Part shown: positions 1 through 64,000 of the stretch, in pieces
Layout: each line of letters starts with the position of its first letter
Position numbering within the stretch: the first letter of the stretch is position 1
Origin: a virus
IMG/VR virus record: IMGVR_UViG_3300025005_000002
Location: 1 to 64,000 of that record
DNA: 64,000 nucleotides
Reading direction: 5' to 3' (one strand)
Position numbers and translations under genes: made by a program
The notes under the pieces: model-generated
The model's database searches: none
What the model saw: only the letters and a program-made list of their open reading frames with translations
What the model was told of the DNA's origin: nothing

Positions 1-32
1 GTATTGTCGTTCCGCATAAGGTCGATAGAGCT

Positions 33-956
33 ATGTTATACAATCAGTGGACTGGGGCAGATAAAGAAGTAACATTAGAGTTTTTAGATAAAAAACATGG
101 GCAATTTGATTATCGTGAATGGCTCAAGTCAGCACAGGCAACACAAGATCTTCATAATAAAGCGTCATCCAAACAAGATATTGTAACTATCAAAATTAAT
201 ACAAGTAAACCAATTTGTGTTGTGTTTAGTGCTGATTGGCATTTAGGGTCAGTTAGTTGCGATTATAAACAGTTTTTAAAAAATATAGATTTCATGCTTA
301 ATACTGATGGTATTTATATGGGTGTAGTCGGGGACACAATTGATAATTTTTATTTATTTAATAATGTCATGGCTATATTGCAACAGGTTATCCCTCCTCC
401 AAAACAACGTCGTTTATTGAGTGAGATTTTAAATGCGTTAATAGCAAAAAATAAATTGTTGTTTGTGTCATATGGGAATCACGAAATTCGTGATGAAAAA
501 TGGATTGGAGATAACTTGGTCTCTAGGTTGATAGAGGATAAAGTCCCATATTTTAGTAGTAAGGCCATAATTAAACTTATGGTTGGAGAACAGATGTATA
601 CAATTTTAGCAATGCACCAGACTGGGAGAAATTCAAAGATTAATGCATTACATGGTGTTAAACAAGAATATTTAAATTATTTTCCAGCAGACATAGTTGT
701 AACTGGCCACCATCATATACCTGCCATTGAGAGCTATATGCATTTTGGAGCGGCACAGAGAGCAGGGATGAATTATGGTGGTATATCATGGTTGGTAAAA
801 ACAGGCACATATAATGCGGATGATGGGTTTAGTAAAAGATATTATGACAATGGGGTAATATGTGATCCATGTTTTGTATTATCGCCAGGGATTAAAAAAA
901 TGGTACCATTTATGAATGTAGAAGATGCTGTGGCATTTATGGGGGTGGTAAGTTAG
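33..956 (+). CDS. Calcineurin-like metallophosphoesterase
   Basis: Motifs DWH (SADWHLG), GDxxD (VGDTIDN), GNHE, H (AMHQ) and GHxH (TGHHH) in the canonical order. Confidence 0.85.
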   Translation: MLYNQWTGADKEVTLEFLDKKHGQFDYREWLKSAQATQDLHNKASSKQDIVTIKINTSKPICVVFSADWHLGSVSCDYKQFLKNIDFMLNTDGIYMGVVGDTIDNFYLFNNVMAILQQVIPPPKQRRLLSEILNALIAKNKLLFVSYGNHEIRDEKWIGDNLVSRLIEDKVPYFSSKAIIKLMVGEQMYTILAMHQTGRNSKINALHGVKQEYLNYFPADIVVTGHHHIPAIESYMHFGAAQRAGMNYGGISWLVKTGTYNADDGFSKRYYDNGVICDPCFVLSPGIKKMVPFMNVEDAVAFMGVVS

Positions 957-999
957 CCGTTATTATTTTAGGTAAATTTATTAGTTATGGGAGAAGATT

Positions 1000-1233
1000 A
1001 TGGGTAGGATTATTAAATTCCCGACTATTACCTGTAGTGACTTTATTAAGGAAGAGCTTTTACAAACACTAGATGAGCATAAAAAAATAGATACAGGTGT
1101 GTTGCTTTTACAGAGCGGGGAAGATATCTCGATATTTATAAGTAAATATACGGTAGAGTTGGTTGGGGCACTAGAGATATTAAAGGCTAAAATAATGGCA
1201 GAAATATTAGTAGAAGAAGACGAGGATGAATAG
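1000..1233 (+). CDS. Hypothetical small acidic protein
   Basis: 77-aa ORF with GGAG RBS and acidic C-terminus. Confidence 0.6.
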   Translation: MGRIIKFPTITCSDFIKEELLQTLDEHKKIDTGVLLLQSGEDISIFISKYTVELVGALEILKAKIMAEILVEEDEDE

Positions 1234-1250
1234 GGTGTGGGGGGTATCTA

Positions 1251-2012
1251 ATGGATATATTTTTTAGTATTTTTATTGATGACATAGATACTGTGATGCA
1301 GACATATAATTGTATCCGTGTTTATAAGGCATCATCCAAATATGGTACATATACCGAATTAACAGATGCTGGTACACGGCCAGCATTAGTGGCTGGTGTT
1401 TCTACTTATACATATCATGACGTCAGTGGTAGTGCATCAGATTGGTATAAGTCTACATATTATAATGCCACGGGTCCAGTTGAAAGTATGCCAAGTGATG
1501 CTAGGAATTTTGGTACTTGGGGTATACTTGCTGATGCACTTGCTCGTCGGTTGATGTCGGAGGGTAATAATTTATCACTTGGTCAATTGTATGATTCAAT
1601 TTTTGATGCATCGTGTGAATTAATCCCTATTCCAGATGATATTACAACTATGTATGATATAGAACTTTCATGGGTGGTACGTAGATCAGTGCGACATGCT
1701 TTAGCAATCCTTATGAATGATTATATAGCTAAACCAAATGTATCTAAGGGTAGTGTTGGGGTGTCCTTGGGGTCATCTGCCCAGCAGCTAATGAGTAGGG
1801 TTAAGCAGTTGGATGATGAATGGTATACAGCTAAACAAAATAGGGAATTCTTGATATGGAATGGGCATATCCAACAGGTGCAAGATTCTGATAAGCATTA
1901 CACAGAGATGGTTGAAGGTGGGTACCGGATTGACCCTTATTCGGGGTATGACCACACCGATTATCAGACTGCTGTTGATGATGCATTTGATAGAGTGTGG
2001 AGATGGTCTTGA
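1251..2012 (+). CDS. Putative virion head-tail adaptor/neck protein
   Basis: Position at the start of the neck-tail gene run; helical C-terminal half; function inferred from synteny only. Confidence 0.4.
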   Translation: MDIFFSIFIDDIDTVMQTYNCIRVYKASSKYGTYTELTDAGTRPALVAGVSTYTYHDVSGSASDWYKSTYYNATGPVESMPSDARNFGTWGILADALARRLMSEGNNLSLGQLYDSIFDASCELIPIPDDITTMYDIELSWVVRRSVRHALAILMNDYIAKPNVSKGSVGVSLGSSAQQLMSRVKQLDDEWYTAKQNREFLIWNGHIQQVQDSDKHYTEMVEGGYRIDPYSGYDHTDYQTAVDDAFDRVWRWS

Positions 2013-2124
2013 TTTCACATTCAATCGATACTAATAGTGGTGATAATTTTTATATAGATGTAAAGTATGGTGGTAGACGATGTAGACTATGTCAAAATAT
2101 ATATTCTAAACGGCGTCATAATAA

Positions 2125-2514
2125 ATGGGGATAATCTGGCTTCAGACAAAAACTGGGCAATTGGTACACCTCCCGGTAGTTGGGAAAGATATCAATACAC
2201 CAGAAAATACTATAAAGATTCCTACTTCTATAGTGAGTAAGGATATATTAATTCAGCATTTAGAAACAGCTGAGGTACATATCCCAGGTAAAGGATTAAT
2301 TACTTTAGATTTTAGAGCTCCAGGAAGGACAGGATCGTGCAATCGTTGTGGCCAATGTTGTAAGGATTGTCAGTATGCAGTATTTGGGGAAACGGTGGAA
2401 TGTTCTATAAGAGCAGATATTCTTGATATAGCAAAGGGATGTGTATTATTTCCTAGTCAAGCAAGTGATATAGAGAATTATCCAGATTGTGGATTTAAAT
2501 TTGATATGGGGTAA
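2125..2514 (+). CDS. Cys-cluster protein (CxxCxxCC, YkgJ-like metal-binding)
   Basis: SCNRCGQCCKDC...C...GCVLFP...CGF. Confidence 0.5.
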   Translation: MGIIWLQTKTGQLVHLPVVGKDINTPENTIKIPTSIVSKDILIQHLETAEVHIPGKGLITLDFRAPGRTGSCNRCGQCCKDCQYAVFGETVECSIRADILDIAKGCVLFPSQASDIENYPDCGFKFDMG

Positions 2515-2517
2515 TCA

Positions 2518-3150
2518 TTGACTTTTTCAACCAGTATAAAAAATAATATCCGGGCATCATTTGAGGCCCAAATGCTGTATGGGCGTGCCATATCAAATGA
2601 TCCATATATTCATTTATGTAGGTATAGTATTTCAGGTGGTACTGGTGATGCTGCGTTAGGGACTGAGGGTACACAGGTAGATGAGAGTCAGTATTTTATT
2701 GAAGCAGATATAGATATGCCAAAGATTACTGAAACAGCTTTAAAGTTTGAGACTAGTGTTGTTGGTGCAAACCAGACCATATTTTATATACCAAGTACGC
2801 CAGTATATTATACAGATTATATTGAATATGGTCCAGAGATGCGTACCAATGCTCATTTATATGATACAGTGTTAAAATGTGAGACTGCTAGATTTCAGTC
2901 TAATGGAGTAAAGGTCGGTGATACCATTAAGATATTTGATAAGCCAATAACTGGTGGGGTATATTCATTAGAATACACTGATTTAGTAGAATCCATAGAT
3001 ACTGAGACTCAGATTACATTATCTGCTGGTGTTGGTGTTACAGGGGTTACTAGAGCATATAGTGTGAGAACATATAGGTATGATATAACTGCCATATTAC
3101 CAGATGATGAATATAATTATGTCATGATAAATACTGAAAGGGTTGTCTAG
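2518..3150 (+). CDS. Putative head-closure/neck protein
   Basis: Synteny upstream of the gp10-like and terminator genes; beta-rich, ends YDITAILPD...INTERVV. Confidence 0.4.
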   Translation: MTFSTSIKNNIRASFEAQMLYGRAISNDPYIHLCRYSISGGTGDAALGTEGTQVDESQYFIEADIDMPKITETALKFETSVVGANQTIFYIPSTPVYYTDYIEYGPEMRTNAHLYDTVLKCETARFQSNGVKVGDTIKIFDKPITGGVYSLEYTDLVESIDTETQITLSAGVGVTGVTRAYSVRTYRYDITAILPDDEYNYVMINTERVV

Positions 3151-3155
3151 GGTTT

Positions 3156-3647
3156 ATGACAGAAATAATATTTGATAAAAATCATAATATGAAGAAATGG
3201 CTTGAGCGTTTTAAGCGTATGGAGGCTCAAACCATTGATAAGATTAAGGCCCCAGTTACAGAAACATATTTAGATGCCATAGAAAATACTATTAAGAATA
3301 CACCTGCTACAAGTGGGGAGACTAGGGCTGGGTGGGCCAAACCATTAGAAGTAGAAGGTAGAAGTTTGGCAACAGTAATATCACCGGAAGCCAATATATT
3401 ATCTAAGAGGGATGTACACCCTAAACAAAGTGTTTTAGACAAAGGTATGGAGCATTCTATTTATAGAAAGGAGATAGATCAGACATCAATAAACTTAGAG
3501 GTTATTAATGGTACTCCAGGTTCGATTGCTACAGAGTACGGGGATAGTAGGACACCTCCTACAGCTGCAGTCCGTCAGGCTGCTATGACTCTTGTGGAGG
3601 ATTTAAAGGAAGTAGTTGGGATTACCTTAAAAGAGGTAAGCAAATAA
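3156..3647 (+). CDS. HK97 gp10-like tail completion protein
   Basis: TPATSGETRAGW...ATEYGDSR pattern resembles the gp10 TPVxTGxLRxSW...VEYGT motif; synteny. Confidence 0.55.
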   Translation: MTEIIFDKNHNMKKWLERFKRMEAQTIDKIKAPVTETYLDAIENTIKNTPATSGETRAGWAKPLEVEGRSLATVISPEANILSKRDVHPKQSVLDKGMEHSIYRKEIDQTSINLEVINGTPGSIATEYGDSRTPPTAAVRQAAMTLVEDLKEVVGITLKEVSK

Positions 3648-3650
3648 GCC

Positions 3651-4097
3651 ATGCATCCATCTAGACTTAATCGTAACATTAGGGGTAGTTTTAATAAATA
3701 TCTTAAAGAAACATTTCCCAATATTGTATTTAATTTTGGTGAGGCCGAATTTGATACGGTGAACCTTACCAAATGGGTTCAAGTAGATTATTTAAGTAGA
3801 ACGCTTAACGTCAAACCATTACTAATAGTCCAACTTTCAATGTTCGCCAAGGATGATCGTTATGGTACCAAGGTCGAGGAGATTTGCGACCAGGTTATGG
3901 ACCAGTTGTATGGGGACACTGGTAGCAATGATCTTAGAGCCATACCGATAAAGGACTGGTTTGAAACTATGGGGAGTGAGCCCACAAAGATTGGAGCAGT
4001 TTTAGTGAATCCACGGCAGGCAAACAAACCAGTATTAGATCGGTATGGGGTGACCAGTATAAGTGTTACAGTAGAACTTAGGCAGACTAGGAAGTGA
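3651..4097 (+). CDS. Putative tail terminator protein
   Basis: 148 aa directly before the tail tube; W-V-x-V and QLSMF beta pattern. Confidence 0.5.
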   Translation: MHPSRLNRNIRGSFNKYLKETFPNIVFNFGEAEFDTVNLTKWVQVDYLSRTLNVKPLLIVQLSMFAKDDRYGTKVEEICDQVMDQLYGDTGSNDLRAIPIKDWFETMGSEPTKIGAVLVNPRQANKPVLDRYGVTSISVTVELRQTRK

Positions 4098-4163
4098 TTC
4101 ACAGGTATTGGTGGAAACACGTTTAACAAAAATCTTAGGAAGTAACAAGAGGAGGAATTAGAT

Positions 4164-4751
4164 ATGTACGGAACCAATCCAAATCAGTTGACAATCGGCG
4201 TCATGAACCTTTATTTCAAGCGAGATGCAGACACCAAGTATTATGATATTGGGTCTATTCGTGATTCTTCATTTGCTTATGGTACTGAGGTTAAGGAGCA
4301 TGCATCGGTATTGCCATCATCTACCATTATGGCACGGGATAAGGTTGTTGTTATTTCTAAGGCTGCTTCCGTCCGTGGTACTGCTGAGCAACTAAATGCA
4401 CAGAATCTTGCATTGATCATGGGTGGTGCCACAGTCACTGGTGATCAGGTAGGTATTACTGGTACTACAAACGTTTCTGGTGGTCATGTACCACTAGGTG
4501 AAACGACTTCTGTTGAGGAAGTTGAAGTTGTTGGGGTCCACCGGTTCCCAGATGGGTATTATTTAAATCTCAGGTTCTGGAGATGTAATGCGGCTGGTGC
4601 ATTTGAGCTTCCATTTAACCAGAGTGATTGGGTAGGATATCCAATTGAGCTTAAGGCTCTAGCGGATTATACTGATCATACTACGGAGCCATTTGGTTAT
4701 ATTGACATCTCAAATACGCCATTGATTACTGGTAGTGGGATGATTTATTAA
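4164..4751 (+). CDS. Major tail (tube) protein
   Basis: 195 aa, AGAFELPFNQSDWVGYPIELKALAD tube-like motif, strong RBS, followed by a terminator, chaperones and TMP. Confidence 0.75.
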   Translation: MYGTNPNQLTIGVMNLYFKRDADTKYYDIGSIRDSSFAYGTEVKEHASVLPSSTIMARDKVVVISKAASVRGTAEQLNAQNLALIMGGATVTGDQVGITGTTNVSGGHVPLGETTSVEEVEVVGVHRFPDGYYLNLRFWRCNAAGAFELPFNQSDWVGYPIELKALADYTDHTTEPFGYIDISNTPLITGSGMIY

Positions 4752-4763
4752 TTAACGTAAATA

Positions 4764-4806
4764 TTGGCCGGGAGTGGGGTAATACCCGCTTCCGGCCAAA
4801 TTTTTA
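4764..4806 (+). terminator. Rho-independent terminator after the tail tube gene
   Basis: Stem ttggccgggagtggg / cccgcttccggccaa, loop gtaata, followed by atttttt-like tract. Confidence 0.8.
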
Positions 4807-4821
4807 TCGAGGGAGGATTAT

Positions 4822-5280
4822 ATGGCAGTAGAAACACGCACAGAAATGGATATTCTTAATCCTGAACTTATTTATGTTGAGATTGGTAGATCTGGGGAGA
4901 TTAAAAAGATCCAAGTAAAGGAATTAGTATTACGGCAATATACTCAGCTGTTTAAGGTTTTTAGTCGTATTTTGTCAAATATTGTTTCTAGTGGTGAATT
5001 GGATTTTACTAATATGGAGTCTATTGGGAAGTGGACAAGTTGGTTACCAAAAATTGTGAATTACGCTGGCGATGATGTTAATGAGTTGGTTAGGGTTGCT
5101 TTAGAGATAGATGAATCAGATGCAGGCAATATTACTGGTAAGCAGTTACCAGTGGTTTTAACAAAGATAATTGAGGTTAATGGATTGGAGCAAATTATCG
5201 TGGGTTTTCGGAGGCTCTCCGCGATAGTAGTCGCGGAGATAATGAAGCAAAGAGTAAAAGAGGGCAAGAAGACGGAATAA
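4822..5280 (+). CDS. Tail assembly chaperone (lambda gpG analogue)
   Basis: Between tube and TMP; contains an in-phase slippery heptamer. Confidence 0.75.
   Translation: MAVETRTEMDILNPELIYVEIGRSGEIKKIQVKELVLRQYTQLFKVFSRILSNIVSSGELDFTNMESIGKWTSWLPKIVNYAGDDVNELVRVALEIDESDAGNITGKQLPVVLTKIIEVNGLEQIIVGFRRLSAIVVAEIMKQRVKEGKKTE
5202..5238 (+). other. Programmed -1 ribosomal frameshift signal
   Basis: G GGT TTT at 5202-5208 in phase; 8-bp hairpin ctccgcga/tcgcggag at 5217-5238; -1 frame open into the ATG at 5283. Confidence 0.75.
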
Positions 5281-5282
5281 GC

Positions 5283-5615
5283 ATGGGGCAAATGTTTGAA
5301 TATTTTGCAGCAGAATATGGATGGACACATAATTATATACTTGACCATTTAACACCTTCACAATTTAAATTATACTCAGAATTATTATTATGTAGGCTAG
5401 ATGATTTAAAGATAGAGCGTCAAGAGCTGGCAACTATTCAGGCTGGTGGCGATCTAAAAGAATTTCATAATAAGCGCAAACCACTTAGAAATTTGATAAA
5501 AAATAAGAAAGATAAAGAGGAAGACAAGGTAGTAAATGATGGTATACCAAGTGACATTGCTAAAAAATGGTTGTCAAAAATGGGGTCTAAAATAAGTGGA
5601 AAGATGGTTATATGA
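5283..5615 (+). CDS. Tail assembly chaperone, C-terminal part of the GT-like frameshift product
   Basis: In the -1 frame of the upstream gene; FAAEYGWTHNYILDHLT resembles gpT-type helical domains; precedes TMP. Confidence 0.7.
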   Translation: MGQMFEYFAAEYGWTHNYILDHLTPSQFKLYSELLLCRLDDLKIERQELATIQAGGDLKEFHNKRKPLRNLIKNKKDKEEDKVVNDGIPSDIAKKWLSKMGSKISGKMVI

Positions 5616-5638
5616 TTATGGCTGGAGGATGAGATTTA

Positions 5639-8600
5639 ATGAGTGATTTTGCAGGGGGACAAGGTAATGTAGAGTTTAAAGAAAGTATAGGGCTACAATT
5701 AGTCGTTAAGTTTGATCAGTGGCTCGCAGGTTTACAGCAATCAGAAAAGGCAATGAATGAGTTTGGTGCTGACGTTGTAAAGTTTACCAATGGTATGACT
5801 TCTGGTTTTATAGCAGCCCAGACTAAATTAGAAAAATCTGCAAGTAAAATTACTGGTATGTTTAAGGCGGTTCGTAATGAATTAGCCAAGACTACTGCTG
5901 TGTGGGGTACTGCCTCATTAGCCATGGCACAACATGCAGCTACCATTGAGCGTAGCATGTTTGCGTTGGAGAAAGCTGCTCAGGGTAGTGGTAGAAGTTT
6001 TTCTGGACAATTACAGCTTATAGAGGATAGTATTGGTGGTGTAGCATCTAGGGCTGATCTGCTTGCTTCATCTGTTAGTATGATGACTACAGCACTCGAT
6101 CCAAATCAAATGAAACAATTTGTAGACGTGGTAAAAGATACATCTGCAGCATTAGGTACAGATTTTTCTGCCAATATTGAACATGCAGTAGCTTCATTAA
6201 AAACTATGGATATAAGGCTCCTTGCTAATATGGGTATTATGGTAGACCAGCAAGAAGTCATAAAGAAGATGGCTATAAAGTTTCCAGGTGCAGATCCTGA
6301 GACGTTGTCATTACAACAAAAACAAGCTGCGTTACTGGATGTTATAATAGACAAGACTAGATTATTTGCTGGGGCAAATAAAGAAATCAGTGAAAAGGGA
6401 TTGATGGCATGGGCAGAATTTAAGGAAAATTTGAAGGATATATCAATTGCCATTGGAAAGATGTTCATACCAGCATGGAATGAAGTTGCTAAAGTACTTG
6501 CCTATGTTACCAAGGGTATAAAGAATTTTTTTGAGAATGAATCAGTACAGAAATTTGGGGCTACGGTAGCCAAAATAGTTGTCCCAGCTATGATGTTGTT
6601 ATTAACAGCCTTCACAGCATTGGTACCGATAGTTGGTATTTTATTAAAGATAATGACAGTTGCTCCATTTGTAGCATTAACTATGGCGGTAGTTCAATTT
6701 ACTAAGGTACTTGTAGGTACTGGGTCCGTTACACAGGCAATGTCGGCATTTGGTGGCGCTTTAAAAAAGATGCCAGATCCAATAAGTTTGGTATGGAATG
6801 GATTAAAGGTATTGAAGGCTATGTATGGTGAAGTTGGTAAGGAAATGACTAGGATGGCTACTGCTGGTGAGGCTTCAGGCAAAACATTCACCAATATGTT
6901 TGTGGCTATCAAAAATATATGGCCACAATTAAAAGCAATGTTTTTGGCTTCTAAAACTGCAACTGATGTAAAGAATATCACTGGGGTACCAATAATGGCT
7001 GATGTTGGGAAGGATGCCATTGCGAAAGCTAAAGAAATAATTGGACCAATAAAAGGATTCCGTGAACAAGTATCATCATTTGGTGTGGCGATAAAATCGG
7101 TATTTAGTAGCTTGGCTGCAGGGGCTGCTGGTGGTATAGATAACGTTAGAAAAATGGGTGCTGCCTTGATGTTGGCATTTGGTAAGGGTACTATCAATAT
7201 GTTAGCTGCGTTCAGGAATGGATTCCTTTCTGTAGTAGCGGCAATAAGGATCGGTACTGTTGCTATGGCTTCATTGGCCCGTATTATCTTAAAAGTTGCA
7301 TTGCCACTGGTAGTATTTACTTTAGCAATAGAGGGTGTGTTTAAGGCTATTAATATGTTAAAAGAGGCATACATACGTCATAAACATGGTAGTGCAGCAT
7401 TACGTGATGAGGTTGAAGCTTTAAAAAAAGAGTATGAGTCATTAGCCAAGGCAATGAACAAAGCAAAACCCAAAGAACAAAAAGCTACTAGGCAAGACAT
7501 ATATAATTATGCTGAGAGGGAGAATAAAGCTGGTAAGAATTTGACTGATGAGTGGCTTAAGAATACTAAAGTTGAAGAAGCACAGACTAAAGCTGGACGA
7601 AATAATATCCGTGCAGTAGTCGATCAGAAACGTGCCATGATAGATCTGCGTAATAGTGTCTCTGATTTATCTGTTGAGTATGAAAAATTAGCTACTAATT
7701 ATGGAGAAATAGCATTAAAGGCTAATAGTTCATATATGAAAGTTAAAACATTTATAGAGGGGCTTAAAATTCAAGAGAATATGTATGAATCAATTTTAAG
7801 TAAAGCGTCACGTATGAATGATAAGGATTTACAGCAGTATATTGCCAAGATTGAATCAGAAAGGAAACTTAGGGTTGATGAGTATGTAGCAAGTGCGCAA
7901 AAACTCAATCCTGGTATATCAGATAAGGAAATAGAGGATGCTAAGAAACAGGCTAATAAATTCGTTGATGATCAGATTGCTATGTATAAGGACCCAAAAT
8001 TAGCTACAGCTAGGTTACAGTTTGTTCGTAAGGGTCAAAGTGCACTCCGTGATTTTATGAAATCTGATGATTTTACGGCTGAATTAATTGCGCAGATAAA
8101 GATTGGTGAGGGTAAGATTAAAAATCTAGAGAGTGAAATGTTAGCTGACAAAGAAGGTATAAATCGTGACGCACGGGAAAAAGAGATTGAGGGTATTAAG
8201 ACAGTTAATGCACAGAAATTGGCATTGGTAGAAGAGAATATATCTGCTGAATTAAATGCCTATAAAGGGTATAGGGATCAATTGGTTTCTTTGTTTGAGG
8301 CTGAGCAATTTAATAAATTATTTTTAAAACTTACGAATAGTGTAAAGACTTTTTCTATACAGGTACAAAATGTTAAACCAGGTAATATGGTTAAAGTAAC
8401 TGATGCCATTAAAACTGCAATTACTCCAATGGACAATATGGCAAAGGCTACAGTAAAGACTGCTAGAGAATTAAAGGGTGCTGCCTTTGCAGTGGATATG
8501 ATGGCAGATGCGATGGGTAGGCAGATGGAGTATGGTGAGGGTATGATTGATATTTTGGGCCTGGCTGGTAAGTCATACGACTACCTATATAATAAGGCAT

Positions 8601-10663
8601 ATAATTTCGGTAAAGTAGTAGCTGGGTTGGTTGCTTCTGGAGTTGGCAAATTATCAACTGAGCTTAGTAAGACACAAGATGATTTTAAGGGTATAGGTGA
8701 TAGTGTATCAAATATAAAAACTGGTAAGATGAAAGATTTAATAATTACTACTGGAGAACTTGGTGATAAGGTAAAGAGTACTGGTATTAATGTTGATGAA
8801 TTTAAAGCTATGTTAAAGGAATTTGGTGATACTGCCGGTACTACAGATGAAGAATTTAAAAAACTTGAATCATCAATGGGTGCCCTACAACAGCGTACTG
8901 TTTCTATGAAGTTTGGTGGTGAGGGATTGAAGTTGGTTGGTGATACTATTGAAGAGCTGGATGCTAAGTTAAATAAAATAAGTTTTGATAAGGCTAGGTT
9001 TGAGTTTGCAACGCTTCAGGTTATTACAGATAGAACGTTTCTTAGCATAGGTAAGAGTCTGGAGAAGATTAAGGCATTTAGTGAAACTAGTGAAGCAGCT
9101 AAGACTATGATGACTGAATTGATGACCAACATTAATGAAGAAGTTACGAAATGGAATGCTCAATTTGTTAATTCTAGTAGGGAATTAATTAATAATCAGA
9201 AGCAAGTACTTAGTGCACAGCGACAAAATGTAAATGAGATGGCAAATTTTGCAGTACAGTTGGCAGATGCGGCTCGAGCTATAGAGGTTGCAAATCAAAA
9301 TATTACTTCTATTAAACGTGCTTTTGCTGAACAAGCAGATCCAGTAATTGAGGCACAAAAGGCTGTGCTTGAATTACAGGCACAAGAGAAGCAAGCGATT
9401 GGTGATGTGGTTGGATTCCACATGTTAAGGATCGAATTATTAAAGAAAGAGTTAGAATCGCAACAGAAATTGGCTGTTGAAGCTAAAAAGACAGCACAGA
9501 CTCAGAAATTAACTGCGGCGGATCGTTTGTCTGCCCTGCAGAGAGAACAGCAAGCACGTTTGAATTCTGCTAGGGTTGGTTCTGAATTACAACGTATGGA
9601 TCAAAGGTTAGGTGGGAATCCAGAGACTGAATTAAATCAGGCTGAAAAAATTGGGGAAGAGATTAAAAAAGTACAAGAGGAAATGTTTAAGGCTAATATG
9701 GCAGTTGCGGAACTACAGAAGAGAATCGCAGAATTAGATATGGCTCGTATTAAAGAAGAACAAACGTTGGCACAAAAGAAATATGAAATGGATATGAATT
9801 TGATTGGGGAACAACGTGGGCAGCTTGTAATACAACAGAATATTTCTAAGGCACAGTTAGATGCGGCGCAGCAGACTGCACTAGCATTGTCTACAAAAGT
9901 ATATGGTGAAAATGACCCAAGGACTCAGGCTATGAAGGAAGGATTTGCTGAGGCCAATAAAAAGATTATAGGATCTTCAGAAGAATCTAAAGCTATCAAG
10001 CAAGATTTCCTAAAGAGTGCTGGTGTACAGGAAAAGAGTATGAGTGAAATGACTAAAGGTATAAGTGAGTCTAATGCAGTTTTATCGCAGATACAGGGGC
10101 TTATGACTAGTGCTAAATCAGATATAGGTGGATTGCAGAGTGGGATTACTAAAGCATTTGAAGTAAACATTGATAAATATTCAGAAACCATGGCACGTAT
10201 TCTGGCTGAGGAAATGGTTAAAAAAGAACAGAAGTTATCTGGTACATTAGAGAAAGCACCAAAAGATAATATGATTGCAGCTGATACTGCTGCTAAAGAT
10301 GCAATAGAAAAAGCTTCGATAAATTGGTCAACCATATCACAGAATATGTTAAATCAGAATACTATATCATCAAATCTAAATAAGGAATTGATTGGGAAGA
10401 TCGAGGGATTCCAACAGAAAGTGGTAGATGCTACAATTAACTTAACAACTGGTATTGGTACTTCAATGAGTTCAGTGGTTGATGCTATGCGGCAATGGAA
10501 AGATAAACCAGTTCAATTGTCTATTAATGTTACTAGTACTGGGAAAGATAAAGACAATACTGTTGATATATTATTAAATGATAAGAGTTGGAAGACTACC
10601 ACAAATAAACAGGAGACATTGGGGATCACATTTGGTGACTTAGGATGGACACCAGGGGGATAA
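5639..10663 (+). CDS. Tail tape measure protein
   Basis: 1674 aa, helical/coiled-coil, Ala/Lys rich with a central hydrophobic region; follows the chaperones. Confidence 0.9.
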   Translation: MSDFAGGQGNVEFKESIGLQLVVKFDQWLAGLQQSEKAMNEFGADVVKFTNGMTSGFIAAQTKLEKSASKITGMFKAVRNELAKTTAVWGTASLAMAQHAATIERSMFALEKAAQGSGRSFSGQLQLIEDSIGGVASRADLLASSVSMMTTALDPNQMKQFVDVVKDTSAALGTDFSANIEHAVASLKTMDIRLLANMGIMVDQQEVIKKMAIKFPGADPETLSLQQKQAALLDVIIDKTRLFAGANKEISEKGLMAWAEFKENLKDISIAIGKMFIPAWNEVAKVLAYVTKGIKNFFENESVQKFGATVAKIVVPAMMLLLTAFTALVPIVGILLKIMTVAPFVALTMAVVQFTKVLVGTGSVTQAMSAFGGALKKMPDPISLVWNGLKVLKAMYGEVGKEMTRMATAGEASGKTFTNMFVAIKNIWPQLKAMFLASKTATDVKNITGVPIMADVGKDAIAKAKEIIGPIKGFREQVSSFGVAIKSVFSSLAAGAAGGIDNVRKMGAALMLAFGKGTINMLAAFRNGFLSVVAAIRIGTVAMASLARIILKVALPLVVFTLAIEGVFKAINMLKEAYIRHKHGSAALRDEVEALKKEYESLAKAMNKAKPKEQKATRQDIYNYAERENKAGKNLTDEWLKNTKVEEAQTKAGRNNIRAVVDQKRAMIDLRNSVSDLSVEYEKLATNYGEIALKANSSYMKVKTFIEGLKIQENMYESILSKASRMNDKDLQQYIAKIESERKLRVDEYVASAQKLNPGISDKEIEDAKKQANKFVDDQIAMYKDPKLATARLQFVRKGQSALRDFMKSDDFTAELIAQIKIGEGKIKNLESEMLADKEGINRDAREKEIEGIKTVNAQKLALVEENISAELNAYKGYRDQLVSLFEAEQFNKLFLKLTNSVKTFSIQVQNVKPGNMVKVTDAIKTAITPMDNMAKATVKTARELKGAAFAVDMMADAMGRQMEYGEGMIDILGLAGKSYDYLYNKAYNFGKVVAGLVASGVGKLSTELSKTQDDFKGIGDSVSNIKTGKMKDLIITTGELGDKVKSTGINVDEFKAMLKEFGDTAGTTDEEFKKLESSMGALQQRTVSMKFGGEGLKLVGDTIEELDAKLNKISFDKARFEFATLQVITDRTFLSIGKSLEKIKAFSETSEAAKTMMTELMTNINEEVTKWNAQFVNSSRELINNQKQVLSAQRQNVNEMANFAVQLADAARAIEVANQNITSIKRAFAEQADPVIEAQKAVLELQAQEKQAIGDVVGFHMLRIELLKKELESQQKLAVEAKKTAQTQKLTAADRLSALQREQQARLNSARVGSELQRMDQRLGGNPETELNQAEKIGEEIKKVQEEMFKANMAVAELQKRIAELDMARIKEEQTLAQKKYEMDMNLIGEQRGQLVIQQNISKAQLDAAQQTALALSTKVYGENDPRTQAMKEGFAEANKKIIGSSEESKAIKQDFLKSAGVQEKSMSEMTKGISESNAVLSQIQGLMTSAKSDIGGLQSGITKAFEVNIDKYSETMARILAEEMVKKEQKLSGTLEKAPKDNMIAADTAAKDAIEKASINWSTISQNMLNQNTISSNLNKELIGKIEGFQQKVVDATINLTTGIGTSMSSVVDAMRQWKDKPVQLSINVTSTGKDKDNTVDILLNDKSWKTTTNKQETLGITFGDLGWTPGG

Positions 10664-10664
10664 G

Positions 10665-11075
10665 ATGCCGTATTTAGGTGATATTATATTTGCGTATCCA
10701 GTTGATTGGGTGGATGCTAAACGTCCAGTTGCTGGGGCAACTTATACGTCTATTAATGGTAGTACTGTTTCACAAAAGATCTTAGATAACACAACCATTG
10801 GAAAGCCAATAACATTAAGTCTGTCATGGATTAACCATACTCAATATGAATTACTATGGGGATACTATAATTCTGTATCTTCTTATACATTACAGATTAT
10901 TAGTGGAGGGGCTACTTATACTGTTGCTTTCCAGGGTGGGACCGATGCTTTTCAATTTACTCCAGTTGTACCTGAGGTACCATATTCTTATAGAAGTTTA
11001 ACCGCGCATACATTAACTGGTTCTTATTATGATGGCACCATTAAACTTATATGCTTAGGTGTAACTGGTGGGTAA
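10665..11075 (+). CDS. Putative distal tail protein
   Basis: Immediately after TMP; small beta protein. Confidence 0.5.
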   Translation: MPYLGDIIFAYPVDWVDAKRPVAGATYTSINGSTVSQKILDNTTIGKPITLSLSWINHTQYELLWGYYNSVSSYTLQIISGGATYTVAFQGGTDAFQFTPVVPEVPYSYRSLTAHTLTGSYYDGTIKLICLGVTGG

Positions 11076-11093
11076 ATATTATAGGAGTTTTAA

Positions 11094-13268
11094 ATGCCAG
11101 GTGTAGTGAATCCAAGATGTATGGTATACATTGATAATGCTGATTATACTTCGTATTTATCTACTATTTCAGTAAATCATGAAGTACAGACTTTGTCGCC
11201 CACATATACTATAATATTCAGTAAAAATTTACCCATTACTGGTGGCGAGGGATTTGGTATTTATATGGGATATGGTAGTACGCTTGTCCCAATGCTTACT
11301 GGTGGGACAATCTCAACATTTAGTAGAACTTTAACGCAGCATGGTGTAGAATTTGTTGTTAATGGTCGTGGGCCATTGTCTAAGTTGTTAGATGAGGCAC
11401 CAGAATTAGATCAGATTTACGTGCCTACGTGGGATAAAGCTGCGTTGAATGATAAGGGTGAATGGGTCAAAACGGCATGTGGGGTATCCAGAACACATCC
11501 AGTTCCATTAGGTATTGATCCAAAACAAGATGTTAGTGAATATGAGATTTTTAGTGCTGATTGGACCGTTCATTCTTTGTTACAAGATATTCTAAAAAAA
11601 TTAGGATTAACGGGAGTATTAAACATACCAGATTTTAAATATAGGGAAGTATTTAAAATACTAAGAACGCAGACATGGTATTCGGCAATTCAACAATTAG
11701 TTAGTGTGTGGGAACCATTAATATTTATGCGTAGTAATATTGTATATATATTAGACACAGATGTAGCATTACCAGAATCGTCTAATATCCAGTATGGTCC
11801 AGATAGTTGTATGGTAACTACAATAAATTATTCTAAGAATGACATAATTAATAGGATTATAATAAAGGGTGGAGTTGATGAGAGTGTAACAGAACCAGAA
11901 AAAAAAGATGTATGGATTCAACCAATTGATTATATGACAGAGATAATCCCAGACGATCTAGGTGTGTGGGCAAACGAGACTGCATCTAGTGAACATCCAA
12001 CCCCAGGGTCTGGTTCTGGTGGATTTACTGGTGATAGGATTAAACACGCATATTTTAAACCTATGTTTGGTGATCCAATATTAGCCTGGACAAAAAAGAT
12101 ACAATATTATAAAGGGAATGCAATTGGATATACAATAGAAAAGAATTATTATAGAGCACAAGGTAATTATGGGTCAGACCAGTCAGTATGTACAAATATA
12201 ATAAAAAAACGGACTCAATCGTGGATTGTCAATGGTTATTACAATAGTGATTTTACTAATACGTGGATATCTGGAAGTCTTTATATAGAAAAGGGATTTT
12301 CTGGTGGTACAATAACTGATGCAGCAGATCCTACAACAACTATTGGCGATGTGCCATCGACGTATATCTCTATTGGTACGGTGGCAACTTTAGAGGGTTC
12401 ATCATATGAAACAGATATTATGAGTGGAGACGTTATTGCTAATCCTACTTATGGTGGGTTTTCCCTTTGGAGGCCAGTAGAATGGATTAAGGTGCGTGAT
12501 ATAGAAGAAATGGCCGATACGGTAACTACTTCATCGTTTTCTTCTTCAGTAAGTAGAGAATTTGGGATATTACCCAAAAATAGTATAACCAGTTCTGCAA
12601 TTGTTGGATTATCTGGGTCTGATACTAGGGCTTATTATTTGATAGGCTCACCAGTTACTGCTTTTAAAGATTTGTTTAATATGCAAAAGCAGGGCATGAG
12701 GTTATCATATAGGATTATAGCTGAACGTGTTGCGCAGGTAGATACAAAATATGATATGGCTATTAAGCAAAATACACTGTATGATTACACTAAAATGACA
12801 AGTGATTATGATTATCCAGTAGTTACCACTGATACTGAGATTATCCCTACAAATCCAGTATTACAATCAAGTAACAAAAAGAAACCACTATATCAATTTG
12901 AAGAGTATTTTGAAGATGAGGACAGTATAGCAAAATATGGGTATAGACCAATAATAACATATTATGACCCATCAATTTTAAATCATAATGATGCACAAAG
13001 GCTAGCCAATAAGGTATTCGCCAAGAGTGGCAGGATAGAGGAAGAAATATCAATACAATCTACAATTGGTAACCCTTTATTATATACTGGTAAATCTATA
13101 ATATTAGAGTCGTCTACATATAAACAGATAAATTTTGTACTGCAGAATTATGAGAATACCACCATACTTGGTGGCGAGTTTATAATTAATGGGATTCGGC
13201 ATAATTTTACTGATGCTGATGGGTTTAAAACTGAACTTTCATTAAGGAAACTGTGGAAATTGTACTGA
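11094..13268 (+). CDS. Putative baseplate hub/tail-associated protein
   Basis: 724 aa after the Dit-like gene; C-terminal SIAKYG...NGIRHNFTDADGFKTELSL resembles gpD/gp27-like hubs. Confidence 0.55.
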   Translation: MPGVVNPRCMVYIDNADYTSYLSTISVNHEVQTLSPTYTIIFSKNLPITGGEGFGIYMGYGSTLVPMLTGGTISTFSRTLTQHGVEFVVNGRGPLSKLLDEAPELDQIYVPTWDKAALNDKGEWVKTACGVSRTHPVPLGIDPKQDVSEYEIFSADWTVHSLLQDILKKLGLTGVLNIPDFKYREVFKILRTQTWYSAIQQLVSVWEPLIFMRSNIVYILDTDVALPESSNIQYGPDSCMVTTINYSKNDIINRIIIKGGVDESVTEPEKKDVWIQPIDYMTEIIPDDLGVWANETASSEHPTPGSGSGGFTGDRIKHAYFKPMFGDPILAWTKKIQYYKGNAIGYTIEKNYYRAQGNYGSDQSVCTNIIKKRTQSWIVNGYYNSDFTNTWISGSLYIEKGFSGGTITDAADPTTTIGDVPSTYISIGTVATLEGSSYETDIMSGDVIANPTYGGFSLWRPVEWIKVRDIEEMADTVTTSSFSSSVSREFGILPKNSITSSAIVGLSGSDTRAYYLIGSPVTAFKDLFNMQKQGMRLSYRIIAERVAQVDTKYDMAIKQNTLYDYTKMTSDYDYPVVTTDTEIIPTNPVLQSSNKKKPLYQFEEYFEDEDSIAKYGYRPIITYYDPSILNHNDAQRLANKVFAKSGRIEEEISIQSTIGNPLLYTGKSIILESSTYKQINFVLQNYENTTILGGEFIINGIRHNFTDADGFKTELSLRKLWKLY

Positions 13269-13305
13269 ATATGAAAAAAGAGACATAAAGAAGGAGGGTA
13301 TAACC

Positions 13306-14400
13306 TTGGCTGGAACTTTGACATTAATCGAGACTGGTGATGGTAACGCTACTACAATTCAAGCAAATTTAAGAAATACAGCCCCTACGCCTGGGGCTAC
13401 CACTGGTGACCGACCGGTTACTGCAATGACCACATTGAATGATGGCCGTGCTGTTGCTGGGATTTATTATATCACATTTACTTCTGTGACCCCAGGTAGT
13501 ACGGCAACATGCAAGGTATCTACCTCTGATTCAAATAATCCATATAAAGACACATCAGGGGTTACAGTCGCACTTAATGATCCACAGTCTGGGTCTGGGG
13601 TTGGTACAAGGTTTGATCAGATAATCGGTGGTGTTGGGCTGTTTTTTAGTAATAGTGCCAATTTTTCTTCGTCATGGACGGCCACTGTTATTGTTGGTGG
13701 ATATTTTGATGCTGGTGGCGCAGAACAACAGGTTACTTCATTTGGTATTTTAACTGCTGGTTCTACATCTTCACAAAAAAAGATTGGGGTTAAGAATATA
13801 GGTGATCAGAATTGTGAGCAATCAATATTAGGCGTTTATCCTGGAGTATATTATAAACATATTAATAATAGCCCAGTATATAAGATAAAGGTTACAAGTA
13901 AAACAGCAACTGCTGGTAAGTATATATTGTCTTGTAGTAATTATAATGGTGGTGTGTCGCCACATACAACAGATGTTTATATCACACAATATGCATATAA
14001 TTCGGCAACTGATGCATATGATACTCTTATACAAGCTAGTACTTTAAAGGCATCGGCTGTAAATTGTGATTCGGTGACTGAATATACTACGATTATTTCT
14101 GGGACAAAGATAACATTAAATAGTAATATATCAGGCGGTACGCAGGTTTCCAATATTTATACAGAATCAGCAACTGGTGTAGAAATAGCACCAGATGTTT
14201 CAGGGTCTCCAGGTACATGGACCAGCTCGAATGATGTTGTATTAACTGAGTCCGGTGGTGGTACATCTGGCCGCATACAGCCTAATAATACATCATATTT
14301 TTGGGTGCGTGTTGCGACTAGTACGAGTGATTCACCAGGAAATCTGCGCAAATTCATATTACGGCCATCAGCCGTTAGTATTGGTGGATTGGCAGAATAA
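13306..14400 (+). CDS. Tail-tip structural protein
   Basis: TTG start with AGGAGG RBS; S/T/G-rich; C-terminal FWVRV motif shared with the next two genes. Confidence 0.55.
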   Translation: MAGTLTLIETGDGNATTIQANLRNTAPTPGATTGDRPVTAMTTLNDGRAVAGIYYITFTSVTPGSTATCKVSTSDSNNPYKDTSGVTVALNDPQSGSGVGTRFDQIIGGVGLFFSNSANFSSSWTATVIVGGYFDAGGAEQQVTSFGILTAGSTSSQKKIGVKNIGDQNCEQSILGVYPGVYYKHINNSPVYKIKVTSKTATAGKYILSCSNYNGGVSPHTTDVYITQYAYNSATDAYDTLIQASTLKASAVNCDSVTEYTTIISGTKITLNSNISGGTQVSNIYTESATGVEIAPDVSGSPGTWTSSNDVVLTESGGGTSGRIQPNNTSYFWVRVATSTSDSPGNLRKFILRPSAVSIGGLAE

Positions 14401-14403
14401 TAA

Positions 14404-16119
14404 ATGGCCTTTGAATGGACAAGTAGATCATGGAATGCTTGCGGAGTAATTTGTGGACTCTCGCGTATTAAAGGTGATGACTTAGATATTAGTCTATGGA
14501 CTGATAAAAGTTATTTAGGGCCACAAGGTATTTATTTTATTAATGATGGATTTCCCATACCTACTACATTAATGTCTACAGAAGGAATATATTTATTAAA
14601 ATCACCAAATGGCCAGATTGGTTGGATAAGATCGTTAATGGATATTGGATTATCTGGATTGCCAGTGGGTAGTTCTATAGTTAATGCAGAATTAACATTA
14701 ACAGTATGTAATGCGAGGATCTCAAACCCAGTAAATATAGATGTGTATAAGGTACTTAGACCCTTTAATAATAGTGCCTCAGCCAGTAATTATAATGCAA
14801 GTAGTACATGGTATGCATCATGTATGGCAGAAGATATGGATTATGATTCAGCAAAGATATCTTCTTTTTCAGTTGGTGTATCTGCTGTTGCTGGTACTAG
14901 AGTTACAGTGGATGTCACTAATACAGTAATTGAAGCGTATGACTCTCCTGAACAAAGGCTTAAAATAATGATGATGGTCCCAGATAATGAAATGCAAGCA
15001 TTTATAGATGATAATTCATATCTTGGATTTTATTCTGGGTATACGGGGTCGTATTATTGGCAGGCTGGCAGCTGGGATCCGCCGCATTATGCAGGCCCCA
15101 ATATTGGGTCAGTACCAGAAGATATGCCAACATTAGATATCCAGTATAATACACCAATGGCATTTATGACTAGTGATGGCGGAAATTTAACATTAAGTTC
15201 ATCTACTATATCAACAGATTCTGGGTATCGTTTGATTGGTTGGTATATTGCTGGCTCTGCTGGTGAAGCACAAAAATATTTTATTCGAAATAATAGTGAA
15301 GGCACTATACAAGATGTTTGTATCTGGTCAGATTTTTCATACACTACCATACCTGAGTTTAGTGGTAGTGGTACTGTATCTATGAGTTATGTTGCAGTTG
15401 ATGATGATGAAGCACCAGGAAACCAGAGGTGGAGAACTAAATGTAGTGTTGGCGGAAATGATTCAATATGGGCAGTGGAACATGATAATGGTTCATATGT
15501 TTCTACTGGTACATCAACATGGGCAGCAGCAAGTCCTACTGGGTTTGTATGTAGTGGCCTAGTTGGAAGCTATATATCGACACCCGGAACGTATGGTTTG
15601 TCGTTTGGCATCACTGGGACTTCAGTACAAATAAATGATACATTTTTATGGACAACACATGAAGACATAAGAATCCCAGATGTACCACTTGATTCTGATT
15701 CTATGGTTAGAGTAGCTATTGATATTTCTGGCTCTCCAGGAACATGGAAAATGTTACAACCAGCAAGAACGCCGATTATTTCTAGTGCGTCAATTGGTGC
15801 TACAGGAGTTACGGTGTTAGACAATTCAATATTTAATATGAACGATAATGTTATAACATTTAATACGCTTACTTTAGATAAAGTATACAATACCATTTCT
15901 AGTATCACTACTGGTGGGTATATTACATTAACTGGTGGGGTACCATGGGATGTAGTGCCAGGATTTTTAGTATACCAAGCACCAATATCAGTTGGTAATT
16001 TAGATCAAGTGTCGTATTTATCAACAAATAATCAACCATTTTGGTTGCGTGTAGACCCACCTAGTGGTATTGATGTTGGTTTGCGTATGGTTCGATTACA
16101 AGCTACTGAGGGGCCATAA
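14404..16119 (+). CDS. Tail-tip protein with DNRLRE/CBM96-like domain (paralog A)
   Basis: SSIVNAELTLTV...IDVYKVLRPF...VTVDVT pattern; colinear with 16119-17831. Confidence 0.55.
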   Translation: MAFEWTSRSWNACGVICGLSRIKGDDLDISLWTDKSYLGPQGIYFINDGFPIPTTLMSTEGIYLLKSPNGQIGWIRSLMDIGLSGLPVGSSIVNAELTLTVCNARISNPVNIDVYKVLRPFNNSASASNYNASSTWYASCMAEDMDYDSAKISSFSVGVSAVAGTRVTVDVTNTVIEAYDSPEQRLKIMMMVPDNEMQAFIDDNSYLGFYSGYTGSYYWQAGSWDPPHYAGPNIGSVPEDMPTLDIQYNTPMAFMTSDGGNLTLSSSTISTDSGYRLIGWYIAGSAGEAQKYFIRNNSEGTIQDVCIWSDFSYTTIPEFSGSGTVSMSYVAVDDDEAPGNQRWRTKCSVGGNDSIWAVEHDNGSYVSTGTSTWAAASPTGFVCSGLVGSYISTPGTYGLSFGITGTSVQINDTFLWTTHEDIRIPDVPLDSDSMVRVAIDISGSPGTWKMLQPARTPIISSASIGATGVTVLDNSIFNMNDNVITFNTLTLDKVYNTISSITTGGYITLTGGVPWDVVPGFLVYQAPISVGNLDQVSYLSTNNQPFWLRVDPPSGIDVGLRMVRLQATEGP

Positions 16120-17831
16120 TGGCTAATAGTTGGACAACAACGACAAATATTACTAGGTCAATAGCTGGCACTAGTCTTGTTAAGGGCGACGCATCAAATA
16201 GTCAAATTTATACGGATACTTCGATATCTAATATCTCAACATATGGTGACCCATATAATTATAATCCATATAGTGTTTCTCATGGTGAAAGCCAGGGGTT
16301 ATTTGTATATCATCCACATGGAGACGCTGGTAAGCCTATTATATTATTGTCATTTGATCTTGCTTCAGTGCCTATTACAGTAGTTCCTTATTCATCAAAG
16401 ATTAGGCTAACTATAGGTGCATGTAATCTGTTGTCTTCTATTGGGCTAGAGATTTATAGAGTTTTAAAACCATTTACATTAAGTGCTAGTGCAGCACAGT
16501 ATACTAGTGGGTATGGTTGGGCAACATATATGCTTGGCTCTGGTGCTGATTATGATACAGTACTGTTAGACTCGGTGCCAGTTATGGAGACCTATGTCTC
16601 TGGTGACATTGTTGAATTAGATGTAACCGATGCCATCAAAGAAATAGTTAGTAGTACTGATAGAGTCGCTAGGTTTATGATTAAGCCAAATGATTCAAGA
16701 TATGCTTCTGCCGTTGCAAATCTTGAGTATATTAGATTTTATAGTGGTAATACAGCTACGGGTAGTTATATTGTCGGATATGACACAGGGGTTGTAACAT
16801 ATCCATATATTGGCAATGGCACTACAGACATACCAACTCTTAGTATTGATGACGTTGGTGCCGTATCGTTTTATCTTGCAGATAGTTTTGGTGCATATTC
16901 AGAAAGTAATACACAGGTTGCGCAAGGTAATGAATATTATGATGCTGGGTTTGTTGTCCCAGGGACTTCTAGTACGGCATGGAAGATGTATGTTAAGAAT
17001 AATTTAGAAGGATATCTATATGATATTAGGATTTGGTGTGATTGGGCCAGGGCTAGTACTGCGGATTTTACTGGTACTGGTACTTGTTCAATGGGGTATA
17101 TTAGTACTATTAATGGAAACCCGGCAGAAGGATCACCAACAACACAAGATTGGAAGATGACTTGTATAAGTGGTGGGGACAATTCTGTGTGGTCTGTGCA
17201 AGGAGATTTAAATTCAAAAGTTTTATATGGTAGTTATACTTGGTATAATATGTCTCCATCTACGTTTCAGTGTGTGGGTGCTAGTGGATATTATTCATCA
17301 ACAGCAAATACACAAGGTATATCATTCTTTTTAACTGATGCTGACCCAGATATTGGAGATTACTGGACATGGACCACATATCAAAACACAGTAGTGCCTG
17401 GTGCTAATATAGATTCAGAAAATTATCTTTGGATTGCTGCAGACGTAGATGGAGAATATGGAGTGTGGGAGCGCATACAACCAGCACATAGTCTTATAAC
17501 GCTGCCAATATCTGCTGGCTCAACAGATGTACCATTAACTAGTGTGGCGAATTTTAATAATTGGGATGATGTGGTTTTAACAAACATGTCAAATGGGCAG
17601 AAGTACATTAATACTATTAGTAGTGTTAATATTTCTGGATCAAGTTTAGTTTTAACTGGGGGGACACTCATTGCATTTATTCCAGGAGACCAAGTACAAA
17701 CGGTACCGTTTAGTATTGGTGATATGGCTTCACTAGAAGTTAAACCATTTTGGCTGTCATTAAATGTGCTTGATGAAGGCGTTGGTACTGGTATGAGGGC
17801 TTTGCGCATTCAAGTCACTGAGGGTATGTGA
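16119..17831 (+). CDS. Tail-tip protein with DNRLRE/CBM96-like domain (paralog B)
   Basis: SKIRLTI...LEIYRVLKPF...VELDVT; colinear with 14404-16119. Confidence 0.55.
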   Translation: MANSWTTTTNITRSIAGTSLVKGDASNSQIYTDTSISNISTYGDPYNYNPYSVSHGESQGLFVYHPHGDAGKPIILLSFDLASVPITVVPYSSKIRLTIGACNLLSSIGLEIYRVLKPFTLSASAAQYTSGYGWATYMLGSGADYDTVLLDSVPVMETYVSGDIVELDVTDAIKEIVSSTDRVARFMIKPNDSRYASAVANLEYIRFYSGNTATGSYIVGYDTGVVTYPYIGNGTTDIPTLSIDDVGAVSFYLADSFGAYSESNTQVAQGNEYYDAGFVVPGTSSTAWKMYVKNNLEGYLYDIRIWCDWARASTADFTGTGTCSMGYISTINGNPAEGSPTTQDWKMTCISGGDNSVWSVQGDLNSKVLYGSYTWYNMSPSTFQCVGASGYYSSTANTQGISFFLTDADPDIGDYWTWTTYQNTVVPGANIDSENYLWIAADVDGEYGVWERIQPAHSLITLPISAGSTDVPLTSVANFNNWDDVVLTNMSNGQKYINTISSVNISGSSLVLTGGTLIAFIPGDQVQTVPFSIGDMASLEVKPFWLSLNVLDEGVGTGMRALRIQVTEGM

Positions 17832-18460
17832 TGGGAGATAAATTTTCCAAAGATAAATTCCCTTGGTATTCTGGTGTATTGGCCGATTTACGTGTTAATA
17901 GTGATGATACACTGATTTTAAAACCAGGAAAGACTGTTGGCACATATACGACAATTGTGTATAATAGTGTAGGTAGTATGGTGTCAGTTTCATGGGACGC
18001 GGATGAAGCTAGTGGAGAAATAAATACAAATGCTGGTGTATCGCCTAAAACTATTGAAATGCGTGTAAGTAATACAGAACCTACGGGCAAGGTGGTAGCA
18101 ATTTCTGGTGCATCATTACAGCCATATTTGACAAATAATATATTTGATACTGGCGATGGGTGGTCAGTAGTCACTAGTGGCATATCAACTGAGAGTACTA
18201 TATCAGCTAGGAGTCTTTTTAGATTAAATGTAGGGGTCCCATTTTCCCGTACACCACCAAATGATCAAGTATACATTAATAGTGGAGGGACCTGGGTAAT
18301 AACTCCAGGGCTTGTTCTAGTATTAATGCAACCGTCTACATTAGCTGCACGGTCTCTTATGAGAATTGGTATTGGTTTAGTTGTGGCCAATAATATAATT
18401 ACGGAAGAGTTGAAAGTATCTAGTGGGACACTTATAATCAATGGAGTATATGTGACATGA
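17828..18460 (+). CDS. Structural protein, hypothetical
   Basis: Coupled ORF in the tail cluster; internal SARSLFR/AARSLMR repeat. Confidence 0.5.
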   Translation: MMGDKFSKDKFPWYSGVLADLRVNSDDTLILKPGKTVGTYTTIVYNSVGSMVSVSWDADEASGEINTNAGVSPKTIEMRVSNTEPTGKVVAISGASLQPYLTNNIFDTGDGWSVVTSGISTESTISARSLFRLNVGVPFSRTPPNDQVYINSGGTWVITPGLVLVLMQPSTLAARSLMRIGIGLVVANNIITEELKVSSGTLIINGVYVT

Positions 18461-19029
18461 TGAATCGAATTATCACAGCAACTTCGAATGTTGAAGTATT
18501 AATAGTTGATGCTAATGATGAATCAAACATTAAGCATCAGTTTAAGGCTAAAAATGCTCTTTGTCAAGCATTTTTAATGTGTATGGTAGCTAGGGGGGCA
18601 TATGTTATACCAAGATATGTTGGGATGGCAACACAAGGAACAGCTTTATATGATACGTTGCCATTAACGGCTCCAACATGGGCAGGGTCATGGTTTCAAA
18701 CATTACAGGCTTCTACATTTGCATATCGTGATCATGCTACTGGGAGTCAGAGTGATACCAATGGTAGTATATCTTTATCATATAGTGCTACTGATAACCC
18801 ACCATGGGTAAAGTCAACCACCAAATTTTTACCTCCATATGGTAATGATTCAGAATGTAGATCGTTAGTTTGGTGGGGTTCTAGTTACGGTGGCCAAGAA
18901 TATAGTTCGACAATGGCAGTTTATGTTTTAGACCCAGTGCAATATTTTACAAAGACTGCGAATGATATTGTGTATATTTATTGGACTATTAATCTTGGGT
19001 GCTCTGGGAGAACAGCAAATGCATTTTAA
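18457..19029 (+). CDS. Tail-tip protein (paralog of 20200-20775)
   Basis: C-terminal TKTANDIVYIYW vs YKGSTDSLTIVW. Confidence 0.5.
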   Translation: MMNRIITATSNVEVLIVDANDESNIKHQFKAKNALCQAFLMCMVARGAYVIPRYVGMATQGTALYDTLPLTAPTWAGSWFQTLQASTFAYRDHATGSQSDTNGSISLSYSATDNPPWVKSTTKFLPPYGNDSECRSLVWWGSSYGGQEYSSTMAVYVLDPVQYFTKTANDIVYIYWTINLGCSGRTANAF

Positions 19030-20203
19030 TAATATTGTTGAAATAACACAAGTTTTTGATGACCCGAATAAAGAAACAATCAGTGTTCGTGTGCCAAATA
19101 ATATGTGGACTGATACAATGATTCAATGGATACTTAAATATCCTGGATTTGTATTTGATAGTACTGGTAGCAATGGTGTTGATACTGAATTACCATATTA
19201 CATTTCAGTTAGTGATTACGATGTTCAACATACTCAATCAGCTTCATCAGTACTTGGGACAAAATTTACAAATAGTACGTCATCTATTGCGGCATATGGC
19301 CCTGGTTCTACTCAGACTACCACATTTATATCGTTGAAATCATCGGATAACATGATTACTGGTGGGTATCCTTGTGTTATGTCAATGGGTTGTAAGGATC
19401 TAACTAGTTATAGGAATACATGGGTGGAGGGATTTTCATTTAAATGGGATAACGAAGTATTTTATGTTGGGAGAACTTATAGTGTAAATTCGTATGTAAA
19501 TGCCACTGTTTCTTCTGGGAGTTCTAGTGTTGATCTTTATAGTGCGGCTGGGTTTAGAAAAGGGCAGATTATAACATTGTATAAATCGGATGGTTTTAGT
19601 TCACATCTAATCACAAATATTTCAAGTAATACCATAACAATTGATGGAGTTACTAATGCGACCTATAATAAGGGGTCTTCTGCATATGTAGATTGTGCGT
19701 TAACTTATGTATGTAAATCAACACTAGCAAGTACTGCAATCAGTGGCACTACCAGCATTAGTATTAGTGATACTACTGATTTTGTTGATAATCAATGGGC
19801 AATGATAGATGATGGTACTAATTGGCAAGGTATATATATTAGTACAGTCACTCCAAGTGGAGTATCTGGTACTTTAACAATTACTGGGGGCGGGTTGACT
19901 AATGAGTATACCACAGAAAATAGTGTGGTATATGGTGGGTTTAAAGATAGTCATCTTCAAACTACTAATATATATGCTAGAGATTTTTATGCATGGAGAA
20001 ATATATCATATTCATTTACATCTGGCGAGGCTAATTCATTTGGTACTAATCCAATTAGAACTATAGCGATTACAAGTGCTGGCACTTCGGCTCCATTAGT
20101 AGCAATATTATTACCATATGGTATATACAAAGATGCTGGGACATATTCATCTACATTGTACGTTGGATATAGGTATATGATGGTTGCGAGGTATTTATCA
20201 TGA
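19019..20203 (+). CDS. Tail-tip protein (paralog of 20785-21903); start moved to ATG 19019
   Basis: Shared KWDNEVFYV, FGTNPIRTIA and IYKD motifs; the ATG overlaps the end of the upstream gene. Confidence 0.55.
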   Translation: MHFNNIVEITQVFDDPNKETISVRVPNNMWTDTMIQWILKYPGFVFDSTGSNGVDTELPYYISVSDYDVQHTQSASSVLGTKFTNSTSSIAAYGPGSTQTTTFISLKSSDNMITGGYPCVMSMGCKDLTSYRNTWVEGFSFKWDNEVFYVGRTYSVNSYVNATVSSGSSSVDLYSAAGFRKGQIITLYKSDGFSSHLITNISSNTITIDGVTNATYNKGSSAYVDCALTYVCKSTLASTAISGTTSISISDTTDFVDNQWAMIDDGTNWQGIYISTVTPSGVSGTLTITGGGLTNEYTTENSVVYGGFKDSHLQTTNIYARDFYAWRNISYSFTSGEANSFGTNPIRTIAITSAGTSAPLVAILLPYGIYKDAGTYSSTLYVGYRYMMVARYLS

Positions 20204-20775
20204 AAAAAATATTGGAAAATTTAGGTGGTAACGTTCACATAACACTATATGATCAAAATGGTAATGTTAAACAAGACTTTACAAAAAAGAATACAGTGAC
20301 TGCCCATCAGATAGTGGCTTTGTTGGGTGGGGGGGTTTATTCAGCATTTGTCCCTAACCATGGTAATTATTCTGCATTACCATGGCCTACTGTAATTTAT
20401 TTTTGTAGTTATGATGGTACTACTGTAATTGATAATAATAATATAGTCGCATATGGGCAAGAATGTGGGATAGACGCAATATGGGCTACAAGATGGTATA
20501 CACAAGACACTGGGCGTTCAGTTAGTACTAATAATAATCCAGCAGAGGGATATCCGTATTTATCAATACAACATATTGTACCAATTGGAAGTGGGACTGG
20601 TACAATTAAATCATTTATAATTGGTCGTACCAGTGCATATTTTGCGGGAGCGACTATGAGTGCCTTTTTATTATTATCTCCTGATCAATATGTTTATAAG
20701 GGTAGTACTGATTCATTAACTATAGTTTGGTCATTCGTGGTATCTGGGGATTTTAAAACTAGGAAGCAATTTTAG
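20200..20775 (+). CDS. Tail-tip protein (paralog of 18457-19029)
   Basis: N-terminal VHITLYDQNG...N motif and shared C-terminal motif. Confidence 0.5.
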   Translation: MKKILENLGGNVHITLYDQNGNVKQDFTKKNTVTAHQIVALLGGGVYSAFVPNHGNYSALPWPTVIYFCSYDGTTVIDNNNIVAYGQECGIDAIWATRWYTQDTGRSVSTNNNPAEGYPYLSIQHIVPIGSGTGTIKSFIIGRTSAYFAGATMSAFLLLSPDQYVYKGSTDSLTIVWSFVVSGDFKTRKQF

Positions 20776-20784
20776 GAGATATAA

Positions 20785-21903
20785 ATGGGCGTACTTAAAA
20801 TTACTGGGTATGATGAATTAGGTAATACGATTTATAGTCATACACAGGAAAACAAATGGACAACTGCAATACTTGATAAGATTTTCGCTTGTATACAGGA
20901 TCCTCCCGATGGGGCTATATGGCCCATAAGCCTATATCTAAGTAGTTACCCTACGGAGGTTGCATATACACAAACCTCTACATCATTATTTTCTTCAGAA
21001 CAAAATTATTCAGTAGCAGCTTCTTCTAGTAGTCCTGGAAATCTTGTTGGGGGCAGTGATAAAAGTACTTATAGTTCAACAATAATGAATAGTCAAACAT
21101 ATCCTAATGTATTACTTAGTTACAACGCATCGAGGAGTTATGTAGCAGGACTGCGATATCAATGGGATAATGAAGTGTTTTATGTTGATAATTCTTGTAA
21201 TGTGTTTACAACATTATCAGTTGCAGCAACAGCTGGTGATACGGCAATAACAATTAGTGACCCCAATTCTCTTTATAAAGGAGCGTATGTAAGTCTCTAT
21301 GATTTTACAAATTCAGAGACACAGCAGATTGCTGATATATCAGGTAACATAATTACATTTACTACAGCTTTAACATATTCATATAATAAATTGGGCAGTG
21401 TATGTGGTAGCAGTGTAATTTATCATACTGATATTACAACTTTAAGTTCGGCAGTTTCTGCTGGTACAAATATTTTGTCTGTGTCTGATACATCGGAATT
21501 TGATATAGGAGAAACTATTAGTTTATATAATAGTAGTACAAATTTGATGGAAAGATCGGTTATTGGCAGTATAGAGACTAATCAATTTACACTTACAGGT
21601 GGGGTATCGGTTGATTGGGCACAGGGGAGCTCAATATTAGGAACATGGAGAGAAGAACATTCTGCTTTGGCGTATACTATTTCACAACCATTATATGGTG
21701 CATATGATTATTGGTATTGGTCAATTGATGATATTAGTGCTACCAATTTTGGATCTTCACCAATTAGAACTATAGCATTAGTTAATGGGACTACTATATA
21801 TGCTACTATATTACTTGATGCAGCTGATGCGATATATAAGGATAGTGTGAGCAATATTAAGGTATTAAGGCTGGAATATTATTTATTTTTAATGGTTGGG
21901 TAA
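20785..21903 (+). CDS. Tail-tip protein (paralog of 19019-20203)
   Basis: QWDNEVFYV, FGSSPIRTIA; two TTLSxAxxAG repeats. Confidence 0.55.
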   Translation: MGVLKITGYDELGNTIYSHTQENKWTTAILDKIFACIQDPPDGAIWPISLYLSSYPTEVAYTQTSTSLFSSEQNYSVAASSSSPGNLVGGSDKSTYSSTIMNSQTYPNVLLSYNASRSYVAGLRYQWDNEVFYVDNSCNVFTTLSVAATAGDTAITISDPNSLYKGAYVSLYDFTNSETQQIADISGNIITFTTALTYSYNKLGSVCGSSVIYHTDITTLSSAVSAGTNILSVSDTSEFDIGETISLYNSSTNLMERSVIGSIETNQFTLTGGVSVDWAQGSSILGTWREEHSALAYTISQPLYGAYDYWYWSIDDISATNFGSSPIRTIALVNGTTIYATILLDAADAIYKDSVSNIKVLRLEYYLFLMVG

Positions 21904-23285
21904 TGGCATTTTCATATAACATACCATCGGATATTCAATATGGGCAGGTAATAAGTCTTGGACAACAATTATATATTAATACAATAGATCTGGATGTCAT
22001 TACATCGGAAGATATTACTTTTGATGTATATATTAGGACGTCAGAGTATCAATATGCATATGATGGGCCGAATAAACAAATATTTGATAGGCTTGAAAAT
22101 TTAAATAATTTTACTACTGTATATGGGTCCTGGGGGATAGATAGTTGGATTAGTAGTGCTCAAGTAGACAAGAAAGCCGTTATAGCTACCACATATAACC
22201 AATTTGCATTTGTGTATTATCAAGAAACTGATAATATAACTTGGTCTGGAAACGTAAGAGATTTTATTATTGACGTTGATATGACAGTTTATAGTCCTTT
22301 TAAAAGATATTACGGTGCCCAAAAAAGTACTATCATATATGCTGGACTACCATCAGAAGGGATTGCATACCCAACGGTTGGTGGAACATATCAATGGTTA
22401 TATTATTTAAATGACCATAGTGTGGACTTGACTGTTGGTGATGTTGTTAGAGCGTATAATACAGATGGAACATATGAAGAGCTTACTATCGCTACTATAC
22501 ACCCCCCTGGTAATTATTACTCTTCGCCTGGATATTTTCCGTATTCACCGTACATGTATTGTACTTTTACAACCTCAGCGACTAAGAATTATTCGTTTTT
22601 TGGGTCATATTTACAATTAGTAGAACGTCCAAGTGGTAATCCTGGTGGTAGTGGGTATGTGGGGTTTGGATATATAGATGGGGCTACGGAATTTTATGTG
22701 GCTGGGTTTAATATATCAACACAGAAATGGGAGATAGGAAGATATAATCCAACGACTAGCACATTGATAATAGACACGTATGTGGTTGATTATTTGTTGT
22801 CATGGGGCACCCGTCGTATAAAGGTTAATGTAGAATATGATGGAGATGCCAATGAAACTACAGTATATTTAATATATAATGATGAGACAAAGTTATCATA
22901 TATATATCCAACAATCATAGTTGGTAAGGTGGGTATGGCAGCGAATAATTCTAGGACATATTTCAATGATTTTTCATTTATTACTCCATCTTATGAGTGG
23001 ACTGAGTGGGACCATTTTACCAATACGAGCGTATTACTTATTGGCAAACGTGCAAGTATAGCACAAATGTATATATCATGGACAAAAAATCAAACTTATG
23101 TAGGTGTAATACCACGGCTAAATTCAATAACTTTTAATGGCACATATAACAATTGTTACCCATCACCAGATGATTTAACATGGGGGGATAGTTCATCATT
23201 ACCGTGGTATGCGATAGATAATGGCAAAACTATTGGGTTACCATCTGGTAAATATGTACAACTTAGATTAACAATAAGAGTTTAA
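21903..23285 (+). CDS. Tail protein with lectin-like beta-sandwich
   Basis: GKVGMAANNSRTYFNDFS resembles concanavalin/LamG-type ends; Y/W-rich. Confidence 0.45.
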   Translation: MAFSYNIPSDIQYGQVISLGQQLYINTIDLDVITSEDITFDVYIRTSEYQYAYDGPNKQIFDRLENLNNFTTVYGSWGIDSWISSAQVDKKAVIATTYNQFAFVYYQETDNITWSGNVRDFIIDVDMTVYSPFKRYYGAQKSTIIYAGLPSEGIAYPTVGGTYQWLYYLNDHSVDLTVGDVVRAYNTDGTYEELTIATIHPPGNYYSSPGYFPYSPYMYCTFTTSATKNYSFFGSYLQLVERPSGNPGGSGYVGFGYIDGATEFYVAGFNISTQKWEIGRYNPTTSTLIIDTYVVDYLLSWGTRRIKVNVEYDGDANETTVYLIYNDETKLSYIYPTIIVGKVGMAANNSRTYFNDFSFITPSYEWTEWDHFTNTSVLLIGKRASIAQMYISWTKNQTYVGVIPRLNSITFNGTYNNCYPSPDDLTWGDSSSLPWYAIDNGKTIGLPSGKYVQLRLTIRV

Positions 23286-23286
23286 T

Positions 23287-23886
23287 ATGGCCAATATAAT
23301 TAATTATTGGGTGGAATTTACTGGCACAGAAGAATCTAGGAATTTGGTGTGTTCGTATAATATTAGTGGTGGTGTGGCACCATATTATCACTCTGGTGTG
23401 TGGAATACTCGCAAATTAATAGAAGATGATGTTAATGTAGCTGATTTCAGATATTATATCCGTGTTTCTATAACAGTTGATACACTTGGCCGTGGTACAG
23501 CAGATATTAAATATGTTGTTACTGATTTTGCTGAAACTACTGATACTGTTGGGTCTGCCATACATGCATCACCTTCTACTGCAGGAGTTGATACTGGATC
23601 ATTTGGTATGAGTGGATGGGTTGGATATCATCAATTACCTGGATCATTCACATTACTAGCACAGGTAGTTAAAATTATTGATGGATCATTTAATATTATA
23701 TTAATAAATGATTTATATGATCCAATAGGTGGGTCATTTAACATTGGTGAAGAATTATTGGTTGGACAAGATGCTGTTGGTGATTATAACTTATATGCTG
23801 TTATTGATGGAGTACTTATCAAAATTGATATTATACCCGATGAGATTAAACAAGCACTTATTATATCTGGCGTTAAATTTAGTTAA
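23287..23886 (+). CDS. Structural protein, hypothetical
   Basis: Coupled ORF in the tail cluster. Confidence 0.5.
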   Translation: MANIINYWVEFTGTEESRNLVCSYNISGGVAPYYHSGVWNTRKLIEDDVNVADFRYYIRVSITVDTLGRGTADIKYVVTDFAETTDTVGSAIHASPSTAGVDTGSFGMSGWVGYHQLPGSFTLLAQVVKIIDGSFNIILINDLYDPIGGSFNIGEELLVGQDAVGDYNLYAVIDGVLIKIDIIPDEIKQALIISGVKFS

Positions 23887-23934
23887 TTATTATTTAGAAC
23901 GATAAACACACAAATAATTTGTTTTGGAGGGGCT

Positions 23935-26118
23935 ATGGTTGAAGCGTACAAATGGTTTTTACCTAAAATCAAACTCAATAAAGTACAGAAGCAAGATGGG
24001 TGGGACACAAAATATTTGTCTATTAATATTGTAACAATTGGGCAGACTAATTATCTAAGTAAATGCTTAAGTACTATATATGCAACTATACCAGAGAATT
24101 TTCCACCTTCAGAGGTCAATATATGGGAAAATGGTTCATCACAAGAAACACAGGAAAATGTTAGACAGGCGCTGATGGCTGCTGGTCAGCATCCAAGTTT
24201 TGTTGCCCATTTTTTCCCACATAATGCAAATATAGGGTTTGCGGCTGCACATAATAAAATGGTTGGGCTGTCAGCTGGTAGATATTTGTGTATGTTAAAT
24301 GATGATATGGAGATATTTGAACAGGATTGGGCATCAAAGATGATTAAACAGTTATCTGCAACGACCTTGCAAATTGGTGGATTTAATCAGTCCGTATGTA
24401 ATAGGTTAAATTCTAATGGGCACGGATTTTGTGCGCCACCACATATATCAGAATATTGTGATGGCGCGTTTATTATGATGAATATGGAATGGGCTCGTGC
24501 ACTTGGGCCATGGGATACTGATTTATTTAGAATCGCTTACTGTGAAGATCCAGATTTATCATTACGTATACGTGCATTAGGGTATTCAGCTAAGGTTATG
24601 CCAATAAACCATATTCATCATAGGGCGAAAACTACGTCTACTATTAGAGATATTGATTTAGATGGGTTTGCATCAATTAATCGGATTAGGTTACTTGCTA
24701 GATGGGGCTGGTATATCTCAAAAAGAGATTTTTGGGTAAGGATTGCCGTTGTGCGAGCCGCTGCAGCTGGTGATACGCTTATGGCTACATCGGTGATATC
24801 AAAGATTAGAGAGCTTGCCCCAGAAGCAGTAATTGATGTTTATACGAATTTTCCAGCAATGTTTGCAAATAATACAAAGATGGACAATTGTTATTTAATG
24901 AATTTGTGGGAGCAAAATAGGCGCAAATATCATTCAGTAATTATGTTAAATGATGCATATGAGCGTGATACAAAAGAGTTGAGTTATAGGGCTTATTATA
25001 AGGTGGCTGGCATGCATAATGAGCCCATTGTACCACCAGAGATTTACTTCTCAAAGGGAGAATTAGAAGAAGCAGATAAAATCATTGCTGTCCATAAAAA
25101 TACTTATGGTGATAAGCCGGTTGCTATATTTCATACTGGGAAAACAAATTGGCTTGGTAGAAATTTAGAAATAGAAAAGTTTGAGGCTGTTGCTGGGTAT
25201 TTACAGGAGAAAGGGTGGTCGATTGTAGAGGTGGGTGGTAAAGAAACTGATAAGATGGTAATCGAGTCTACAAAATTACAGGGTGAAGATATCTCAGTGC
25301 GTATTACAATGGCAATTATTGGTAAGGCCGATCTTTTTGTTGGCATCGATTCGTTTCCATGGAATGTTGCACAGACATGTAGAGTACCATCGGTGGTTGT
25401 CTTTGGGTGCATTGATCCAAAGTATCGCATTTTAGATACAAAGAAAACGGTAGCTGTTCAATCATTAGACAAAAGTTGCTTAGGATGTCATCATGAGTAT
25501 CTTGGTCCAATTCATGAATCTCAATGTATGAGAAAAAGGAGTGGGTATAAAAACTCACCAGTGGCTCCGTGTATGGAGGACATAAATGTTGGGCAATTAA
25601 TCGAGGCAGTAGATAAAGTATTAAAGGAGAATATCGCTATGTCTGAAACTGCAAAAATTCGTGAAAAGGTTGTTGAATATATTAAGGAAACTGAATTTGG
25701 TATTGATATTGGTTGTGGTCCAGATAAGTTGTATAAGTCTAGTATTGGGGTGGATAAATATAAAACTATGGTAGTAGACCATGTATGTGATGCTAGGGAA
25801 TTGCCGTTTGAAAATGGCACATTAGACTATGTATTTTCTAGCCATTGTTTAGAAGATTTCATTGACAAAGAGAATGTATTAGTAGAATGGTGTCGTGTAA
25901 TCAAGCCAGGTGGGAAGATTGCTTTGTATCTACCACATAAGGATTATTATAAGGGATGCAATTTAGATCATTATGAATTATTTGATTCAGAATACATAAA
26001 GCCTATTTTAGAGGTACTTGGGTTTAAAATTGATCTAGATTATCTAGATATCGGGGATTATAACGGTGCTAAAGATGACAGGTACTCGTTTCTGGTGATA
26101 GCAACAAAGAATGTCTGA
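23935..26118 (+). CDS. Fused glycosyltransferase GT2 + GT9 + class I SAM methyltransferase
   Basis: GT2: ENGS, NIGFAAAHN, LNDD, YCEDPDL; GT9: AGDTLM, FVGIDS...VPSVVVFG; MTase: IDIGCG, LPFENGTLDYVFSSHCLE, VIKPGG. Confidence 0.85.
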   Translation: MVEAYKWFLPKIKLNKVQKQDGWDTKYLSINIVTIGQTNYLSKCLSTIYATIPENFPPSEVNIWENGSSQETQENVRQALMAAGQHPSFVAHFFPHNANIGFAAAHNKMVGLSAGRYLCMLNDDMEIFEQDWASKMIKQLSATTLQIGGFNQSVCNRLNSNGHGFCAPPHISEYCDGAFIMMNMEWARALGPWDTDLFRIAYCEDPDLSLRIRALGYSAKVMPINHIHHRAKTTSTIRDIDLDGFASINRIRLLARWGWYISKRDFWVRIAVVRAAAAGDTLMATSVISKIRELAPEAVIDVYTNFPAMFANNTKMDNCYLMNLWEQNRRKYHSVIMLNDAYERDTKELSYRAYYKVAGMHNEPIVPPEIYFSKGELEEADKIIAVHKNTYGDKPVAIFHTGKTNWLGRNLEIEKFEAVAGYLQEKGWSIVEVGGKETDKMVIESTKLQGEDISVRITMAIIGKADLFVGIDSFPWNVAQTCRVPSVVVFGCIDPKYRILDTKKTVAVQSLDKSCLGCHHEYLGPIHESQCMRKRSGYKNSPVAPCMEDINVGQLIEAVDKVLKENIAMSETAKIREKVVEYIKETEFGIDIGCGPDKLYKSSIGVDKYKTMVVDHVCDARELPFENGTLDYVFSSHCLEDFIDKENVLVEWCRVIKPGGKIALYLPHKDYYKGCNLDHYELFDSEYIKPILEVLGFKIDLDYLDIGDYNGAKDDRYSFLVIATKNV

Positions 26119-27871
26119 CCCCATATATAGAAAGAAGACAAAGGACAACAAATGGGTTGCATGGACTCCACCCATATACCAATGGGTGGGGAAGGATGGA
26201 GAAAGACATTTTTCTGATGGATTTGCAATACCTATAGAATGTAAAATAGAGAAAGTATATGCTGACATTGATGTGTTAGAAGCTGATGAGGCTACAGCAG
26301 TATTATTGTCGGAGGATTCGCCAGGGGGGATAATATTAACCAAGTATAAAGAATCTAATCTAAACCGTATTACAGACCAAACAAAATATGGCAAAATAAG
26401 AGGTGCTAACATTAGAGAGGTTGTACCAAATAAAATACCACAACAAGATACTAGAAATTCTAGTATATTTGGTAGGCCGATCATACCATCAAAAAATTTT
26501 ATAATTTATACATTTTTTGATGGTGCCGCACATTTTTCTGATAATCACAGGTATAAAGAACTTGGTAGATTTGTGAATGATGTTTTCCATGCTGGGCAGT
26601 GGTGGGAGGATGGGCTAGAAGGCATAATAAATACTAGGGATTATATTAATAATTTAAGTAAGAAAATATATACCAATTTAGACCATATTGATGAAGAATT
26701 AGCTTCGCATCCAAATAAAATTAATACATACCATTTTCAACATGAGATTAGATATGCTAACCAATTTTCTATTGATACAGTACTTGAGATTGACGCAGAT
26801 ACTGGTGATGGACTATTAATTGATTCATTTGATTATAACCAAGAGCAACAGGATTTTGCTGAAAATGGGCTTTTTACTGATATTTCCACAATTTTGACTA
26901 AACCACCAGGGTACCAGATTAATACAAATAGTGGGGTTATTGGATTATATAATAATAATGCAAACCCATATGTTGCTAGTCCTTCATGGAAAGACAAATT
27001 TGGTATTAAGGTACAAATGCCTAGAAAAGGATCAGAGATTTTACATATTGGGTTTAGTGATTCAGCAGATAGGTACCCAACTTTTAATACTAGAGACACT
27101 AGTAAATTTATTGTATCATCTAGTAGAACCAAATGGGATAGTCATGAAGGGCTTTTCATCCCACACGGTACTAATCCAACAATAGAGCTTATATTATCTC
27201 CCAATAAATGGCGGTACATCTTTTGGACTTATGTAATGTATTATTGTGTACAATTTACTAGTGATTGGTATGAGGGTAGATGGGTAATGGAATTATTTGA
27301 AGATAGGCCACCATTAACACCGTATGAATATGGGACAACAACTGGAGTTGGGATTGATGAGGCATTATTAGAAGCAATGCAGATGTATGAAGATGCATAT
27401 AAAGACGTTGTTGGTGCTGTTGGTTCTGGGACGGCTTCATATTGGGATATTTATTTAACAGATTATGGTGTTGAATTTAAAATACAATGGAGTACTGCTG
27501 CAAAAAGGATGGTCCAAGATATTTGGAATTATTCTAATAGTGGTGGGAATCCAGCGGGCACGGTATTTAGTGATGGTAAGGGTGTGGTAAAAACGCCATT
27601 TTATAATACGGCACCAGCATATATAGTACATAAGTATCCGTATGTACAGGGGCAGCTTTTAGCAACACTAAGACTTGTTTATCCAAATGGTATGGTTGAT
27701 TATAAGTATATTTATGCAAAACAAGATGAAAATACTCCTACAGTTGTAAAAGCTCGTGGTAAAATGTATTGGGATATTGTAGGTACATATGGTAGACCTG
27801 CTATACCAATGCCCAATGAATTTTCATCTAGTGCTGCTACTAGTTCATTTTATATGGGGGCAGAAGTATGA
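26111..27871 (+). CDS. Large hypothetical protein, probably virion-associated
   Basis: 586-aa ORF coupled to the GT gene; no motif recognised. Confidence 0.55.
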   Translation: MSDPIYRKKTKDNKWVAWTPPIYQWVGKDGERHFSDGFAIPIECKIEKVYADIDVLEADEATAVLLSEDSPGGIILTKYKESNLNRITDQTKYGKIRGANIREVVPNKIPQQDTRNSSIFGRPIIPSKNFIIYTFFDGAAHFSDNHRYKELGRFVNDVFHAGQWWEDGLEGIINTRDYINNLSKKIYTNLDHIDEELASHPNKINTYHFQHEIRYANQFSIDTVLEIDADTGDGLLIDSFDYNQEQQDFAENGLFTDISTILTKPPGYQINTNSGVIGLYNNNANPYVASPSWKDKFGIKVQMPRKGSEILHIGFSDSADRYPTFNTRDTSKFIVSSSRTKWDSHEGLFIPHGTNPTIELILSPNKWRYIFWTYVMYYCVQFTSDWYEGRWVMELFEDRPPLTPYEYGTTTGVGIDEALLEAMQMYEDAYKDVVGAVGSGTASYWDIYLTDYGVEFKIQWSTAAKRMVQDIWNYSNSGGNPAGTVFSDGKGVVKTPFYNTAPAYIVHKYPYVQGQLLATLRLVYPNGMVDYKYIYAKQDENTPTVVKARGKMYWDIVGTYGRPAIPMPNEFSSSAATSSFYMGAEV

Positions 27872-28140
27872 TACAACCAGATAGAAAAGCTATGGAAAGA
27901 ATGTCAAAGATTGTTAAGGATCGCATGGCTGTACATCGTATGAATGTTCAAAAGCCAGCATTAGATTTGGCGACTAAATGTATTAATATGATATTATCAC
28001 ACCCAGAGATTATACGACCAGAGTGGGATACTGATGAAGAAAAGAAGGTCATTATTGATGAATTGAAGGCAAGTATTTATAAAGAAATCATTAGTTGGTT
28101 AGACAAAGAAATTGGTACAGATAACATAACTTTTGGATAA
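27868..28140 (+). CDS. Hypothetical protein
   Basis: 90-aa coupled ORF. Confidence 0.55.
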   Translation: MIQPDRKAMERMSKIVKDRMAVHRMNVQKPALDLATKCINMILSHPEIIRPEWDTDEEKKVIIDELKASIYKEIISWLDKEIGTDNITFG

Positions 28141-28143
28141 ATA

Positions 28144-28497
28144 ATGGGATATAATGAAGTCATATTAACAGATGCAAATTTAAATAGGGTAACTTCTATC
28201 CCTATTGATTATTACATTAAAGACACCAATGTTGTTTGGAAGGGGTTTGTATATAATAGTACTGATTTAGAAATTGTTGATTGTAGGATTGCAACATCAA
28301 ATTTATATGATGGCGTATTTTCAATAAGTGGCGGTGGCATTACTGGATTCTGGCCAGTAACCTCAAATTGGGATACTACTTGTACAATCGGAGCAATAAT
28401 AAGTGGTGGGATATCACCAATTTTATTGAATATATTTATTTCCGGTGGCTCAAGTTTGGATGGTTTACAAACTGCCGCTCTATATATCTCACGATAA
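28144..28497 (+). CDS. Hypothetical beta-rich structural protein
   Basis: 117 aa with three ISGG motifs. Confidence 0.55.
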   Translation: MGYNEVILTDANLNRVTSIPIDYYIKDTNVVWKGFVYNSTDLEIVDCRIATSNLYDGVFSISGGGITGFWPVTSNWDTTCTIGAIISGGISPILLNIFISGGSSLDGLQTAALYISR

Positions 28498-28554
28498 TTA
28501 TTAATTAATCTCAGTACATCTAGCAGGTCAATTAGGATCTCCACCTAACACCTG

Positions 28555-28583
28555 TTGTATAAGAGTAATAAATATAGTATAAT
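28555..28583 (+). promoter_or_regulatory. Sigma70-type promoter
   Basis: TTGTAT, 17-bp spacer, TATAAT; AGGAG RBS before ATG 28620. Confidence 0.65.
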
Positions 28584-28619
28584 TTTATTTTAAATATTTA
28601 ATTTAAATAGGAGTAGTAT

Positions 28620-29624
28620 ATGGCATTCCCCGATGAATGGGCATACCGCAAATCAATTACTCTCAGTCGTGCTTCCGGTGCTGTCACCAATTACCAGATG
28701 AAGGTGTTAATTGGTGAAAGTTCTGGTGCCACAGGAGAGGATGTAGATTGCGGGGCTCTCTGCAAGACTGACTTCTCTGATCTGCGCTTCACCAAGGCAG
28801 ATGGTACTACGCTTCTCGATTACTACATCGAGGACGTGACCGGCACCACGCCGAACCAACTGGCAACCGTCTGGATCGAATTCGACTCTATCGGCACTGG
28901 CGCGACCACCTTCTATATGTACTACGGGAATGCTGGTGCTACCGCCGTTAGCAACGGAGCAAACACTTTTATCCTGTTCGAGGATTTCAACGCCCTTAAC
29001 GATGGGAATCTCAACGGGCAGAACGGATGGTCGGGACACGTCAATTGGGATGTTGCCACAACCACTAAGTACGAGGGAGCCAAGGCCGCGCAATCGGCAT
29101 CGGGCGGCACCACCGTCTACATCGACAAGGCGATCTCTTCCGGAGGGGCCGGCTACCATGTGTTCATGCAAGCCCGGATGCGGCATTCAGCCGTTTCAAC
29201 CGCGAATGGGTTGGATATCTACCTCAACGAGGGGACAAACCAGAACTCTGGGATTGCCATAAGCTCAGGTCAATTTGTCGCTGTGGTTTCTCCCCCCTCT
29301 TGGGTGAACATCGGGAAGGTCGCGTCGAACAACACCTGGTACAAGGTGGTCCTGGCGATCGACGCCGTGAGCTCTCATAAGACCTGGGTGGACGATGTTC
29401 AATACTCTCCCGCGAACCAAACCAACATAACGAATTTCTCGACAACGGTGAACAAGATCCGCTTGGAACAGTACACTGCGGGCGGTACTGCGCTCGTCGA
29501 TCAGATCATGGTCGGATATTACCTGCCGACTGGCCCCGCTTGGGGAGCCTGGGGCAATCAAGAGGATCTGTTGGGAGGGATTATCCCTGTCATGTTTGTT
29601 CAATATCGTAGGAGGTGGTCATGA
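28620..29624 (+). CDS. DUF2341-domain protein with C-terminal lectin-like domain (candidate receptor-binding protein)
   Basis: WAYRKSITL...NYQMKV...DFSDLRFT..DG..LLDYYIE...TVWIE is the DUF2341 signature. Confidence 0.75.
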   Translation: MAFPDEWAYRKSITLSRASGAVTNYQMKVLIGESSGATGEDVDCGALCKTDFSDLRFTKADGTTLLDYYIEDVTGTTPNQLATVWIEFDSIGTGATTFYMYYGNAGATAVSNGANTFILFEDFNALNDGNLNGQNGWSGHVNWDVATTTKYEGAKAAQSASGGTTVYIDKAISSGGAGYHVFMQARMRHSAVSTANGLDIYLNEGTNQNSGIAISSGQFVAVVSPPSWVNIGKVASNNTWYKVVLAIDAVSSHKTWVDDVQYSPANQTNITNFSTTVNKIRLEQYTAGGTALVDQIMVGYYLPTGPAWGAWGNQEDLLGGIIPVMFVQYRRRWS

Positions 29625-30322
29625 GGTATCTCAAAACTAACACAGCAGTAGTAATAACGGTTGGCCCTTTCTACGACAGTACGGATGGGGTAACGATTGA
29701 GAATAACCTTACGCCCAGTTATGAACGGATTTCTGCGGTTGTAGATTTGGGTGATGGTAATGCGCCTACAATTGTATTAGACAATATAGCTGGTGGTATT
29801 TCTGGTACATCTAATGATTTAAATTATATTACAAATTGCGATGCTGGTTTAATGCAATTAGAATTGTCAGCAGATGATACAAATTATCTTGGTAATCTTT
29901 TTGTTACTATTACTGGCAATGTCTCTGGTAGTGTCACTGGTGCAGCTACTCATGTTCCAGTGTTTCATGAATTTTCAATTATATCGTCACAAATGTGGGG
30001 GGTAATGTTTGGGACTGGGAATTTAAATGCCGATATTAAAAGTTTAAATGGTGATACTGTTGCCGCAGGCAATCTTTCAAAATCAGCCTCTACGATTTAC
30101 CAGGGGACTGTAACTGGGGCAGCTACTATTAATACCCTAATTGATTCTGGGTTAAATCAAGTTTATACAGACCATTGGAAAGGTCGTATTGTAATTTTTA
30201 GTAGTGGGGGATTAAAATACCAAGCTACAGATATTACAGGGTTTACTTCAGCAACTGATGAATTAACATTTACCACACTTACCGCAGCGCCATCTGGAGC
30301 GGATACTTATGTAGTGATCTAA
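29621..30322 (+). CDS. Structural protein, hypothetical
   Basis: GGAGG RBS before ATG 29621; T/G-rich. Confidence 0.6.
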   Translation: MRYLKTNTAVVITVGPFYDSTDGVTIENNLTPSYERISAVVDLGDGNAPTIVLDNIAGGISGTSNDLNYITNCDAGLMQLELSADDTNYLGNLFVTITGNVSGSVTGAATHVPVFHEFSIISSQMWGVMFGTGNLNADIKSLNGDTVAAGNLSKSASTIYQGTVTGAATINTLIDSGLNQVYTDHWKGRIVIFSSGGLKYQATDITGFTSATDELTFTTLTAAPSGADTYVVI

Positions 30323-31878
30323 TGACTCGCACTAGGTTAAGCCCATCTGGGGTACCAAATAAACCATATGGTTTATTTACAGGGAAACCTTTCCCTATTT
30401 TGTGTAGTATTGGTGCGAGTATTTGTGGTGCACGTAATGTAGGGGTTATAACTCAATTAGGCCCTATGGGTGGGCCTGGGAAAAGATATACTTCTCGTCT
30501 TAATACTTCTTCTTTCACTATTAATGCTAATGTATGTGGGTTTAAGTTATTAAATACTCTTTCACCTGCGTATTGTGAAGGTGTTTTAGCTGAAAACCAA
30601 AAATTATTTCAAATACCATCTTATATTTATGGTATTGATACTAAGGTATATAGTAGCCCTGCTTATATATTTGGTGTGATTAAACCAATTGTTTCTACTC
30701 CAGCATTTGTTAATGGATTAGAGTATATAACATCAGATGGAATGCCTGGGTATGTAGAGGGTGTTGAAGTTACTGCTACGTTTACTGATGCTAGTGTATG
30801 GGGTATTACTAGTATAACTGGTGGTAGCCCAGCATCAGTCCACGGATTAAATACAATTACCTCTGGAATAACTGCTAATACCATTGGTTATATAAAAGTT
30901 TCTGCAGATGGTGTTGCTGGATACGTTTGTGGTAGTGATGCACCAGTAGTATCAGTTAAATCGTATTTGCTCGGATATGATACTATTCAAGTTGGTGTGT
31001 CTGGTTGGGTAGACACAGCGATAGCGATCAATACGTTAATACCTAGTCATATAGATACATCAATACAGGGTACACCAGCAACAATAGGTGCACACTTACA
31101 CATAGTAGATTATAGTGACGTTTCTAGTATTGCATATACTCTGGGTATGCAATTCATTAGTGGGGGGCTTAAAGCTCATTCGCATGATTATTATGATCTA
31201 TTTAGGTCATCACCTTCATATATTAAGCCATATGATAGAATTACTACTGGGATGTTGGCAAGGATTTCAGATATTGTGGATTATGCTGATGGATATCAAA
31301 AAGCATGGGTATTTGGTATTTCTGGTACACTTACTCCATCAATAACTGGGTACTTGGAAGGATATGATTTAAGTACTATAAATTCATTGGCTTATGTGGA
31401 TACATCATTGGTTGTTACAGGTGGTGTATTCGCTTATATTGATCCAATAAAGTTAGATCATCGCATTAGCACGCCAGCATATTTATCTGTTGATACGCAC
31501 ATTGGTAATGGATTAACTGGGTTTGCACACTATAATGATGTTGTGATGGTTGATTCGTCATATAATAAGGTGTCTACTTTAATATGTGATTATTATCCTG
31601 GAACTGGGGATATTGTGTTTAATACTTTCTTGGTCAATGGAAAACGATATAATGTATACGACATACGGATGCGTACTGATTTTACTTGGTCAGGGAAGAT
31701 TAAAATATTGCATGGTACGGTAGAACCTTATTTGACCGACAATTGGAATACAACATATTCAATATCAGGGCCAATTAACCCAGACTGTGCTATATCTACT
31801 AGAATCACCGTTATCAATCCTGGTGTCACTGGAACAGTCATTATACCAATAGAGATAACACATAGCAATATAATGTAA
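30322..31878 (+). CDS. Repetitive beta-structured virion protein (fibre-like)
   Basis: Quasi-periodic PA(Y/F)(V/I)xG units. Confidence 0.5.
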   Translation: MTRTRLSPSGVPNKPYGLFTGKPFPILCSIGASICGARNVGVITQLGPMGGPGKRYTSRLNTSSFTINANVCGFKLLNTLSPAYCEGVLAENQKLFQIPSYIYGIDTKVYSSPAYIFGVIKPIVSTPAFVNGLEYITSDGMPGYVEGVEVTATFTDASVWGITSITGGSPASVHGLNTITSGITANTIGYIKVSADGVAGYVCGSDAPVVSVKSYLLGYDTIQVGVSGWVDTAIAINTLIPSHIDTSIQGTPATIGAHLHIVDYSDVSSIAYTLGMQFISGGLKAHSHDYYDLFRSSPSYIKPYDRITTGMLARISDIVDYADGYQKAWVFGISGTLTPSITGYLEGYDLSTINSLAYVDTSLVVTGGVFAYIDPIKLDHRISTPAYLSVDTHIGNGLTGFAHYNDVVMVDSSYNKVSTLICDYYPGTGDIVFNTFLVNGKRYNVYDIRMRTDFTWSGKIKILHGTVEPYLTDNWNTTYSISGPINPDCAISTRITVINPGVTGTVIIPIEITHSNIM

Positions 31879-31889
31879 GGAGTGATATC

Positions 31890-41345: not shown

Positions 41346-42051
41346 TTATGTCACTTGGCTTTTAGAAAACAAACTCAATCGTATGATTGAATTAGGTAAG
41401 TTAAGCAAGAGAAGTATAGTTAGAGCAGGTAAGGCTAGTATGTTTAAGTCATATAGAACATGGAAAACAGGGTTTGACAGGGGCACCAAGAATATAATAA
41501 AAAATAAAGGATATGAAATTAAAAAACGACTAGTGCATCCAATGTTTAGTAATACGAATGCTATGAATAAAACTGTTAATATGGCTGATCCTAGAACAAT
41601 TAAAGTGAATACACGTGGTATGGCATCATTAATAGCAAGGCATGAAGCAGATGAGGTCAAGGCAATATCACATTTATTACCCACCAAAAATAAAGCGCGA
41701 TTGTTTGCGATTGGTGGTATGGATGCACCGATTAATAGATCATATTTATATAAAGGACATGCAAGTCCTACAGTATTACAATCAGAAAAAAGGTACACCA
41801 ATTTTTCTAGTAGTGTATATGGTAAAAAATCTGGAGGGCATGTTATACAGAACAACAGGGATATACTTGGGGCATATAAAGATTTGGGTAATAAAAGTGA
41901 TATTAAAAAATTTTTAGTTCAACAACATAATGATATTAATAAGGCAATTAATGTTGGTACCAATATACCGAAGAATAAAAAATTAATATTAATGAAGAAG
42001 ATTAATAAATCTATAAAATATAAAGAAAGATTTTCGAAATTTGATGGGTGA
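41338..42051 (+). CDS. Basic protein with LLE leader and HE motif
   Basis: MFNYVTWLLEN; LIARHEADE. Confidence 0.55.
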   Translation: MFNYVTWLLENKLNRMIELGKLSKRSIVRAGKASMFKSYRTWKTGFDRGTKNIIKNKGYEIKKRLVHPMFSNTNAMNKTVNMADPRTIKVNTRGMASLIARHEADEVKAISHLLPTKNKARLFAIGGMDAPINRSYLYKGHASPTVLQSEKRYTNFSSSVYGKKSGGHVIQNNRDILGAYKDLGNKSDIKKFLVQQHNDINKAINVGTNIPKNKKLILMKKINKSIKYKERFSKFDG

Positions 42052-42058
42052 TAGACCA

Positions 42059-42343
42059 ATGAAGCATAAAATAGATAGGCTTGTTGAAGTATATATACAA
42101 TTAGAGGAAATTAGTCCTGGGTATGTCTATAAAACTATGATGGCTGTTCCAGTTGCGAGATCAAATGAATTTGGGGCAAAATTGCTCACAAAAAATCCAA
42201 GATTATTAGCCAAGGTTTCAAAAATTATGGGTAGAGCAAAACCAGGGTATAAGAAATATACTGATATGACTAGGAAACAAATTATTCCAGGGATACTTGG
42301 GAAAAACCAAAATATACTGAAATCATTAGGTATTATAAAATAA
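42059..42343 (+). CDS. Small basic protein with LVE leader
   Basis: MKHKIDRLVE...LEEISPGYV. Confidence 0.5.
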   Translation: MKHKIDRLVEVYIQLEEISPGYVYKTMMAVPVARSNEFGAKLLTKNPRLLAKVSKIMGRAKPGYKKYTDMTRKQIIPGILGKNQNILKSLGIIK

Positions 42344-42544
42344 ATGTGCAAATTTTGGCCCAACAATAAGGCTGATCAGCCAAATGTATTCCCTGCACAG
42401 ATAGTATATGACTGTTTCCAATGTGACGAGGCTTTTATTGGAAATATTACGCATTGCCCTAAATGTGGGGCTAAATTATATCAATTATATCCATTCCATG
42501 GTACTGGTATAAGTGAGTGTTTAGAAGCAATGAAAACACGATAA
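42344..42544 (+). CDS. Zinc-ribbon protein
   Basis: CFQC...CPKCG. Confidence 0.6.
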   Translation: MCKFWPNNKADQPNVFPAQIVYDCFQCDEAFIGNITHCPKCGAKLYQLYPFHGTGISECLEAMKTR

Positions 42545-42571
42545 AAACGTAAAATTAGGAGGTTTAATAGC

Positions 42572-43039
42572 ATGGGAATGTATGATAATGTAAATTTAGA
42601 ATTGACCACACCATTACCAGAATTTGAAGGTGACCCAGCTTTAGTAGAATGGCAGACTAAGGATATCCATCATGATCCATGTTTAGATACCTATATTATT
42701 AAGGGCAATAGACTAGTTAAAATTTGCCATGAATGGGAAGAAGTACCTATGGGGGAACGTGTAAATATTATGGGTCTAAATGTTCCACTAATTAGGCCCA
42801 AGAAGACATGGGAGGAGGATACTGAGTATCATGGAAAGTTTAATTTCTATACAAATATAGATACTAAAGATAAGGATGGTAAGGAAATTCAAATTTGGTA
42901 TGAATATATAGCGAAATTTACAGATGGAGAATTGGTTAATATTAGTATAGTTGCTAAGAATAGTGAATATTCACATAGTATCGTATTACCCCCAGAAAAG
43001 GACATAATATTAACACATGAATATGGGAAGAGGGATTAA
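42572..43039 (+). CDS. Conserved phage hypothetical protein
   Basis: MGMYD...WQTKD...YHGKFNFY...YIAKFTDG pattern familiar from phage proteins; AGGAGG RBS. Confidence 0.65.
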   Translation: MGMYDNVNLELTTPLPEFEGDPALVEWQTKDIHHDPCLDTYIIKGNRLVKICHEWEEVPMGERVNIMGLNVPLIRPKKTWEEDTEYHGKFNFYTNIDTKDKDGKEIQIWYEYIAKFTDGELVNISIVAKNSEYSHSIVLPPEKDIILTHEYGKRD

Positions 43040-43239
43040 ATAATGCAACACAAAGGATGTAATCATGCAAAACAAAAAAGGTCCTGTTGTCCGAGCTGCC
43101 CAATTAAAGAATATAGTCAAGAAGGAAATCCCAATGGAGATACAAATTTGTCACGAGATATCCAATGGGTTCGCAGAGATAATAAATGAGATACGCGAAC
43201 AGGAGAAAAAGACACTAAATAATTACACAGAGAATTAAT

Positions 43240-46065
43240 TTGAATGTCTTAAAGAAAGATAATATATATTACGTAAATTCTGCTATTAGTGATAAAGAAA
43301 TAGCTAGTGTATCAATTGTATGGCAAATGGTTGGTGCGATTAGTATAACCAATGATATAAATATTCCAGTGATACATCAAAAATTGCATGATGTTTATAA
43401 CAGTATAACAAATATTTTCTATAGTAATGCCGAAAGAATGTAATTCCTACATATCGAATAGGGAACAAACTATATTTCTTATGCTTATACATCACATATT
43501 GACTATGGTATCTATCCAATACGAACCAATAATCTCGATAAAATTGAATAATTTAATTATTAATTTGGCTGAGGATTTACAGAGATTACCAATAGCTCAT
43601 ACACGATGAGACTTAAATCTATAGATCAATTAATTAAAGATAGAGAACCACTTAGTCAGGTTATAATATTAGTATCAACTGCTAGGTTGATGATATCCCC
43701 AATTAATTATGTAAATCCTTACATAATGAAACATTTTTCTGATAATAAGGAAGTAGGAGAGATATTTAGACGACTATGGTCATTATATGGAAAATTGCGT
43801 TATCTTAGGGGTACTATCGACCCATTTATATAAACCTATCATTAAACGATAAACAAATTATGGATAATGACATCGAGTATTGGCAGAAGTATCAAGTTAG
43901 TGAAAAATTAACTCAGTTTTTACATTGGATAATGAAAGCACAAATAAAAGGTAATACCTTTGAGCATTTAATAATAATTAGGGTTATAGGTATAAGAGAT
44001 ACAATATTTGACCAAGAATATGTAAGACATAATATGGAGCAATATCATAATGGAAATGACAGAATTAATAAACAAAATTAAAGCAGAATTATATATCGCA
44101 GAACATTTTATTAAATTATTTGGCATACCAAGGGATAGTGTTATCTGTGATATGTTATTAGATATTCGATGTAAATTAAATAATTTATATAAATATGAGG
44201 AAGTAAATAATATTACAAGTAAAGCACGTATTTCAATATGAAGGAGGTTATTGATATGGCATTAATAGCCCCAAAGCCTTGGCCAATACCAATTAATACA
44301 CAAAGTTGTATGATAACAGCTGGTGTAATGTATAGTGCGTCAATTAAGGGTACTGAAATAAATAGTTTGATATGTGAAGCATATGATTTAATCCATAAGT
44401 ATGAAAATTTTTATGGTGATACAAACATGAGAAGTGAGTGTAATGATAGGTTAGATAGGGTAAGAAATTTGGTAATACTGCAATGGCCAAAATATCAAGG
44501 TATGACAGGACAGAGTACACTGACTGGTTCATTGATATATGGTAGTAAGGAAGATTATTCGTTAAAGTCAAAAAATCCTTGGTATAAACCTATTGAGGAA
44601 TTAGCCAAGGCAATAGCATGGAATTTAGGTTTATATAAGATATCATGACAAAGGATCAAAAACAATTTAGTATGTTGTATTGTCTTAGAATAAATTTATT
44701 TTATGGTATGGATATGTGTGACAAGGCAGGTTTGTCATATATATTGATAAATAAGATTGAACATGTTAAGGACGATATTACTAAGTTGAGTAATTATTTT
44801 GGTGATATGGGGTTAAGATGACAGATATAGTTTACCAAAATGAGGTTGATGATGCAACTTGGTTGTTATATCATGCTTATATTTATATTAAAAAATATAA
44901 TGAAATACCAGAATTTCAAATACCACCATTTAGAGTAGGTTTAGCAGGTAGAATGAAGGATTTATTAAGGATGTGGGGTAATATGAATTGGCGTGAGGAG
45001 GTTTAGCAATGAAAGTAAATTGGTGGGGTGTTTTGGGTATGGTTTTAATAATAATATCAGCATGTATTATGATTAAGGTGATTATATTATTGTTAGTTTG
45101 AGTGGGTTTAGTTGTGTAACGCCCATTAATGTAACGTTCAATTTACCTATAAAAATTTGCATTTATTTGTAGGAGTATACACATGGCAATACCACCAGGA
45201 TATGATAAAGATTGGTTGATAACTACCAGGTATTGGATATCACAGACTATTAAGAATATAAACCAAGCTAATTTACCCAGGGAATTGGTCATTAAGATGC
45301 ACACTATTAATGAATCAATAGATGATATAATGTTTAATTCAGAAAATGGTTATACAAAATGGGCAAGATCATTAATACCAGAGAAGCCCCTTAATGATGT
45401 CAAAAGATAAGGTAGGAGACAGTATTGATATGTGGGAGGTACAAGATCGTTTGGATTATGCTTACGTGAATTTAATTAAGTTGTATTATATGGATTTGGC
45501 TAGAAGGGTAAGGGAATTAGCAAATAGTGTAGTCAGTGTGGCGTATGACGGATGACAAGAGTAAATATGGTTGAGTGTATTACTAGTTTAACATTTGAAC
45601 ATAATGCTAATATTATGAAAGTAGTGAATATGTTACGTGATGTGTATAATTTGGTAGATATTATTAATGTTAGGGATAAAATACAAAAGGTAGATGTAAA
45701 ATTAGTAAGACGATTAAAGTACACGGGGTAATGGGTAAGGTAGGTCATATTGCCCAGGTATGTACGCACATTACAAAAGTGCCATATAACTTAGATTTGA
45801 GGGATGTTCAGTACAGGATAATGATATTGCGCCTTGATCTTTTAATATTATTGCAAGACATTAGAGATAAATGCCAAAATCACAGGTAAGCACATTGGGC
45901 ATGATTAAGGAAGATATAGAGAAGTTAAACCATTCAATTAGGTTATATAAAGTTGTAAGTAAGTTAGAAGATACATTATACCCTTTCCCAGAGTTTTTAG
46001 TAATAAATAAAAGGACCATTGTGTTAATGAATAATATAAGGAAGTTAATAAACGATAAGAAATGA
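43240..46065 (+). other. Array 1 of coupled 50-75-aa AT-rich helical mini-ORFs
   Basis: 43240-43443, 43427-43609, 43606-43833, 43860-44081, 44050-44241, 44238-44648, 44645-44821, 44818-45006, 45183-45410, 45397-45555, 45552-45731, 45731-45889, 45871-46065; many ATGA/TAATG overlaps. Confidence 0.6.
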
Positions 46066-46186
46066 TGTTACATAAGGAAATTAAGTTATGGGGATATTTA
46101 CATGGTATTAAATGATTTATTTTTATTATGTAATAGGTTAAGTATGGAAGAAATATGTAAAAAGATAGAGAGTGTAGAATATAAAT

Positions 46187-46277
46187 TGCAACAAAATGTT
46201 GCGTTACTGGATAACCCATGCAACATTTTGTTGCACCCCCATGCAACATTTTGTTGCACCCATGCAACATTTTGTTG
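46187..46277. repeat. Four palindromic operator-like boxes TGCAACA-NNN-TGTTGCA
   Basis: Boxes at 46187, 46219, 46242 and 46263; the first has an AAA spacer and the others TTT; first and last differ at the terminal base. Confidence 0.85.
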
Positions 46278-46290
46278 TATATAATATTTT

Positions 46291-46590
46291 AAATATATCC
46301 TTAGTTTTATTTTAATACCCCTAAAAATATATCCTTAGTTTTATTTTAATACCCCTAAAAATATATCCTTAGTTTTATTTTAATACCCCTAAAAATATAT
46401 CCTTAGTTTTATTTTAATACCCCTAAAAATATATCCTTAGTTTTATTTTAATACCCCTAAAAATATATCCTTAGTTTTATTTTAATACCCCTAAAAATAT
46501 ATCCTTAGTTTTATTTTAATACCCCTAAAAATATATCCTTAGTTTTATTTTAATACCCCTAAAAATATATCCTTAGTTTTATTTTAATAC
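46291..46590. repeat. Nine tandem 34-bp repeats without spacers (iteron/origin-like)
   Basis: Unit AAAAATATATCCTTAGTTTTATTTTAATACCCCT; seven full identical copies at 46323-46560 plus truncated first and last copies. Confidence 0.95.
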
Positions 46591-46666
46591 ATCATAGGGG
46601 GAATGAAGGGGTAGAAATAAATATACCCCTACCATATGCCCTATACGGGCAACAGGAGGCAATAGA

Positions 46667-46837
46667 ATGACCGAATCTACCGGGCAGGAAGAGAAGCGCG
46701 ACTACACCAAGATGGCAAAGGGCATTGGTGACGAGGCTCTCAAGGCTGTCAGGGACGTGGTTTGTGTGGCGGTCGGCGTCGCCCTGTACGCCTGGATCAG
46801 CGCCCTGGGCACCAAGAACGAGACGCCCCAGGCGTAA
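46667..46837 (+). CDS. 56-aa GC-rich membrane-associated protein (not in ORF track)
   Basis: AGGAGG RBS; MTESTGQEEKR...VVCVAVGVALYAWISALG...PQA*. Confidence 0.65.
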   Translation: MTESTGQEEKRDYTKMAKGIGDEALKAVRDVVCVAVGVALYAWISALGTKNETPQA

Positions 46838-46844
46838 CAGGTAT

Positions 46845-46926
46845 GCTTTGGGAGGGCAGGTTGTTAATACTGCCCTCCCAAAGCGTAAAAAAATTTGTCT
46901 CATATAGATTTATAGAAATTAGTATT
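46845..46926 (+). promoter_or_regulatory. Stem-loop plus conserved downstream motif, copy 1
   Basis: 15-bp perfect stem 46845-46859/46870-46884, then gtaaaaaaatttgtct-N-gaaattagtatt. Confidence 0.6.
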
Positions 46927-46938
46927 TGGGGGGATAAT

Positions 46939-47028
46939 ATGAAATGGACACCTAAAAAGGCAATATGCTTTGGGGTAGGATTAATTATATTTGGTGTTTG
47001 GTGGTTACGGAAACAGATCATAGGATAA
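46939..47028 (+). CDS. 29-aa single-TM peptide
   Basis: MKWTPKKAICFGVGLIIFGVWWLRKQIIG*; G-rich RBS. Confidence 0.5.
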   Translation: MKWTPKKAICFGVGLIIFGVWWLRKQIIG

Positions 47029-47035
47029 GATTACT

Positions 47036-47112
47036 TTTGGGGTAGCGCTAATATTAGGCTACCCCAAAGCGTAAAAAAATTTGTCTTGTGTAAATTTCCG
47101 GAAATTAGTATT
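47036..47112 (+). promoter_or_regulatory. Stem-loop plus conserved downstream motif, copy 2
   Basis: 11-bp stem 47036-47046/47058-47068; 24 bp (cccaaagcgtaaaaaaatttgtct) identical to copy 1. Confidence 0.6.
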
Positions 47113-47153
47113 GAAAAAATATTTTTGGTAAGAGTACCAAAACCTGCTCATTA

Positions 47154-47284
47154 TCGCATTAGTATCTAATGATACTAATGTTAGTTAATCTAATAATAAT
47201 AATTTGACAGTATATTTTGTGGTTTACTTGGTGTCGCATTAGTATCTAATGATACTAATGTTAGTTAATCTAATAATAATAATT
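47154..47284. repeat. Two 51-bp direct repeats, 80 bp apart, each containing a 10-4-10 palindrome
   Basis: 47154-47204 and 47234-47284; CATTAGTATC-TAAT-GATACTAATG. Confidence 0.9.
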
Positions 47285-47351
47285 AACCTTGTCTCTCGAT
47301 CTAAGGGAAAGGATATCTTGATAAAGATATATAAAATGAATAGACATAAGG

Positions 47352-47540
47352 TTGATATATACCATGATTAAAACACAAATAGAAAAGGAAGAGGAAGTAA
47401 GAAAGACATTAATACAAGCATATCATATGTTACGTTTATATGATATAAATAAACAGTTAATTATAAGGGTGTATAATGTGTCTGTGAAAATTAGACTGTT
47501 GCCCATATACATAAAGTATGTGGGCAACAGGAGGCAATAG
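47352..47540 (+). CDS. Helical mini-protein
   Basis: Same two-helix pattern as array 1. Confidence 0.45.
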   Translation: MIYTMIKTQIEKEEEVRKTLIQAYHMLRLYDINKQLIIRVYNVSVKIRLLPIYIKYVGNRRQ

Positions 47541-47541
47541 A

Positions 47542-47730
47542 ATGACCGAACCTACCGGTTATCTATTTACAACACATAAAGATAAAGTTAAATTGTGCGC
47601 TAAAGTTTATATACGCTGTTATTTATTAGAAGTATTTACAACACCATATATAAGTATAGAGTTAAAAATAAAATTAAAAAAGTTTATGCTAAATTATATA
47701 GCATATAGAGACATACACCACACAAGGTAA
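47542..47730 (+). CDS. Helical mini-protein
   Basis: AGGAGG RBS; starts MTEPTG, with an RBS/start block duplicated from 46647-46683. Confidence 0.5.
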   Translation: MTEPTGYLFTTHKDKVKLCAKVYIRCYLLEVFTTPYISIELKIKLKKFMLNYIAYRDIHHTR

Positions 47731-48327
47731 TTATATATAGAGAGTCTGGTCGTGTACAAGGTCATAATATACTATATATTATAATACGGAGGGGGCCCAA
47801 TTTGGATATACACATATTTTTCACGGAAATAATATAGATTCATGGATAGTGATATAGATTCACGTCTCAGATTATTGTGCGAGGCCATTTTTGCTCTGCC
47901 GTGGTCCTTTGGTGGTAAAAGTAAGATGGACAAAGTTTGGAGTAGATTAGTATATGCTGGATATCTAATTAAGAATTACCAGGAAGTAGTGAAGGTCCAT
48001 ATTTAGTCATGATGTACTTGTGCACGTGTAATAATAATGAAGGTGGAAAGGGTATAAACAAATATATCACCAAATGGGAGGTATGGAGAGCCCTTAGGAA
48101 CGCAGAAATAGCAATGTTAAAATACAAAACAAAAGGAGATAACAAATGATTAAGATCATGATAATCATCTTCGTTTTAATATTTGCCCTATACATTTTAC
48201 GAAAAGTTGCCGAGTACAATTATAAACGGTGGGGTAGATTCGATGAATAAGAAATATCTAAAGTATGATCCGTTACACCAGCAAGGAAAGAGAGGAAGGG
48301 GAAAAAAGGAATGATGACGAAAGAAGC

Positions 48328-51300
48328 GCCGCCGCGCCAGCGGCGAGGGGAGGGAAGGATGAAGCCGATCAAGGCGTGGGCGATAGGAACATTTTCGGGC
48401 GGTAAACTGTTGGGCATCGTTAGATACCAACTCAAAATGAAGACGAGGGAACCGTGTCTATACCATACCAAGGCTGACGCGCTCCGTGATGTCGAAATTG
48501 CCCTGCCGGAGGATATAACCGCTCGCCCCGTCCGCGTGACGATCACGGTGGAGGAATAGGGGGGAGAGATGATGGAAAGATGCGGCAAATGCGGGATGGT
48601 AGAGGAAAGTTCAATCCACGACATCAACAGTCCAGATACAGAAATACGAAGGGTGGCGCATCACTTCGAGTTGGTAGCCCCATGCCCTCGATGCGCCATA
48701 AAGGACGCCGCCCTCGCCGCCGCCAACGCCGAGAAGGACTTCTGGAAGTCGCACGATAAAGATGCCGACATTGTACGCGATTCCTACAACAAGGCCATTG
48801 AGGAAAGCGATCTTATTCGCGCTGACCTCGCCATCGCCAAGGCCGAGCTGACACGGCTGCGGGAGGCGATTGGGTGGGCAGAGTCTCACGCCCAAATATA
48901 CGCCACTGTCGGCGGATATAGATACGTTGATTTCGCATCCGAACTACGTCGCCGCGCCGGCGGCGAGGGGGAGGGCGGAATGATGTGGTGGTGCTGTTCC
49001 GCAGACTATCCCGATCACGATGAGAATTGCAAAGGAGGTGAGGGAAGGATGACGAGTGATCTTACTTGTGAGGATTGCGGGAGGGAGTTGCAGTTTGGCG
49101 TGGATGGGGTTTGTCGGTGTGGGAAACAACTATGCTTTGACTGTCACGAAAAGAATCACAAACGTTGCTATGAGATACCGGTACCTGGTGTGAAGGTCCC
49201 GGTGGGGGAATAGGAGGGGACGTGGACACTATAAGTTGTCAGCATGGCAATCTCGCCCGGTCCTGCGAAATCTGTGCATTGATCGCCGAGCGGGACGCGC
49301 TGAGGGAGGAAAACACCCGGTTCCGAGAGAAGCTGGACCGGGAGAAGATGGCGAAGATATTATGCGGCGGCAGAATGCGATGGAACGGGCTGTTCGAACT
49401 CACCCGCGACGGGTACAGAAGCGATGCCGACGTCCTGATCGCCTATCTTACCGAGTAGGAGGGGAACATATGTTACACCCGAACACAGGAATTGATCTCG
49501 GCAGGGAGGCTGACGAGGTTCGCAAGGAGAACGCCTCCTTTCGCGCCGCCCTCGCCGCCGCCGACGCGGAGCTGACGCGGCTGCGGGAGAGTAACGCGAG
49601 TCTGCTTGAAGGACTAAAATGCGTTGCCGACTTCGCATCCATGCCGCCCCGCGTAAGCCATGGCGCAAGTAACGGGAAGGATGAAATAGACAAACTGATC
49701 GCGGACATCGCCCTCGATTTATTGAAGCGGGTTGAATATAGATTGAGCCGCGCCGACGGCGAGGGGAGGGAAGGATGAGCATTAATTGTGGATCGTGCGG
49801 AACGCCGTTGTACCACATTGACGAAGCCTGCCCGAATTGTTTGGCCGGGTCTCGGCTTGTCGATAGGCCACCAACACACCATATTCTCCCATGCCCCCAA
49901 TGCGCCCGCTTCCGAGAGAAGTTGGACAGGGAGAAGATGATTGAAACGGTGCTCGCGGGAACGAAAGGGGTATGGACATACGATACCCTTACCGATTTCC
50001 TTATTAAATATCTCACCGAGTAGGAGGAAACAATGTACCAAGTATGCACGTGCCCGCAGTCGAATCTTACGGACGGGGATCCACATTGTTCCGTTCATGG
50101 GCAACCGTCGGAGTATAAGACTTATTCGTATTGCGAATCCTGTGTCGCCCTCCGCGCCGACCTCGCCGCCGCCAACGCCGCCAAAGAGGAAGAACAGAAG
50201 CGAAAGGAGTATTACCAAAATATCGTCTATGCGGTATGCAACGTACTCGATAAAATAAACGGATCGGCAATATGTTGCGGTACGAAAGACACTCCAACAA
50301 ATGAAGTCCAGGAAGCGATGTGCAGTCTGCAATCGAGATTGGCGGAACACACTCGCTGGGTATTACTAAATGCTGTTGATAAGAACGCATTACAGGAAGC
50401 GGAGGCCCACGCCAAGCGCCTTGAGGAATATATGCTCAAGGGCGTCGCGTTCAGGGATGAACTGCAGGCCCGCGTGAAAGAGTTGGAGTGCCAGAAGAAA
50501 GCACTCCAGCAAGTGAACGGGGAAACGGAATACAGGTTGTGCATGATACGGGAGGCGATAAAACGGAATGTAATAGACGCGCCAGACTTGCAGGCGGGAA
50601 ATATGAACGAAGCATATTTGGCATCTCTTGAATTGCAGCGTAGGAAAGAAGCCCTTACTGAAGCATACACCTCTTCCCCCCCATGCCGACACGAAGAGGA
50701 AGCGAAGCGGCTGAGGGAGGAATCACAAAGTGGGTTGGCGATGACTTCCTGCCCAGTCTGTGAGAGTGATGGCGCAAACACAAATGAATACAGGATCAAC
50801 AAGGAAATACACCGGCTACGGGAGGCGGTGGAATGGGCGCTTGGCATGTTGGATGACAATTGCGATCGGAGGTATATCCAATCCGAACTCCGCCGCCGCG
50901 CAGGGGGTGTCGAATGATCGCCGCCTACCTGAAGGAGGGAAAATGATGACGAAAACCGAGTGGAAGGATTTCGAGCGGGTTGAGCATCTGGCTGATGCCG
51001 TGGATAACCATGGCGTCGGATTCGGGAACCCACCAATGGATGACCAGATGGCTAGAACTATCCTCGCCGCCTATCGGGAACTGAAGGAACGCCGGGAGGA
51101 CGAAGAGTGGCTGAAAAAGCATTACGCTGATCTTATCTATCGTAATGACGGTGCGGTCAGTCTCCATGCGGCAGGAATAATCGGCAGGGCTATAGGACCC
51201 ACCCTCCACGACGCTGTGGACGTCGCCCGGGGAGGAAAATGATGACGTTGCAGATGCTGTGGCTAACCGTTGTTGTCATAGTGGGGTTCGCATATGTGAT

Positions 51301-51639
51301 TTACTTATTGTGTAGGATATTTGATGCGATCAACGCCGCACGGGGGAAATAAAGATGCTGAAGGAAGAGAGAGTATTCCGCCTGCGACTCAAGAAATTGT
51401 GCGGTATTGCCAACTGCGACCCACGCCCCATTCTTCGAGAACTAACATGGGTCGTGAAAGCCGTCCGGGAGGACGATGCGAAAGTGGTTGAAGGATGCGG
51501 AAACGACGAATTATATGAAGCCATCTCTGATGCTGTCCGGAAGGGGAAGCCGGTGCAACAGTGTACGTATTGCGGCTTAATGAAAGAAAATATTACGTCC
51601 AATGGTGAATGCAGAACGTGCCGCGCTGCGCATATATAA
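48328..51639 (+). other. GC-rich island of short genes built from shuffled repeated modules
   Basis: Abrupt GC rise; repeated junction blocks; genes 48359-48559, 48569-49213, 49222-49458, 49470-49778, 49775-50023, 50033-50917, 50943-51242, 51355-51639. Confidence 0.75.
50033..50917 (+). CDS. Coiled-coil/Cys-rich mosaic hypothetical protein
   Basis: AGGAGG RBS; CxC, CxxC, LRADLAAANA and ELRRRAG modules. Confidence 0.6.
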   Translation: MYQVCTCPQSNLTDGDPHCSVHGQPSEYKTYSYCESCVALRADLAAANAAKEEEQKRKEYYQNIVYAVCNVLDKINGSAICCGTKDTPTNEVQEAMCSLQSRLAEHTRWVLLNAVDKNALQEAEAHAKRLEEYMLKGVAFRDELQARVKELECQKKALQQVNGETEYRLCMIREAIKRNVIDAPDLQAGNMNEAYLASLELQRRKEALTEAYTSSPPCRHEEEAKRLREESQSGLAMTSCPVCESDGANTNEYRINKEIHRLREAVEWALGMLDDNCDRRYIQSELRRRAGGVE

Positions 51640-51848
51640 CCGTCTTCCGCGTTAAAGGAGAATGGGGATGTCTGAAATAAAGATTAGTTGTAATCAACAA
51701 GTTACGGCATTCCTTTACCAAGCCATGATGTATTTGAATCGTCGGCGGCATATGTCCCTTGCTCTGACAACCAATTTTCGCATAAGGGTAAGGCTACACA
51801 ATTTGTGGCAAAGGGTACACGGGTTATCATAACATGAGAGGAGAAAAT

Positions 51849-52103
51849 ATGAAAATAAGAAAGGGTGATATATATGAGGATTGTGCGTTTCACCCGGTGA
51901 GGTGCGAGTATATAAATGGCGATGATATCGAAGGGGTGTCATTACTTGATGGGTCCCGACCGCGCAGATGCAGTATACGGCATTGTGGGGTACGCAAAAT
52001 GACCAAGGATGAAGCGGCAGGTACAATTGCGATTTATGGGCAAGGAGGGGAGCAGGGTTTGTGGGAATATAAAAAACAACAAAGGAGTAACAAAGTAAAA
52101 TGA
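51849..52103 (+). CDS. Cys/His-rich hypothetical protein
   Basis: GAGGAG RBS; YEDCAFHPVRC...CSIRHCG. Confidence 0.6.
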   Translation: MKIRKGDIYEDCAFHPVRCEYINGDDIEGVSLLDGSRPRRCSIRHCGVRKMTKDEAAGTIAIYGQGGEQGLWEYKKQQRSNKVK

Positions 52104-52336
52104 GAAAATTTGGTCCAAAATCGGCAGATCACCCTAGTGTAGGAGAGATATGTAGGGCCTGTCATAAACCGTTTGTTGCAGGAGATTTCACAACCCTAAT
52201 TGCACTTGGACCTGGGGATGATCCTGAGGCACAGACCAGCGCAAGAGAAGGAAGACCATATAATGCGGTCGCCATTGAGGTGCATTTTGCTTGCGCGGGT
52301 GGTACGATAAAGAGGTATGGGAAAAATAATGCCTGA
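52100..52336 (+). CDS. Zn-binding hypothetical protein
   Basis: CRAC...HFAC; coupled to the upstream gene. Confidence 0.6.
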   Translation: MRKFGPKSADHPSVGEICRACHKPFVAGDFTTLIALGPGDDPEAQTSAREGRPYNAVAIEVHFACAGGTIKRYGKNNA

Positions 52337-52652
52337 TATCGATGGGTACCCAATGGATGCAGAATTAAAAAAGATTAATGAATGGCCAATCAGTGATAAT
52401 TATACAGAATTCTTCGCATTTGTTAAATCCTGTTGGCATTACGCAGACTGGGGATGGAGAGAAGAAGATACTACGGATGAATTATTTGATCGGCCAGTGC
52501 ATCGGTATAGTATATCAACTGGTGGGTGGTCTGGGAATGAGGATATCATACAGGCCATGGAGGGAAATCAATTAGTATGGGCAATGACGTGGGTGCAGTC
52601 GAGACGCGGAGGGCATTTTATTTTCCAGGAATGGAGGGTAAATGAAAAATAA
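52329..52652 (+). CDS. Conserved phage hypothetical protein
   Basis: DGYP...ISTGGWSGNE...W..SRRGGH pattern familiar from phage proteins. Confidence 0.65.
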   Translation: MPDIDGYPMDAELKKINEWPISDNYTEFFAFVKSCWHYADWGWREEDTTDELFDRPVHRYSISTGGWSGNEDIIQAMEGNQLVWAMTWVQSRRGGHFIFQEWRVNEK

Positions 52653-52890
52653 GACAAAAAAGGTACTTGATGAATTTTATTATCATGAAGCACTTGATCG
52701 AACCCATCTTATCTTAGAAATATTCACAGATTTTGTTGTAGAGCATCCAACAATAACAAGTAATATAGATCTTCATGGTTTAGCAGAAACTATCGGGGAT
52801 GATCTTGCAGAATTATACCAAAGGATTGGTGCGAAAAGGTTTGAGATTTTCCCGTCTCCAATCACCAAAAAGGTAAAGAAAAAGAAGTAA
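52642..52890 (+). CDS. Hypothetical protein
   Basis: GGAGG RBS; HEALDR...V.EHP. Confidence 0.6.
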   Translation: MKNKTKKVLDEFYYHEALDRTHLILEIFTDFVVEHPTITSNIDLHGLAETIGDDLAELYQRIGAKRFEIFPSPITKKVKKKK

Positions 52891-52943
52891 AAATATTGGA
52901 AATCACTAGTAGTACTTCGAATTAATTCTGTGAGGGTACCTTA

Positions 52944-54513
52944 GTGCATAAATCAATAGTAAAAAGGCATAATTTACTTAGGGTAATACAAATGGTATAT
53001 TCGGGCTTATTTGCCATATACAAAAATCAAAGATTATTTAGTAAAAGTGTATATATGAAAATATTGATGGCAGATTGGGAGCTTAGTAAGCTGAGGGCCA
53101 GTATTGGTAAGAGAGGAAAAGATGCCTAGAGATATAAAGAAACGCCAATATATGGTACAAGTATTAGATAATATTAGTTTTACAATGCGATATTATCAAT
53201 ATTTATATTGGGACTCAATGGGTACACGCGAATTACATAGTAGATTAGCACGTGTGTATAATTCTGTAATTATTATGTTATGGGAATAAAATTAATCGTA
53301 AAACAAGGTGATGTATTATATCAAGTACAAAACGCAACAATTATTTCTAATGAGGAAGATATTATAATATTTTCAGATGTATTGTTTGATAAATGTTATG
53401 ATTTATATGGGTGTATATTTTATATATTATATCCAATAGGAACAGGTAGGATTAAATGATATATAAACACCATTATTTAGAAGCAGTTATAATACAAATA
53501 AACGCATGCAAACGTAATTTGGAAGGATTTAATCACCCCAATGATAATAAAGGTATACCATATAAGCGATTGATGAAACTTTATGGTAAGATATTATGTA
53601 TAATTTATAGGTGAAATATGCCAGATATTAAGGTAACAAAATATCACATTAAAATAGCAGTAACGTTTTTAATGTTTCAATATTTGCGTGATGTGAAAGA
53701 GGCCATTAAAAGCAAACATACCAGAAACAAGATAGACAAATTAATACAAAATCTATGGGACATACAAAAGGATACAAATAATAATATCCACCGAGGAAAT
53801 GATGAGCAAATCTAATGATATTCGGCAATTTTATTTATTTGACGCAGGGCTTAGTATTATCGAAGCCCGTACCCTGTACGTGGTAGTTAAAATAATTATA
53901 GTAATTATTTATATGTGCGGATGACTATATTGATAAGTGATATATCCCAATTGGCCACAACAAAATAATGTCACATTTAATTACTTTGGTTAGGAAATGG
54001 GAAGATATGGCGAATAAATGGAATAAAATGATACAAGATAAAAATATAGAAGAAGGGAGTGAAAAAAGGGTGTACCTTTTTGTTAGGTTTGCTAGTTTGG
54101 TGGGTAATTATTTACATCGGGCCCAAAAACTATGAATCATTTAAAGCATGATGCGATTAACAAATTAACATGGGAAATGGTATATGCTAATGAGGCATGC
54201 ATAAAGTGTGACTTGATGGATTTGTTTAAAAAGATTGGCGCACTGAGGTGGGAAATTTGGAGAACAACTGCGTTGGTATATAATAACCACAGGGATAAAA
54301 TAGATCATGAATAATAATAAAAATTTCAACTCGGTTCAGTGGTTTTCATTTGGGCAGATGATGGGTGAACTAATACGAGTAGTAGAGTTTATAGAATTGG
54401 TTATTAATAATAAAGCATTAAGTAAAAAAATTCAAAATTTGGCAAACTATTCTTATGAACTAGCACACGAGGTTCAAGATGAGCGGCAAAATAATAAAAG
54501 AAAGGTGGTGTGA
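52944..54513 (+). other. Array 2 of AT-rich helical mini-ORFs
   Basis: 52944-53129, 53104-53289, 53618-53815, 54132-54314, 54307-54513 plus shorter ORFs in between. Confidence 0.5.
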
Positions 54514-55440
54514 ATGCAGGAATTACCGGCAGAAAAGATTGCCCAGTTAAGAGAGCATTTTATTAAGATAAGCTGTCAACCAAGGCAAGAAATAATTAAT
54601 AAGATCGCTAGACAAATGTCAAATTTGGATATTGAAATTTTGGAGTGCCAGAAGGCATTAGTAGCCCGAATAAGAGAGCTGGAGGTTAAGAAATTTGAGT
54701 ATGACGCAATGCAGATCAAACCATCGGCAGAACTTAAGGGTGCGGAATTTGACAATTTGCTCCTTCATCCTGATATTGAAAATATTGAATTTGAGGGGTA
54801 TGGGATTATAGTAACCACAAAGCCAATCAAGATTGAGTATGGCGGGGAAATATATTTTATTGGTCGATTTAATATATATCTTGAAACAAATGGTGGTATT
54901 GGGTGGTTGTTAAGGTTTAAGAATTTAGATCAAAATATATTTGGTCATCCCCATCCGCATATGCAAACAAATGGGGTACCATGTCTGGGGAATATTAAGG
55001 AATGTATGCCCCATATGATAGGTGCCAATCAGTTTGCTGCGGCGATTAATGTTGCCATTCAATATTTAAAGTCATATTCAGATTCAGATCAATATGGGAA
55101 ACCTTATGTTATATTGGAAAACTGGCCCAAAATAAAACGAGAAAAGGAGAAAGTCGATGAAGTTAGCCGAGGCGTTGATCGAGCGGAAGGGATTACAGAA
55201 GAAGATCGAGCGATTATCGGAGCGGTTGGTGAACAATGCCAAGACTCAGGAGGGGGAAACGCCCTCCGAGAATCCCCTGGAGTTGATCAAAGAGATCAAC
55301 GGGACGAACGAGGAACTGACGCATCTGATCATAGAGATCAACAAGACGAACGCCCTGGTATACTTGAACCCAGCGCAAATGCCGGTGGTGACGCTGGCCG
55401 ATGCGTTGGCCAAGAGGGATGGGATCGCGAAGAAGCGTAA
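54514..55440 (+). CDS. Coiled coil + E2/UBC-like domain protein (paralog 1)
   Basis: HPHMQTNGVPCLG matches the E2 HPN-x7-C spacing; colinear with 63042-63911; 3' part overlaps the next gene. Confidence 0.65.
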   Translation: MQELPAEKIAQLREHFIKISCQPRQEIINKIARQMSNLDIEILECQKALVARIRELEVKKFEYDAMQIKPSAELKGAEFDNLLLHPDIENIEFEGYGIIVTTKPIKIEYGGEIYFIGRFNIYLETNGGIGWLLRFKNLDQNIFGHPHPHMQTNGVPCLGNIKECMPHMIGANQFAAAINVAIQYLKSYSDSDQYGKPYVILENWPKIKREKEKVDEVSRGVDRAEGITEEDRAIIGAVGEQCQDSGGGNALRESPGVDQRDQRDERGTDASDHRDQQDERPGILEPSANAGGDAGRCVGQEGWDREEA

Positions 55441-55630
55441 TATACTGGCGAAGTTCGCGGAAGCAGCGACAGAACCAGTGAGGGCGTATGGACGGTTGGA
55501 AGTGAAATATATCCGTACGATGAATATACCGGCGATTCAGAAAGAGATCGATGCTCTCGCCGCCGAGTATAATGCGTTAGATGCGAAGATCCAGGGAAAG
55601 AATTGGGAGATTGACCTGGTAGTGGACTGA
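55157..55630 (+). CDS. DIP1984-family (DUF6847-like) coiled-coil protein
   Basis: MKLAEALIER..LQKKI..L..RL..NAK.QEGE.P.E.P...I...NW signature; AAGGAG RBS. Confidence 0.8.
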   Translation: MKLAEALIERKGLQKKIERLSERLVNNAKTQEGETPSENPLELIKEINGTNEELTHLIIEINKTNALVYLNPAQMPVVTLADALAKRDGIAKKRNILAKFAEAATEPVRAYGRLEVKYIRTMNIPAIQKEIDALAAEYNALDAKIQGKNWEIDLVVD

Positions 55631-55632
55631 TA

Positions 55633-55824
55633 ATGGAAAAGTTGTTACCGTGCCCATTTTGTGGAGGGAAAGGGTTGATGGGTGAATTTCCAGTGTCCGG
55701 GCGTGACGAAAAACAATATTCCATTCGCTGTCGTTCGTGTGCTTGTGAGGGTGGATGGGGTAAAAGTAAGACTGGGGCCATAAAGTGGTGGAATATGCGC
55801 ACTCCATTGAAAGGAGATGAGTAA
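55633..55824 (+). CDS. Lar-family restriction alleviation protein
   Basis: LLPCPFCGG...CRSC...AIKWWNMR. Confidence 0.75.
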   Translation: MEKLLPCPFCGGKGLMGEFPVSGRDEKQYSIRCRSCACEGGWGKSKTGAIKWWNMRTPLKGDE

Positions 55825-56057
55825 TGACATTTCCATGCAAAGAATGCGGGCTATTAAAGAGTCGATCGACAGCAAAGTGGCCTGAATTGGAGATTGCGTT
55901 CAAGAATGAAGTTCATGACCGGGCAAGAGAGATCGACCCTGAGCAGGAACGAGACTGGTTTAATATAACAATGGGGTGGTGCATAGCAAAGGGCGAACCA
56001 CCTGCAGGTGCGTATGCTTTTGCGTGCCACATTCGGTATCACACGGATTTAGGATAA
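55824..56057 (+). CDS. Hypothetical protein
   Basis: GGAG RBS; coupled ORF. Confidence 0.6.
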   Translation: MTFPCKECGLLKSRSTAKWPELEIAFKNEVHDRAREIDPEQERDWFNITMGWCIAKGEPPAGAYAFACHIRYHTDLG

Positions 56058-56063
56058 TACAAA

Positions 56064-56138
56064 TATGAGAGGACAGCGACAGGTGCGGTTGTCGTGCGTG
56101 GATCGAACCGCAAATTCTTGCCACGCAGTCCTCTCATA
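56064..56138 (+). ncRNA. Predicted three-way-junction RNA with loop-loop pseudoknot
   Basis: 11-bp P1 56064-56074/56128-56138; P2 56076-56095; P3 56096-56126; loops tgcggt/accgca complementary; strand assumed. Confidence 0.5.
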
Positions 56139-56141
56139 GAG

Positions 56142-56382
56142 TAGCACCAAGAAGGTAGCCTTAATGTTACACACAACGGGAATGTACCCAACACTCTGGT
56201 GGGCAAAGGGAGGCCCTGACGGAACCGAAATCCGTTTACTGTTTCTCCCAGTACGATCTCACATCTTTACAGCTTAAAGGGTCACTGTCACTTTCCCAAC
56301 GTGTATAATATTCAAGGTGAGGGCGGGTATGGGGGACTCTTGCTTCGATGAGGAACAAAGAAACAAGGGTCGCTTGGTGCTA
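56142..56382 (+). ncRNA. Structured element copy 1 (unknown family)
   Basis: Closing stem tagcaccaag/cttggtgcta; long stem 56159-56174/56301-56317; blocks shared with copy 2. Confidence 0.6.
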
Positions 56383-56396
56383 TAAAAGGGGTTGAT

Positions 56397-56945
56397 ATGA
56401 AAATTTGTTCTCATTGTAAAATTGAAAAACCTAGGAGTGAATTTCATAAACACAAAGCAAATAAAGATGGGTTAAACTATTGGTGTAAACCCTGCAATCG
56501 CACAGCAATTGGACAGTACCGGGCCACACCAAAGGGGGAAGAAGTAAAGAGAAAAATCAAGAAGAAGTACCGGACTACACCAAAGGGGAAAGAAGAAAAG
56601 AAAAAATCAGACAAGAAATACTGGGTTACACCAAATGGGAAATTATCTAAAAGAAAAGGAAAACTAAAACAAAAGTATAATATTACTCTTAAGGATTACG
56701 ATAAGATGTTAGAGACTCAAGGTGGGGTTTGCGCCATTTGTGGTACTGATAAACCAGGAGTTGGGTTTAATCATTTTCTTGTAGATCACGACCATAAAAC
56801 TGGTAAAGTTAGAGGTTTGCTTTGCAATATATGTAATATAATATTAGAGTATCCAAATGGACCTATTATGGATGGCATTCGATCCGCTTCTGTTGATTTA
56901 ACTGAGAGATATCTAAATATTATTAAGTATTTAAATAACAGATAA
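56397..56945 (+). CDS. HNH endonuclease, endonuclease VII type
   Basis: N-terminal CxxC...CxxC; KYNITLKDYDKMLETQGGVCAICG...VDHDHKTGKVRGLLCNICN. Confidence 0.85.
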   Translation: MKICSHCKIEKPRSEFHKHKANKDGLNYWCKPCNRTAIGQYRATPKGEEVKRKIKKKYRTTPKGKEEKKKSDKKYWVTPNGKLSKRKGKLKQKYNITLKDYDKMLETQGGVCAICGTDKPGVGFNHFLVDHDHKTGKVRGLLCNICNIILEYPNGPIMDGIRSASVDLTERYLNIIKYLNNR

Positions 56946-57146
56946 CGCCAAGCAGGTAGCCTTAATGTTGTATGTGATAAGGGATAAAAACTTGACAGGG
57001 GAAAAGGGGAGCCCATGCGGGCCTTAAATCCGCTTACTATAATTCCCTATACGATCTCACATGTCACAGTTTAACCCTAGGGTATGTCATTGTTATCTTC
57101 CCAACGCATATAATATTCAAGGTGAGGGTGGGGCAGGGGGCTGGCG
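56946..57146 (+). ncRNA. Structured element copy 2 (unknown family)
   Basis: Long stem 56960-56976/57105-57122 with compensatory changes relative to copy 1; shared tacgatctcacat and tataatattcaaggtgaggg. Confidence 0.6.
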
Positions 57147-57175
57147 CTGCAAAATAAATAAGGAGGGGAAAAATA

Positions 57176-57466
57176 ATGCAACCCAGTGATTGGACTTTTG
57201 ATGTAAGGGATATGGGGCAATTTGCATATATTATTTTCGCCCATAAGATTGACAAAGCAAAAGTGTTTGGGGCAGAAGGACTCAAGATGGTAAGAGACCT
57301 ACTTGGTCCAGTATCAGAATTGGTCGAAAATGTTATTTCAATACAGATGATTGAAAAGGTGGTTCCAATTCTTGAGTTTCATGGATTTCAACAAGGTGGA
57401 AATGCTACTAAGTTGATGTATTATTTTGAAGGTGAAGGATATTTTTTACCACCAGGTGAAGAATGA
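57176..57466 (+). CDS. Hypothetical protein
   Basis: AAGGAGG RBS; 96 aa. Confidence 0.6.
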   Translation: MQPSDWTFDVRDMGQFAYIIFAHKIDKAKVFGAEGLKMVRDLLGPVSELVENVISIQMIEKVVPILEFHGFQQGGNATKLMYYFEGEGYFLPPGEE

Positions 57467-57693
57467 GATACCCAACGCTGATAGAGGTAGAACTTGCTAA
57501 CCATGAACAGATTTGCGAGTGGTGGAGGTTTCTGGAGTCACCAGGAATGAGTGCAATTGATCTGGGTAGAGAAGAATTTAAGATTGTTGGTGAAAAAGAA
57601 TTAGCGATAATGACCAGGATTGGGGAAAGATTAAAGGAATTTGGTGGGTTTACTCCTAAAATATCAAAAAGTATTGGATGGATAAAAAGATAA
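57463..57693 (+). CDS. Hypothetical protein
   Basis: ATGA-coupled; ends GGFTPKISKSIGW. Confidence 0.65.
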   Translation: MRYPTLIEVELANHEQICEWWRFLESPGMSAIDLGREEFKIVGEKELAIMTRIGERLKEFGGFTPKISKSIGWIKR

Positions 57694-57719
57694 ATATTTC
57701 CGTTTAAAAAGAGGAAATA

Positions 57720-57917
57720 ATGTGCACTAAACGTTTACAAGCTATAGAGGTTAGGAATCAATTATCAAATTTTTTAACATATCTTACATATTATCACAGC
57801 ACAGGGTCTTTTCTACTTGCAAAAAGAGCTATGGATTTGTGGGGGTTTCTCTTTAGGGATGTAGTATTGGGTGGTAGATATAAAATCTACATAAGGATAC
57901 AAAATCTTGAGAGATAG
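57720..57917 (+). CDS. Helical mini-protein
   Basis: Same pattern as arrays 1 and 2. Confidence 0.45.
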   Translation: MCTKRLQAIEVRNQLSNFLTYLTYYHSTGSFLLAKRAMDLWGFLFRDVVLGGRYKIYIRIQNLER

Positions 57918-58087
57918 ATATATGTCCTGGGTTACCCTCTGTTTATTAAGTCTTTACCAAGCAGAGGACAAATTATTACAGATAAGAGAGATAACCCATA
58001 TAAGGATTAAGATTGCCAAATTACGGACAGCGATGTGGGATTTGAAACAGGGGTAAAATAATCATAGACCCAGCGGGTTAGGGAGGG

Positions 58088-58444
58088 ATGATGAGAGAGG
58101 AATTAAAAGGTAAGGGTGTAGAATTGACGCTAAAACACCCAAAGGTGGATGGTGGAGTTCAGACATATCGCACTGAAGATGGTTGGGAGATGATAGTAAT
58201 GCTTGGCAAGAAAGAGGGTGAGAGTTATCAAATGCATCGAATGATGATGACTGGGCCAGCTTTGGTTGAAGAATTAATAACTAGCTTCATAAAAGAATGT
58301 CCAGAAATGGCAATGCCGATAGTTGGCAAAGCATTGTTGGGGCAGTTGAAAGAACATGTGGGTCAGGTATTGGCTGGCGACGAGCCCAATGACAAATCAT
58401 CTATGAGTAATAATGAACCTCCCCCAGGAACGAAATTTAATTAA
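58088..58444 (+). CDS. Hypothetical protein
   Basis: GGGAGG RBS; ends PPPGTKFN. Confidence 0.6.
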   Translation: MMREELKGKGVELTLKHPKVDGGVQTYRTEDGWEMIVMLGKKEGESYQMHRMMMTGPALVEELITSFIKECPEMAMPIVGKALLGQLKEHVGQVLAGDEPNDKSSMSNNEPPPGTKFN

Positions 58445-58532
58445 GGAGGATACAATGACGCATACCACTTTTGGTGATGTAGTCGGGGCATTTTCGATTG
58501 TAGTACTTGCGTGGTTGTTGTTTCATTGTTAA

Positions 58533-58727
58533 ATGAAAGATTTTGTGGGTATTAATGACAAATTTATGTTTAAAGTGCAAACACAGTTATATACTAAAAA
58601 TAAAGTACAAGCCAATGCAAGGGGTGATATTTTAGACAAAATTGGTTGGGTATTACAGCCAGATAACCAACCATATATATCACGAAGATTATTTAAAAAA
58701 ATAGCCACGTTGTATTTCTCTTTATGA
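58533..58727 (+). CDS. Helical mini-protein
   Basis: 64-aa AT-rich ORF. Confidence 0.4.
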   Translation: MKDFVGINDKFMFKVQTQLYTKNKVQANARGDILDKIGWVLQPDNQPYISRRLFKKIATLYFSL

Positions 58728-58930
58728 TCAAATCTAAAATGATGTATGATATTCAAGAATTACTTGGTTGTGTAATACGGAACTATAAGATGTATCATCA
58801 ACGTAATACCGGTATATATCTATATAATGAATATAGTAAATTATGGAGTAGACTGGCACATTTAAGAATGTTTATGTTTGGAAAATATAAAGATTATGAA
58901 GAAGAGGAAATTAATGACAAAAACAAATAA
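58724..58930 (+). CDS. Helical mini-protein
   Basis: ATGA-coupled 68-aa ORF. Confidence 0.45.
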   Translation: MIKSKMMYDIQELLGCVIRNYKMYHQRNTGIYLYNEYSKLWSRLAHLRMFMFGKYKDYEEEEINDKNK

Positions 58931-59348
58931 GGAACTAGGATATCATCAGTGTCCTGGTGTGCCAGAATTAATGCACAAGTGTTGTGCAAGATTAAGGTCT
59001 CGTATACACTGTGAACGATGTGAGAAAATAATTAAAGATGGGAAGGTGACAGTTGTTAGGCGTAGGAGATGCCCTGGGGTACCGGCTGTGGGTCATTCGT
59101 GTAACACTATGACCATCAAACCGCGTTGTCGTATATGTGATGGGATATATAATAAGCATCAGACATATCTAAAAAAGATTAGCAAAGAAAAGATCGAAAG
59201 GGTTTGTTTAAAATGTGATAGAAAATTTATTGCCAAAAATCGTTTCCTTCGTTTATGTGATGGTTGCCGTAGTGTTAATCGTTCATCTGAACATAGGGGG
59301 ATGGATGAAACTAGGTATTCCATAAGTTTTGGAGGGAGGGGAGGATGA
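58914..59348 (+). CDS. Cys-rich zinc-finger protein
   Basis: Duplicated CPGVP repeats and several CxxC pairs; GAGG RBS. Confidence 0.6.
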   Translation: MTKTNKELGYHQCPGVPELMHKCCARLRSRIHCERCEKIIKDGKVTVVRRRRCPGVPAVGHSCNTMTIKPRCRICDGIYNKHQTYLKKISKEKIERVCLKCDRKFIAKNRFLRLCDGCRSVNRSSEHRGMDETRYSISFGGRGG

Positions 59349-59349
59349 T

Positions 59350-59568
59350 ATGGCTAGTCCAGATGACATTAAGCGCGAAATAAAATATAATTATGAAGTA
59401 ATGAAGGAGCGGGTAAGGCTCAGGCAAATTAATGAATCTTGTATTTATCGAATTATTGAGGCACAGGCAAGAGCCGGGGCTAGTCTTTCAGGAATCCATG
59501 ATTATTGGGATGAGTATATGCCAGACGAATTATGGATAAAATATCATAGTGAAGGAGGTAGGTACTAG
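59350..59568 (+). CDS. Hypothetical protein
   Basis: GGAGG RBS. Confidence 0.5.
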   Translation: MASPDDIKREIKYNYEVMKERVRLRQINESCIYRIIEAQARAGASLSGIHDYWDEYMPDELWIKYHSEGGRY

Positions 59569-59734
59569 TGGAAAAAGAAGCACACATTAAGCGTCATAAA
59601 GAATTACACAAGGCTTTTGATGAATTACTTGCGGATTTTATTTTGCATATAGAAAAATTTTCTTTAGAAATATCTATCATGGAGTTGATGCAGTGGTCGC
59701 ATCAACAAACCATAAATCCTACGATAAAGGAGGA

Positions 59735-60124
59735 ATGATGTCATTCGAAGGTAGAGAGATAAAGATTTGTGATAATGGGCATTTAATAATCATTGAATGT
59801 AATTTATTTGCTGGTCCAGAACAGTGTTATTGTGGGGCCGAGATAAAATGGACTCGCATAATAGATGATACGAATTGTGAGGCGTATGGTTACTTCCCAA
59901 TTGAGTTCTTCAAGGTAAAGACACCGGTTGTCGAAGAAGTTTGCCCAACATGCAAACATGTGAAATTGATAGAGAATATGGGGTATGAAATCCCCACTTG
60001 TGTAAATTGTGGATCTCAAGAAATAAGAAGTGGTTTACATCAACCAGCTTATGGTGGGACGCCATTTGTTGGAGAGATCAAATGCGAAGCATGCGGGACC
60101 GTATTATTTAGCAGCCAACCCTAA
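59735..60124 (+). CDS. Multi-zinc-ribbon protein
   Basis: AGGAGG RBS; CDNGH, CYCG, CPTC, CVNC, CEAC. Confidence 0.65.
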   Translation: MMSFEGREIKICDNGHLIIIECNLFAGPEQCYCGAEIKWTRIIDDTNCEAYGYFPIEFFKVKTPVVEEVCPTCKHVKLIENMGYEIPTCVNCGSQEIRSGLHQPAYGGTPFVGEIKCEACGTVLFSSQP

Positions 60125-60155
60125 ATGCCCGTGCGGCAGAAAGTGAGGCTTACGG

Positions 60156-60368
60156 ATGGAAGAATGGCCGTCTAATGGGGCCAGGCCCAAAAGAATGGCA
60201 CAACGCAAATGTCTTAAATGTGATGTAGAATTTCAAGCAAAAGATAGGTTCCATCGTTTATGTGATCCATGCAAGTGTATAAACGCTGGTATTGCTGATG
60301 TTGAGATTGAACTCCCTGAGGAGTTGCTAAAAAAATTACGCTTTCATCACTACTATAGGAGGAAGTAA
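60156..60368 (+). CDS. Zinc-finger protein
   Basis: CLKCDVEF...RLCDPC, similar to the C-terminus of 58914-59348. Confidence 0.6.
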   Translation: MEEWPSNGARPKRMAQRKCLKCDVEFQAKDRFHRLCDPCKCINAGIADVEIELPEELLKKLRFHHYYRRK

Positions 60369-60763
60369 TGGGGAAAGAATATAAAGATGAGAAGATGGAT
60401 AAGGGAAAGGGGACAGACCTGGTAATATCTGTTCGCAATAAACTTACCAATGAAACGATTACGATGGACGCCGGAGAAGCTAACGAGCAATTTATTCTTA
60501 CTATGGTAAAAGCAAATGCGGATCGTGTGTTTATGGCAAAATCTTGTAGTTCGAAACTCTTGGTTGATCATCTCTTAAATGTTGTACAGGATAACAAGGA
60601 AGAGTTTATGATAGCCCTTGTTATTGCTACCACAACTGGAATGATTAATTTAAAAGAGATGAGTAAAAATATTAAGGTTCTTTCTATACCAATTGGTGAA
60701 GATGGCACTCCTAATTTCCCGAGCTTTGGCAACGATGACAAAAAGAAACCAACCTTTAACTAG
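60368..60763 (+). CDS. Hypothetical protein
   Basis: AGGAGG RBS; ends KKPTFN. Confidence 0.6.
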   Translation: MGKEYKDEKMDKGKGTDLVISVRNKLTNETITMDAGEANEQFILTMVKANADRVFMAKSCSSKLLVDHLLNVVQDNKEEFMIALVIATTTGMINLKEMSKNIKVLSIPIGEDGTPNFPSFGNDDKKKPTFN

Positions 60764-60782
60764 AAAGGGGAGGAAGCGTAGG

Positions 60783-62462
60783 ATGGATGATAATGCAAAA
60801 CTGATGGAGGCCTTGGAGGTTATGAAGAAAAACCTCATTGAGGCCAAAAAAGTTATTATGGCACAAGAAGAGGTTTTGGATCAATTTCGTACCCCCCCCT
60901 TTCTTCAAGGTATCGTTATTGGTGGCGTTACTGGGCAGATAGAGTGGTCTAAGTTTGTTAAGGGTTTAAAGGTAAAACTTCGTAGGGATTCCAGTTTTGC
61001 CCATCAGAGTACAGTCCCCGGAGTAATACAAAAGATTGATGAGAGTGGTTGGGCTCAAGTCTTGTGGGATAACGGTAGTTCTAATTCGTATCGTACCGGT
61101 AAACCTGGGACTGACGAAGGTGTATGTGACCTTGAATTTGCTGAAAATTCACTTGGTGAAGAAATTTGTGTGCTTGAGGGTTCGTCGGTGCATTATGCCC
61201 AAAAGCCATATATTAGGGTAGAATTAGGCGATACGGTAACTCTAAATCCGATGACGAAGCAGGTAATTGGTGTCGTGGCTCCGGTGATATCTGGGGAGAT
61301 CCGATATGTTAATAAGGTGATATCAGATGAATTGGTGGAAGTCTCTCACCAGGATGCATCCAAAGTAGTACTCACTGGGAAATTTGCCAAAAAGATGGAA
61401 AAAGGGGACCGTGTTATTGTCGATAATACTGCAACAATTGTCCTGAACAACCTGGGAAAGGACGAGACAAAGTTTGAGGTTAAAACTTCATCAATGTCAA
61501 TCAACTGGGATGATATTGGTGGGTTGGAAGATGCAAAGAGAGAGATGGTCGAAATTGTGGAACTTCCTCATAAGTATAGCAATTTATATAAGTTTTATAA
61601 CAAGAAACCGGCAAAAGGGATCTTGTTGTGGGGCCCTCCTGGTTGTGGTAAGACCATGCTTGGAAAAGCAGCAGCTACTGCAATGGCTGCTATTCATAAG
61701 CAGAATGGCAATGGAAGCGGATTTCACTATATCAAGGGACCCGAGATCCTGGACAAATATGTGGGTGTGGCAGAGGCCACAATTCGCAGGATCTTCGAAA
61801 ATGCCAAAAAACACAAGGCTAAGAACGGGTTCCCTGCTGTAGTATTTATTGACGAAGCCGACGCCATCCTAGCTAGGCGTGGTTCTGGTATCAGTTCGGA
61901 CATAAATAATACCATCGTCCCGATGTTTTTGGCGGAGATGGATGGTATGGAAGAGTCTGGTGCACTGGTATTGCTTGCGACCAATAGGGCCGATGTACTT
62001 GATCCCGCAGTAACACGTGATGGGCGAATTGACAGGAAGATAAAAGTCACAAGGCCTACAGTGAAGTCTGCTGCTGAGATTTTTATGATCGCCTTAAAGG
62101 GCGTTCCCACCAATAAGGATATACCTAAGGTGGTACTCTCACAGAAGGCTTCTGAATCATTGTTTTCCGATACCAGAATATTATATGAGATTCGTACTAA
62201 AAGGGGTGGCATGATTCCGTTCACACTTAAGCAATTGGTGAATGGGGGGATGGTGGTCGGTATTGTGGATCAAGCGATTTCAATCGCTATCCACAAAGAC
62301 ATTAAGAGGTCAGCAAAGACTGGGGTATGTGAAGAGGATATAATGATGGCGATTGACAAGATTGAGGCACAGAACTGTGGGCTCAATCATAACACTGAAT
62401 TGGAAGAAGTTGTTGCTGGTTTTCGTGAAGATGTTACAAATATTATTCCTATAAGGAGGTAA
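60783..62462 (+). CDS. arc: ARC/Mpa-type proteasome-associated AAA+ ATPase with inserted MIB/HERC2-like domain
   Basis: Coiled coil + PP hinge, OB region, Walker A GPPGCGKT, pore loop KGPEILDKYVG, Walker B FIDEAD, RGSGISSD, TNRADVLDPAVTRDGRIDRKIKVTRP and ARC-like NGGMVVGIVD. Confidence 0.85.
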   Translation: MDDNAKLMEALEVMKKNLIEAKKVIMAQEEVLDQFRTPPFLQGIVIGGVTGQIEWSKFVKGLKVKLRRDSSFAHQSTVPGVIQKIDESGWAQVLWDNGSSNSYRTGKPGTDEGVCDLEFAENSLGEEICVLEGSSVHYAQKPYIRVELGDTVTLNPMTKQVIGVVAPVISGEIRYVNKVISDELVEVSHQDASKVVLTGKFAKKMEKGDRVIVDNTATIVLNNLGKDETKFEVKTSSMSINWDDIGGLEDAKREMVEIVELPHKYSNLYKFYNKKPAKGILLWGPPGCGKTMLGKAAATAMAAIHKQNGNGSGFHYIKGPEILDKYVGVAEATIRRIFENAKKHKAKNGFPAVVFIDEADAILARRGSGISSDINNTIVPMFLAEMDGMEESGALVLLATNRADVLDPAVTRDGRIDRKIKVTRPTVKSAAEIFMIALKGVPTNKDIPKVVLSQKASESLFSDTRILYEIRTKRGGMIPFTLKQLVNGGMVVGIVDQAISIAIHKDIKRSAKTGVCEEDIMMAIDKIEAQNCGLNHNTELEEVVAGFREDVTNIIPIRR

Positions 62463-62465
62463 GTT

Positions 62466-62693
62466 GTGAGTGCACAGGAGCAGATTAAGAAGAGGTCGCA
62501 TAAAGGCGGTGGGGGGGGCGGTTCTAATGATTTTGACGGTCTTGGGCTTGAAATGGCCGTTATCCCCGGCGTTGATGAAGTGTTACGCAATTTAGATAGT
62601 GATATTAAGAATGTTGGTGGGTTGATTAATAGGACACAGGAAAGGATTAATCAGAGACAGGACCGGCGTCCTTCGCATAATTGTGAATGTTAA
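62466..62693 (+). CDS. Pup-like small protein with non-canonical CEC C-terminus
   Basis: GTG start with AGGAGGT RBS; SAQEQIKKRSHKGGGGGG...DEVLRNLDSDI resembles Pup AQEQTKRGGGGG...DDLLDEIDDVL; directly after arc. Confidence 0.55.
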   Translation: MSAQEQIKKRSHKGGGGGGSNDFDGLGLEMAVIPGVDEVLRNLDSDIKNVGGLINRTQERINQRQDRRPSHNCEC

Positions 62694-63045
62694 TTTTGGA
62701 GGTGGCACAATGTTTAATGGGCTGCTTGTTTGTTTAATACTGGCTGGTGCGGTGGCATCAATTTCTTGCTCCATTAGTAAGGCTGGGGTTATGAGACCCA
62801 TCAGGCAATGGGTCCGTAAAAAGAATGCATGGCTTGGTAAACTTGTGTCCTGTGTATATTGTACTAGCCACTGGATATCAGCGATATTAGTTATAATTTA
62901 TAGGCCAATCCCGTTGCGTTTAGTACAACCAATTGATTCAATAGTTGCCATATTTTTGATAGTGACTATGGCAGCTGGGATGATTTATTGGATTGATTGG
63001 TCTATTGGTTTTCAACCAGATCCACCACAAGAGGGTAATCAATGA
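62683..63045 (+). CDS. DUF1360-like membrane protein
   Basis: TM helices with LVSCVYCTSHW motif. Confidence 0.65.
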   Translation: MNVNFGGGTMFNGLLVCLILAGAVASISCSISKAGVMRPIRQWVRKKNAWLGKLVSCVYCTSHWISAILVIIYRPIPLRLVQPIDSIVAIFLIVTMAAGMIYWIDWSIGFQPDPPQEGNQ

Positions 63046-63911
63046 GGGTACATCCAGATTCGGTGGTTGCTTTAAAAGAGGCCTATTTCAAGAATAAACC
63101 CGAATTATCTAGGTTTGTGGCTGGTCGTTTAAAGGTCAACAAACAAACCGTTGTTGGTGTACATGCCAAGCATTTTAAGGAGGTATGTAAGGTACTAAAA
63201 TTACCAATAAGTAAGTTAAAAAGTAGTCGTACTGTATATCGTGGAGTGTATATGGCTACAGTAGACGAATCATTTAAGTCAAAACTGAAAGATAAAAGAC
63301 AAGAAATGCGGCAAAAATATATTGAAATAGCTAGTGGTTTAAGGTCAAAAAAAGCAGTGGAACACCTAAAACATGCGATACATGATCAAGAAGCACGCAT
63401 CCACGCGATTCAAATAGATTTGGTAAATAACCTAAAAAATCTTGAGGGGAAAAATAGAGAATATAAAGTAATTTGTGAAGGTGATCAGGGTACCACAGAA
63501 AACAAAGGTGTTGAATTTGATAAGTTAATGGCTAATCCTGATATAGTAAGGATATTTATAGATGATAATTATTTTACTGTATGGACTAGACCTATTTATA
63601 TTAAGTATAATAATAAGATATATGATGTTGGTGAATTTAAAATAGTATTAGCAATTAACCCTACGGAATTTATAGTAAAAATGCGTAATTTGACCAGAAA
63701 GATTAAAGGTTATGCTCATCCACACATACGTAATAATGGGCGGCCATGTCTTGGTAATATCCAAGAATGTTTACCTCAAATGATTGCAGCACGGCAATTT
63801 GCAGCCGCTATTTTTGTATGTATTCAATATTTAAAATCAGTTAATGATAGTGGATATTATGTAAATATTCACAATTGGCCTTTAAAAATGGCAAAGAGAA
63901 GAGGGAAATAG
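63042..63911 (+). CDS. Coiled coil + E2/UBC-like domain protein (paralog 2)
   Basis: HPHIRNNGRPCLG; colinear with 54514-55440. Confidence 0.7.
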   Translation: MRVHPDSVVALKEAYFKNKPELSRFVAGRLKVNKQTVVGVHAKHFKEVCKVLKLPISKLKSSRTVYRGVYMATVDESFKSKLKDKRQEMRQKYIEIASGLRSKKAVEHLKHAIHDQEARIHAIQIDLVNNLKNLEGKNREYKVICEGDQGTTENKGVEFDKLMANPDIVRIFIDDNYFTVWTRPIYIKYNNKIYDVGEFKIVLAINPTEFIVKMRNLTRKIKGYAHPHIRNNGRPCLGNIQECLPQMIAARQFAAAIFVCIQYLKSVNDSGYYVNIHNWPLKMAKRRGK

Positions 63912-64000
63912 GAAAGAGATATCAAGGTAAGATTGGGGTATATTAATGGATACAATTCTAATGCGTCGAAAATATATAGATCTAGTTAGTGGTAATAGAT

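Follow-up and report, generated by a model that had tools for sequence, protein, structure and literature searches.

A phage operon joins genes of a putative ubiquitin-like conjugation cascade to an Mpa/ARC-like unfoldase cassette

To our knowledge, descriptions of bacterial systems for conjugation of ubiquitin-like proteins (Bil, Bub and CBASS Cap2/Cap3) have until now cast them as host defences. Ubiquitin, SAMP and Pup systems as a rule pair a tag with an unfoldase. Bacterial operons encoding E1, E2, JAB and ubiquitin-like (Ubl) proteins have been described (Iyer et al. 2006, PMC1779556; Chambers et al., PMC10557695; Hoer et al., bioRxiv 10.1101/2023.09.04.556158). Published Bil Ubls bear a short C-terminal overhang that is cut off by the JAB peptidase, and the multidomain Bil E1 has both inactive and active adenylation domains as well as a CYS insertion (PMC10557695).

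The stretch of DNA analyzed here (the window, 64000 nucleotides) comprises bases 1-64000 of a single phage contig of 178,008 bp, so that window coordinates are also genome coordinates. The genome is 92% complete according to CheckV, and the phage probably infects CPR (ultra-small) bacteria. The phage is large and lytic-looking. The five genes named in a first-pass annotation of the window, coding for an ARC/Mpa ATPase, a Pup-like peptide, a DUF1360 protein and two E2-like proteins, were all found, on the + strand. A co-directional, tightly packed operon spans positions 60783-66185, and an additional E2 paralog is located at 54514. The spacing within the operon includes gaps of 3 nt and 35 nt and overlaps of 4 nt, 14 nt and 70 nt. 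As had been claimed, the operon runs past base 64000, where it continues in the order E2-like C, JAB, E1 and Ubl; locus L001 (genome 63835-67377) covers this part. The reported lack of E1 and JAB is true of the window and not of the operon, both genes being missing because the window stops 0.6 kb too early. The whole set forms one phage operon without PafA/Dop or 20S proteasome genes, and their claimed absence extends to the entire genome: a PF03136 search of all 178 kb gave no PafA/Dop match, and no Proteasome family match was found genome-wide. The genes beyond base 64000 thus supply the E1 and the JAB candidate, and neither PafA nor 20S. The features are as follows.

54514-55440, + strand: E2-like paralog A, 308 aa, 39% identity to paralog B
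60693-62462 (ORF; probable ATG at 60783), + strand: Mpa/ARC-like AAA+ ATPase, 559 aa, TIGR03689 and Pfam AAA
62466-62693, + strand: Pup-resembling microprotein, 75 aa, beginning 3 nt past the ATPase stop
62683-63045 (GTG; probable ATG at 62710), + strand: DUF1360 membrane protein, 120 aa from the GTG, PF07098
63042-63911, + strand: E2-like paralog B, 289 aa, paralog of A and C
63946-64578 (the window holds 63946-64000 only), + strand: E2-like paralog C, 210 aa, UBC-like model
64565-65308, beyond the window: JAB/JAMM peptidase candidate, 247 aa, E...HxHx7SxxD motif
65239-65940, beyond the window: minimal ThiF-type E1, 233 aa, Pfam ThiF
65955-66185, beyond the window: beta-grasp Ubl (predicted), 76 aa, C-terminus KIRGN

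BilABCD and related bacterial E1-E2-JAB-Ubl operons encode the same four functions as the phage (Ubl, UBC-fold E2, JAB and ThiF-family E1), and the phage Ubl resembles Bil Ubls in having a conserved Gly followed by a short, presumably removable overhang. Unlike the Bil enzyme, the phage E1 is a single ThiF domain without inactive-adenylation or CYS domains. The phage E2s, present as three paralogs, bear a long coiled coil at the N-terminus and retain an HPH-x7-C site of eukaryotic type, an Asn is conserved after the Ubl Gly, and the gene order is E2-E2-JAB-E1-Ubl. The phage set further differs from BilABCD in being phage-borne and joined to an unfoldase cassette. PADLOC 2.0.0, a version that may lack some Bil models, gave no match for the phage E2 or Ubl; the matches obtained were to CBASS E1-E2 models, on the Rossmann part of the E1 only, and to JAB at 0.016 and 0.026.

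The E2-like paralogs were characterized by structure prediction, since no sequence model identified them. The family had no match in Pfam (UQ_con, Prok-E2_A-E), PHROG, NCBIfam or PADLOC models, and comparison of its profile with PDB sequences returned coiled-coil noise only and no E2. An AlphaFold2 model of E2-like C (pLDDT 85.7) was assigned to the UBC alpha/beta fold, which comprises a helix, a four-stranded antiparallel sheet, an active-site loop and C-terminal helices. When the model was compared with PDB by Foldseek, 49 of the 50 top matches were UBC E2s or E2-like UFC1, with probability up to 0.99 and E about 0.01; the sole exception was Csm1-Mam1 at rank 42. VIA-align gave a Z of 6.6 with 116 residues aligned at an rmsd of 4.1, and 225 chains were found at Z>=5. 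These scores are middling, and the fold call therefore partly leans on the consistency of the matches. The HPH and PCLGN motifs are invariant in 34 sequences of the family (H142-P143-H144 and C152 in paralog C), and the catalytic-type Cys is retained in all three phage paralogs. The HPH-x7-C spacing is that of the eukaryotic UBC HPN-x7-Cys site. Because sequence models are unmatched, the E2 call rests on the predicted fold, the motif and gene context, which together support an E2-like identity of the phage paralogs.

The paralogs differ in domain layout. E2-like A consists of a coiled coil, a UBC-like core with HPH-x7-C and a disordered acidic/Gly-rich tail; it keeps the invariant HPH and PCLGN motifs, aligns with B at 39% identity (E 6e-42) and falls in its own clade with orthologs from related phages (tree support 97/91). 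E2-like B has an N-terminal domain of ~80 aa, then a coiled coil, then the UBC-like core, a layout shared by the single E2 of a Saccharibacteria MAG. B and C are 57% identical and form a joint clade (support 99/99). The claim of two E2-like paralogs in the window agrees with the predicted UBC fold, the HPH-x7-C motif and gene context.

We consider it probable that the operon consists of a Ubl conjugation cassette and an ARC-like unfoldase cassette, with the E2s serving the beta-grasp Ubl and not the Pup-like peptide. The E2 family is nearly always found in the order E2-JAB-E1-Ubl, which recurs in at least 12 other loci, including the Saccharibacteria MAG, all without an ARC cassette. In loci of viruses and CPR bacteria, ARC-like ATPase genes are followed by Cys-tailed small ORFs and DUF1360 genes. 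Among 21 other ARC-like loci, a DUF1360 homolog adjoins the ATPase in 14, and E2, E1, JAB or Ubl genes were found within 8 kb in none. Hence two independent cassettes have been fused in the phage operon. Joined cassettes were seen in the window and in contigs L004, L005 and L007 only, the ATPases of these contigs showing 75-76% identity; across the close relatives with the fusion, ATPase identity is 75-85%. Co-occurrence of an ARC ATPase, a Cys-tailed peptide and an E2, as in the module seen by the first-pass annotation, is thus a feature of this phage clade and not of the 21 other ARC loci. The junction of the ATPase/peptide/DUF1360 cassette with a Ubl cascade is the new element of this locus.

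We give slightly less than even weight to the view that the two cassettes are mere neighbours, which act on unrelated targets and whose fusion reflects shared expression timing only. As the counts above show, each cassette commonly occurs alone, in complete form. The fusion is confined to close relatives in a narrow clade of phages; it may have arisen once by chance and carry no functional meaning. However, the DUF1360 stop and the E2-B start overlap by 4 nt, an arrangement kept in L004 and L005, and the 1.17-Mb contig L002 carries the same E2 family beside a different AAA ATPase, a second independent pairing. The general rule of pairing a tag with an unfoldase, mentioned above, likewise speaks against coincidence.

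The Ubl was modelled with a pLDDT of 83.1, and the predicted structure has a beta-grasp fold. Foldseek matched it to MoaD, ThiS, SAMP1, NEDD8 and ubiquitin (E down to 1e-4, probability 1.00, TM 0.57-0.70). The C-terminal G-N is conserved across 11 loci, the C-termini including KIRGN, KIKGNG, KIRGND, KIRGNTN and QVKGN; after the conserved Gly come Asn and 0-2 residues, and, in L010, a second Ubl domain. The E1 contains one ThiF domain at residues 33-213 (PF00899, 1.6e-23, 83.6 bits vs a gathering score of 28.1). It is 62-71% identical to cellular E1s, and its closest PDB sequences are ThiF (1.7e-6) and MccB (5.8e-6). The JAB protein, which had no match in Pfam or among PDB sequences, is a candidate JAMM peptidase: the metal-site motif E...HxHx7SxxD is conserved in five homologs, as HVHPGSWVGPSAQD and an upstream EE(I/V)xWLG. 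The PADLOC JAB match of 0.016 is weak, and in the Atlas neighbour cluster of the candidate 10% of members contain Prok-JAB. Simple trimming gives no explanation for the conserved Asn after the Ubl Gly.

It is very unlikely that the E1 and the beta-grasp protein form a sulfur-carrier or peptide-adenylation pair (ThiF/ThiS-, MoeB/MoaD- or MccB-like) with no part in protein tagging. The minimal single-domain E1 with its ThiF and MccB relatives would suit such a pair, as would the presence of MoaD and ThiS among the best structural matches of the Ubl and its conserved C-terminal Asn, which recalls the MccB substrate, also ending in Asn. Yet the E1 and Ubl genes are always flanked by those of a predicted E2-fold protein with a conserved Cys and a putative JAMM peptidase, and the neighbourhood contains no sulfurtransferase or cofactor-synthesis genes. 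The expansion of the E2 family to three copies in this phage and to about 9 copies in L002 is in keeping with diversification of targets.

For the Ubl conjugation cassette that we favour, we infer the following chemistry. The JAB peptidase would trim the 76-aa Ubl after the conserved Gly, taking off the terminal Asn; the minimal ThiF-type E1 would adenylate this Gly; and the Ubl would then move onto the E2 Cys of the HPH-x7-C site. The E2 paralogs, which are unlike one another in N-terminal coiled coil, domain and tail, probably work as combined E2/E3s that attach the Ubl to lysines on distinct target proteins.

The ATPase ORF is open from a TTG at 60693, and the length of 559 aa is counted from the probable ATG at 60783. 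The protein matches Pfam AAA (2.3e-32). Its best NCBIfam family is TIGR03689 (pup_AAA; 2.5e-89), with a score of 300 bits that is below the 505-bit equivalog cut-off and more than 110 bits ahead of CDC48 (187 bits) and PAN (176 bits). Positions 83-492 of the 512-position profile are matched, and positions 20-492 are aligned in the relatives from L004 and L007. PDB Mpa (5kwa) was matched at 2e-57 across residues 177-553, a range that covers the OB region and the AAA domain. The ATPase consists of a coiled coil, a small beta-barrel insert, the OB region and a single AAA domain, and ends in IIPIRR, without an HbYX/GQYL proteasome-docking tail. The Mpa/ARC-like assignment made by the first-pass annotation is supported.

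The cassette resembles the actinobacterial Pup-proteasome system in the best family and the coiled coil, OB and AAA layout of its ATPase, and in encoding beside it a small, probably disordered partner with a Pup-like N-terminus and helix. It differs from that system in the absence of PafA, Dop and 20S from the phage genome, in an ATPase that scores below the equivalog cut-off and has no GQYL docking tail, in a peptide with a Cys-x-Cys terminus where Pup has GG(Q/E) and with no match to Pup HMMs, and in having a DUF1360 membrane protein as a third partner.

A Pup-resembling peptide is indeed encoded directly after the ATPase, and genes of this microprotein family always follow ARC-like ATPases, in diverse viral loci, usually with a DUF1360 gene next. 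The microprotein has a basic N-terminus, a Gly run, an acidic stretch, a VDEVL-type helix and a C-terminal Cys-Glu-Cys. It shares a QEQ-K-R-poly-Gly-acidic N-terminal pattern with Pup, and its (V/I)D(E/D)VL helix segment resembles Pup IDDVL, the exact IDDVL being present in L012 and L013. In an alignment of 13 family members two C-terminal Cys are the only invariant columns; the proteins terminate in C-x-C or a Cys cluster instead of GG-Gln/Glu. In several relatives the cluster is followed by 1-6 extra residues, which argues against a C-terminal ligation tag. Searches with Pup models (PF05639/TIGR03687) gave no match at E<=1 for the window microprotein and none at E<=10 among nine family members, and no Pup match was found in NCBIfam. 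Alignment by hhalign with M. tuberculosis Pup gave 20-24% probability over 12-19 low-complexity columns. Thus, of the E2-like and Pup-like calls, the E2 fold was borne out by the model, while E2 and Pup sequence models were unmatched.

The model of the first-pass annotation, in which the Pup-like peptide is the tag, is joined to targets through its C-terminal Cys with the help of E2 thioester or disulfide chemistry and is then drawn in by the ARC ATPase, is very improbable: the position of its gene directly 3' of the ATPase gene, the E2 genes later in the same operon and the Pup-like N-terminal pattern and helix are in its favour, but the E2 family has conserved partners in Ubl, ThiF E1 and JAB in at least 12 other loci, the ATPase/peptide/DUF1360 set is a separate cassette with no E2, E1, JAB or Ubl genes within 8 kb in 21 other loci, the Cys-tailed family occurs in many loci without E2, Pup HMMs are unmatched, and residues following the Cys cluster are unlike a ligatable terminus.

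In the two-cassette reading that we prefer, the Mpa/ARC-like AAA+ unfoldase would operate proteasome-free with the microprotein and DUF1360, and the microprotein helix probably docks on the N-terminal coiled coil of the ATPase. With the mark applied to co-folding, 58 of 80 solved complexes pass, as do 2 of 110 mismatched pairs. Co-folding of two copies of ATPase residues 1-250 with the microprotein gave an ipSAE of 0.44 (best control 0.00; tool grade 'weak'), where passes at <=0.60 comprise only 7 of the 80 solved complexes plus both mismatches, and where the solved Pup-Mpa complex could make this a pass by memorization. The partner pLDDT was 55, and runs agreed in >=66% of contacts. The DUF1360 protein (PF07098, 1.8e-7, 31.5 bits vs a 21-bit cut-off) has a conserved C-x-Y-C-x-S-H-W motif that opens the second hydrophobic segment. 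Judging from the matching Cys motifs only, the microprotein Cys-x-Cys probably joins the DUF1360 Cys-x-x-Cys-His via a shared metal or a disulfide, a link that would set the unfoldase at the membrane.

Passing of Ubl-tagged proteins to the unfoldase is possible, though we rather doubt it. A complete proteasome-free tag-and-unfold pathway, in which conjugates made by the E2 paralogs from the Ubl and selected host or rival-phage proteins would go to a membrane-tethered Mpa-like unfoldase with the microprotein as a non-covalent adaptor on DUF1360, appears unlikely. If true, the pathway would give bacterial viruses a first counterpart of ubiquitin-Cdc48 coupling, and the adaptor would represent Pup-type recognition without a ligase. 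The phage gene content (beta-grasp tag, E1/E2/JAMM and a classical-clade AAA+ unfoldase) is like that of ubiquitin or SAMP systems with Cdc48/p97 or PAN, and the E2 active-site motif is spaced as in eukaryotic UBCs. Unlike those systems, the phage has no recognised ubiquitin-binding adaptor, RING or HECT E3 or protease (ClpP was not found in its genome), its unfoldase is of the bacterial ARC type with its own Pup-like partner, and coupling of tag and unfoldase is putative.

That a large phage genome holds a complete Ubl cascade and maintains three E2 paralogs suggests that phages of ultra-small bacteria themselves make use of tagging, for which host takeover, counter-defence and rival-phage exclusion are suggested roles. 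An eight-gene, compact system without a proteasome could show if tag recognition by unfoldases arises outside the ubiquitin and Pup pathways, and what role Cys-tailed Pup-like peptides play. An E2 family with eukaryote-like HPN-type spacing and a minimal E1, shared with Saccharibacteria, bears on the age of bacterial E1-E2 cascades. The related viral contig L011 has the Bil gene order, Ubl-E2-JAB-E1.

The window covers the opening 64 kb of one virus contig of 178,008 bp (completeness 92% by CheckV), with nearly all genes on the + strand. The five genes named in the first-pass annotation of the window (E2-like A, the ATPase, the 75-aa peptide, DUF1360 and E2-like B) were all present in their places. 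As that annotation had proposed, the operon runs past position 64000, and reading of the genes beyond revealed a third E2-like paralog, a JAMM-motif protein, a ThiF-family E1 and a 76-aa ubiquitin-like (Ubl) protein. The genes are listed below, the last four having been read beyond the window.

54514-55440, + strand, E2-like A
60693-62462, AAA ATPase ORF; likely start ATG 60783, giving 559 aa, a length also seen in relatives
62466-62693, 75-aa peptide (Cys-tailed microprotein)
62683-63045, DUF1360 protein
63042-63911, + strand, E2-like B
63946-64578, + strand, E2-like C, third paralog
64565-65308, JAMM-motif protein (putative JAB peptidase)
65239-65940, ThiF-family E1
65955-66185 (2121-2351 of locus L001), 76-aa Ubl

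Between neighboring genes, from the ATPase to the Ubl gene, there are gaps of 3-35 nt or overlaps of 4-70 nt. Scans for promoters and terminators gave no excess over shuffled expectation, so the operon limits were set by gene spacing alone.

The genes at the downstream end form a Ubl conjugation cassette. The E1 matched Pfam ThiF with 83.6 bits. The putative peptidase gave weak matches to JAB models and an Atlas lead, and the E...HxHx7SxxD motif was retained in all five homologs examined. No family in Pfam, PHROGs, NCBIfam or PADLOC was found for the Ubl, the E2-like proteins or the microprotein. The Ubl model has a beta-grasp fold (pLDDT 83), with Foldseek matches to MoaD, ThiS, SAMP1, NEDD8 and ubiquitin at E-values down to 1e-4.

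The first-pass E2-like assignment, to which no library model corresponded, was borne out at the level of predicted fold. Modeled with AlphaFold2 (pLDDT 85.7), paralog C consists of a long N-terminal helix followed by a helix, a beta-meander, a loop and two helices. When this model was compared to the PDB with Foldseek, 49 of the 50 best matches were UBC-type E2s or the E2-like UFC1 (probability up to 0.99, E about 0.01), the sole exception being the Csm1-Mam1 complex at rank 42; VIA-align gave a Z of 6.6 over 116 residues. In the family alignment the invariant residues are H-P-H and, seven residues further along, P-C-L-G-N. The HPH-x7-C spacing is the same as that of HPN-x7-Cys in eukaryotic UBCs. 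A search of PDB sequences with the family profile returned coiled-coil noise alone and was discarded. The family is small, with 33 clusters among 5.8 billion proteins. A tblastn search of 50,697 deposited phage genomes with E2-like B gave zero matches; a scan of IMG/VR with a single E2-like protein found no relative, and with the alignment as query it found one, on a 105-kb viral contig (L011). Paralogs B and C share one clade (support 99/99), paralog A falls in a separate clade with its own orthologs from related phages (97/91), and cellular CPR E2-like proteins form a third (97/91). All three paralogs are old.

Through the E2 family, the E2-JAB-E1-Ubl order was found in at least 12 places, among them a Candidatus Saccharibacteria MAG. 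Across these loci identity to the phage proteins is 62-71% for E1 and only about 40% for E2. On a 1.17-Mb metagenome contig (L002, 7384-20861), JAB-E1-Ubl precedes an array of about nine E2-like paralogs in tandem; some of these have altered active-site loops (PCFG, PCWG) and one is without the Cys. An AAA ATPase lies among this array. It is not ARC-like (30% identity, limited to the AAA core) and represents an independent pairing rather than the cassette seen in the phage. The array together with a non-ARC AAA ATPase gives another hint of a tag-unfoldase link. The L011 contig holds two sets of Ubl-system genes (8829-16369): Ubl (68 aa, ending KGN)-E2 (475 aa)-JAMM protein (373 aa)-ThiF, which is the Bil gene order, and JAMM-ThiF-236 aa-Ubl (71 aa, ending GGSF). 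The two sets are separated by a nicotinate/quinolinate phosphoribosyltransferase-like gene, and RtcB is nearby.

Judged from genes and folds, the phage cassette appears to work in the way of bacterial E1-E2-JAB-Ubl operons, Bil included. It is, however, not a sequence member of them, and differs in its minimal E1, its coiled-coil E2 with an HPN-type site, its E2 paralogy, the G-N end of its Ubl and its carriage by a phage. In published Bil systems a conserved Gly is followed by an overhang that the JAB peptidase removes (PMC10557695; bioRxiv 10.1101/2023.09.04.556158). The Ubl endings analyzed here follow the same logic: the C-terminus is KIRGN in seven loci and KIKGNG, KIRGND, KIRGNTN or QVKGN elsewhere. 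Asn is nearly always the next residue after the conserved Gly (in L001, genome positions 63835-67377, and in the fetched loci L002, L003, L008, L011 and L036-L047), and this constancy is explained neither by Bil logic nor by simple trimming to Gly. In locus L010 (~12040-12700) two beta-grasp-like units stand in tandem, joined at KIQGN|QF, as in a polyubiquitin precursor. The minimal E1 resembles MccB; the MccB substrate ends in Asn.

The upstream part of the operon is a different cassette, made up of the ATPase, the microprotein and DUF1360. The best family for the ATPase was TIGR03689, proteasome ATPase Mpa/ARC (2.5e-89; 300 bits, under the equivalog cut-off of 505 bits), compared to 187 bits for CDC48 and 176 bits for PAN. 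Alignments of its relatives span nearly all of the TIGR03689 profile, coiled coil and OB region included. The protein ends in IIPIRR and lacks a GQYL/HbYX tail. The first-pass annotation had recorded no PafA/Dop or 20S subunit in the window; this holds for the whole genome (92% complete), where ClpP was likewise not found. In its mode of action the cassette appears to match the recognizing half of the Pup-Mpa system, with neither a ligase nor a proteasome. The ATPase family is large, and the phage protein is 45-50% identical to proteins attributed by their sources to CPR bacteria (Kerfeldbacteria, Staskawiczbacteria). Residues about 55-125, inserted between coiled coil and OB region, gave faint matches to MIB_HERC2 (2.6e-4) and DUF4314; conservation of this insert throughout the CPR ATPase family makes it a family trait rather than a phage addition.

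Relatives of the microprotein likewise follow the ATPase, both in related contigs and in loci of CPR and viral origin. Two C-terminal Cys are the only invariant columns in an alignment of 13 sequences; in viral loci at greater distance, the small ORF behind the ATPase has different Cys clusters at its end, at times with 1-6 further residues. The Pup likeness seen at first pass stands as far as an N-terminal QEQ-K-R-polyGly-acidic stretch and a (V/I)D(E/D)VL helix segment, which reads exactly IDDVL, as in Pup, in L012 and L013 (CPR and prophage loci). It did not extend to profiles: Pup models were not matched, and comparison with an M. tuberculosis Pup sequence gave 20-24% probability over only 12-19 N-terminal low-complexity columns, too weak for homology. 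When the profile of the microprotein family was searched exhaustively, nine proteins reached E <= 0.001, of which six are short (71-78 aa; C-x-C end in 5 of 5 read) and three long and repetitive (679, 835 and 2,857 aa), aligned over several short stretches; the search speaks neither for nor against a Pup link. The internal Gly-Gly (NVGGLINRT) was considered as a JAB site exposing a di-Gly end and rejected because it is unconserved beyond the closest relatives.

When ATPase residues 1-250, in two copies, were co-folded with the microprotein, the score was 0.44, versus 0.00 in all three controls, with a partner pLDDT of 55 and contact agreement between runs of at least 66%. The tool grades this as weak support: its mark is reached by 58 of the 80 solved complexes and by 2 of the 110 mismatched pairs, with only 7 of the 80 but both mismatches at 0.60 or below. 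This pass could reflect model memory of the solved Pup-Mpa complex.

DUF1360 matched its Pfam family with 31.5 bits, and a DUF1360 gene also comes next in 14 of the 21 other ARC loci. Just past a positively charged loop it has a conserved C-x-Y-C-x-S-H-W motif, which would face the cytoplasm, where the Cys tail of the microprotein could meet it. A literature search gave no functional study of DUF1360.

The gene co-occurrence implied by the first-pass reading was found only close to home. The AAA-peptide-DUF1360-E2-E2-JAB junction is kept in L004 and L005, contigs of the same phage clade, and a third such contig, L007, likewise has E2 paralogs retained upstream of its ATPase. In the 21 other ARC loci, no homolog of E2, JAB, E1 or Ubl lies within 8 kb, and the ARC cassette is absent from all E2-JAB-E1-Ubl loci outside this clade. 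Since the cassettes are separate elsewhere and joined only here, the operon is a fusion of two independent modules, so far confined to one phage clade. The proposed combination of a Pup-like tag with E2 cysteine chemistry and the phage's own unfoldase is unsupported, because the E2s come with a canonical Ubl, E1 and JAB of their own and the Cys-tailed peptide occurs without E2 in many genomes. Ubl-tagged proteins might nevertheless be passed on to the unfoldase. The new element is the junction of the ARC/Cys-tail/DUF1360 cassette with a complete Ubl cascade. In the literature covered, which is incomplete, no paper was found on this family of E2-like proteins, on the Cys-tailed peptides or on a phage operon that combines both cassettes, and a jumbo-phage survey (PMC7824862) does not mention a phage Ubl cascade or ARC ATPase.

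Several features lie upstream of the operon. G+C content is 0.50-0.53 at window positions 48001-52000, compared to ~0.36 for the genome. High G+C also marks the tail of E2-like A (about 55150-55440), which codes for a disordered extension, acidic and rich in Gly, that P0023 and P0024 have as well. E2-like A is separated from the ATPase operon by an endonuclease VII/HNH gene (56397-56945; Pfam 1.6e-22), among others. At 58878-60368 several zinc-ribbon proteins rich in Cys (156, 143 and 70 aa) are encoded, two of them with a common CLKCD-x-x-F-x-AK-x-RF-x-RLCD-x-C segment, and L004 retains one counterpart upstream of its ATPase. A 131-aa ORF (60368-60763; 157 aa in L004) stops 20 nt before the ATPase start, while in L012 and L013 a conserved 98-aa protein overlaps that start in its place; thus, the upstream neighbor of the ATPase gene is not the same in the phage clade as in the CPR loci.

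Follow-up and report, generated by a model that had tools for sequence, protein, structure and literature searches.

We found that a phage genome encodes three paralogous proteins with a predicted UBC-like domain, and we consider these proteins, with a probability of approximately 0.75, to be active E2-type conjugating enzymes that form the middle step of a phage-encoded ubiquitin-like cascade. The proteins belong to an E2 family for which there is no database model; the E2 gene is triplicated in this phage, and two of the copies stand at the head of a distinct E2-JAB-E1-Ubl cassette. A complete system for protein tagging is thus probably encoded by the phage itself.

The window, which is the whole stretch of DNA that was analysed, comprises the first 64 kb (64,000 nucleotides) of a contig with a total length of 178,008 bp. 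The contig was assigned as a phage genome on the basis of a Phage_capsid_4 protein (PF25209, E 6.9e-48) at genome positions 171570-172598; nearly all of its genes are on the + strand, and its G+C content is approximately 36%. The locus L001 corresponds to genome positions 60001-76000. A tblastn search of 50,697 GenBank phage records gave no match, and pattern scans of IMG/VR revealed no relative, in collections from which records close to this genome may have been withheld. The literature covered, in which few subscription journals are represented, contained no account of this E2 family or of an E1/E2/JAB/Ubl cassette encoded by a phage.

The three E2-like paralogs and their predicted fold

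Paralogs 1 and 2 are located in the window, and their parts are listed below.

54514-55440, + strand: E2-like paralog 1, full open frame of 308 aa (ORF list; homology to paralog 2)
54514-55156, + strand: family-conserved part of paralog 1, aa 1-214
54529-54714, + strand: long N-terminal helix of paralog 1, aa 6-67 (AlphaFold2 model)
54727-55128, + strand: UBC/E2-like domain of paralog 1, aa 72-205 (domain model, VIA-align, Foldseek)
54952-54984, + strand: active-site motif of paralog 1, H147-P-H149-x7-C157, followed by L-G-N-I
Alternate frame of the next gene, + strand: tail of paralog 1, aa 215-308, rich in Gly, Asp, Arg and Glu
63042-63911, + strand: E2-like paralog 2, 289 aa, the first E2 of the cassette (ORF list; homology)
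63486-63902, + strand: UBC-like domain of paralog 2, aa 149-287

The preliminary description of this DNA had reported two dispersed paralogous proteins separated by about 8.5 kb and had quoted one peptide string from each, and both strings were present at the places given. As evident from the translations, HPHMQTNGVPCLGNI (HPHMQTNG...) begins at nt 54952, which is aa 147 of the ORF starting at 54514 (paralog 1), and HPHIRNNGRPCLGNI (HPHIRNNG...), with its HPH at nt 63717, begins at aa 226 of ORF 63042-63911 (paralog 2). The codons of the corresponding cysteines are located at 54982-54984 (Cys157) and 63747-63749 (Cys236), respectively. The distance from motif to motif was 8,765 nt. The two proteins showed a sequence identity of 39% over 202 aa with a BLASTP E-value of 6e-42, which indicates paralogy and not chance. 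Whereas the two dispersed copies are present as described, they are not the total number of copies in the genome. A third copy, paralog 3 (210 aa), was found at genome positions 63946-64578, just beyond the window end and starting 35 nt past paralog 2, and a search with the domain HMM over the six frames of the 178-kb genome revealed exactly three copies.

The three paralogs have different N-terminal parts. In paralog 2, the long helix and the UBC-like domain are preceded by an additional N-terminal region (aa 1-80); this 80-aa region is common to the cassette E2s of Saccharibacteria (for example, P0010) and is absent from paralogs 1 and 3. The long helix of paralog 1 contains Gln and Arg positions that are conserved in the family (columns Q40 and R48). 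This region had been described as a long coiled coil. AlphaFold2 confidently predicted a single helix of approximately 62 residues. In a one-register heptad test, the sequences exceeded their shuffles only weakly, with values of 0.34, 0.38 and 0.05 for paralogs 1, 2 and 3, of which those for paralogs 1 and 2 were not significant. The N-terminal helix part of paralog 1 matched coiled coils in VIA-align, and coiled-coil pairing of the predicted helix is plausible.

Structure prediction bore out the proposed UBC-like fold, with confident models and structural matches almost solely to UBC/RWD-fold proteins. The AlphaFold2 model of paralog 1, which was calculated from an alignment of 68 sequences, showed a pLDDT of 93.3 and the following order of elements: the helix of residues 6-67, a short helix, a beta-meander, the HPH loop, the Cys and two helices. 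The UBC-like domain of paralog 1 alone (pLDDT 92.5, pTM 0.86) contained helix a1, the beta-meander, the HPH loop, the Cys, two C-terminal helices and a terminal W-P. The Foldseek rows against the PDB were nearly all E2 enzymes, with weak scores (E 0.009-0.09, TM 0.3-0.45). Upon comparison with 48,161 representative chains, VIA-align revealed two joint top matches, E2S (1zdn), with a Z-score of 6.5 and an rmsd of 4.2 Å over 119 of 149 residues, and Ubc13 (4ip3), also with a Z-score of 6.5. All of the best 50 rows were UBC/RWD-type folds and included BubB, CdnG-E2 and Cap2. A VIA-align Z-score below 8 can mean a common arrangement only; the fold match carries weight because the list is uniform and the matches cover the whole domain.

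The comparison with known E2 sequences was consistent with the structural comparison. In a phmmer search of the paralog 3 domain against PDB sequences, the 16 matches at E ≤ 10 were all E2s, and the best was UBE2W (E 0.041). The paralog 3 segment aHPHVYeNGdpCLgn was aligned with vHPHVYsNGhiCLsi of UBE2W with identical spacing, and the shared HPHVY-NG--CL places the phage Cys on the catalytic Cys. Paralog 2 and the domain of paralog 1 gave no E2 match in phmmer searches against PDB sequences, and the family profile reached UBE2L3 as far as the active site (E ~0.5); each single sequence match to E2s is non-significant on its own. PF00179 and the models Prok-E2_A to E were matched neither by paralogs 1 and 2 (E ≤ 1) nor by paralog 3 (E ≤ 0.1), and ten long family members likewise showed no PF00179 or Prok-E2 Pfam match. 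Taken together, the predicted fold, the sequence matches, the conservation and the gene context described below agree in supporting an E2 identity of the three phage proteins.

To describe the wider family, we used a profile search over 1.84 billion representatives, which retrieved 4,484 proteins at E ≤ 1e-3, 2,789 at E ≤ 1e-10 and 506 at E ≤ 1e-30. The E2-like proteins were also compared with Pfam, PHROG, PADLOC and NCBIfam, and no family model was matched except one weak PHROG (phrog_17107, E 6e-4, function not known). The family is therefore large, and none of these four libraries contains a model for it. In its ESM-Atlas clusters, 53-73% of the members with known taxa were Uroviricota. Conservation by column was counted in 165 retrieved family proteins with 175 domain hits. 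The active-site Cys, which the preliminary description had expected to be conserved among homologs, was present in 170 of the 175 domains, and each of the 165 proteins had at least one Cys-bearing domain. The Pro was kept in 174 domains and the second His in 166, the first His was replaced by Ala in 51, and the flanking G-x-x-C-L-G-N was near-invariant. All three phage paralogs retained HPH-x7-C.

The cassette, its neighbours and alternative explanations

The phage cassette is composed of adjacent, co-oriented genes in the order paralog 2, paralog 3, JAB, ThiF E1 and Ubl; the last four span genome positions 63946-66185, outside the window. The JAB-type protein (247 aa) has a complete JAMM site, and its residues E74, H139-x-H141, S149 and D152 (E...HxHx7SxxD) were invariant in all nine cassette homologs. 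Its profile support was weak (PADLOC JAB, E 0.016; BRCC36 and Rpn11, E 0.19-0.7), and comparison of the single sequence with the PDB gave nothing useful. The E1 (233 aa) belongs to the ThiF family (PF00899, E 1.6e-23) and contains a single ThiF domain with a nucleotide loop, GxGxxGS, as well as Asp123, Arg128 and a near-invariant Cys186. Its best NCBIfam matches were ThiF adenylyltransferases, and it matched the PADLOC E1-E2 models over the Rossmann part only.

The putative Ubl consists of 76 aa with the C-terminal end K-I-R-G-N. It showed no Pfam or NCBIfam match, and its nearest ESM-Atlas cluster was ThiS/MoaD-like with a score of 0.91, which is a lead only. The sequence K-I-[RKQ]-G-N was found at the end of the Ubl domain in nine of the ten loci read, and the Nitrospinae locus L017 had G-G. 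In one locus (L008), the N-terminal motif of the Ubl restarted directly after G-N, which suggests a tandem Ubl, and a longer extension beyond G-N was observed in four other loci. The Ubl precursors of Bil systems are trimmed by JAB (PMC10557695). By analogy, the residues past the conserved Gly in the putative Ubl match the pattern of a JAB-trimmed precursor.

The order E2-JAB-E1(-Ubl) was found to recur in other genomes (loci L002/L006, L005, L007, L008, L009, L010, L011 and L018). In particular, two contigs of Saccharibacteria MAGs showed sequence identities to the phage of 71-72% for E1, 54-56% for JAB and 41-54% for Ubl, and the order E2-JAB-E1-small protein was also present in Buchananbacteria and Moranbacteria MAGs and in further metagenomic contigs. 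In L002/L006 and L018, the cassette was located among cellular or housekeeping genes, and in one contig, where recR lies on one side and ribosomal, adk and secY genes on the other, the first protein of the cassette is a family member of 1,072 aa. The E2-like gene of Methylomirabilota was found alone among housekeeping genes, with neither E1 nor JAB adjacent, so the family is not always operon-bound. Since the phage E2s are followed by the phage's own JAB, E1 and Ubl, and since this order recurs in CPR bacteria, the gene order indicates that the E2s most likely serve the phage's own putative Ubl.

Three further genes precede paralog 2.

60693-62462, + strand: ARC/Mpa-like AAA+ ATPase, directly upstream of the cassette (TIGR03689, PF00004)
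62466-62693, + strand: small 75-aa protein, largely of low complexity, ending in C-E-C
62683-63045, + strand: DUF1360 membrane protein

The ATPase, which is listed as genomic context and is not part of the E2 result, matched TIGR03689 (pup_AAA) with an E-value of 2.5e-89, a match that falls short of the equivalog cut-off, and PF00004 with an E-value of 2.3e-32. The small C-E-C protein and the DUF1360 protein are located between the ATPase and the E2s. The Saccharibacteria locus L007 contains the same trio, in which the ATPase homolog flanks the cassette and is 44% identical to that of the phage, and the small ORF ends in C-G-C. The flanking of the cassette by the ATPase, the C-x-C protein and DUF1360 in both the phage and L007 suggests a functional link between the cassette and an unfoldase, although this flanking was seen in some loci only.

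The relationships of the E2s were examined with a maximum-likelihood tree of 80 domains, for which a quick search was used and a midpoint root was applied for drawing only. The three phage copies fell within one clade of 19 (SH-aLRT 96) that was nested among the E2s of Saccharibacteria. Paralogs 2 and 3 formed one subclade (99), and paralog 1 grouped with P0026, P0032, P0024 and L003:10523-11434 (95). The distance between paralog 1 and the cassette is 8.5 kb. Dispersed short E2s are also present in a related phage contig (L003/L004), approximately 5-8 kb upstream of the ARC-like ATPase of that contig, so the dispersed position is conserved. Nothing but homology ties paralog 1 to the phage E1 and Ubl.

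The analysis established the predicted fold, the active-site motif, the conservation of the Cys, the paralogy and the conserved gene order, whereas thioester chemistry, trimming by JAB, the targets and any link to the ARC-like unfoldase are inferred; the cascade would proceed as follows. JAB would trim the residue or residues past the conserved Gly75 of the 76-aa Ubl. The ThiF-type E1 would adenylate this Gly, possibly with a thioester at Cys186, and the Ubl would then be handed to the E2 Cys (Cys157 in paralog 1, Cys236 in paralog 2 and Cys152 in paralog 3), where the HPH triad would stand in for the canonical HPN. Finally, the E2 would transfer the Ubl onto target amines. No E3 was recognised, and target choice or oligomerisation would therefore most likely depend on the variable N-terminal parts. 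The variable parts that could act in this way are the long helix in all three proteins, the extra 80 aa in paralog 2 and the putative overprinted tail in paralog 1, and the three paralogs would then correspond to three target sets.

A wider reading, for which we would put the odds slightly below even, is that a self-contained set of phage E1, three target-specifying E2s, JAB and a Ubl processed at G|N is coupled to the ARC-type AAA+ unfoldase. In the same reading, these proteins would form a minimal 'tag and unfold' machine that is common to Saccharibacteria and other CPR bacteria and that tags host or phage proteins during infection. The E2s would represent a distinct bacterial and phage lineage, whose active site (HP[HN]-x7-C-L) looks nearer to that of eukaryotic E2s than do those described for Bil, Bub and Cap2.

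Four other explanations were weighed against a phage-encoded cascade. The one that survives best, although we regard it as unlikely, is that the E2s work mainly on the homologous system of the host and redirect or soak up host Ubl. The host lineage, which is probably Saccharibacteria or another CPR group, carries the same cassette: it is present in Saccharibacteria contigs with the E1 and Ubl identities noted above (71-72% and 41-54%), and its neighbours in L002/L006 and L018 are cellular or housekeeping genes. The nesting of the phage clade among Saccharibacteria E2s and the presence of three phage E2s beside one E1 and one Ubl also fit such a role. However, the phage's own E1, JAB and Ubl directly follow its E2s, and host components are thus not needed. 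Action on the host system is compatible with, and not exclusive of, a phage-encoded cascade.

It is very unlikely that the cassette is a sulfur carrier system of the ThiS/MoaD or TtuB type, in which the Ubl would form a thiocarboxylate and the Cys protein would be a sulfur relay. The minimal ThiF/MoeB-type E1, with ThiF adenylyltransferases as its best NCBIfam matches, and the MoaD/ThiS-like Atlas cluster nearest to the Ubl agree with this explanation. Against it, no rhodanese, cysteine desulfurase, ThiG/ThiH or MoaE was found in the phage cassette, the Cys protein has a predicted UBC fold with an HPN-type triad, and the residues past the Gly of the Ubl together with a dedicated JAMM protease fit conjugation and processing.

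The preliminary description had proposed a different function, in which the E2s intercept or mimic the host CBASS Cap2, Bil or Bub systems or else conjugate the Pup-like C-E-C peptide. Bacterial E1/E2/JAB systems do act in phage defence (PMC10557695, PMC11601596), and the ARC-like ATPase and the small peptide are located just upstream of the E2s. Neither proposal was sustained by our results, and we consider this explanation slightly less probable again than a sulfur carrier. The E2s matched no PADLOC model, the family keeps both the HPH and the Cys, and the cassette also occurs among housekeeping genes. As for the peptide, it has no C-terminal Gly and ends in Cys, as does its cellular counterpart with C-G-C; no peptide of this kind is known as an E1 substrate, and we found nothing that connects it with the E2s.

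Equally improbable is that the proteins are non-catalytic UBC/RWD-fold scaffolds (UEV/RWD-like) that bind Ubl or another partner: the fold search also gave RWD and kinetochore RWD domains (Z 5-6), and a second domain, degenerate and lacking the Cys, is present in some long family members, but UEV and RWD domains lack the Cys (PMC1779556), whereas the Cys, the Pro, the second His and G-x-x-C-L-G-N are near-invariant in the family and kept in all three phage paralogs.

Comparison with known conjugation systems

We compared the phage family with the eukaryotic and archaeal UBC E2s (UQ_con) and found a likeness in the predicted UBC-type fold, in H-P-[HN]-x7-C-L and in the Gly three positions before the Cys. 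UBE2W, whose Cys was aligned on the phage Cys, itself has HPH as do the phage E2s. There were also clear differences. In contrast to UQ_con E2s, the phage family was not matched by the Pfam model, and compared with canonical E2s it showed two predicted post-Cys helices, an invariant W-P end, more sheet strands and a 60-residue N-terminal helix before the domain. Additionally, its partner is a 233-aa ThiF E1 in place of a multidomain one, and neither a RING nor a HECT E3 was seen.

The Bil systems (Type I/II BilABCD; types 6d and 6c, Iyer et al. 2006) likewise have separate Ubl, E2, JAB and E1 proteins, and their Ubl is made with residues past the Gly that are removed by JAB (PMC10557695). The gene order is Ubl-E2-JAB-E1 in Bil and E2-JAB-E1-Ubl in the phage. 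The Bil E2s lack the His at the HPN position and use a downstream His instead (PMC1779556, PMC10557695), whereas the phage family keeps HPH. The Bil E1 is a multidomain protein that includes a CYS domain and an adenylation domain that is inactive, whereas the phage E1 consists of one short ThiF domain. The locations also differ, as Bil is found in defence islands and the present cassette in a phage and among CPR housekeeping genes.

The Bub systems (type 6e) resemble the phage cassette in having an E1, an E2-fold protein, a Ubl and a processing protease, and BubB was matched with a Z-score of 4.8. Bub uses oxyester intermediates, an E1 fused to a peptidase and a serine-protease deconjugase (PMC11601596); in contrast, the Cys is near-invariant in the present family, and the JAMM protease is a protein of its own. 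CBASS Cap2/Cap3 (type 6b) and E2-CBASS share with the phage an E2-fold Cys protein, a ThiF-type domain and JAB, and Cap2 and CdnG-E2 were matched with Z-scores of 4.4-5.0. Cap2 combines E1 and E2 in one fusion protein of the Atg7/Atg3/Atg10 type, with its Cys on a hairpin and a cGAS-like enzyme as substrate (bioRxiv 10.1101/2022.03.31.486616), whereas the phage E1 and E2 are encoded by separate genes. A CD-NTase belongs to the Cap2 operon, and no nucleotidyltransferase was recognised in the phage cassette.

The likeness to the Pup-proteasome system (ARC/Mpa, Pup, PafA/Dop) is limited to an ARC-like ATPase followed by a small protein upstream of the E2s. The small phage protein ends in C-x-C and not in GGQ or GGE, the conjugation genes are of the E1/E2 type, and no PafA/Dop ligase or 20S genes were seen in the parts of the phage genome read. 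In summary of these comparisons, the cassette differs from types 6a-6e (PMC1779556), Bil and Bub in the E2 motif, E1 architecture, gene order or chemistry.

The known bacterial E1/E2/JAB/Ubl cassettes (CBASS Cap2, Bil and Bub) act in anti-phage defence, whereas the present cassette is located in a phage. If its enzymes are active, tagging with a Ubl would also be a tool of the virus, a Ubl conjugation pathway not yet described would exist in CPR bacteria, and a large protein family with thousands of representatives and no database model could be named. The combination of a canonical-looking HPH-x7-C with a minimal ThiF-type E1 also bears on the origin of E2 enzymes.

The 3' end of paralog 1

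The coding region of paralog 1 had been described as ending at 55156. This position is not a stop, and the frame is open to 55440, which is 94 codons further, over the 5' part of the following gene.

55157-55630, + strand: DIP1984/DUF6847 ('septicolysin'-named) gene (PF20935, E 9.7e-46; NF038048, E 6.6e-48)

Relative to paralog 1, DIP1984 is read in the +1 frame, and the paralog 1 frame covers the first 284 nt of the DIP1984 gene. We also considered whether a programmed frameshift joins the two proteins into a fusion and set this possibility aside: DIP1984 is preceded by a strong AAGGAG ribosome-binding site of its own, 7 nt ahead of the ATG, and the DIP1984 frame contains a stop at 55133-55135. 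A complex prediction for paralog 1 and the DIP1984 protein returned 'no answer' with a score of 0.00, which speaks neither for nor against binding.

The GC3 of the DIP1984 gene was 0.70, compared with 0.35 for the E2 core. The tail of paralog 1 could be a real overprinted tail, or its open frame could be a by-product of an imported gene with G/C-ending codons. A similar arrangement was found at the DNA level in the related phage contigs L003/L004, where the E2 ORF L003:10523-11434 likewise reads into a DIP1984 gene. When the codon order of DIP1984 was shuffled, the E2 frame stayed open for a median of 15 codons, and the observed length was reached in 1% of shuffles for the window (93 codons) and in 8% for L003 (47 codons). 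By protein sequence, the same kind of tail was also observed in P0026 (344 aa) and P0032 (288 aa).

Sequence relationships of the E1 and E2s, and C-terminus of the Ubl

The ThiF-type E1 of the phage cassette showed 71-72% identity to the E1 proteins of two Saccharibacteria MAG contigs (L006 and L007), and the phage E2 clade was placed inside the Saccharibacteria E2s. Together, these sequence relationships hint at a Saccharibacteria/CPR host for the phage or at an origin of the module in that lineage.

Genome 65955-66185 (L001:5955-6185): phage Ubl

The Ubl ends were compared among the phage (L001) and loci L005-L011, L017 and L018. Nine of the 10 loci read ended in K-I-[RKQ]-G-N, the exception being the Nitrospinae locus L017, which ended in G-G; the Asn following the Gly was conserved in the other nine. 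In L008, the N-terminal motif of the Ubl began again directly past G-N, and this restart suggests a tandem Ubl. Long extensions past G-N were present in other loci.

The C-x-C peptide

Window 62466-62693: small protein ending in C-E-C, 3' of the ARC-like ATPase
L007:8043-8249: 63-aa ORF ending in C-G-C, Saccharibacteria contig

The 63-aa ORF was found to occupy the slot equivalent to that of the phage C-E-C protein; therefore, the trio of ATPase, C-x-C peptide and DUF1360 is common to the phage and a cellular genome.

The paralog 1 frame and other E2-like proteins

Window 55157-55440: stretch where the paralog 1 frame and the DIP1984 gene overlap
L003:11289-11434: corresponding overlap in the related phage locus
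L014:7230-8372: E2-like family member, Methylomirabilota

The open E2 frame of paralog 1 read through 93 codons of the DIP1984/DUF6847 gene, a length reached in only 1% of shuffles of the codon order of this gene, and the E2 frame of L003 likewise ran into its DIP1984 gene. Protein sequences of the family members P0026 and P0032 carried a tail of the same kind. The GC3 of the DIP1984 gene was 0.70, compared with about 0.3 for the phage. The extension may represent a tail that arose by overprinting, or it may simply have come about as a by-product when a foreign gene was imported.

In Methylomirabilota (L012-L016), E2-like members of about 380 aa were solitary amid housekeeping genes, with a PpsR-like kinase, GalT, a PPIase and a SAM hydroxide adenosyltransferase as neighbours. 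No E1 or JAB adjoined these genes, and their partner, if any exists, would be encoded elsewhere. Some of the long members (640-675 aa; P0058, P0060, P0063, P0070, P0074, P0076, P0079 and P0090) contained two E2-like domains, the C-terminal one being devoid of the Cys in several, an arrangement that recalls an E2 and UEV-like pair, here in one chain.

Other features of the phage genome

Genome 146893-149847 (L019:6994-9948): 984-aa ORF, intein splicing and LAGLIDADG endonuclease domains

This ORF is probably a large phage protein with an intein inside. Additionally, islands of elevated G+C were observed at window 48001-52000 (0.50-0.53) and 28001-30000 (0.44), the genome being about 0.36.

Follow-up and report, generated by a model that had tools for sequence, protein, structure and literature searches.

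Tandem copies of a structured RNA on either side of an HNH nuclease gene in a large uncultivated phage

The locus and its two repeated elements

The window, i.e. the whole 64,000-nt stretch of DNA analysed here, comprises the initial 64 kb of an IMG/VR virus record with a length of 178 kb. It is AT-rich, its long ORFs are almost all on the + strand, and hardly any of its large proteins has a PHROGs match. The locus in focus runs from a 308-aa gene through a DUF6847 gene, a Lar-like gene and a 77-aa gene to a 75-nt three-way-junction element, which is followed by a first structured element (c1), an HNH gene (PF02945) and a second structured element (c2); genes for proteins of 96, 76, 65, 49 and 118 aa come after c2. 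Most relatives of the DUF6847 protein at ~50% identity come from Clostridia and Bacilli, which is a weak hint only as to the host.

The elements c1 and c2 (Table 1) are paralogous direct copies with ~70–76% identity (76% by MAFFT). Both were also recovered as repeat families (D5 and D9), and they were the only copies that covariance model R1 found in the 178-kb genome. A sequence-only reading of the window had described two copies with a set of shared motifs, one ending just before the HNH RBS and the other starting at the base after the HNH stop, and these motifs and coordinates agree with ours: both copies are on the + strand, c1 ends 14 nt 5' of the HNH ATG (56397), and the first base of c2 directly follows the stop codon (56943–56945). 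For P1, the hairpin P4 and the closing stems, too, that description was borne out. In each copy the 3' strand of the closing helix P0 is complementary to that copy's own 5' strand.

The 75-nt element at 56064–56138 (+ strand) lies 4 nt 5' of c1 and is separate from the c1/c2 family. It resembles a three-way-junction RNA with a 10-bp closing stem and two hairpins whose loops are complementary, and it has no Rfam or tRNA match. It occurs only in this phage and in the relative R (L060:822-896), being absent from the relatives L063, L064, L065 and L074; a comparison by eye with the version in R indicates that each of the three stems, as well as the loop–loop pairing, has undergone compensatory changes.

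Table 1. Positions in the window of the two elements, their parts and the gene between them; R1 and R2 are covariance models
Feature	Positions	Strand	Evidence or remark
c1, complete structured RNA including the 37-nt inserted hairpin	56142..56382	+	R1 212 bits, R2 189 bits
c1 P0 closing helix, 5' strand	56142..56151	+	10 perfect pairs with 56373-56382
c1 P0/P1 internal loop, 5' side	56152..56158	+	AGGUAG invariant in 8/8 sequences
c1 P1, 5' strand	56159..56174	+	pairs with 56301-56317, one bulged C
c1 head domain	56178..56297	+	P2, P3, P4, possible pseudoknot stem S1, invariant UACGA, variable hairpin region
c1 P2	56178-82 with 56293-97	+	
c1 S1, possible pseudoknot stem	56201-04 with 56213-16	+	
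c1 P3	56208-12 with 56245-49	+	
c1 P4 hairpin	56219-23 with 56231-35	+	
c1 P1, 3' strand	56301..56317	+	
c1 G-rich 3' side of P0/P1 loop	56318..56335	+	GAGGG.GGG....GGGG invariant in 8/8
c1 inserted hairpin, between G-rich loop and P0 3' strand	56336..56372	+	alignments
c1 P0, 3' strand	56373..56382	+	
HNH / endonuclease VII gene, 182 aa	56397..56945	+	PF02945, E = 1.6e-22
c2, structured RNA without hairpin insert	56946..57146	+	R1 188 bits, R2 198 bits
c2 P0	56946-53 with 57140-46	+	
c2 P1	56960-76 with 57105-22	+	
c2 P3	57006-10 with 57043-47	+	
c2 P4	57017-21 with 57029-33	+	
c2 G-rich loop	57123-57139	+	

Relatives of the element and support for its fold

Through the neighbouring genes we found six distinct full elements in addition to c1 and c2 of the window, which makes eight in six related uncultivated phage lineages; the six are c1 and c2 of the relative R (contig L060) and one element each from L065, L064, L063 and L074. 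The relative R (contigs L032-L035, L059 and L060) was reached via the closest HNH homolog, P0004 (78% identical), and the other four via graded DUF6847 homologs. The full elements of the relatives were found by covariance models R1 and R2, with R2 scores of 184–236 bits, and the pairwise identity among the eight ranged from 65 to 96%. L065 has a second, truncated copy, which is additional to the eight full sequences.

The gene order around the elements differs between the lineages. The window has c1, the HNH gene and c2, and R has c1, a 190-aa gene, c2 and then the HNH gene. In L065 a gap of ~10 nt without any gene separates c1 from the c2-like copy, and L063, L064 and L074 have one copy each and no HNH gene nearby. 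The 190-aa gene of R (L060:1097-1669), which has no Pfam match, fills the spacer between the copies, and this spacer seems to be an insertion hot spot. In L073, whose DUF6847 protein is 77% identical, the 250 nt available downstream hold no element, showing that the element is not universal in the clade. The two c2 copies of the window and R are 96% identical, and their flanks 78–87%; with regard to the c2 core (56943-57139 against L060:1667-1862), such identity could reflect either strong constraint or recent exchange of the copy.

Wider searches added no members. Exact and gapped motif scans of viral contigs gave chance matches or none, and no other IMG/VR contig with the element. One motif scan of metagenome contigs gave 19 chance matches with a pattern that was too strict and used the P4 loop AAAU, later seen to vary in the relatives, and one scan of genome contigs gave seven chance matches, none of which fitted model R1. 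When the neighbours were used instead, the 308-aa protein had no relatives among viral contigs and the 96-aa protein led to near-identical contigs only. All members come from one small group of related uncultivated phages with genomes of ~180 kb, and this narrowness makes its value moderate at present.

The fold was scored on an alignment of the eight sequences (A9) comprising 40 base pairs and 313 pair cells, of which 94.9% were paired. Compensatory double changes were seen at 11 pairs, compared with 4.8 ± 1.5 in shuffles (0/500), a control that is inflated by relatedness as all homologs come from one narrow clade; when the pairing partners were slid, at most six double-change pairs were obtained. 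Five of the double-change pairs fall in P1, which has 16 bp and one bulged C, whereas P2 is consistent with pairing only. P3 (GGGAG/CUCCC) and the P4 hairpin are both 100% paired with two double-change pairs each. P0 also has two covarying pairs, and its pair 5/216 changes from A-U to G-C in relatives (four A-U, three G-C). About 37 of the 313 cells are G-U and about 16 are unpaired, several of the latter being misaligned P0 3' ends of two rows. Since G-U pairs are frequent and would be A-C mismatches on the other strand, it is the + strand that folds as RNA. The folding energies are unremarkable (z = -1.5 and -0.8), so that the evidence for structure is covariation and not stability.

Some of the proposed pairings fared less well. 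S1 would make an H-type pseudoknot with P3 and shows wobble changes only, with no double change. No compensatory change was seen for the CUCAC/GUGAG pseudoknot of the sequence-only reading, and two relatives have a weakened version of it; the tggg/ccca stem of that reading is not a conserved pairing, as the relatives favour GGGAG/CUCCC (P3) instead. A further hairpin, P5, was discarded: it has no double change and is broken in L063 and L064. An all-against-all scan of column pairs in the alignment revealed no further covarying helix.

Taken from the outside in, the predicted fold would start with P0 and continue through a large asymmetric internal loop (AGGUAG on the 5' side, GAGGG.GGG....GGGG on the 3' side), the 16-bp P1 and the short P2 to a head with P3, P4 and several invariant unpaired stretches. 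In total, 52 unpaired positions are invariant across the eight elements, including those two loop sequences as well as UACGA and UUCCCA. Its closed stalk, its invariant G-rich loop and the many unpaired bases that never vary are traits typical of functional RNA.

Two other explanations of the conserved sequence were tried and rejected. The element does not read as a coding sequence, for it carries indels of 1, 2 and 7–8 nt, and a 42-aa ORF of c2 is absent from c1. A TATAAT in the 3' strand of P1 is not a conserved -10 box, and it covaries with the partner strand.

With regard to known families, Rfam 15 gave no match in the window at gathering thresholds, and at E<=10 none on the elements in the window region or in the relatives L060, L064 and L065. 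Together with the covariation over eight distinct homologs, which supports P0, P1, P3 and P4, these searches bear out the earlier suggestion of a new non-coding RNA class. We thus regard c1 and c2 as confirmed members of a new family of structured RNA of ~205 nt, found neither in Rfam 15 nor in the limited literature that was searched, and this adds a well-supported RNA fold from large uncultivated phages.

Membership in several other classes was also considered and rejected. A group I intron with a homing ORF does not agree with copies that are homologous to each other and each closed by its own P0, nor with an ORF that neither fold encloses; a host gene split in two is not visible either, and RF00028 was unmatched. 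A riboswitch does not agree with unrelated downstream genes, and no terminator or RBS-masking helix was found. A MITE, a REP-like repeat or an integron attC site was rejected on the grounds that there are two copies in 178 kb, which are syntenic in the relatives, and that a search for the PF00589 integrase found none in the genome. Similarly, a retron msr-msd RNA was rejected because RVT_1 was unmatched anywhere in the genome (no reverse transcriptase), and a tRNA or tmRNA because ARAGORN finds neither in the window.

The distribution and the covariation also bear on the idea that the element works as DNA, being a recombination site, a MITE-like repeat or a cassette boundary that shuffles its neighbours, with folds that are secondary. 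Several observations agree with this: close relatives differ in the genes that precede, separate and follow the copies, P0 resembles a 10-bp terminal inverted repeat, c2 is better conserved between the window and R than the flanks are, and nuclease genes have been reported to mark exchange boundaries in phages (PMC10448857). Yet there are one or two copies per genome, at a constant syntenic place, and neither an integrase, a reverse transcriptase nor a consistent target-site duplication was found. Moreover, covariation is seen within the internal helices P1, P3 and P4, and G-U pairs greatly outnumber non-pairing cells, which points to a folded + strand RNA and not to duplex DNA. We therefore consider a DNA-level element very unlikely.

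The HNH gene and the inserted hairpin

The PF02945 match of the HNH protein spans positions 3–81 of 82, indicating an intact nuclease domain. This domain is preceded by a Cys-rich N-terminal region and three 17-aa basic repeats, and no RuvC or RNA-binding domain was detected. The basic repeat (Y-R/W-x-T-P-K-G...) is encoded by three tandem 51-nt units at 56515-56667 (repeat family D3); it is also present in the R homolog and in a paralog near 175 kb, and could serve the nuclease in binding DNA.

The paralog (175114-175734 of the genome, outside the window) is 48% identical and has the Cys-rich region and the basic repeats too. It sits directly behind another ORF and has no RNA element. The same holds for the HNH homologs P0005 and P0006 (48–51% identity), which lie directly behind other genes with no upstream gap and no element. 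Moreover, the place of the HNH gene is polymorphic among the relatives: in the window it stands downstream of c1 and in R downstream of c2, the c1/c2 junction of L065 lacks it, and no HNH gene lies near the single copies of L063, L064 and L074. An intact nuclease domain and polymorphism in both presence and position at conserved flanks are two of the traits that are looked for in a free-standing homing endonuclease. Since the placement of the HNH gene varies, the RNA occurs without it and HNH homologs occur without the RNA, the gene appears to be mobile and its association with the RNA incidental; our reading is a nuclease gene of the homing type that is free-standing and independent of the RNA.

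This distribution does not agree with the three HNH-centred functions that the sequence-only reading had offered. These were a ribozyme pair excising the HNH message, a guide or scaffold RNA associated with the nuclease, and the two ends of one mobile element. All three are contradicted by the elements of L063, L064 and L074, which have no HNH gene, by the adjoining copies of L065, by R, where another gene occupies the spacer and the HNH gene comes after c2, and by the HNH homologs and 175-kb paralog without RNA. The proposed linkage of element and HNH gene thus fails in four lineages. In more general terms, an RNA that partners the HNH protein or acts on its message is suggested by the elements adjoining the gene on both sides in the window and by the hairpin insert that co-occurs with it (see below). 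Against such a partnership stand the four lineages with the element alone, the homologs and in-genome paralog without it, the protein itself (182 aa, endonuclease VII type, with neither of the domains mentioned above) and the arrangement in R, where one copy alone touches the gene. We consider it extremely improbable. The distribution thus corrects the HNH-centred reading in that it speaks against a nuclease that is guided by the RNA or released by a ribozyme.

Among known systems, the HEARO/omega RNAs of IscB and IsrB (RF02033) resemble our element in being structured RNAs of a few hundred nt beside an HNH-containing gene, but there is no Rfam match here, the protein lacks RuvC, bridge-helix and PLMP parts, and RNA and protein occur without each other. 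Membership in the IscB/IsrB group, where a protein of ~350–500 aa with a split RuvC, and in IscB also an HNH domain, obligately co-occurs with its RNA, was rejected for a 182-aa protein with PF02945 only.

Instead, we prefer the joint reading in which the tandem paralogs c1 and c2 belong to a new family that acts as RNA and the HNH gene is an independent gene of the homing type; we put its probability at roughly 70%. Free-standing HNH homing endonuclease genes, such as mobE, are found in T4-type phages (PMC2790892, PMC2988022), and nuclease genes are also reported at boundaries of exchange (PMC10448857). Like these, the nuclease gene described here is small and squeezed in between conserved sequences, its place varies in close relatives, another part of the genome contains a second paralog, and mosaic breakpoints flank it. 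It differs from them in encoding an endonuclease VII type nuclease (PF02945, known here from sequence) and in landing at the 3' end of an RNA element, where it is accompanied by a hairpin inside the element.

In the alignments, the two elements with the HNH gene downstream, namely window c1 and R c2, carry homologous versions of this 37-nt hairpin and the other six do not, so that its link with the HNH gene is drawn from two related cases. It lies between the G-rich loop and the 3' strand of P0 and leaves P0 intact. When c1 of the window is compared with c2 of R, 78% homology runs unbroken from the 3' half of the element through the hairpin into the HNH gene. We infer that the hairpin, the P0 3' strand and the HNH gene move as one cassette. 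Following the preferred reading, the HNH gene would have inserted into the ~10-nt spacer between the copies in this phage, with the conserved 3' end of the RNA gene serving as homology and as the probable target or landing site of the nuclease. The hairpin would then interrupt the target site while sparing the RNA fold, and could thereby represent an immunity change against the nuclease. If the homing part of this reading is true, the locus is an example of homing nucleases that colonise non-coding RNA genes without breaking them.

A bolder version can be put forward tentatively, although we think it is more probably wrong than right. Here the invariant G-rich P0/P1 loop and a pseudoknotted head would make the RNA a ribozyme or an RNA capturing the ribosome or RNA polymerase, and the endonuclease VII-type homing nuclease would be specialised on this very RNA gene, inserting at its 3' end together with a replacement P0 3' strand and a harmless hairpin, by which the RNA is kept working and the nuclease's own target is destroyed. 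Such an arrangement, if true, would be the RNA-gene counterpart of homing by nucleases borne on introns or inteins.

Transcription context and possible roles of the RNA

The elements occupy the same part of one operon, downstream of the 308-aa gene and the DUF6847 gene. In six of the eight, the upstream ORF ends with a stop codon that overlaps P0 or directly adjoins it, and the next ORF has its own RBS 7–50 nt after P0, i.e. outside this helix. No promoter or terminator of its own was found flanking the element, the promoter scan giving nothing on the + strand. The abutting stop codons and the lack of such signals suggest that the element is co-transcribed within the + strand operon, and it would be made as part of a polycistronic transcript. 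According to the preferred reading, the RNA would subsequently be excised as a stable non-coding RNA or else be retained in the mRNA.

The immediate neighbours vary widely. Upstream we found the DUF6847 gene, the Lar gene, a gene for a 68-aa membrane protein, the three-way junction, the HNH gene or the 190-aa gene, and downstream the HNH gene, the 190-aa, 96-aa or 73-aa gene, a 308-aa-like gene or the other copy of the element. This variation argues against a regulator of one specific gene, and it bears directly on the possibility of a cis-regulatory leader, i.e. a riboswitch or protein-binding operator controlling the translation or transcription of the next gene. The position of most elements, 7–50 nt 5' of an RBS, would suit a leader, as would the aptamer-like character of a pseudoknot-capable head with many invariant unpaired bases, and tandem aptamers are known in riboswitch biology. 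Nevertheless, the downstream partners differ nearly every time and do not make up a coherent regulon, neither a terminator nor an alternative helix that would sequester the RBS was seen, and the RBS lies outside P0. A leader is in our view unlikely, and the RNA module would not be a switch for one particular downstream gene.

It could also be asked whether the stalk formed by P0 and P1 is all that matters, as it would be in an intercistronic site of mRNA processing or stability, for example of the RNase III type. RNase III sites lie between the genes of phage T7; both these and the put antitermination RNAs of HK022 are repeated cis-acting structures in early phage transcripts, and they are simple hairpins of 60–70 nt. 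The element resembles them in that similar RNA structures are repeated, here at intercistronic positions within one operon, and its ~25-bp stalk with an asymmetric internal loop recalls sites of the T7 R1.1 type. It differs from them in its multi-helix head and its long G-rich loop. The head domain and the 52 invariant unpaired positions exceed the needs of a processing hairpin, and the G-rich loop is invariant. We thus find a mere processing site decidedly unlikely.

Returning to the reading in which the element acts as an RNA in its own right, the conserved G-rich loop at the P0/P1 junction would be the place through which a factor is bound. As guessed from the sequence, this factor might be a protein, the 30S subunit, which could recognise GAGGG as Shine-Dalgarno-like, or a cation if the loop is of the G-quadruplex type. 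A C-rich partner for the G-rich loop was found neither in the element nor in the phage genome, and no antisense targets above chance were detected in the phage's own genome for the G-rich loop, the junction motifs or the copy-specific segments.

Among other phage RNAs, the orphan RNAs ROOL and GOLLD (10.1101/2024.12.08.627333) resemble the element in having an intricate, covariation-supported fold and in being sometimes multi-copy. The element is much smaller (~205 nt), is confined to a narrow clade, lies between ORFs without a promoter of its own, and shows no sequence or model match to them. A catalogue of ~8,500 candidate structured RNAs of 29–151 nt from IMG/VR, which needed at least three IMG/VR regions per candidate (PMC10690425), deals with the same kind of object and the same kind of data; judged by its description (length and region count), our family is set apart from it.

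Two other parts of the window have repeated sequences. At 46291-46590, in an ORF-poor stretch, an AT-rich unit of 34 nt is repeated perfectly in tandem (8.8 copies, 100% identity), and ahead of this array a 23-nt unit occurs three times (46214-46277); the array could be origin iterons or a repeat-RNA gene. A GC-rich island at 48000-52000 (50–53% GC compared with ~36% elsewhere) contains several internal direct repeats of 30–50 nt with a spacing of ~600–800 nt, which suggests tandemly duplicated genes of foreign composition.

What the first reader, a model, noticed from the sequence alone, without database searches (positions are those of the whole stretch)
60783..62462. ARC/Mpa ATPase with a MIB/HERC2-like insertion and no HbYX tail
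Seen: between the coiled-coil PP hinge and the OB region is an insert KGLKVKLRRDSSFAHQSTVPGVIQKIDESGWAQVLWDNGSSNSYRTGKPGTDEGVCDL (~60958-61140). Established: the MIB/HERC2 domain of eukaryotic E3 ligases has the pattern G.RV.RG.DW...G.V...V.WDNG..N.YR....DL and binds peptide substrates. Mpa docks on the 20S through a C-terminal GQYL, whereas this protein ends IIPIRR. Inference: a substrate-recognition domain built into the unfoldase, possibly working without a 20S core.
Basis: partly seen in the sequence, partly recalled or inferred. Interest (0 to 1): 0.8.

Follow-up and report, generated by a model that had tools for sequence, protein, structure and literature searches.

The report
Phage Mpa-like unfoldase with MIB/HERC2 barrel
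A large phage encodes a protein-unfolding motor built like the mycobacterial proteasome ATPase Mpa, but without the proteasome-docking tail and with a target-binding barrel of the type known from animal ubiquitin ligases (MIB/HERC2) inserted in its entry ring; this suggests a self-targeting unfoldase that works without a proteasome.

Summary

- **Gene:** 60783-62462 (+) encodes a 559-aa AAA+ protein. Its best structural and sequence match is Mpa/ARC: coiled coil, PP hinge, two OB domains and one AAA+ module.
- **Insert:** Residues 52-122 are a true insertion in the beta1-beta2 turn of the first OB domain. The insert is not the OB domain itself.
- **Homology of the insert:** It is a real homologue of the MIB/HERC2 domain.
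  - A 13-sequence profile hits only MIB1 and HECTD1 significantly in the PDB (E about 1e-7).
  - An exhaustive search retrieves Pfam-certified MIB/HERC2 ligase proteins at the top.
  - The AlphaFold model (pLDDT 86) matches HECTD1 and MIB1 best.
- **Tail:** The protein ends IIPIRR. Of 139 canonical ARC loci, 120 end in G[QH]YL or SQYL; none of 54 loci of this family does.
- **Missing partners:** No 20S, Pup ligase or ClpP is found in the 178-kb phage record.
- **Family:** The gene belongs to a large, apparently undescribed sister clade of ARC on big phages and CPR-like genomes.
  - The same loop carries the MIB-like barrel (70 of 119), an unrelated module, or nothing.
  - The usual companions are a Pup-like mini-protein ending in Cys-x-Cys and a DUF1360 membrane protein; here a ubiquitin-like E2-JAB-E1-Ubl cassette follows.
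- **Untested:** Substrate binding by the insert is inferred, not shown.
- **Earlier findings:** The scan had found the cassette before on other DNA, but not this insert.

The parts
60783..62462 (+). ARC/Mpa-like AAA+ ATPase gene, 559 aa plus stop codon
   Evidence: ORF with ribosome-binding site. NCBIfam TIGR03689 scores 299.6 bits, below its cut-off. Foldseek's top hits for the full model are Mpa entries 7pxc, 7px9 and 5kwa, E about 1e-25.
60783..60899 (+). N-terminal coiled-coil helix (residues 3-36) and T-P-P hinge (residues 37-39)
   Evidence: AlphaFold model, helix 3-36. The hinge aligns with the PP of canonical ARC.
60903..60929 (+). First strand of OB domain 1 (residues 41-49)
   Evidence: Model strand 41-49. 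It aligns with the first OB1 strand of canonical ARC and of insert-less homologues.
60936..61148 (+). MIB/HERC2-like five-stranded barrel inserted in the beta1-beta2 turn of OB1 (residues 52-122). Signature motifs: G-x-K-V-K-L-R-R-D-S, W-D-N-G-x-x-N-x-Y-R-x-G and C-D-L.
   Evidence: Profile against PDB: MIB1 and HECTD1, E about 1e-7. Domain model pLDDT 85.8. Foldseek top four are HECTD1 and MIB1. VIA-align Z 8.7 to 2dk3. Exhaustive profile search. Absent from insert-less homologues and from canonical ARC.
61158..61277 (+). Rest of OB domain 1 (residues 126-165)
   Evidence: Model strands 126-131, 134-138, 151-154 and 161-165. Alignment to canonical ARC OB1.
61296..61460 (+). OB domain 2 (residues 172-226)
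   Evidence: Five model strands. Weak Pfam Prot_ATP_ID_OB_C hit; 9 of 42 homologues hit it, best E 7.5e-6.
61500..62417 (+). AAA+ module. Walker A GPPGCGKT (61632-61655), pore loop KYVG (61755-61766), Walker B VVFIDEAD (61839-61862), sensor-1 ATNR, Arg fingers RDGRIDR (62016-62036).
   Evidence: Pfam AAA 112.6 bits. Motif positions computed.
62442..62459 (+). C-terminal tail IIPIRR, with no GQYL/HbYX motif
   Evidence: Control: 120 of 139 canonical ARC loci end G[QH]YL or SQYL, against 0 of 54 family loci.
62466..62693 (+). Pup-like 75-aa protein ending Cys-Glu-Cys. A conserved partner of the ATPase, but not specific to the MIB-type insert.
   Evidence: Present in 29 of 46 family loci that have enough downstream DNA. 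hhalign against a Pup profile: 92.5% probability, E 4.9e-7, covering the N-terminus and the docking helix only; 0 of 30 shuffles above 1%. No Pfam hit.
62683..63045 (+). DUF1360 membrane protein with the motif S-C-x-Y-C-x-S-H-W
   Evidence: Pfam DUF1360 31.5 bits, cut-off 21. Motif present in 27 of 46 family loci. tblastn hits in more than 30 loci.
63042..63911 (+). Coiled-coil protein with an E2-like H-P-H...C motif. It is the first gene of a ubiquitin-like cassette that continues beyond the window: E2-like paralogue, JAMM peptidase, ThiF E1 and a 76-aa Ubl.
   Evidence: ORFs in L194. ThiF 83.6 bits. JAMM motif HxHx7SxxD read in the sequence. The E2 assignment rests on the motif only; there is no Pfam hit.

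Best explanation
The gene encodes a hexameric AAA+ protein unfoldase of the ARC/Mpa architecture: an N-terminal coiled coil, a double OB ring and one AAA+ ring with intact Walker A and B motifs, pore loop and arginine fingers.

It belongs to a separate clade carried by large phages and CPR-like small genomes. That clade has lost, or never had, the C-terminal GQYL tail that opens the 20S gate. It most likely acts as a stand-alone unfoldase or disassembly machine, not as a proteasome cap.

A MIB/HERC2-type SH3-like barrel, homologous to the peptide-binding domain of eukaryotic E3 ligases, is spliced into the first hairpin of OB1. The assembled ring would therefore carry six copies of it around the substrate entrance. 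The most likely role of the barrel is a built-in receptor for a short linear motif of a substrate or adaptor. Different family members swap this module for another one, or have none.

The motor probably also uses the co-encoded Pup-like mini-protein on its coiled coils, and through that protein's Cys-x-Cys end the DUF1360 membrane protein.

Shown: the architecture, the homology and position of the insert, the missing tail, the missing 20S and ligase genes, and the conserved partners. Inferred: hexamer formation, ligand binding by the barrel, independence from any protease, and what the phage uses it for.
For: **Architecture**
- Foldseek of the full model puts Mpa on top (7pxc, 7px9, 5kwa, 5kzf; E about 1e-25). 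Rpt subunits follow at about 1e-16.
- TIGR03689 is the best NCBIfam hit.
- phmmer aligns residues 147-523 to Mpa 5kwa.
- The catalytic motifs are intact.

**Insert**
- The profile hits only MIB1 and HECTD1 significantly in the PDB.
- The exhaustive search gives 784 hits. The top ones are Pfam-certified MIB/HERC2 proteins with RING and ankyrin domains.
- Fold matches: 3dkm E 3e-4 with 35% identity, 2dk3, 4xi6 and 4xi7. VIA-align gives Z 8.7, rmsd 3.6 over 76 aligned residues to 2dk3, the only Z >= 8.
- The ESM Atlas search returns eukaryotic MIB clusters plus a 590-aa AAA cluster that is 52% viral.

**Position**
- Insert-less homologues and canonical ARC close the same hairpin with 2-4 residues.
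- The model has both OB domains complete besides the barrel.

**Modularity**
- Of 119 homologues, 70 carry the MIB-like barrel, 42 another insert and 7 none.
- Ten of the short other inserts are related to the barrel (hhalign 96%). Twenty-eight long ones are unrelated (0.5%).
- On the tree the insert type changes at least 10 times across well-supported branches.

**No proteasome link**
- Tail statistics.
- No PF00227, PF03136 or PF00574 in the phage record.
- No PF00227 or PF03136 in four genomes that hold family members.
- Canonical ARC forms its own side of a branch with 99% support.

**Peptide binding as the known role of the domain**
- The Mib-Herc2-ZZ-Mib-Herc2 region of MIB1 binds the N-box peptide of JAG1 and Delta (PMC11887331; PDB 4xi7 title).
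Against: - No binding experiment or ligand prediction was made for the barrel.
- The phage host is unknown, so a host protease partner cannot be excluded.
- The four genomes checked for 20S are incomplete metagenome bins.
- Corynebacteria and bifidobacteria show that ARC can lose its tail and still have a function that is not understood. Absence of the tail therefore does not define what the motor does.
- Pfam's own MIB_HERC2 threshold is not reached: 21-24 bits against 33.5.
Confidence: 0.6

Rival explanations
1. The barrel is the receptor that couples the motor to the neighbouring ubiquitin-like cascade. It would recognise the 76-aa Ubl, an E2-Ubl intermediate or Ubl-tagged proteins, so that tagged proteins are unfolded. 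This would be a phage analogue of ubiquitin-to-Cdc48/proteasome targeting.
For: - In this phage and in its close relatives (L195, L190) the ATPase cassette runs straight into two E2-like genes, a JAMM peptidase, a ThiF E1 and a Ubl.
- A family member at only 46% identity (L193), also with a MIB-like insert, has a Ubl ending GG plus four residues, a Prok-JAB and a ThiF about 5 kb downstream.
- In eukaryotes the MIB/HERC2 domain is confined to ubiquitin ligases.
Against: - Among about 55 family loci, only these two lineages have an E1 nearby.
- Most MIB-type members have no Ubl cassette within 10 kb (L191, L197, L198, L199, L001, L002).
- No binding test was run.
- Known MIB/HERC2 ligands are substrate peptides, not ubiquitin.
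Confidence: 0.12
2. The motor still feeds a compartmental protease, either a host 20S/HslV-like particle or another peptidase, and docks by contacts other than a GQYL/HbYX tail. The barrel would select the substrates to be degraded.
For: - Closest relatives of known function are proteasome caps.
- Four homologues have a penultimate tyrosine, ending QAYA or QGYN.
- One CPR-like locus has a ClpP gene 4 kb away, on the opposite strand.
Against: - No 20S, HslV or ClpP gene in the phage record.
- No PF00227 in four genomes with family members.
- The conserved C-terminus of the family (…DFREDVVGIQRLRQ…) bears no docking motif.
- No protease gene is conserved beside the cassette.
Confidence: 0.13
3. 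The barrel has no ligand of its own. It is a structural or regulatory element, for example bracing neighbouring OB1 domains, positioning the coiled coils or gating the pore.
For: - Members without any insert exist, and they keep the same partners, so the barrel is dispensable for the core function.
- SH3-like barrels often serve as spacers.
Against: - The signature residues of the MIB/HERC2 family are kept over 40-85% sequence divergence: the Y-R-x-G motif, D-L, and the G-x-V core.
- The loop is occupied by unrelated modules in different members. This pattern is typical of specificity modules rather than of a brace.
Confidence: 0.12
4. The supposed insert is simply the ordinary first OB domain of ARC.
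For: None found.
Against: - Both OB domains are present in addition to the barrel.
- Canonical ARC and insert-less homologues align on either side of the insert with a 2-4-residue turn.
- The domain model matches MIB/HERC2 domains best. No OB fold stands among the rows listed.
Confidence: 0.01

Closest known systems
Mpa/ARC, the AAA+ ATPase of the actinobacterial Pup-proteasome system (TIGR03689; PDB 5kwa, 5kzf, 7px9-7pxd)
   Same: N-terminal coiled coil with PP hinge, two consecutive OB domains, a single AAA+ module with the same motifs, and a C-terminal helical/beta region. It is the best structural and sequence match, with 33-38% identity over residues about 145-540. A Pup-like partner is encoded next to it.
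   Different: - Scores below the equivalog cut-off: 299.6 against 504.75 bits.
- Forms a separate clade.
- Has no GQYL tail.
- No Dop/PafA ligase or 20S is found in the phage record.
- Carries a 71-residue MIB/HERC2-like barrel inside OB1.
- The partner peptide ends Cys-x-Cys instead of Gly-Gly-Gln/Glu and is followed by a DUF1360 membrane protein.
MIB/HERC2 domain (Pfam PF06701) of the eukaryotic E3 ligases MIB1/2, HERC2 and HECTD1 (PDB 4xi6, 4xi7, 2dk3, 3dkm)
   Same: Five-stranded SH3-like barrel of about 65 residues. It has the same conserved core (G-x-[RK]-V at the first strand, G-x-V, [WF]-D-x-G-x-x-N-x-Y-R-x-G, D-L) and 29-35% identity to the solved domains.
   Different: - Found in a phage AAA+ unfoldase, not in a RING or HECT ligase.
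- Inserted within another domain.
- Below Pfam's gathering score.
- A near-conserved Cys precedes the D-L motif.
- The ligand is unknown.
Tail-less ARC of actinobacteria without a 20S (Corynebacterium, Bifidobacteriaceae, Bowdeniella, Mobiluncus, Actinotignum)
   Same: ARC-type motors whose C-termini lack GQYL (L010, L054, L011, L029, L038, L062). They are a precedent for a proteasome-free role.
   Different: Those proteins lie inside the canonical ARC side of the tree, where included. They keep Pup in the neighbourhood (for example L054) and have no insert in OB1 (L010).
Cdc48/p97/VAT and PAN/Rpt unfoldases with N-terminal recognition domains
   Same: A ring unfoldase whose N-terminal region supplies substrate or adaptor docking. 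The AAA module is 35-40% identical.
   Different: Those use a double-psi barrel N domain (Cdc48) or only a coiled coil plus a single OB (PAN). None has a MIB/HERC2 barrel spliced into an OB hairpin.

Membership tests
ARC/Mpa proteasomal ATPase (TIGR03689, Pup-proteasome system) | Coiled coil, PP hinge, double OB interdomain and a single AAA+ module | tested here: met
   AlphaFold model elements. Foldseek top hits are Mpa, E about 1e-25. Pfam AAA 112.6 bits. Alignment to canonical ARC.
ARC/Mpa proteasomal ATPase (TIGR03689, Pup-proteasome system) | Score above the curated equivalog cut-off of TIGR03689 | tested here: not met
   299.6 bits against a cut-off of 504.75. The match covers residues 146-541 only.
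ARC/Mpa proteasomal ATPase (TIGR03689, Pup-proteasome system) | C-terminal GQYL (HbYX-type) tail that docks on the 20S | tested here: not met
   The protein ends IIPIRR. No family locus of 54 has the tail, against 120 of 139 canonical loci.
ARC/Mpa proteasomal ATPase (TIGR03689, Pup-proteasome system) | Co-occurrence with Pup ligase/deamidase (PafA/Dop) and 20S subunits | tested here: not met
   No PF03136 or PF00227 in the 178-kb phage record, nor in four genomes with family members. The host genome is unknown.
ARC/Mpa proteasomal ATPase (TIGR03689, Pup-proteasome system) | Placement inside the canonical ARC clade | tested here: not met
   In a FastTree of 173 sequences on the OB2 plus AAA columns, the 30 canonical ARC rows form one side of a branch (support 99) against the phage/CPR family.
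MIB/HERC2 domain (Pfam PF06701) | Pfam gathering score of 33.5 bits | tested here: not met
   21.4 bits from the protein and 24.2 bits from the DNA search. Nine of 42 homologues hit, all below threshold.
MIB/HERC2 domain (Pfam PF06701) | Significant and specific profile similarity to proven MIB/HERC2 domains, in both directions | tested here: met
   Insert profile against PDB: MIB1 E 1.1e-7 and HECTD1 E 6.9e-7, with nothing else below 0.03. The same profile retrieves proteins that pass Pfam MIB_HERC2 with 230-433 bits. One is named MIB/HERC2 domain-containing protein of Kipferlia.
MIB/HERC2 domain (Pfam PF06701) | SH3-like five-stranded barrel closest to solved MIB/HERC2 structures | tested here: met
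   Model pLDDT 85.8. Foldseek ranks 1-4 are 3dkm, 2dk3, 4xi6 and 4xi7. VIA-align Z 8.7, rmsd 3.6 over 76 residues for 2dk3; the other rows are at or below Z 7.7.
MIB/HERC2 domain (Pfam PF06701) | Binds a short peptide of a ligase substrate | not testable with these tools
   Known for the Mib-Herc2-ZZ-Mib-Herc2 region of MIB1 (PMC11887331). No ligand is known or was predicted here.
Pup (PF05639), for the downstream 75-aa protein | Pfam match and a C-terminal Gly-Gly-Gln/Glu for ligation | tested here: not met
   No Pfam hit. The protein ends Cys-Glu-Cys. All 74 Pup sequences taken from canonical loci end QKGG[QE].
Pup (PF05639), for the downstream 75-aa protein | Disordered N-terminus followed by the Mpa-docking helix (D-D-L-L-D-E-I-D-x-V-L type) | tested here: met
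   hhalign of 22 small proteins against 74 Pups: probability 92.5%, E 4.9e-7, columns 3-47 against 2-44. The reversed profile gives 11.6%; 30 column shuffles give at most 0.6%.
DUF1360 (PF07098), for the 120-aa membrane protein | Pfam gathering score | tested here: met
   31.5 bits against a cut-off of 21.

The most novel reading that the evidence does not exclude
It would bind proteins marked by the adjacent E1-E2-JAB-Ubl cascade, or the Pup-like Cys-x-Cys protein held at the membrane by DUF1360. The phage would then run a complete tag-and-unfold pathway without a proteasome. The domain that eukaryotic E3 ligases use to pick substrates would have begun as a receptor module of prokaryotic or viral unfoldases.
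Probability: 0.12. Interest if true: 0.9.

Novelty: new variant of a known kind. Interest (0 to 1): 0.64.

Why it matters
- **Origin of the domain.** MIB/HERC2 domains are treated as a eukaryotic ubiquitin-ligase invention. Here a clear homologue is built into a proteasome-type unfoldase of phages and ultra-small bacteria. It sits beside Pup-like and ubiquitin-like genes. This bears on the prokaryotic and viral roots of the ubiquitin-system toolkit.
- **Targeting of AAA+ motors.** A single OB hairpin serves as a socket for exchangeable recognition modules. This is a simple natural solution to targeting an unfoldase without adaptors or tags, and a possible scaffold for engineered, programmable unfoldases.
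- **Phage biology.** A large phage carries its own targeted unfoldase together with a tagging cascade. This points to selective remodelling or removal of host or phage proteins during infection.
- **Literature.** The full-text searches made here turned up no paper that describes this clade, its insert or its partners.

Tried and rejected
- **Stand-alone copies of the barrel.** A word-based search for proteins of 41-132 aa similar to the insert found nothing. This is no evidence of absence: the exhaustive profile search later found many short and multi-repeat proteins with the domain.
- **PHROGs.** No family for 9 of 10 large proteins of the window, so the phage type and host could not be named.
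- **GenBank phages.** tblastn against phage records gave only AAA-core matches at or below 38% identity; none covered the N-terminal region.
- **Literature.** Searches for huge phages plus proteasome, MIB/HERC2 in prokaryotes, DUF1360, proteasome-associated ATPase plus phage, and Mpa/Pup/Patescibacteria found nothing relevant.
- **Rfam.** No RNA family above threshold in the window.
- **Link between insert type and partners.** Rejected. The Pup-like protein and DUF1360 occur with MIB-type, other-type and insert-less motors alike, so they are not the specific ligand of the barrel.
- **Ubl cassette as a constant companion.** Rejected. It is found only in the window's own clade and in L193.
- **The long (about 95-103 aa) alternative insert as a diverged MIB barrel.** Rejected: hhalign probability 0.5%.
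Full report
**Setting**

The window is the first 64 kb of a 178,008-bp IMG/VR virus record, estimated 92% complete. All long ORFs lie on the + strand and G+C is about 37%. Most large proteins have no PHROG family. The gene in question runs from ATG 60783, with aaggggagg a few bases upstream, to the stop at 62460-62462 and gives 559 residues. Orthologues at 75-85% identity have the same length and start.

**What the protein is**

Family and structure matches:
- Pfam sees one AAA domain, residues 280-423, at 112.6 bits.
- The best NCBIfam model is the proteasome ATPase equivalog TIGR03689. The score is 299.6 bits against a cut-off of 504.75, and the match covers residues 146-541 only.
- Among solved structures, the best single-module match is M. 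tuberculosis Mpa, 5kwa, aligned to residues 147-523.
- An AlphaFold model built on 42 homologues has mean pLDDT 78. It shows a long helix (3-36), a T-P-P hinge, a strand (41-49), a five-stranded unit (63-119), four more strands (126-165), a second five-stranded unit (172-226) and the AAA+ module.
- Foldseek with this model lists Mpa entries first (7pxc, 7px9, 5kwa, 5kzf; E about 1e-25). Rpt subunits of the 26S proteasome follow at about 1e-16.
- Walker A, the pore loop K-Y-V-G, Walker B, sensor 1 and the arginine fingers are intact.

**The insert**

Position:
- In an alignment of 119 homologues, seven close the hairpin after the first strand with a few residues. The window's protein has 71 extra residues there.
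- Canonical ARC proteins of Amycolatopsis, Nitrospirae and Corynebacterium also pass from the first to the second OB1 strand within 2-4 residues.
- Residues 52-122 are therefore an insertion in the beta1-beta2 turn of OB1. They are neither a linker before the OB region nor OB1 itself.

Homology to MIB/HERC2:
- On its own the protein gives sub-threshold Pfam hits to MIB_HERC2 (E 2.3e-4, 21.4 bits) and to DUF4314. Nine of 42 homologues hit MIB_HERC2 individually.
- A profile of 13 inserts taken from the window and from fetched loci (A2) finds three significant PDB sequences. They are MIB1 (E 1.1e-7, both of its Mib-Herc2 domains) and two HECTD1 Mib-Herc2 entries (E 6.9e-7). The next hits are PsaE at E >= 0.03.
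- The same profile, run by HMMER over 1.84 billion representatives, gives 784 proteins at E <= 1e-3. The top hits carry 5-10 repeats.
- These top hits pass Pfam MIB_HERC2 with 230-433 bits and often carry RING fingers or ankyrin repeats. The best is annotated as a MIB/HERC2 domain-containing protein of the protist Kipferlia.
- The domain alone folds with pLDDT 85.8.
- Foldseek ranks HECTD1 (3dkm, E 3e-4, 35% identity; 2dk3) and MIB1 (4xi6, 4xi7) first. General SH3-like barrels come after them.
- An independent aligner gives 2dk3 the only Z >= 8: Z 8.7, rmsd 3.6, 76 residues aligned.
- The ESM Atlas search returns eukaryotic MIB clusters. It also returns a 590-aa AAA cluster that is 52% viral and a 239-aa all-viral cluster.

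**The tail and the proteasome**

The protein ends IIPIRR.
- Among loci fetched with the family profile, 139 canonical ARC genes had a complete 3' end (33-39% identity; Actinobacteria, Nitrospirae and others). Of these, 105 end GQYL, 14 GHYL and 1 SQYL.
- The exceptions include Corynebacterium, Bifidobacteriaceae, Bowdeniella, Mobiluncus and Actinotignum.
- None of 54 loci of the window's family ends that way.
- Of about 119 homologous proteins, four have a penultimate tyrosine (QAYA, QGYN) and none has GQYL.
- The phage record holds no match to Proteasome (PF00227), Pup_ligase (PF03136) or CLP_protease (PF00574).
- Four genome bins that carry family members hold no PF00227 or PF03136. These bins are incomplete, and the phage's host is unknown.

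**The family**

- Homologues at 42-50% identity over the full length number in the hundreds at least.
- They lie on viral contigs of 50-570 kb and on contigs with cellular genes attributed to CPR lineages: Kerfeldbacteria, Staskawiczbacteria and Saccharibacteria.
- Only four of about 186,000 species genomes gave close matches; everything else was canonical ARC.
- In a tree on the OB2 plus AAA columns, the 30 canonical ARC rows separate from the 143 family rows with support 99. The window groups with three close relatives on a long branch.

Insert types:
- 70 of 119 homologues are MIB-like, 42 carry another insert and 7 have none.
- Ten short other inserts are related to the MIB-like barrel: hhalign 96.3%, E 1.8e-9.
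- Twenty-eight inserts of about 95-103 residues are unrelated (0.5%).
- Well-supported branches force at least 10 changes of insert type on the tree.
- Some members carry more than one copy of the barrel.

The hairpin thus behaves as a socket for exchangeable modules.

**Partners**

Small protein:
- A 75-aa protein is encoded directly downstream (62466-62693). It has a basic, Gly-rich N-terminus, an acidic amphipathic stretch and the end Cys-Glu-Cys.
- Proteins of this kind follow the ATPase in 29 of 46 family loci with enough downstream DNA.
- Their profile aligns with a profile of 74 genuine Pups taken from the canonical loci. The alignment covers the N-terminus and the docking helix only: probability 92.5%, E 4.9e-7. 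The reversed control gives 11.6% and 30 shuffles give at most 0.6%.
- Pfam does not recognise the protein.

Membrane protein:
- A DUF1360 membrane protein comes next (62683-63045; 31.5 bits against a cut-off of 21).
- It carries the motif S-C-x-Y-C-x-S-H-W, which is present in 27 of 46 loci.
- Both partners occur whatever the insert type, so neither is the barrel's specific ligand.

Complex prediction:
- Two copies of residues 1-170 were folded with the small protein. The verdict was weak support: score 0.55, best of 3 controls 0.10.
- In the tool's calibration, 58 of 80 solved complexes and 2 of 110 mismatched pairs reached the mark. At 0.60 or below, only 7 of those 80 solved complexes did, and so did both mismatches that passed.
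- The runs agree in at least 49% of contacts, and the partner's pLDDT is at least 56.
- As I recall, a Pup-Mpa coiled-coil complex has been solved; none was looked up here. The pass may therefore reflect likeness only.

Ubiquitin-like cassette:
- Beyond DUF1360 come two coiled-coil proteins with an E2-like H-P-H...C motif, a protein with a JAMM motif, a ThiF E1 (83.6 bits) and a 76-aa Ubl candidate.
- This cassette is shared by the close relatives L195 and L190. A comparable Ubl, Prok-JAB and ThiF set lies 5 kb from the MIB-type ATPase of L193.
- It is absent around the other family loci.

**Interpretation**

Most likely this is a proteasome-independent ARC-type unfoldase whose entry ring carries six MIB/HERC2-type barrels as built-in receptors. 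The reasons to read the barrel as a receptor are these:
- The known role of the domain in MIB1 is binding of a short peptide of Notch ligands (PMC11887331).
- The family signature is conserved across wide sequence divergence.
- Unrelated modules replace it at the same loop.

What the barrel binds is unknown. The neighbouring Ubl cascade makes a tag-reading role attractive, but the cascade is present in only two lineages.

**Earlier findings of the scan**

The scan had already met the ATPase / Pup-like / DUF1360 cassette on other DNA, and MIB/HERC2-like barrels in other phage and CPR proteins. I reproduced the cassette findings independently. The barrel inside the ATPase had not been followed up.

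Noticed in passing
window 62466-63045: The Pup-like protein ends Cys-x-Cys. The next gene's DUF1360 protein carries a conserved C-x-x-C...H in what looks like a cytoplasmic loop rich in Arg and Lys. Together these could form a four-ligand zinc site that tethers the adaptor, and through it the unfoldase, to the membrane. From memory, this resembles the CD4-Lck zinc clasp (CxC plus CxxC). Not tested.
   Followed up: partly
window 63042-63911 and L194 3946-6185 (genome 63946-66185): A ubiquitin-like cassette follows the ATPase module: two paralogous coiled-coil proteins with an E2-like H-P-H...C motif, a JAMM-motif protein, a ThiF E1 (Pfam 83.6 bits) and a 76-aa protein ending Arg-Gly-Asn. A third E2-like paralogue, at 54514-55440, was noted by first-stage readers.
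   Followed up: partly
L193 13068-18603: A cellular-looking 284-kb contig carries a MIB-type ATPase cassette. It also holds a second, unrelated AAA protein, two unknown proteins, an 86-aa Ubl ending Gly-Gly plus four residues, a Prok-JAB (26.8 bits) and a ThiF E1 (61 bits). This is a second, independent pairing of the motor with a Ubl system.
   Followed up: partly
window 48001-52000: G+C jumps to 0.50-0.53, against 0.31-0.44 on either side. There are long overlapping ORFs on both strands, and the + strand ORFs (48569-49213, 49236-49778, 50033-50917) have no Pfam family.
   Followed up: partly
window 56397-56945: Endonuclease VII / HNH-type gene (Pfam PF02945, 79.6 bits). First-stage notes say it is flanked by two copies of a structured element. 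Rfam finds no known family anywhere in the window.
   Followed up: partly
window 31890-33503: ATP-dependent DNA ligase (phrog_114, E 1.2e-34). It is the only one of ten large proteins of the window that matched a PHROG.
   Followed up: no
P0002 (ENA contig of 5.3 kb): A protein 100% identical to the window's ATPase over 98% of its length, but with a different, longer C-terminal end (568 aa). This looks like a frameshift or an assembly difference in another sample.
   Followed up: no
L191/L192 1594-9457: Next to the cassette on a CPR-like contig lie a diversity-generating retroelement (bAvd plus reverse transcriptase), a Fic protein, RadC and a restriction-modification set with a Vsr endonuclease.
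   Followed up: no
P0035, P0067, P0082 and relatives (720-780 aa): Some family members are about 200 residues longer and carry two or three MIB-like barrels before the OB region: 3 matched stretches and 2.
   Followed up: partly

What the first reader, a model, noticed from the sequence alone, without database searches (positions are those of the whole stretch)
62466..62693. Pup-like peptide ending in Cys-Glu-Cys instead of GGE/GGQ
Seen: MSAQEQIKKRSHKGGGGGGSNDFD...GVDEVLRNLDSDIK...RRPSHNCEC, encoded 3 nt after the arc stop with a strong RBS. Established: M. tuberculosis Pup starts MAQEQTKRGGGGGDDDD, has a DDLLDEIDDVL helix that binds the Mpa coiled coil, and is ligated via a C-terminal Glu (GGE/GGQ). 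Inference: the ARC-binding part is retained but attachment may use a thiol, metal or disulfide, or the Glu one residue from the end. It could also be a non-conjugatable decoy that jams host pupylation.
Basis: partly seen in the sequence, partly recalled or inferred. Interest (0 to 1): 0.85.

Follow-up and report, generated by a model that had tools for sequence, protein, structure and literature searches.

The report
Pup-like microprotein with cysteine-pair tail
A giant phage encodes a 75-residue protein that resembles the bacterial degradation tag Pup but ends in two cysteines instead of Gly-Gly-Gln; it belongs to an undescribed family always sandwiched between a proteasome-type unfolding ATPase and a small membrane protein, hinting at a way to couple proteins to an unfoldase without any tagging enzyme.

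Summary
The ORF is real and reads as described. I collected 43 complete relatives. All keep a C-terminal Cys pair (39 C-x-C, 4 a CC variant). In all 13 contexts inspected, wherever the flank is present, the gene follows an Mpa/ARC-like AAA ATPase and precedes a DUF1360 membrane protein with an invariant C-x-x-C-T-S-H-W.

The Pfam and NCBIfam Pup models do not hit. A family profile does align to M. tuberculosis Pup over the Gly run and the Mpa-docking helix (hhalign 79%), beating 600 of 600 shuffles. So the "Pup-like" reading is partly supported. The peptide is not a Pup family member: there is no GGQ/GGE, and no PafA/Dop or proteasome was found in the phage or in two host-type genomes. The penultimate Glu is not conserved, and a decoy for host pupylation is unlikely.

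Best reading: a ligase-free cofactor or tether of a proteasome-independent unfoldase, with the Cys pair probably pairing with the DUF1360 CxxC.

In this phage the module shares an operon with an E2-E2-JAB-E1-Ubl cassette. The scan met the same module before on other DNA (CPR bacteria, a prophage). I found no publication describing it.

The parts
60783..62462 (+). Mpa/ARC-like AAA+ unfoldase (559 aa from the ATG at 60783). Model: N-terminal helix 2-36, PP hinge, beta-barrel region 41-225 with an SH3-like insert, one AAA module. It ends IIPIRR, with no HbYX motif.
   Evidence: TIGR03689 pup_AAA 2.5e-89, below the equivalog cut-off. PF00004 2.3e-32. AF2 model pLDDT 79. Foldseek ranks 1-30 are all M. 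tuberculosis Mpa, E about 1e-32, over 500 aligned columns. C-termini of nine family members lack a penultimate Tyr.
62454..62459 (+). Shine-Dalgarno AGGAGG for the peptide, lying inside the last codons of the ATPase gene
   Evidence: Read directly from the sequence.
62466..62693 (+). The 75-aa Pup-like microprotein (the finding)
   Evidence: It is the single copy in the phage genome.
62466..62525 (+). Basic N-terminus (M-x-x-Q-E-Q-I-K-K-R...) followed by the Gly run; Q4 is invariant in the first 16 members
   Evidence: Alignments A3 and A7. The Gly run aligns to Pup G9-G13.
62565..62663 (+). Amphipathic helix region (P-G-V-D-E-V-L-R-N-L-D-S-D-I...). Its first half aligns to the Mpa-binding helix of Pup.
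   Evidence: 80% family consensus P..D.VL...D. hhalign to Pup residues 31-54. Shuffle control. Hydrophobic moment 1.94.
62682..62690 (+). C-terminal Cys-Glu-Cys: the family-defining Cys pair
   Evidence: The Cys pair is present in all 43 complete members; the middle residue is variable.
62710..63045 (+). DUF1360 three-TM membrane protein with C-x-x-C-T-S-H-W at the cytoplasmic end of TM2
   Evidence: PF07098 1.5e-07, above the cut-off. The motif is invariant in 11 partners. The loop before the motif has 7 K/R and 0 D/E.
63042..63911 (+). E2/UBC-like protein B: coiled-coil N-terminus, then H-P-H-x7-C-L-G
   Evidence: Alignments A5/A6 with invariant HPH...CLG. The fold of paralogue C matches only E2 enzymes.
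63946..64000 (+). Start of E2/UBC-like protein C (runs to 64578 in the genome). Downstream in the genome: JAB 64565-65308, E1/ThiF 65239-65940, Ubl 65955-66185.
   Evidence: AF2 pLDDT 76. VIA Z 7.4-8.3 to 50 E2 entries.
54514..55440 (+). Third E2-like paralogue (A), 7 kb upstream of the operon
   Evidence: Alignment A5, 38% identical to B, with the same HPH...CLG core.

Best explanation
The ORF encodes a member of an undescribed family of Pup-related microproteins, 59-78 aa long. Their layout is a basic N-terminus, a Gly-rich acidic linker, a Pup-type amphipathic helix and a C-terminal cysteine pair. They work as dedicated partners of a proteasome-independent Mpa/ARC-like AAA+ unfoldase.

Shown: the peptide is always encoded directly after that ATPase and directly before a DUF1360 membrane protein. 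No Pup ligase, depupylase or 20S core accompanies it. Its Gly run and helix align with those of Pup beyond compositional chance.

Inferred: the helix docks on the N-terminal coiled coil of the ATPase hexamer, as Pup does on Mpa, and the flexible basic N-terminus can reach the pore. The Cys pair replaces enzymatic ligation. It couples the peptide, most likely through a shared metal ion or a disulfide, to the cytoplasmic-face C-x-x-C-T-S-H of DUF1360. That would tether or gate the unfoldase at the membrane, or make DUF1360 (or another thiol-bearing protein) its client.

In this phage lineage the three-gene module has been joined in one operon to an E2-E2-JAB-E1-Ubl cassette. Ubl-marked proteins are therefore plausible clients of the same unfoldase.
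For: Real, conserved gene.

The Cys pair is present in 43 of 43 complete members.

The order ATPase-peptide-DUF1360 holds in every context where the flank exists: the window, L001-L003, L085/86, L087, L088, L089, L093-96, L097/98, L100 and L101. For 17 further peptide hits, the longest-contig length equals that of an ATPase hit.

ATPase is Mpa-like: TIGR03689 2.5e-89; PDB phmmer single-stretch hits to Mpa/ARC that include the beta-barrel region; AF2 model with helix 2-36 plus beta-barrels plus AAA; the top 30 Foldseek hits are all Mpa.

Pup similarity: hhalign of A8 against M. tuberculosis Pup (sequence as printed in PMC8138137) gives 79% probability and 41 aligned columns. It pairs D37/E38/V39/L40/L43/D44/I47 with Pup D37/D38/L39/L40/I43/D44/L47. 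The score of 28.6 exceeds 300 global shuffles (mean 9.1, max 15.8) and 300 local shuffles (mean 12.2, max 24.7).

No ligase or protease: PF03136 and PF00227 are absent from the phage (92% complete) and from G384 and G385. No ATPase of the family has an HbYX tail.

DUF1360: C-x-x-C-T-S-H-W is invariant in 11 partners, and it follows a strongly positive, hence cytoplasmic, loop.

Ubl cassette: ThiF 1.6e-23; JAMM motif plus weak PADLOC JAB hits; E2 fold. An E2-like gene follows DUF1360 in all five phage-type loci, and L088 has an E2-like/Ubl/JAB set beside the module.
Against: The Pup HMMs (Pfam PF05639; NCBIfam) do not hit the window peptide, and PF05639 hits none of the 11 members scanned. Family profiles do not retrieve Pup chains from the PDB at E up to 10. 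With the smaller, phage-dominated alignment, hhalign gave only 28% over the Gly run. The similarity could therefore be convergence on a shared docking surface.

No binding was computed or measured.

The Cys-pair/DUF1360 pairing rests on adjacency and complementary motifs only. I could not check whether the CxxC is a general DUF1360 feature unrelated to the peptide. The four CC...WVED variants sit beside an unchanged DUF1360 motif, so no co-variation is seen.

The module is sporadic: 3 chance-level hits in 301 Patescibacteria genomes. Its biological role is therefore unknown.
Confidence: 0.5

Rival explanations
1. A true covalent tag with new chemistry. The Cys pair forms a disulfide, thioether or thioester with target proteins, and in the phage this may be helped by the neighbouring E1/E2 enzymes. 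Tagged proteins are then pulled into the ATPase as pupylated proteins are.
For: Pup-like layout and helix. A flexible tail with an invariant thiol pair. In the phage, thioester-forming enzymes lie within 3 kb.
Against: Most loci have no E1/E2. E1 enzymes are known to activate a C-terminal Gly, and a separate beta-grasp-sized Ubl ending KIRGN sits next to the E1. No candidate conjugating enzyme is conserved with the peptide other than DUF1360.
Confidence: 0.15
2. A regulator or gate of the ATPase that does not involve DUF1360. For example, a redox- or metal-sensing plug or pseudo-substrate that occupies the coiled coil and pore until the thiols change state.
For: Obligate pairing with the ATPase. 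C-x-C motifs are redox- and metal-active in other proteins (recalled: Erv2 CGC arm, CCS domain 3 CXC).
Against: It does not explain the equally strict presence of DUF1360 with its invariant CxxC.
Confidence: 0.15
3. A lipidated or membrane-inserted anchor. The C-terminal Cys pair is acylated or otherwise lipid-modified, perhaps by DUF1360, which places the ATPase on the membrane.
For: The spread of tails (CxC, CxCX, CxCXX, CC, CCxxx) recalls di-cysteine lipidation motifs of eukaryotic Rab proteins (recalled). The partner is an integral membrane protein with a Cys/His motif at the membrane face.
Against: No such modification system is known in bacteria or phages. DUF1360 shows no detected similarity to acyl- or prenyl-transferases.
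Confidence: 0.08
4. One reading: a non-conjugatable Pup mimic that the phage uses to jam the host's Pup-proteasome system.
For: It lacks GGQ/GGE and resembles Pup's docking helix.
Against: The same peptide with its own ATPase occurs in cellular genomes and mobile islands. Two such ~1 Mb genomes have no PafA/Dop and no proteasome. The invariant Cys pair and the DUF1360 partner would be unnecessary for a decoy.
Confidence: 0.04

Closest known systems
Pup (prokaryotic ubiquitin-like protein; Pfam PF05639) with Mpa/ARC in the actinobacterial Pup-proteasome system
   Same: A small, largely disordered protein encoded beside an Mpa/ARC-type ATPase. It has a Gly run followed by an acidic amphipathic helix with the register DD[VL]L-x-E-[VI]-D-x-x-L, matching Pup's Mpa-docking helix. 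The ATPase has the Mpa architecture.
   Different: It ends in a Cys pair, not GG[QE]. No PafA, Dop or 20S core is present, and the ATPase lacks the HbYX tail. It is not detected by the Pup HMMs. It is always followed by a DUF1360 membrane protein. It occurs in phages, mobile islands and ~1 Mb CPR-type genomes rather than in Actinobacteria.
UBact (Pup homologue of Nitrospirae and other Gram-negative phyla)
   Same: A Pup-related small protein outside Actinobacteria, linked to an ARC-type ATPase.
   Different: As I recall it, UBact ends in R-[ST]-G-[EQ] and comes with PafA/Dop-type ligases and proteasome subunits; none of these is present here. No NCBIfam or Pfam family hit the peptide.
[quoted passage not shown] 2020, PMC7159879)
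   Same: A ubiquitin-type E1/E2/JAB/Ubl set is genomically joined to a Pup/ARC-type module.
   Different: The published case concerns Thermofonsia and Planctomycetes and a genuine Pup-conjugation system with ligases. It mentions no Cys-tailed peptide, no DUF1360 and no phage.
Bil and Bub bacterial ubiquitination-like operons, and type II CBASS Cap2/Cap3
   Same: Prokaryotic E1, E2, JAB and Ubl genes in one operon on mobile elements.
   Different: Those systems include neither an ARC-like unfoldase nor a Cys-tailed peptide. Here the E1 is a minimal 233-aa ThiF, and the E2s carry long coiled-coil N-termini and are triplicated.
Zinc clasp of CD4/CD8 (C-x-C) with Lck (C-x-x-C), and the C-terminal CGC arm of Erv2 (both recalled; analogies only)
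   Same: A flexible C-x-C on one chain pairs with a C-x-x-C on another, either to share a metal ion or to relay a disulfide.
   Different: Unrelated proteins. The analogy is not tested here.

Membership tests
Pup (PF05639 / TIGR03687) | Significant match to the family HMM | tested here: not met
   No Pfam or NCBIfam hit for the window peptide at E up to 1. None of 11 members hits PF05639 at E up to 10. PF05639 is not found in the phage genome.
Pup (PF05639 / TIGR03687) | C-terminal Gly-Gly-Gln/Glu used for isopeptide ligation | tested here: not met
   The peptide ends N-C-E-C. All 43 complete relatives end in a Cys pair. The internal GG (51-52) is lost in distant members.
Pup (PF05639 / TIGR03687) | Co-occurrence with a PafA/Dop ligase or deamidase | tested here: not met
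   PF03136 is absent from the phage (92% complete) and from G384 and G385. None lies within 6-9 kb of the peptide in any locus. The phage host genome is unknown.
Pup (PF05639 / TIGR03687) | Helix that docks on the Mpa/ARC coiled coil | tested here: inconclusive
   Sequence register shared with Pup residues 37-47 (hhalign 79%; 0 of 600 shuffles reach the score). No binding prediction was possible.
Mpa/ARC proteasomal ATPase (TIGR03689) | N-terminal coiled coil, OB-type beta-barrels and a single AAA module | tested here: met
   AF2 model. Foldseek ranks 1-30 are Mpa, E about 1e-32, 500+ columns. TIGR03689 is the best NCBIfam hit.
Mpa/ARC proteasomal ATPase (TIGR03689) | Score above the equivalog cut-off, and a C-terminal HbYX-type tail (GQYL) for 20S docking | tested here: not met
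   300 bits against a cut-off of 505. The protein ends IIPIRR, and eight relatives also lack a penultimate Tyr. No proteasome gene was found.
DUF1360 (PF07098) | Match above the Pfam gathering score | tested here: met
   31.8 bits against 21. The L086 partner scores 29.3 bits.
E2 / UBC fold (neighbouring genes) | UBC core fold with an HP[NH] motif and a catalytic Cys ten residues later | tested here: met
   All 50 best VIA rows are E2 enzymes, Z 7.4-8.3, about 120 of 148 residues aligned. Foldseek probability reaches 0.98 but E is only about 0.03. H-P-H-x7-C-L-G is invariant in six members. The spacing is equal to HPN-x7-C of UbcH5, as I recall it. No Pfam E2 family hits.
E1 / ThiF (downstream gene, genome 65239-65940) | ThiF adenylation domain | tested here: met
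   PF00899 1.6e-23. PADLOC E1-E2 models down to 5.6e-11.
JAB/JAMM peptidase (genome 64565-65308) | H-x-H-x7-S-x2-D metal site | tested here: met
   HVHPGSWVGPSAQD read in the translation. Only weak PADLOC JAB hits, E 0.016; no Pfam hit.

The most novel reading that the evidence does not exclude
The Cys-pair peptides are a third kind of prokaryotic protein tag. In this reading a Pup-derived docking module couples to clients without any ligase, through a reversible metal bridge or disulfide with a C-x-x-C partner, and hands them to a proteasome-free Mpa-like unfoldase at the membrane. In giant phages this device has been wired to a full ubiquitin-like E1/E2/JAB/Ubl cascade, giving a virus-encoded 'tag and unfold' pathway.
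Probability: 0.2. Interest if true: 0.9.

Novelty: new variant of a known kind. Interest (0 to 1): 0.7.

Why it matters
Pupylation is the only bacterial pathway known to route proteins to an Mpa/ARC unfoldase, and it depends on the PafA/Dop enzymes and, for degradation, on a 20S core. This family keeps the recognition half of that system (Pup-type helix and Mpa-type ATPase). It replaces the conjugation half with two cysteines and a membrane partner, and it has no protease.

If the inferred mechanism holds, three things follow. Pup-type recognition would be older or more versatile than pupylation. There would be an enzyme-free way to load an AAA+ motor. And three small genes would form a tractable system for studying it.

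The phage version adds a direct genomic link between a ubiquitin-like conjugation cascade and an unfoldase outside eukaryotes and archaea, carried by a virus. That bears on how phages remodel or defend against host proteomes.

Tried and rejected
No binding test was made.

Internal GG (51-52) as a processing site for a ubiquitin-like C-terminus. Rejected, because the GG is not conserved in distant members.

Penultimate Glu as the ligation residue. Rejected, because the position is variable.

Searches that gave nothing:
- Viral-contig scans with the peptide alignment and with the ATPase found no relatives.
- tblastn of the peptide and of DUF1360 against isolated phages found nothing.
- The Brevundimonas phages annotated with a 'proteasome-associated ATPase' lack both the peptide and DUF1360.
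- The genome-contig scan with the ATPase returned mostly FtsH/Cdc48-type AAA proteins. The five best loci had no Cys-tailed ORF after the ATPase.
- A first attempt to fetch Pup genes from the phylum of an 'Actinobacteria' MAG found none in 81 genomes. I used the Pup sequence printed in PMC8138137 instead.
- The protein atlas gave only sub-threshold look-alikes.
- The PHROGs and PADLOC libraries do not know the peptide.
- The gene upstream of the phage ATPase is unrelated to the conserved 96-aa upstream protein of the cellular modules.
- The search for an outgroup of DUF1360 proteins failed; its one hit is a false positive antisense to fusA.
- Literature searches found no description of the module.

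Full report
OBSERVATION

The window is the first 64 kb of a 178-kb IMG/VR phage record that is estimated 92% complete. At 62466-62693 (+) there is a 75-codon ORF with a GTG start. An AGGAGG box sits at 62454-62459. The peptide is the only copy in the phage genome.

IS IT A REAL GENE?

Yes.
- A word-indexed search found six relatives of 74-76 aa (E 1e-21 to 1e-29).
- A full HMMER profile search of 1.8 billion representatives added four more at 32-51% identity.
- After I had found distant cellular members through their neighbourhoods, a family-profile search gave 42 hits.
- Together with the window peptide there are 44 complete family sequences, that is 43 relatives. Of the relatives, 39 have C-x-C within the last five residues (CEC, CDC, CSC, CRC, CTC, CGC, CVC, CFCFR, CGCF, CGCW, CTCCC and others), and four carry a CC...WVED variant. 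One further hit is cut off by a contig end.
- The residue between the cysteines is free to vary.
- At the 80% level the family consensus is M1, Q4, a Gly pair, P..D.VL...D and C.C.

NEIGHBOURHOOD

The upstream gene (60783-62462) is an Mpa/ARC-type ATPase.
- Its best NCBIfam model is TIGR03689 pup_AAA (2.5e-89, below the equivalog cut-off).
- The only single-stretch PDB sequence matches that reach into the N-terminal beta-barrel region are Mpa and ARC.
- An AlphaFold2 model (pLDDT 79) shows a 35-residue N-terminal helix, a PP hinge, beta-barrels and one AAA module.
- The 30 best Foldseek matches of the model are all M. tuberculosis Mpa (E about 1e-32, more than 500 aligned columns), ahead of the 26S Rpt subunits at about 1e-23.
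- The protein ends IIPIRR. Neither it nor eight relatives have an HbYX-type tail.

The downstream gene (62710-63045) is a DUF1360 protein, above the Pfam cut-off. It has three hydrophobic segments. The motif C-x-x-C-T-S-H-W sits at the end of a loop with seven K/R and no acidic residue, so by the positive-inside rule it lies at the cytoplasmic face.

I inspected 13 contexts of family members. These were four phage-type contig sets, a defence or mobile island, a Kerfeldbacteria MAG, three other NCBI assemblies and two metagenome contigs. Wherever the flank exists, the ATPase precedes the peptide and DUF1360 follows it. Twice these were ORFs that the original annotation had missed. The DUF1360 motif is invariant in all 11 partners. 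Seventeen further peptide hits share their longest-contig length with an ATPase hit.

The cellular versions add a conserved ~96-aa protein upstream of the ATPase that ends in SGGQS. The phage lacks it.

THE PHAGE-SPECIFIC ADDITION

After DUF1360 the phage operon continues as follows.
- Two paralogous proteins carry H-P-H-x7-C-L-G (63042-63911; 63946-64578). A third copy lies at 54514-55440.
- A JAMM peptidase follows (HVHPGSWVGPSAQD; 64565-65308).
- A 233-aa ThiF/E1 follows (PF00899 1.6e-23; 65239-65940).
- A 76-aa protein ending KIRGN follows (65955-66185).

A model of the shortest paralogue (pLDDT 76) matches only E2 ubiquitin-conjugating enzymes. Foldseek probability reaches 0.98 but E is only about 0.03. 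The 50 best VIA-align rows are all E2s, with Z 7.4-8.3 and about 120 aligned residues. That Z range alone is middling. The uniform family of the hits, the near-complete coverage of the UBC core and the motif make the assignment sound.

An E2-like gene follows DUF1360 in all five phage-type loci. One cellular locus, L088, has an E2-like protein, an 86-aa protein ending ...GNAEGGIQTS, a Prok-JAB protein and a second AAA ATPase right beside the module. The beta-grasp modifier role is thus already filled by another gene. Most loci with the peptide have no E1/E2. The peptide's function therefore does not depend on that cascade.

IS IT PUP?

By the family's own criteria it is not.
- The Pfam and NCBIfam Pup models do not hit the window peptide, and the Pfam model hits none of the 11 relatives scanned.
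- Family profiles do not retrieve Pup chains from the PDB.
- The GG[QE] end is missing.
- PafA/Dop and proteasome or HslV genes are absent from the phage and from the two ~1 Mb genomes with the module that the tool holds.

The resemblance is nevertheless not just composition. I used the M. tuberculosis Pup sequence as printed in PMC8138137. The small phage-dominated alignment aligned only the Gly run (28%), and pairwise BLASTP gave E 0.65. The 44-member alignment gave 79% probability over 41 columns. It placed the Gly runs together and put D37-E38-V39-L40-x-x-L43-D44-x-x-I47 on Pup D37-D38-L39-L40-x-x-I43-D44-x-x-L47. The score of 28.6 exceeded all 300 global shuffles of Pup (mean 9.1, maximum 15.8) and all 300 shuffles confined to 8-residue blocks (mean 12.2, maximum 24.7).

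The helix concerned is the one that, by established knowledge, folds onto the Mpa coiled coil. The partner ATPase is an Mpa homologue. Remote homology, or convergence on the same docking mode, is therefore the reasonable reading. I cannot tell the two apart.

MECHANISM

Shown: obligate linkage of the three genes; an Mpa-type motor without a proteasome-docking tail; no ligase or protease; a Pup-type helix; an invariant thiol pair on a flexible tail; and an invariant C-x-x-C-T-S-H at the cytoplasmic face of the membrane partner.

Inferred: the helix docks on the coiled coil and the basic N-terminus can reach the pore. The Cys pair takes over the coupling job that PafA does for Pup. The most likely way is sharing a metal ion or a disulfide with DUF1360, in the manner of the CD4-Lck zinc clasp or the Erv2 CGC arm (both recalled; analogies only). 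That would tether or gate the unfoldase at the membrane, or present DUF1360 or another thiol protein as a client.

I rate this composite at 0.5. The ATPase-cofactor part is more likely than that, and the DUF1360 pairing less likely.

The decoy fits worst, because the peptide travels with its own ATPase in genomes that have no Pup system.

The contexts are a defence island with RT, Fic, RM and Vsr genes, phage-like gene sets and this phage. They suggest a role in phage-host conflict, but nothing here tests that.

WHAT IS KNOWN

I found no paper describing the module. DUF1360 occurs in two unrelated papers. The recent work on bacterial ubiquitination systems lists CBASS, Bil and Bub, none of which has an ARC-like ATPase. 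Kaur et al. 2020 mention in one sentence a Ubl system coupled to a genuine Pup-conjugation system in Thermofonsia and Planctomycetes. That is a different arrangement.

After I had reached the reading above, the scan's own index showed that earlier follow-ups met the same ATPase-peptide-DUF1360 module in CPR bacteria and a prophage (e1-876981, e1-1077122, e1-833853, e1-1077124). It also showed a related Ubl cassette beside an ARC-like ATPase in a CPR genome and in giant phages (e1-5295640). These agree with what I found, but they are not independent evidence.

What this locus adds is twofold. One is a phage-type subfamily of the peptide, with a longer second helix and CEC/CSC ends. The other is its fusion into one operon with the E2-E2-JAB-E1-Ubl cassette.

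LIMITS

- There are no expression data.
- The host is unknown. The phage is very divergent: of nine large ORFs scanned, only a DNA ligase matched PHROGs.
- Whether the CxxC is a general feature of DUF1360 could not be checked.
- The Ubl assignment of the 76-aa protein rests on its size, its position and its KIRGN tail only.

Noticed in passing
L085:7708-8004, L087:5708-6004, L100:5025-5315, L101:4964-5254: In cellular versions of the module, a highly conserved ~96-aa protein overlaps the start of the ATPase gene and ends ...R/K-S-G-G-Q-S. This is a GGQ-type tail one residue from the end, like Pup's. The L089 homologue lacks the tail, and the phage has no such gene. It could be the real conjugatable tag of the cellular module.
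   Followed up: partly
window 60960-61150 (ATPase residues ~60-125): An SH3-like insert in the N-terminal beta-barrel region gives weak hits to MIB_HERC2 (2.6e-4) and DUF4314. Its consensus (G.RV.IRRDS...GWV.V.FDDG..N.YR.G...G.CDLE) is conserved across the whole ATPase family, so it is a family trait rather than a phage oddity.
   Followed up: partly
window 54514-55440 and 55157-55630: The third E2-like paralogue has a long acidic, Arg/Asp-rich low-complexity tail. It is overlapped in another frame by a 157-aa ORF, so one of the two readings of 55157-55440 is probably not coding.
   Followed up: no
genome 66067-66909 (just beyond the window): The ORF after the Ubl has weak SAM-methyltransferase hits (MetW 6.7e-4) and overlaps the Ubl gene by about 120 nt as called from a TTG. 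Its true start is probably further downstream.
   Followed up: no
L088:9068-12827: This cellular locus has a second, divergent AAA ATPase (558 aa). It is followed by an E2-like protein (285 aa), a 271-aa protein that lacks the HPH...C motif, an 86-aa protein ending GNAEGGIQTS and a Prok-JAB protein. All lie next to the ATPase-peptide-DUF1360 module.
   Followed up: partly
L101:4964-6988: The ATPase appears split. A 66-aa ORF carries the N-terminal coiled coil and PP hinge, and a 518-aa ORF carries the rest. This may be a frameshift or a sequencing error.
   Followed up: no
window 56397-56945: A 182-aa ORF with Cys-rich repeats and an HNH-like C-terminal half lies among many small ORFs between the E2-like paralogue A and the operon.
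   Followed up: no
window 1-55000: Of nine large ORFs scanned against PHROGs, only one (31890-33503, ATP-dependent DNA ligase, 1.2e-34) had any match. The phage is very far from cultured phages.
   Followed up: partly
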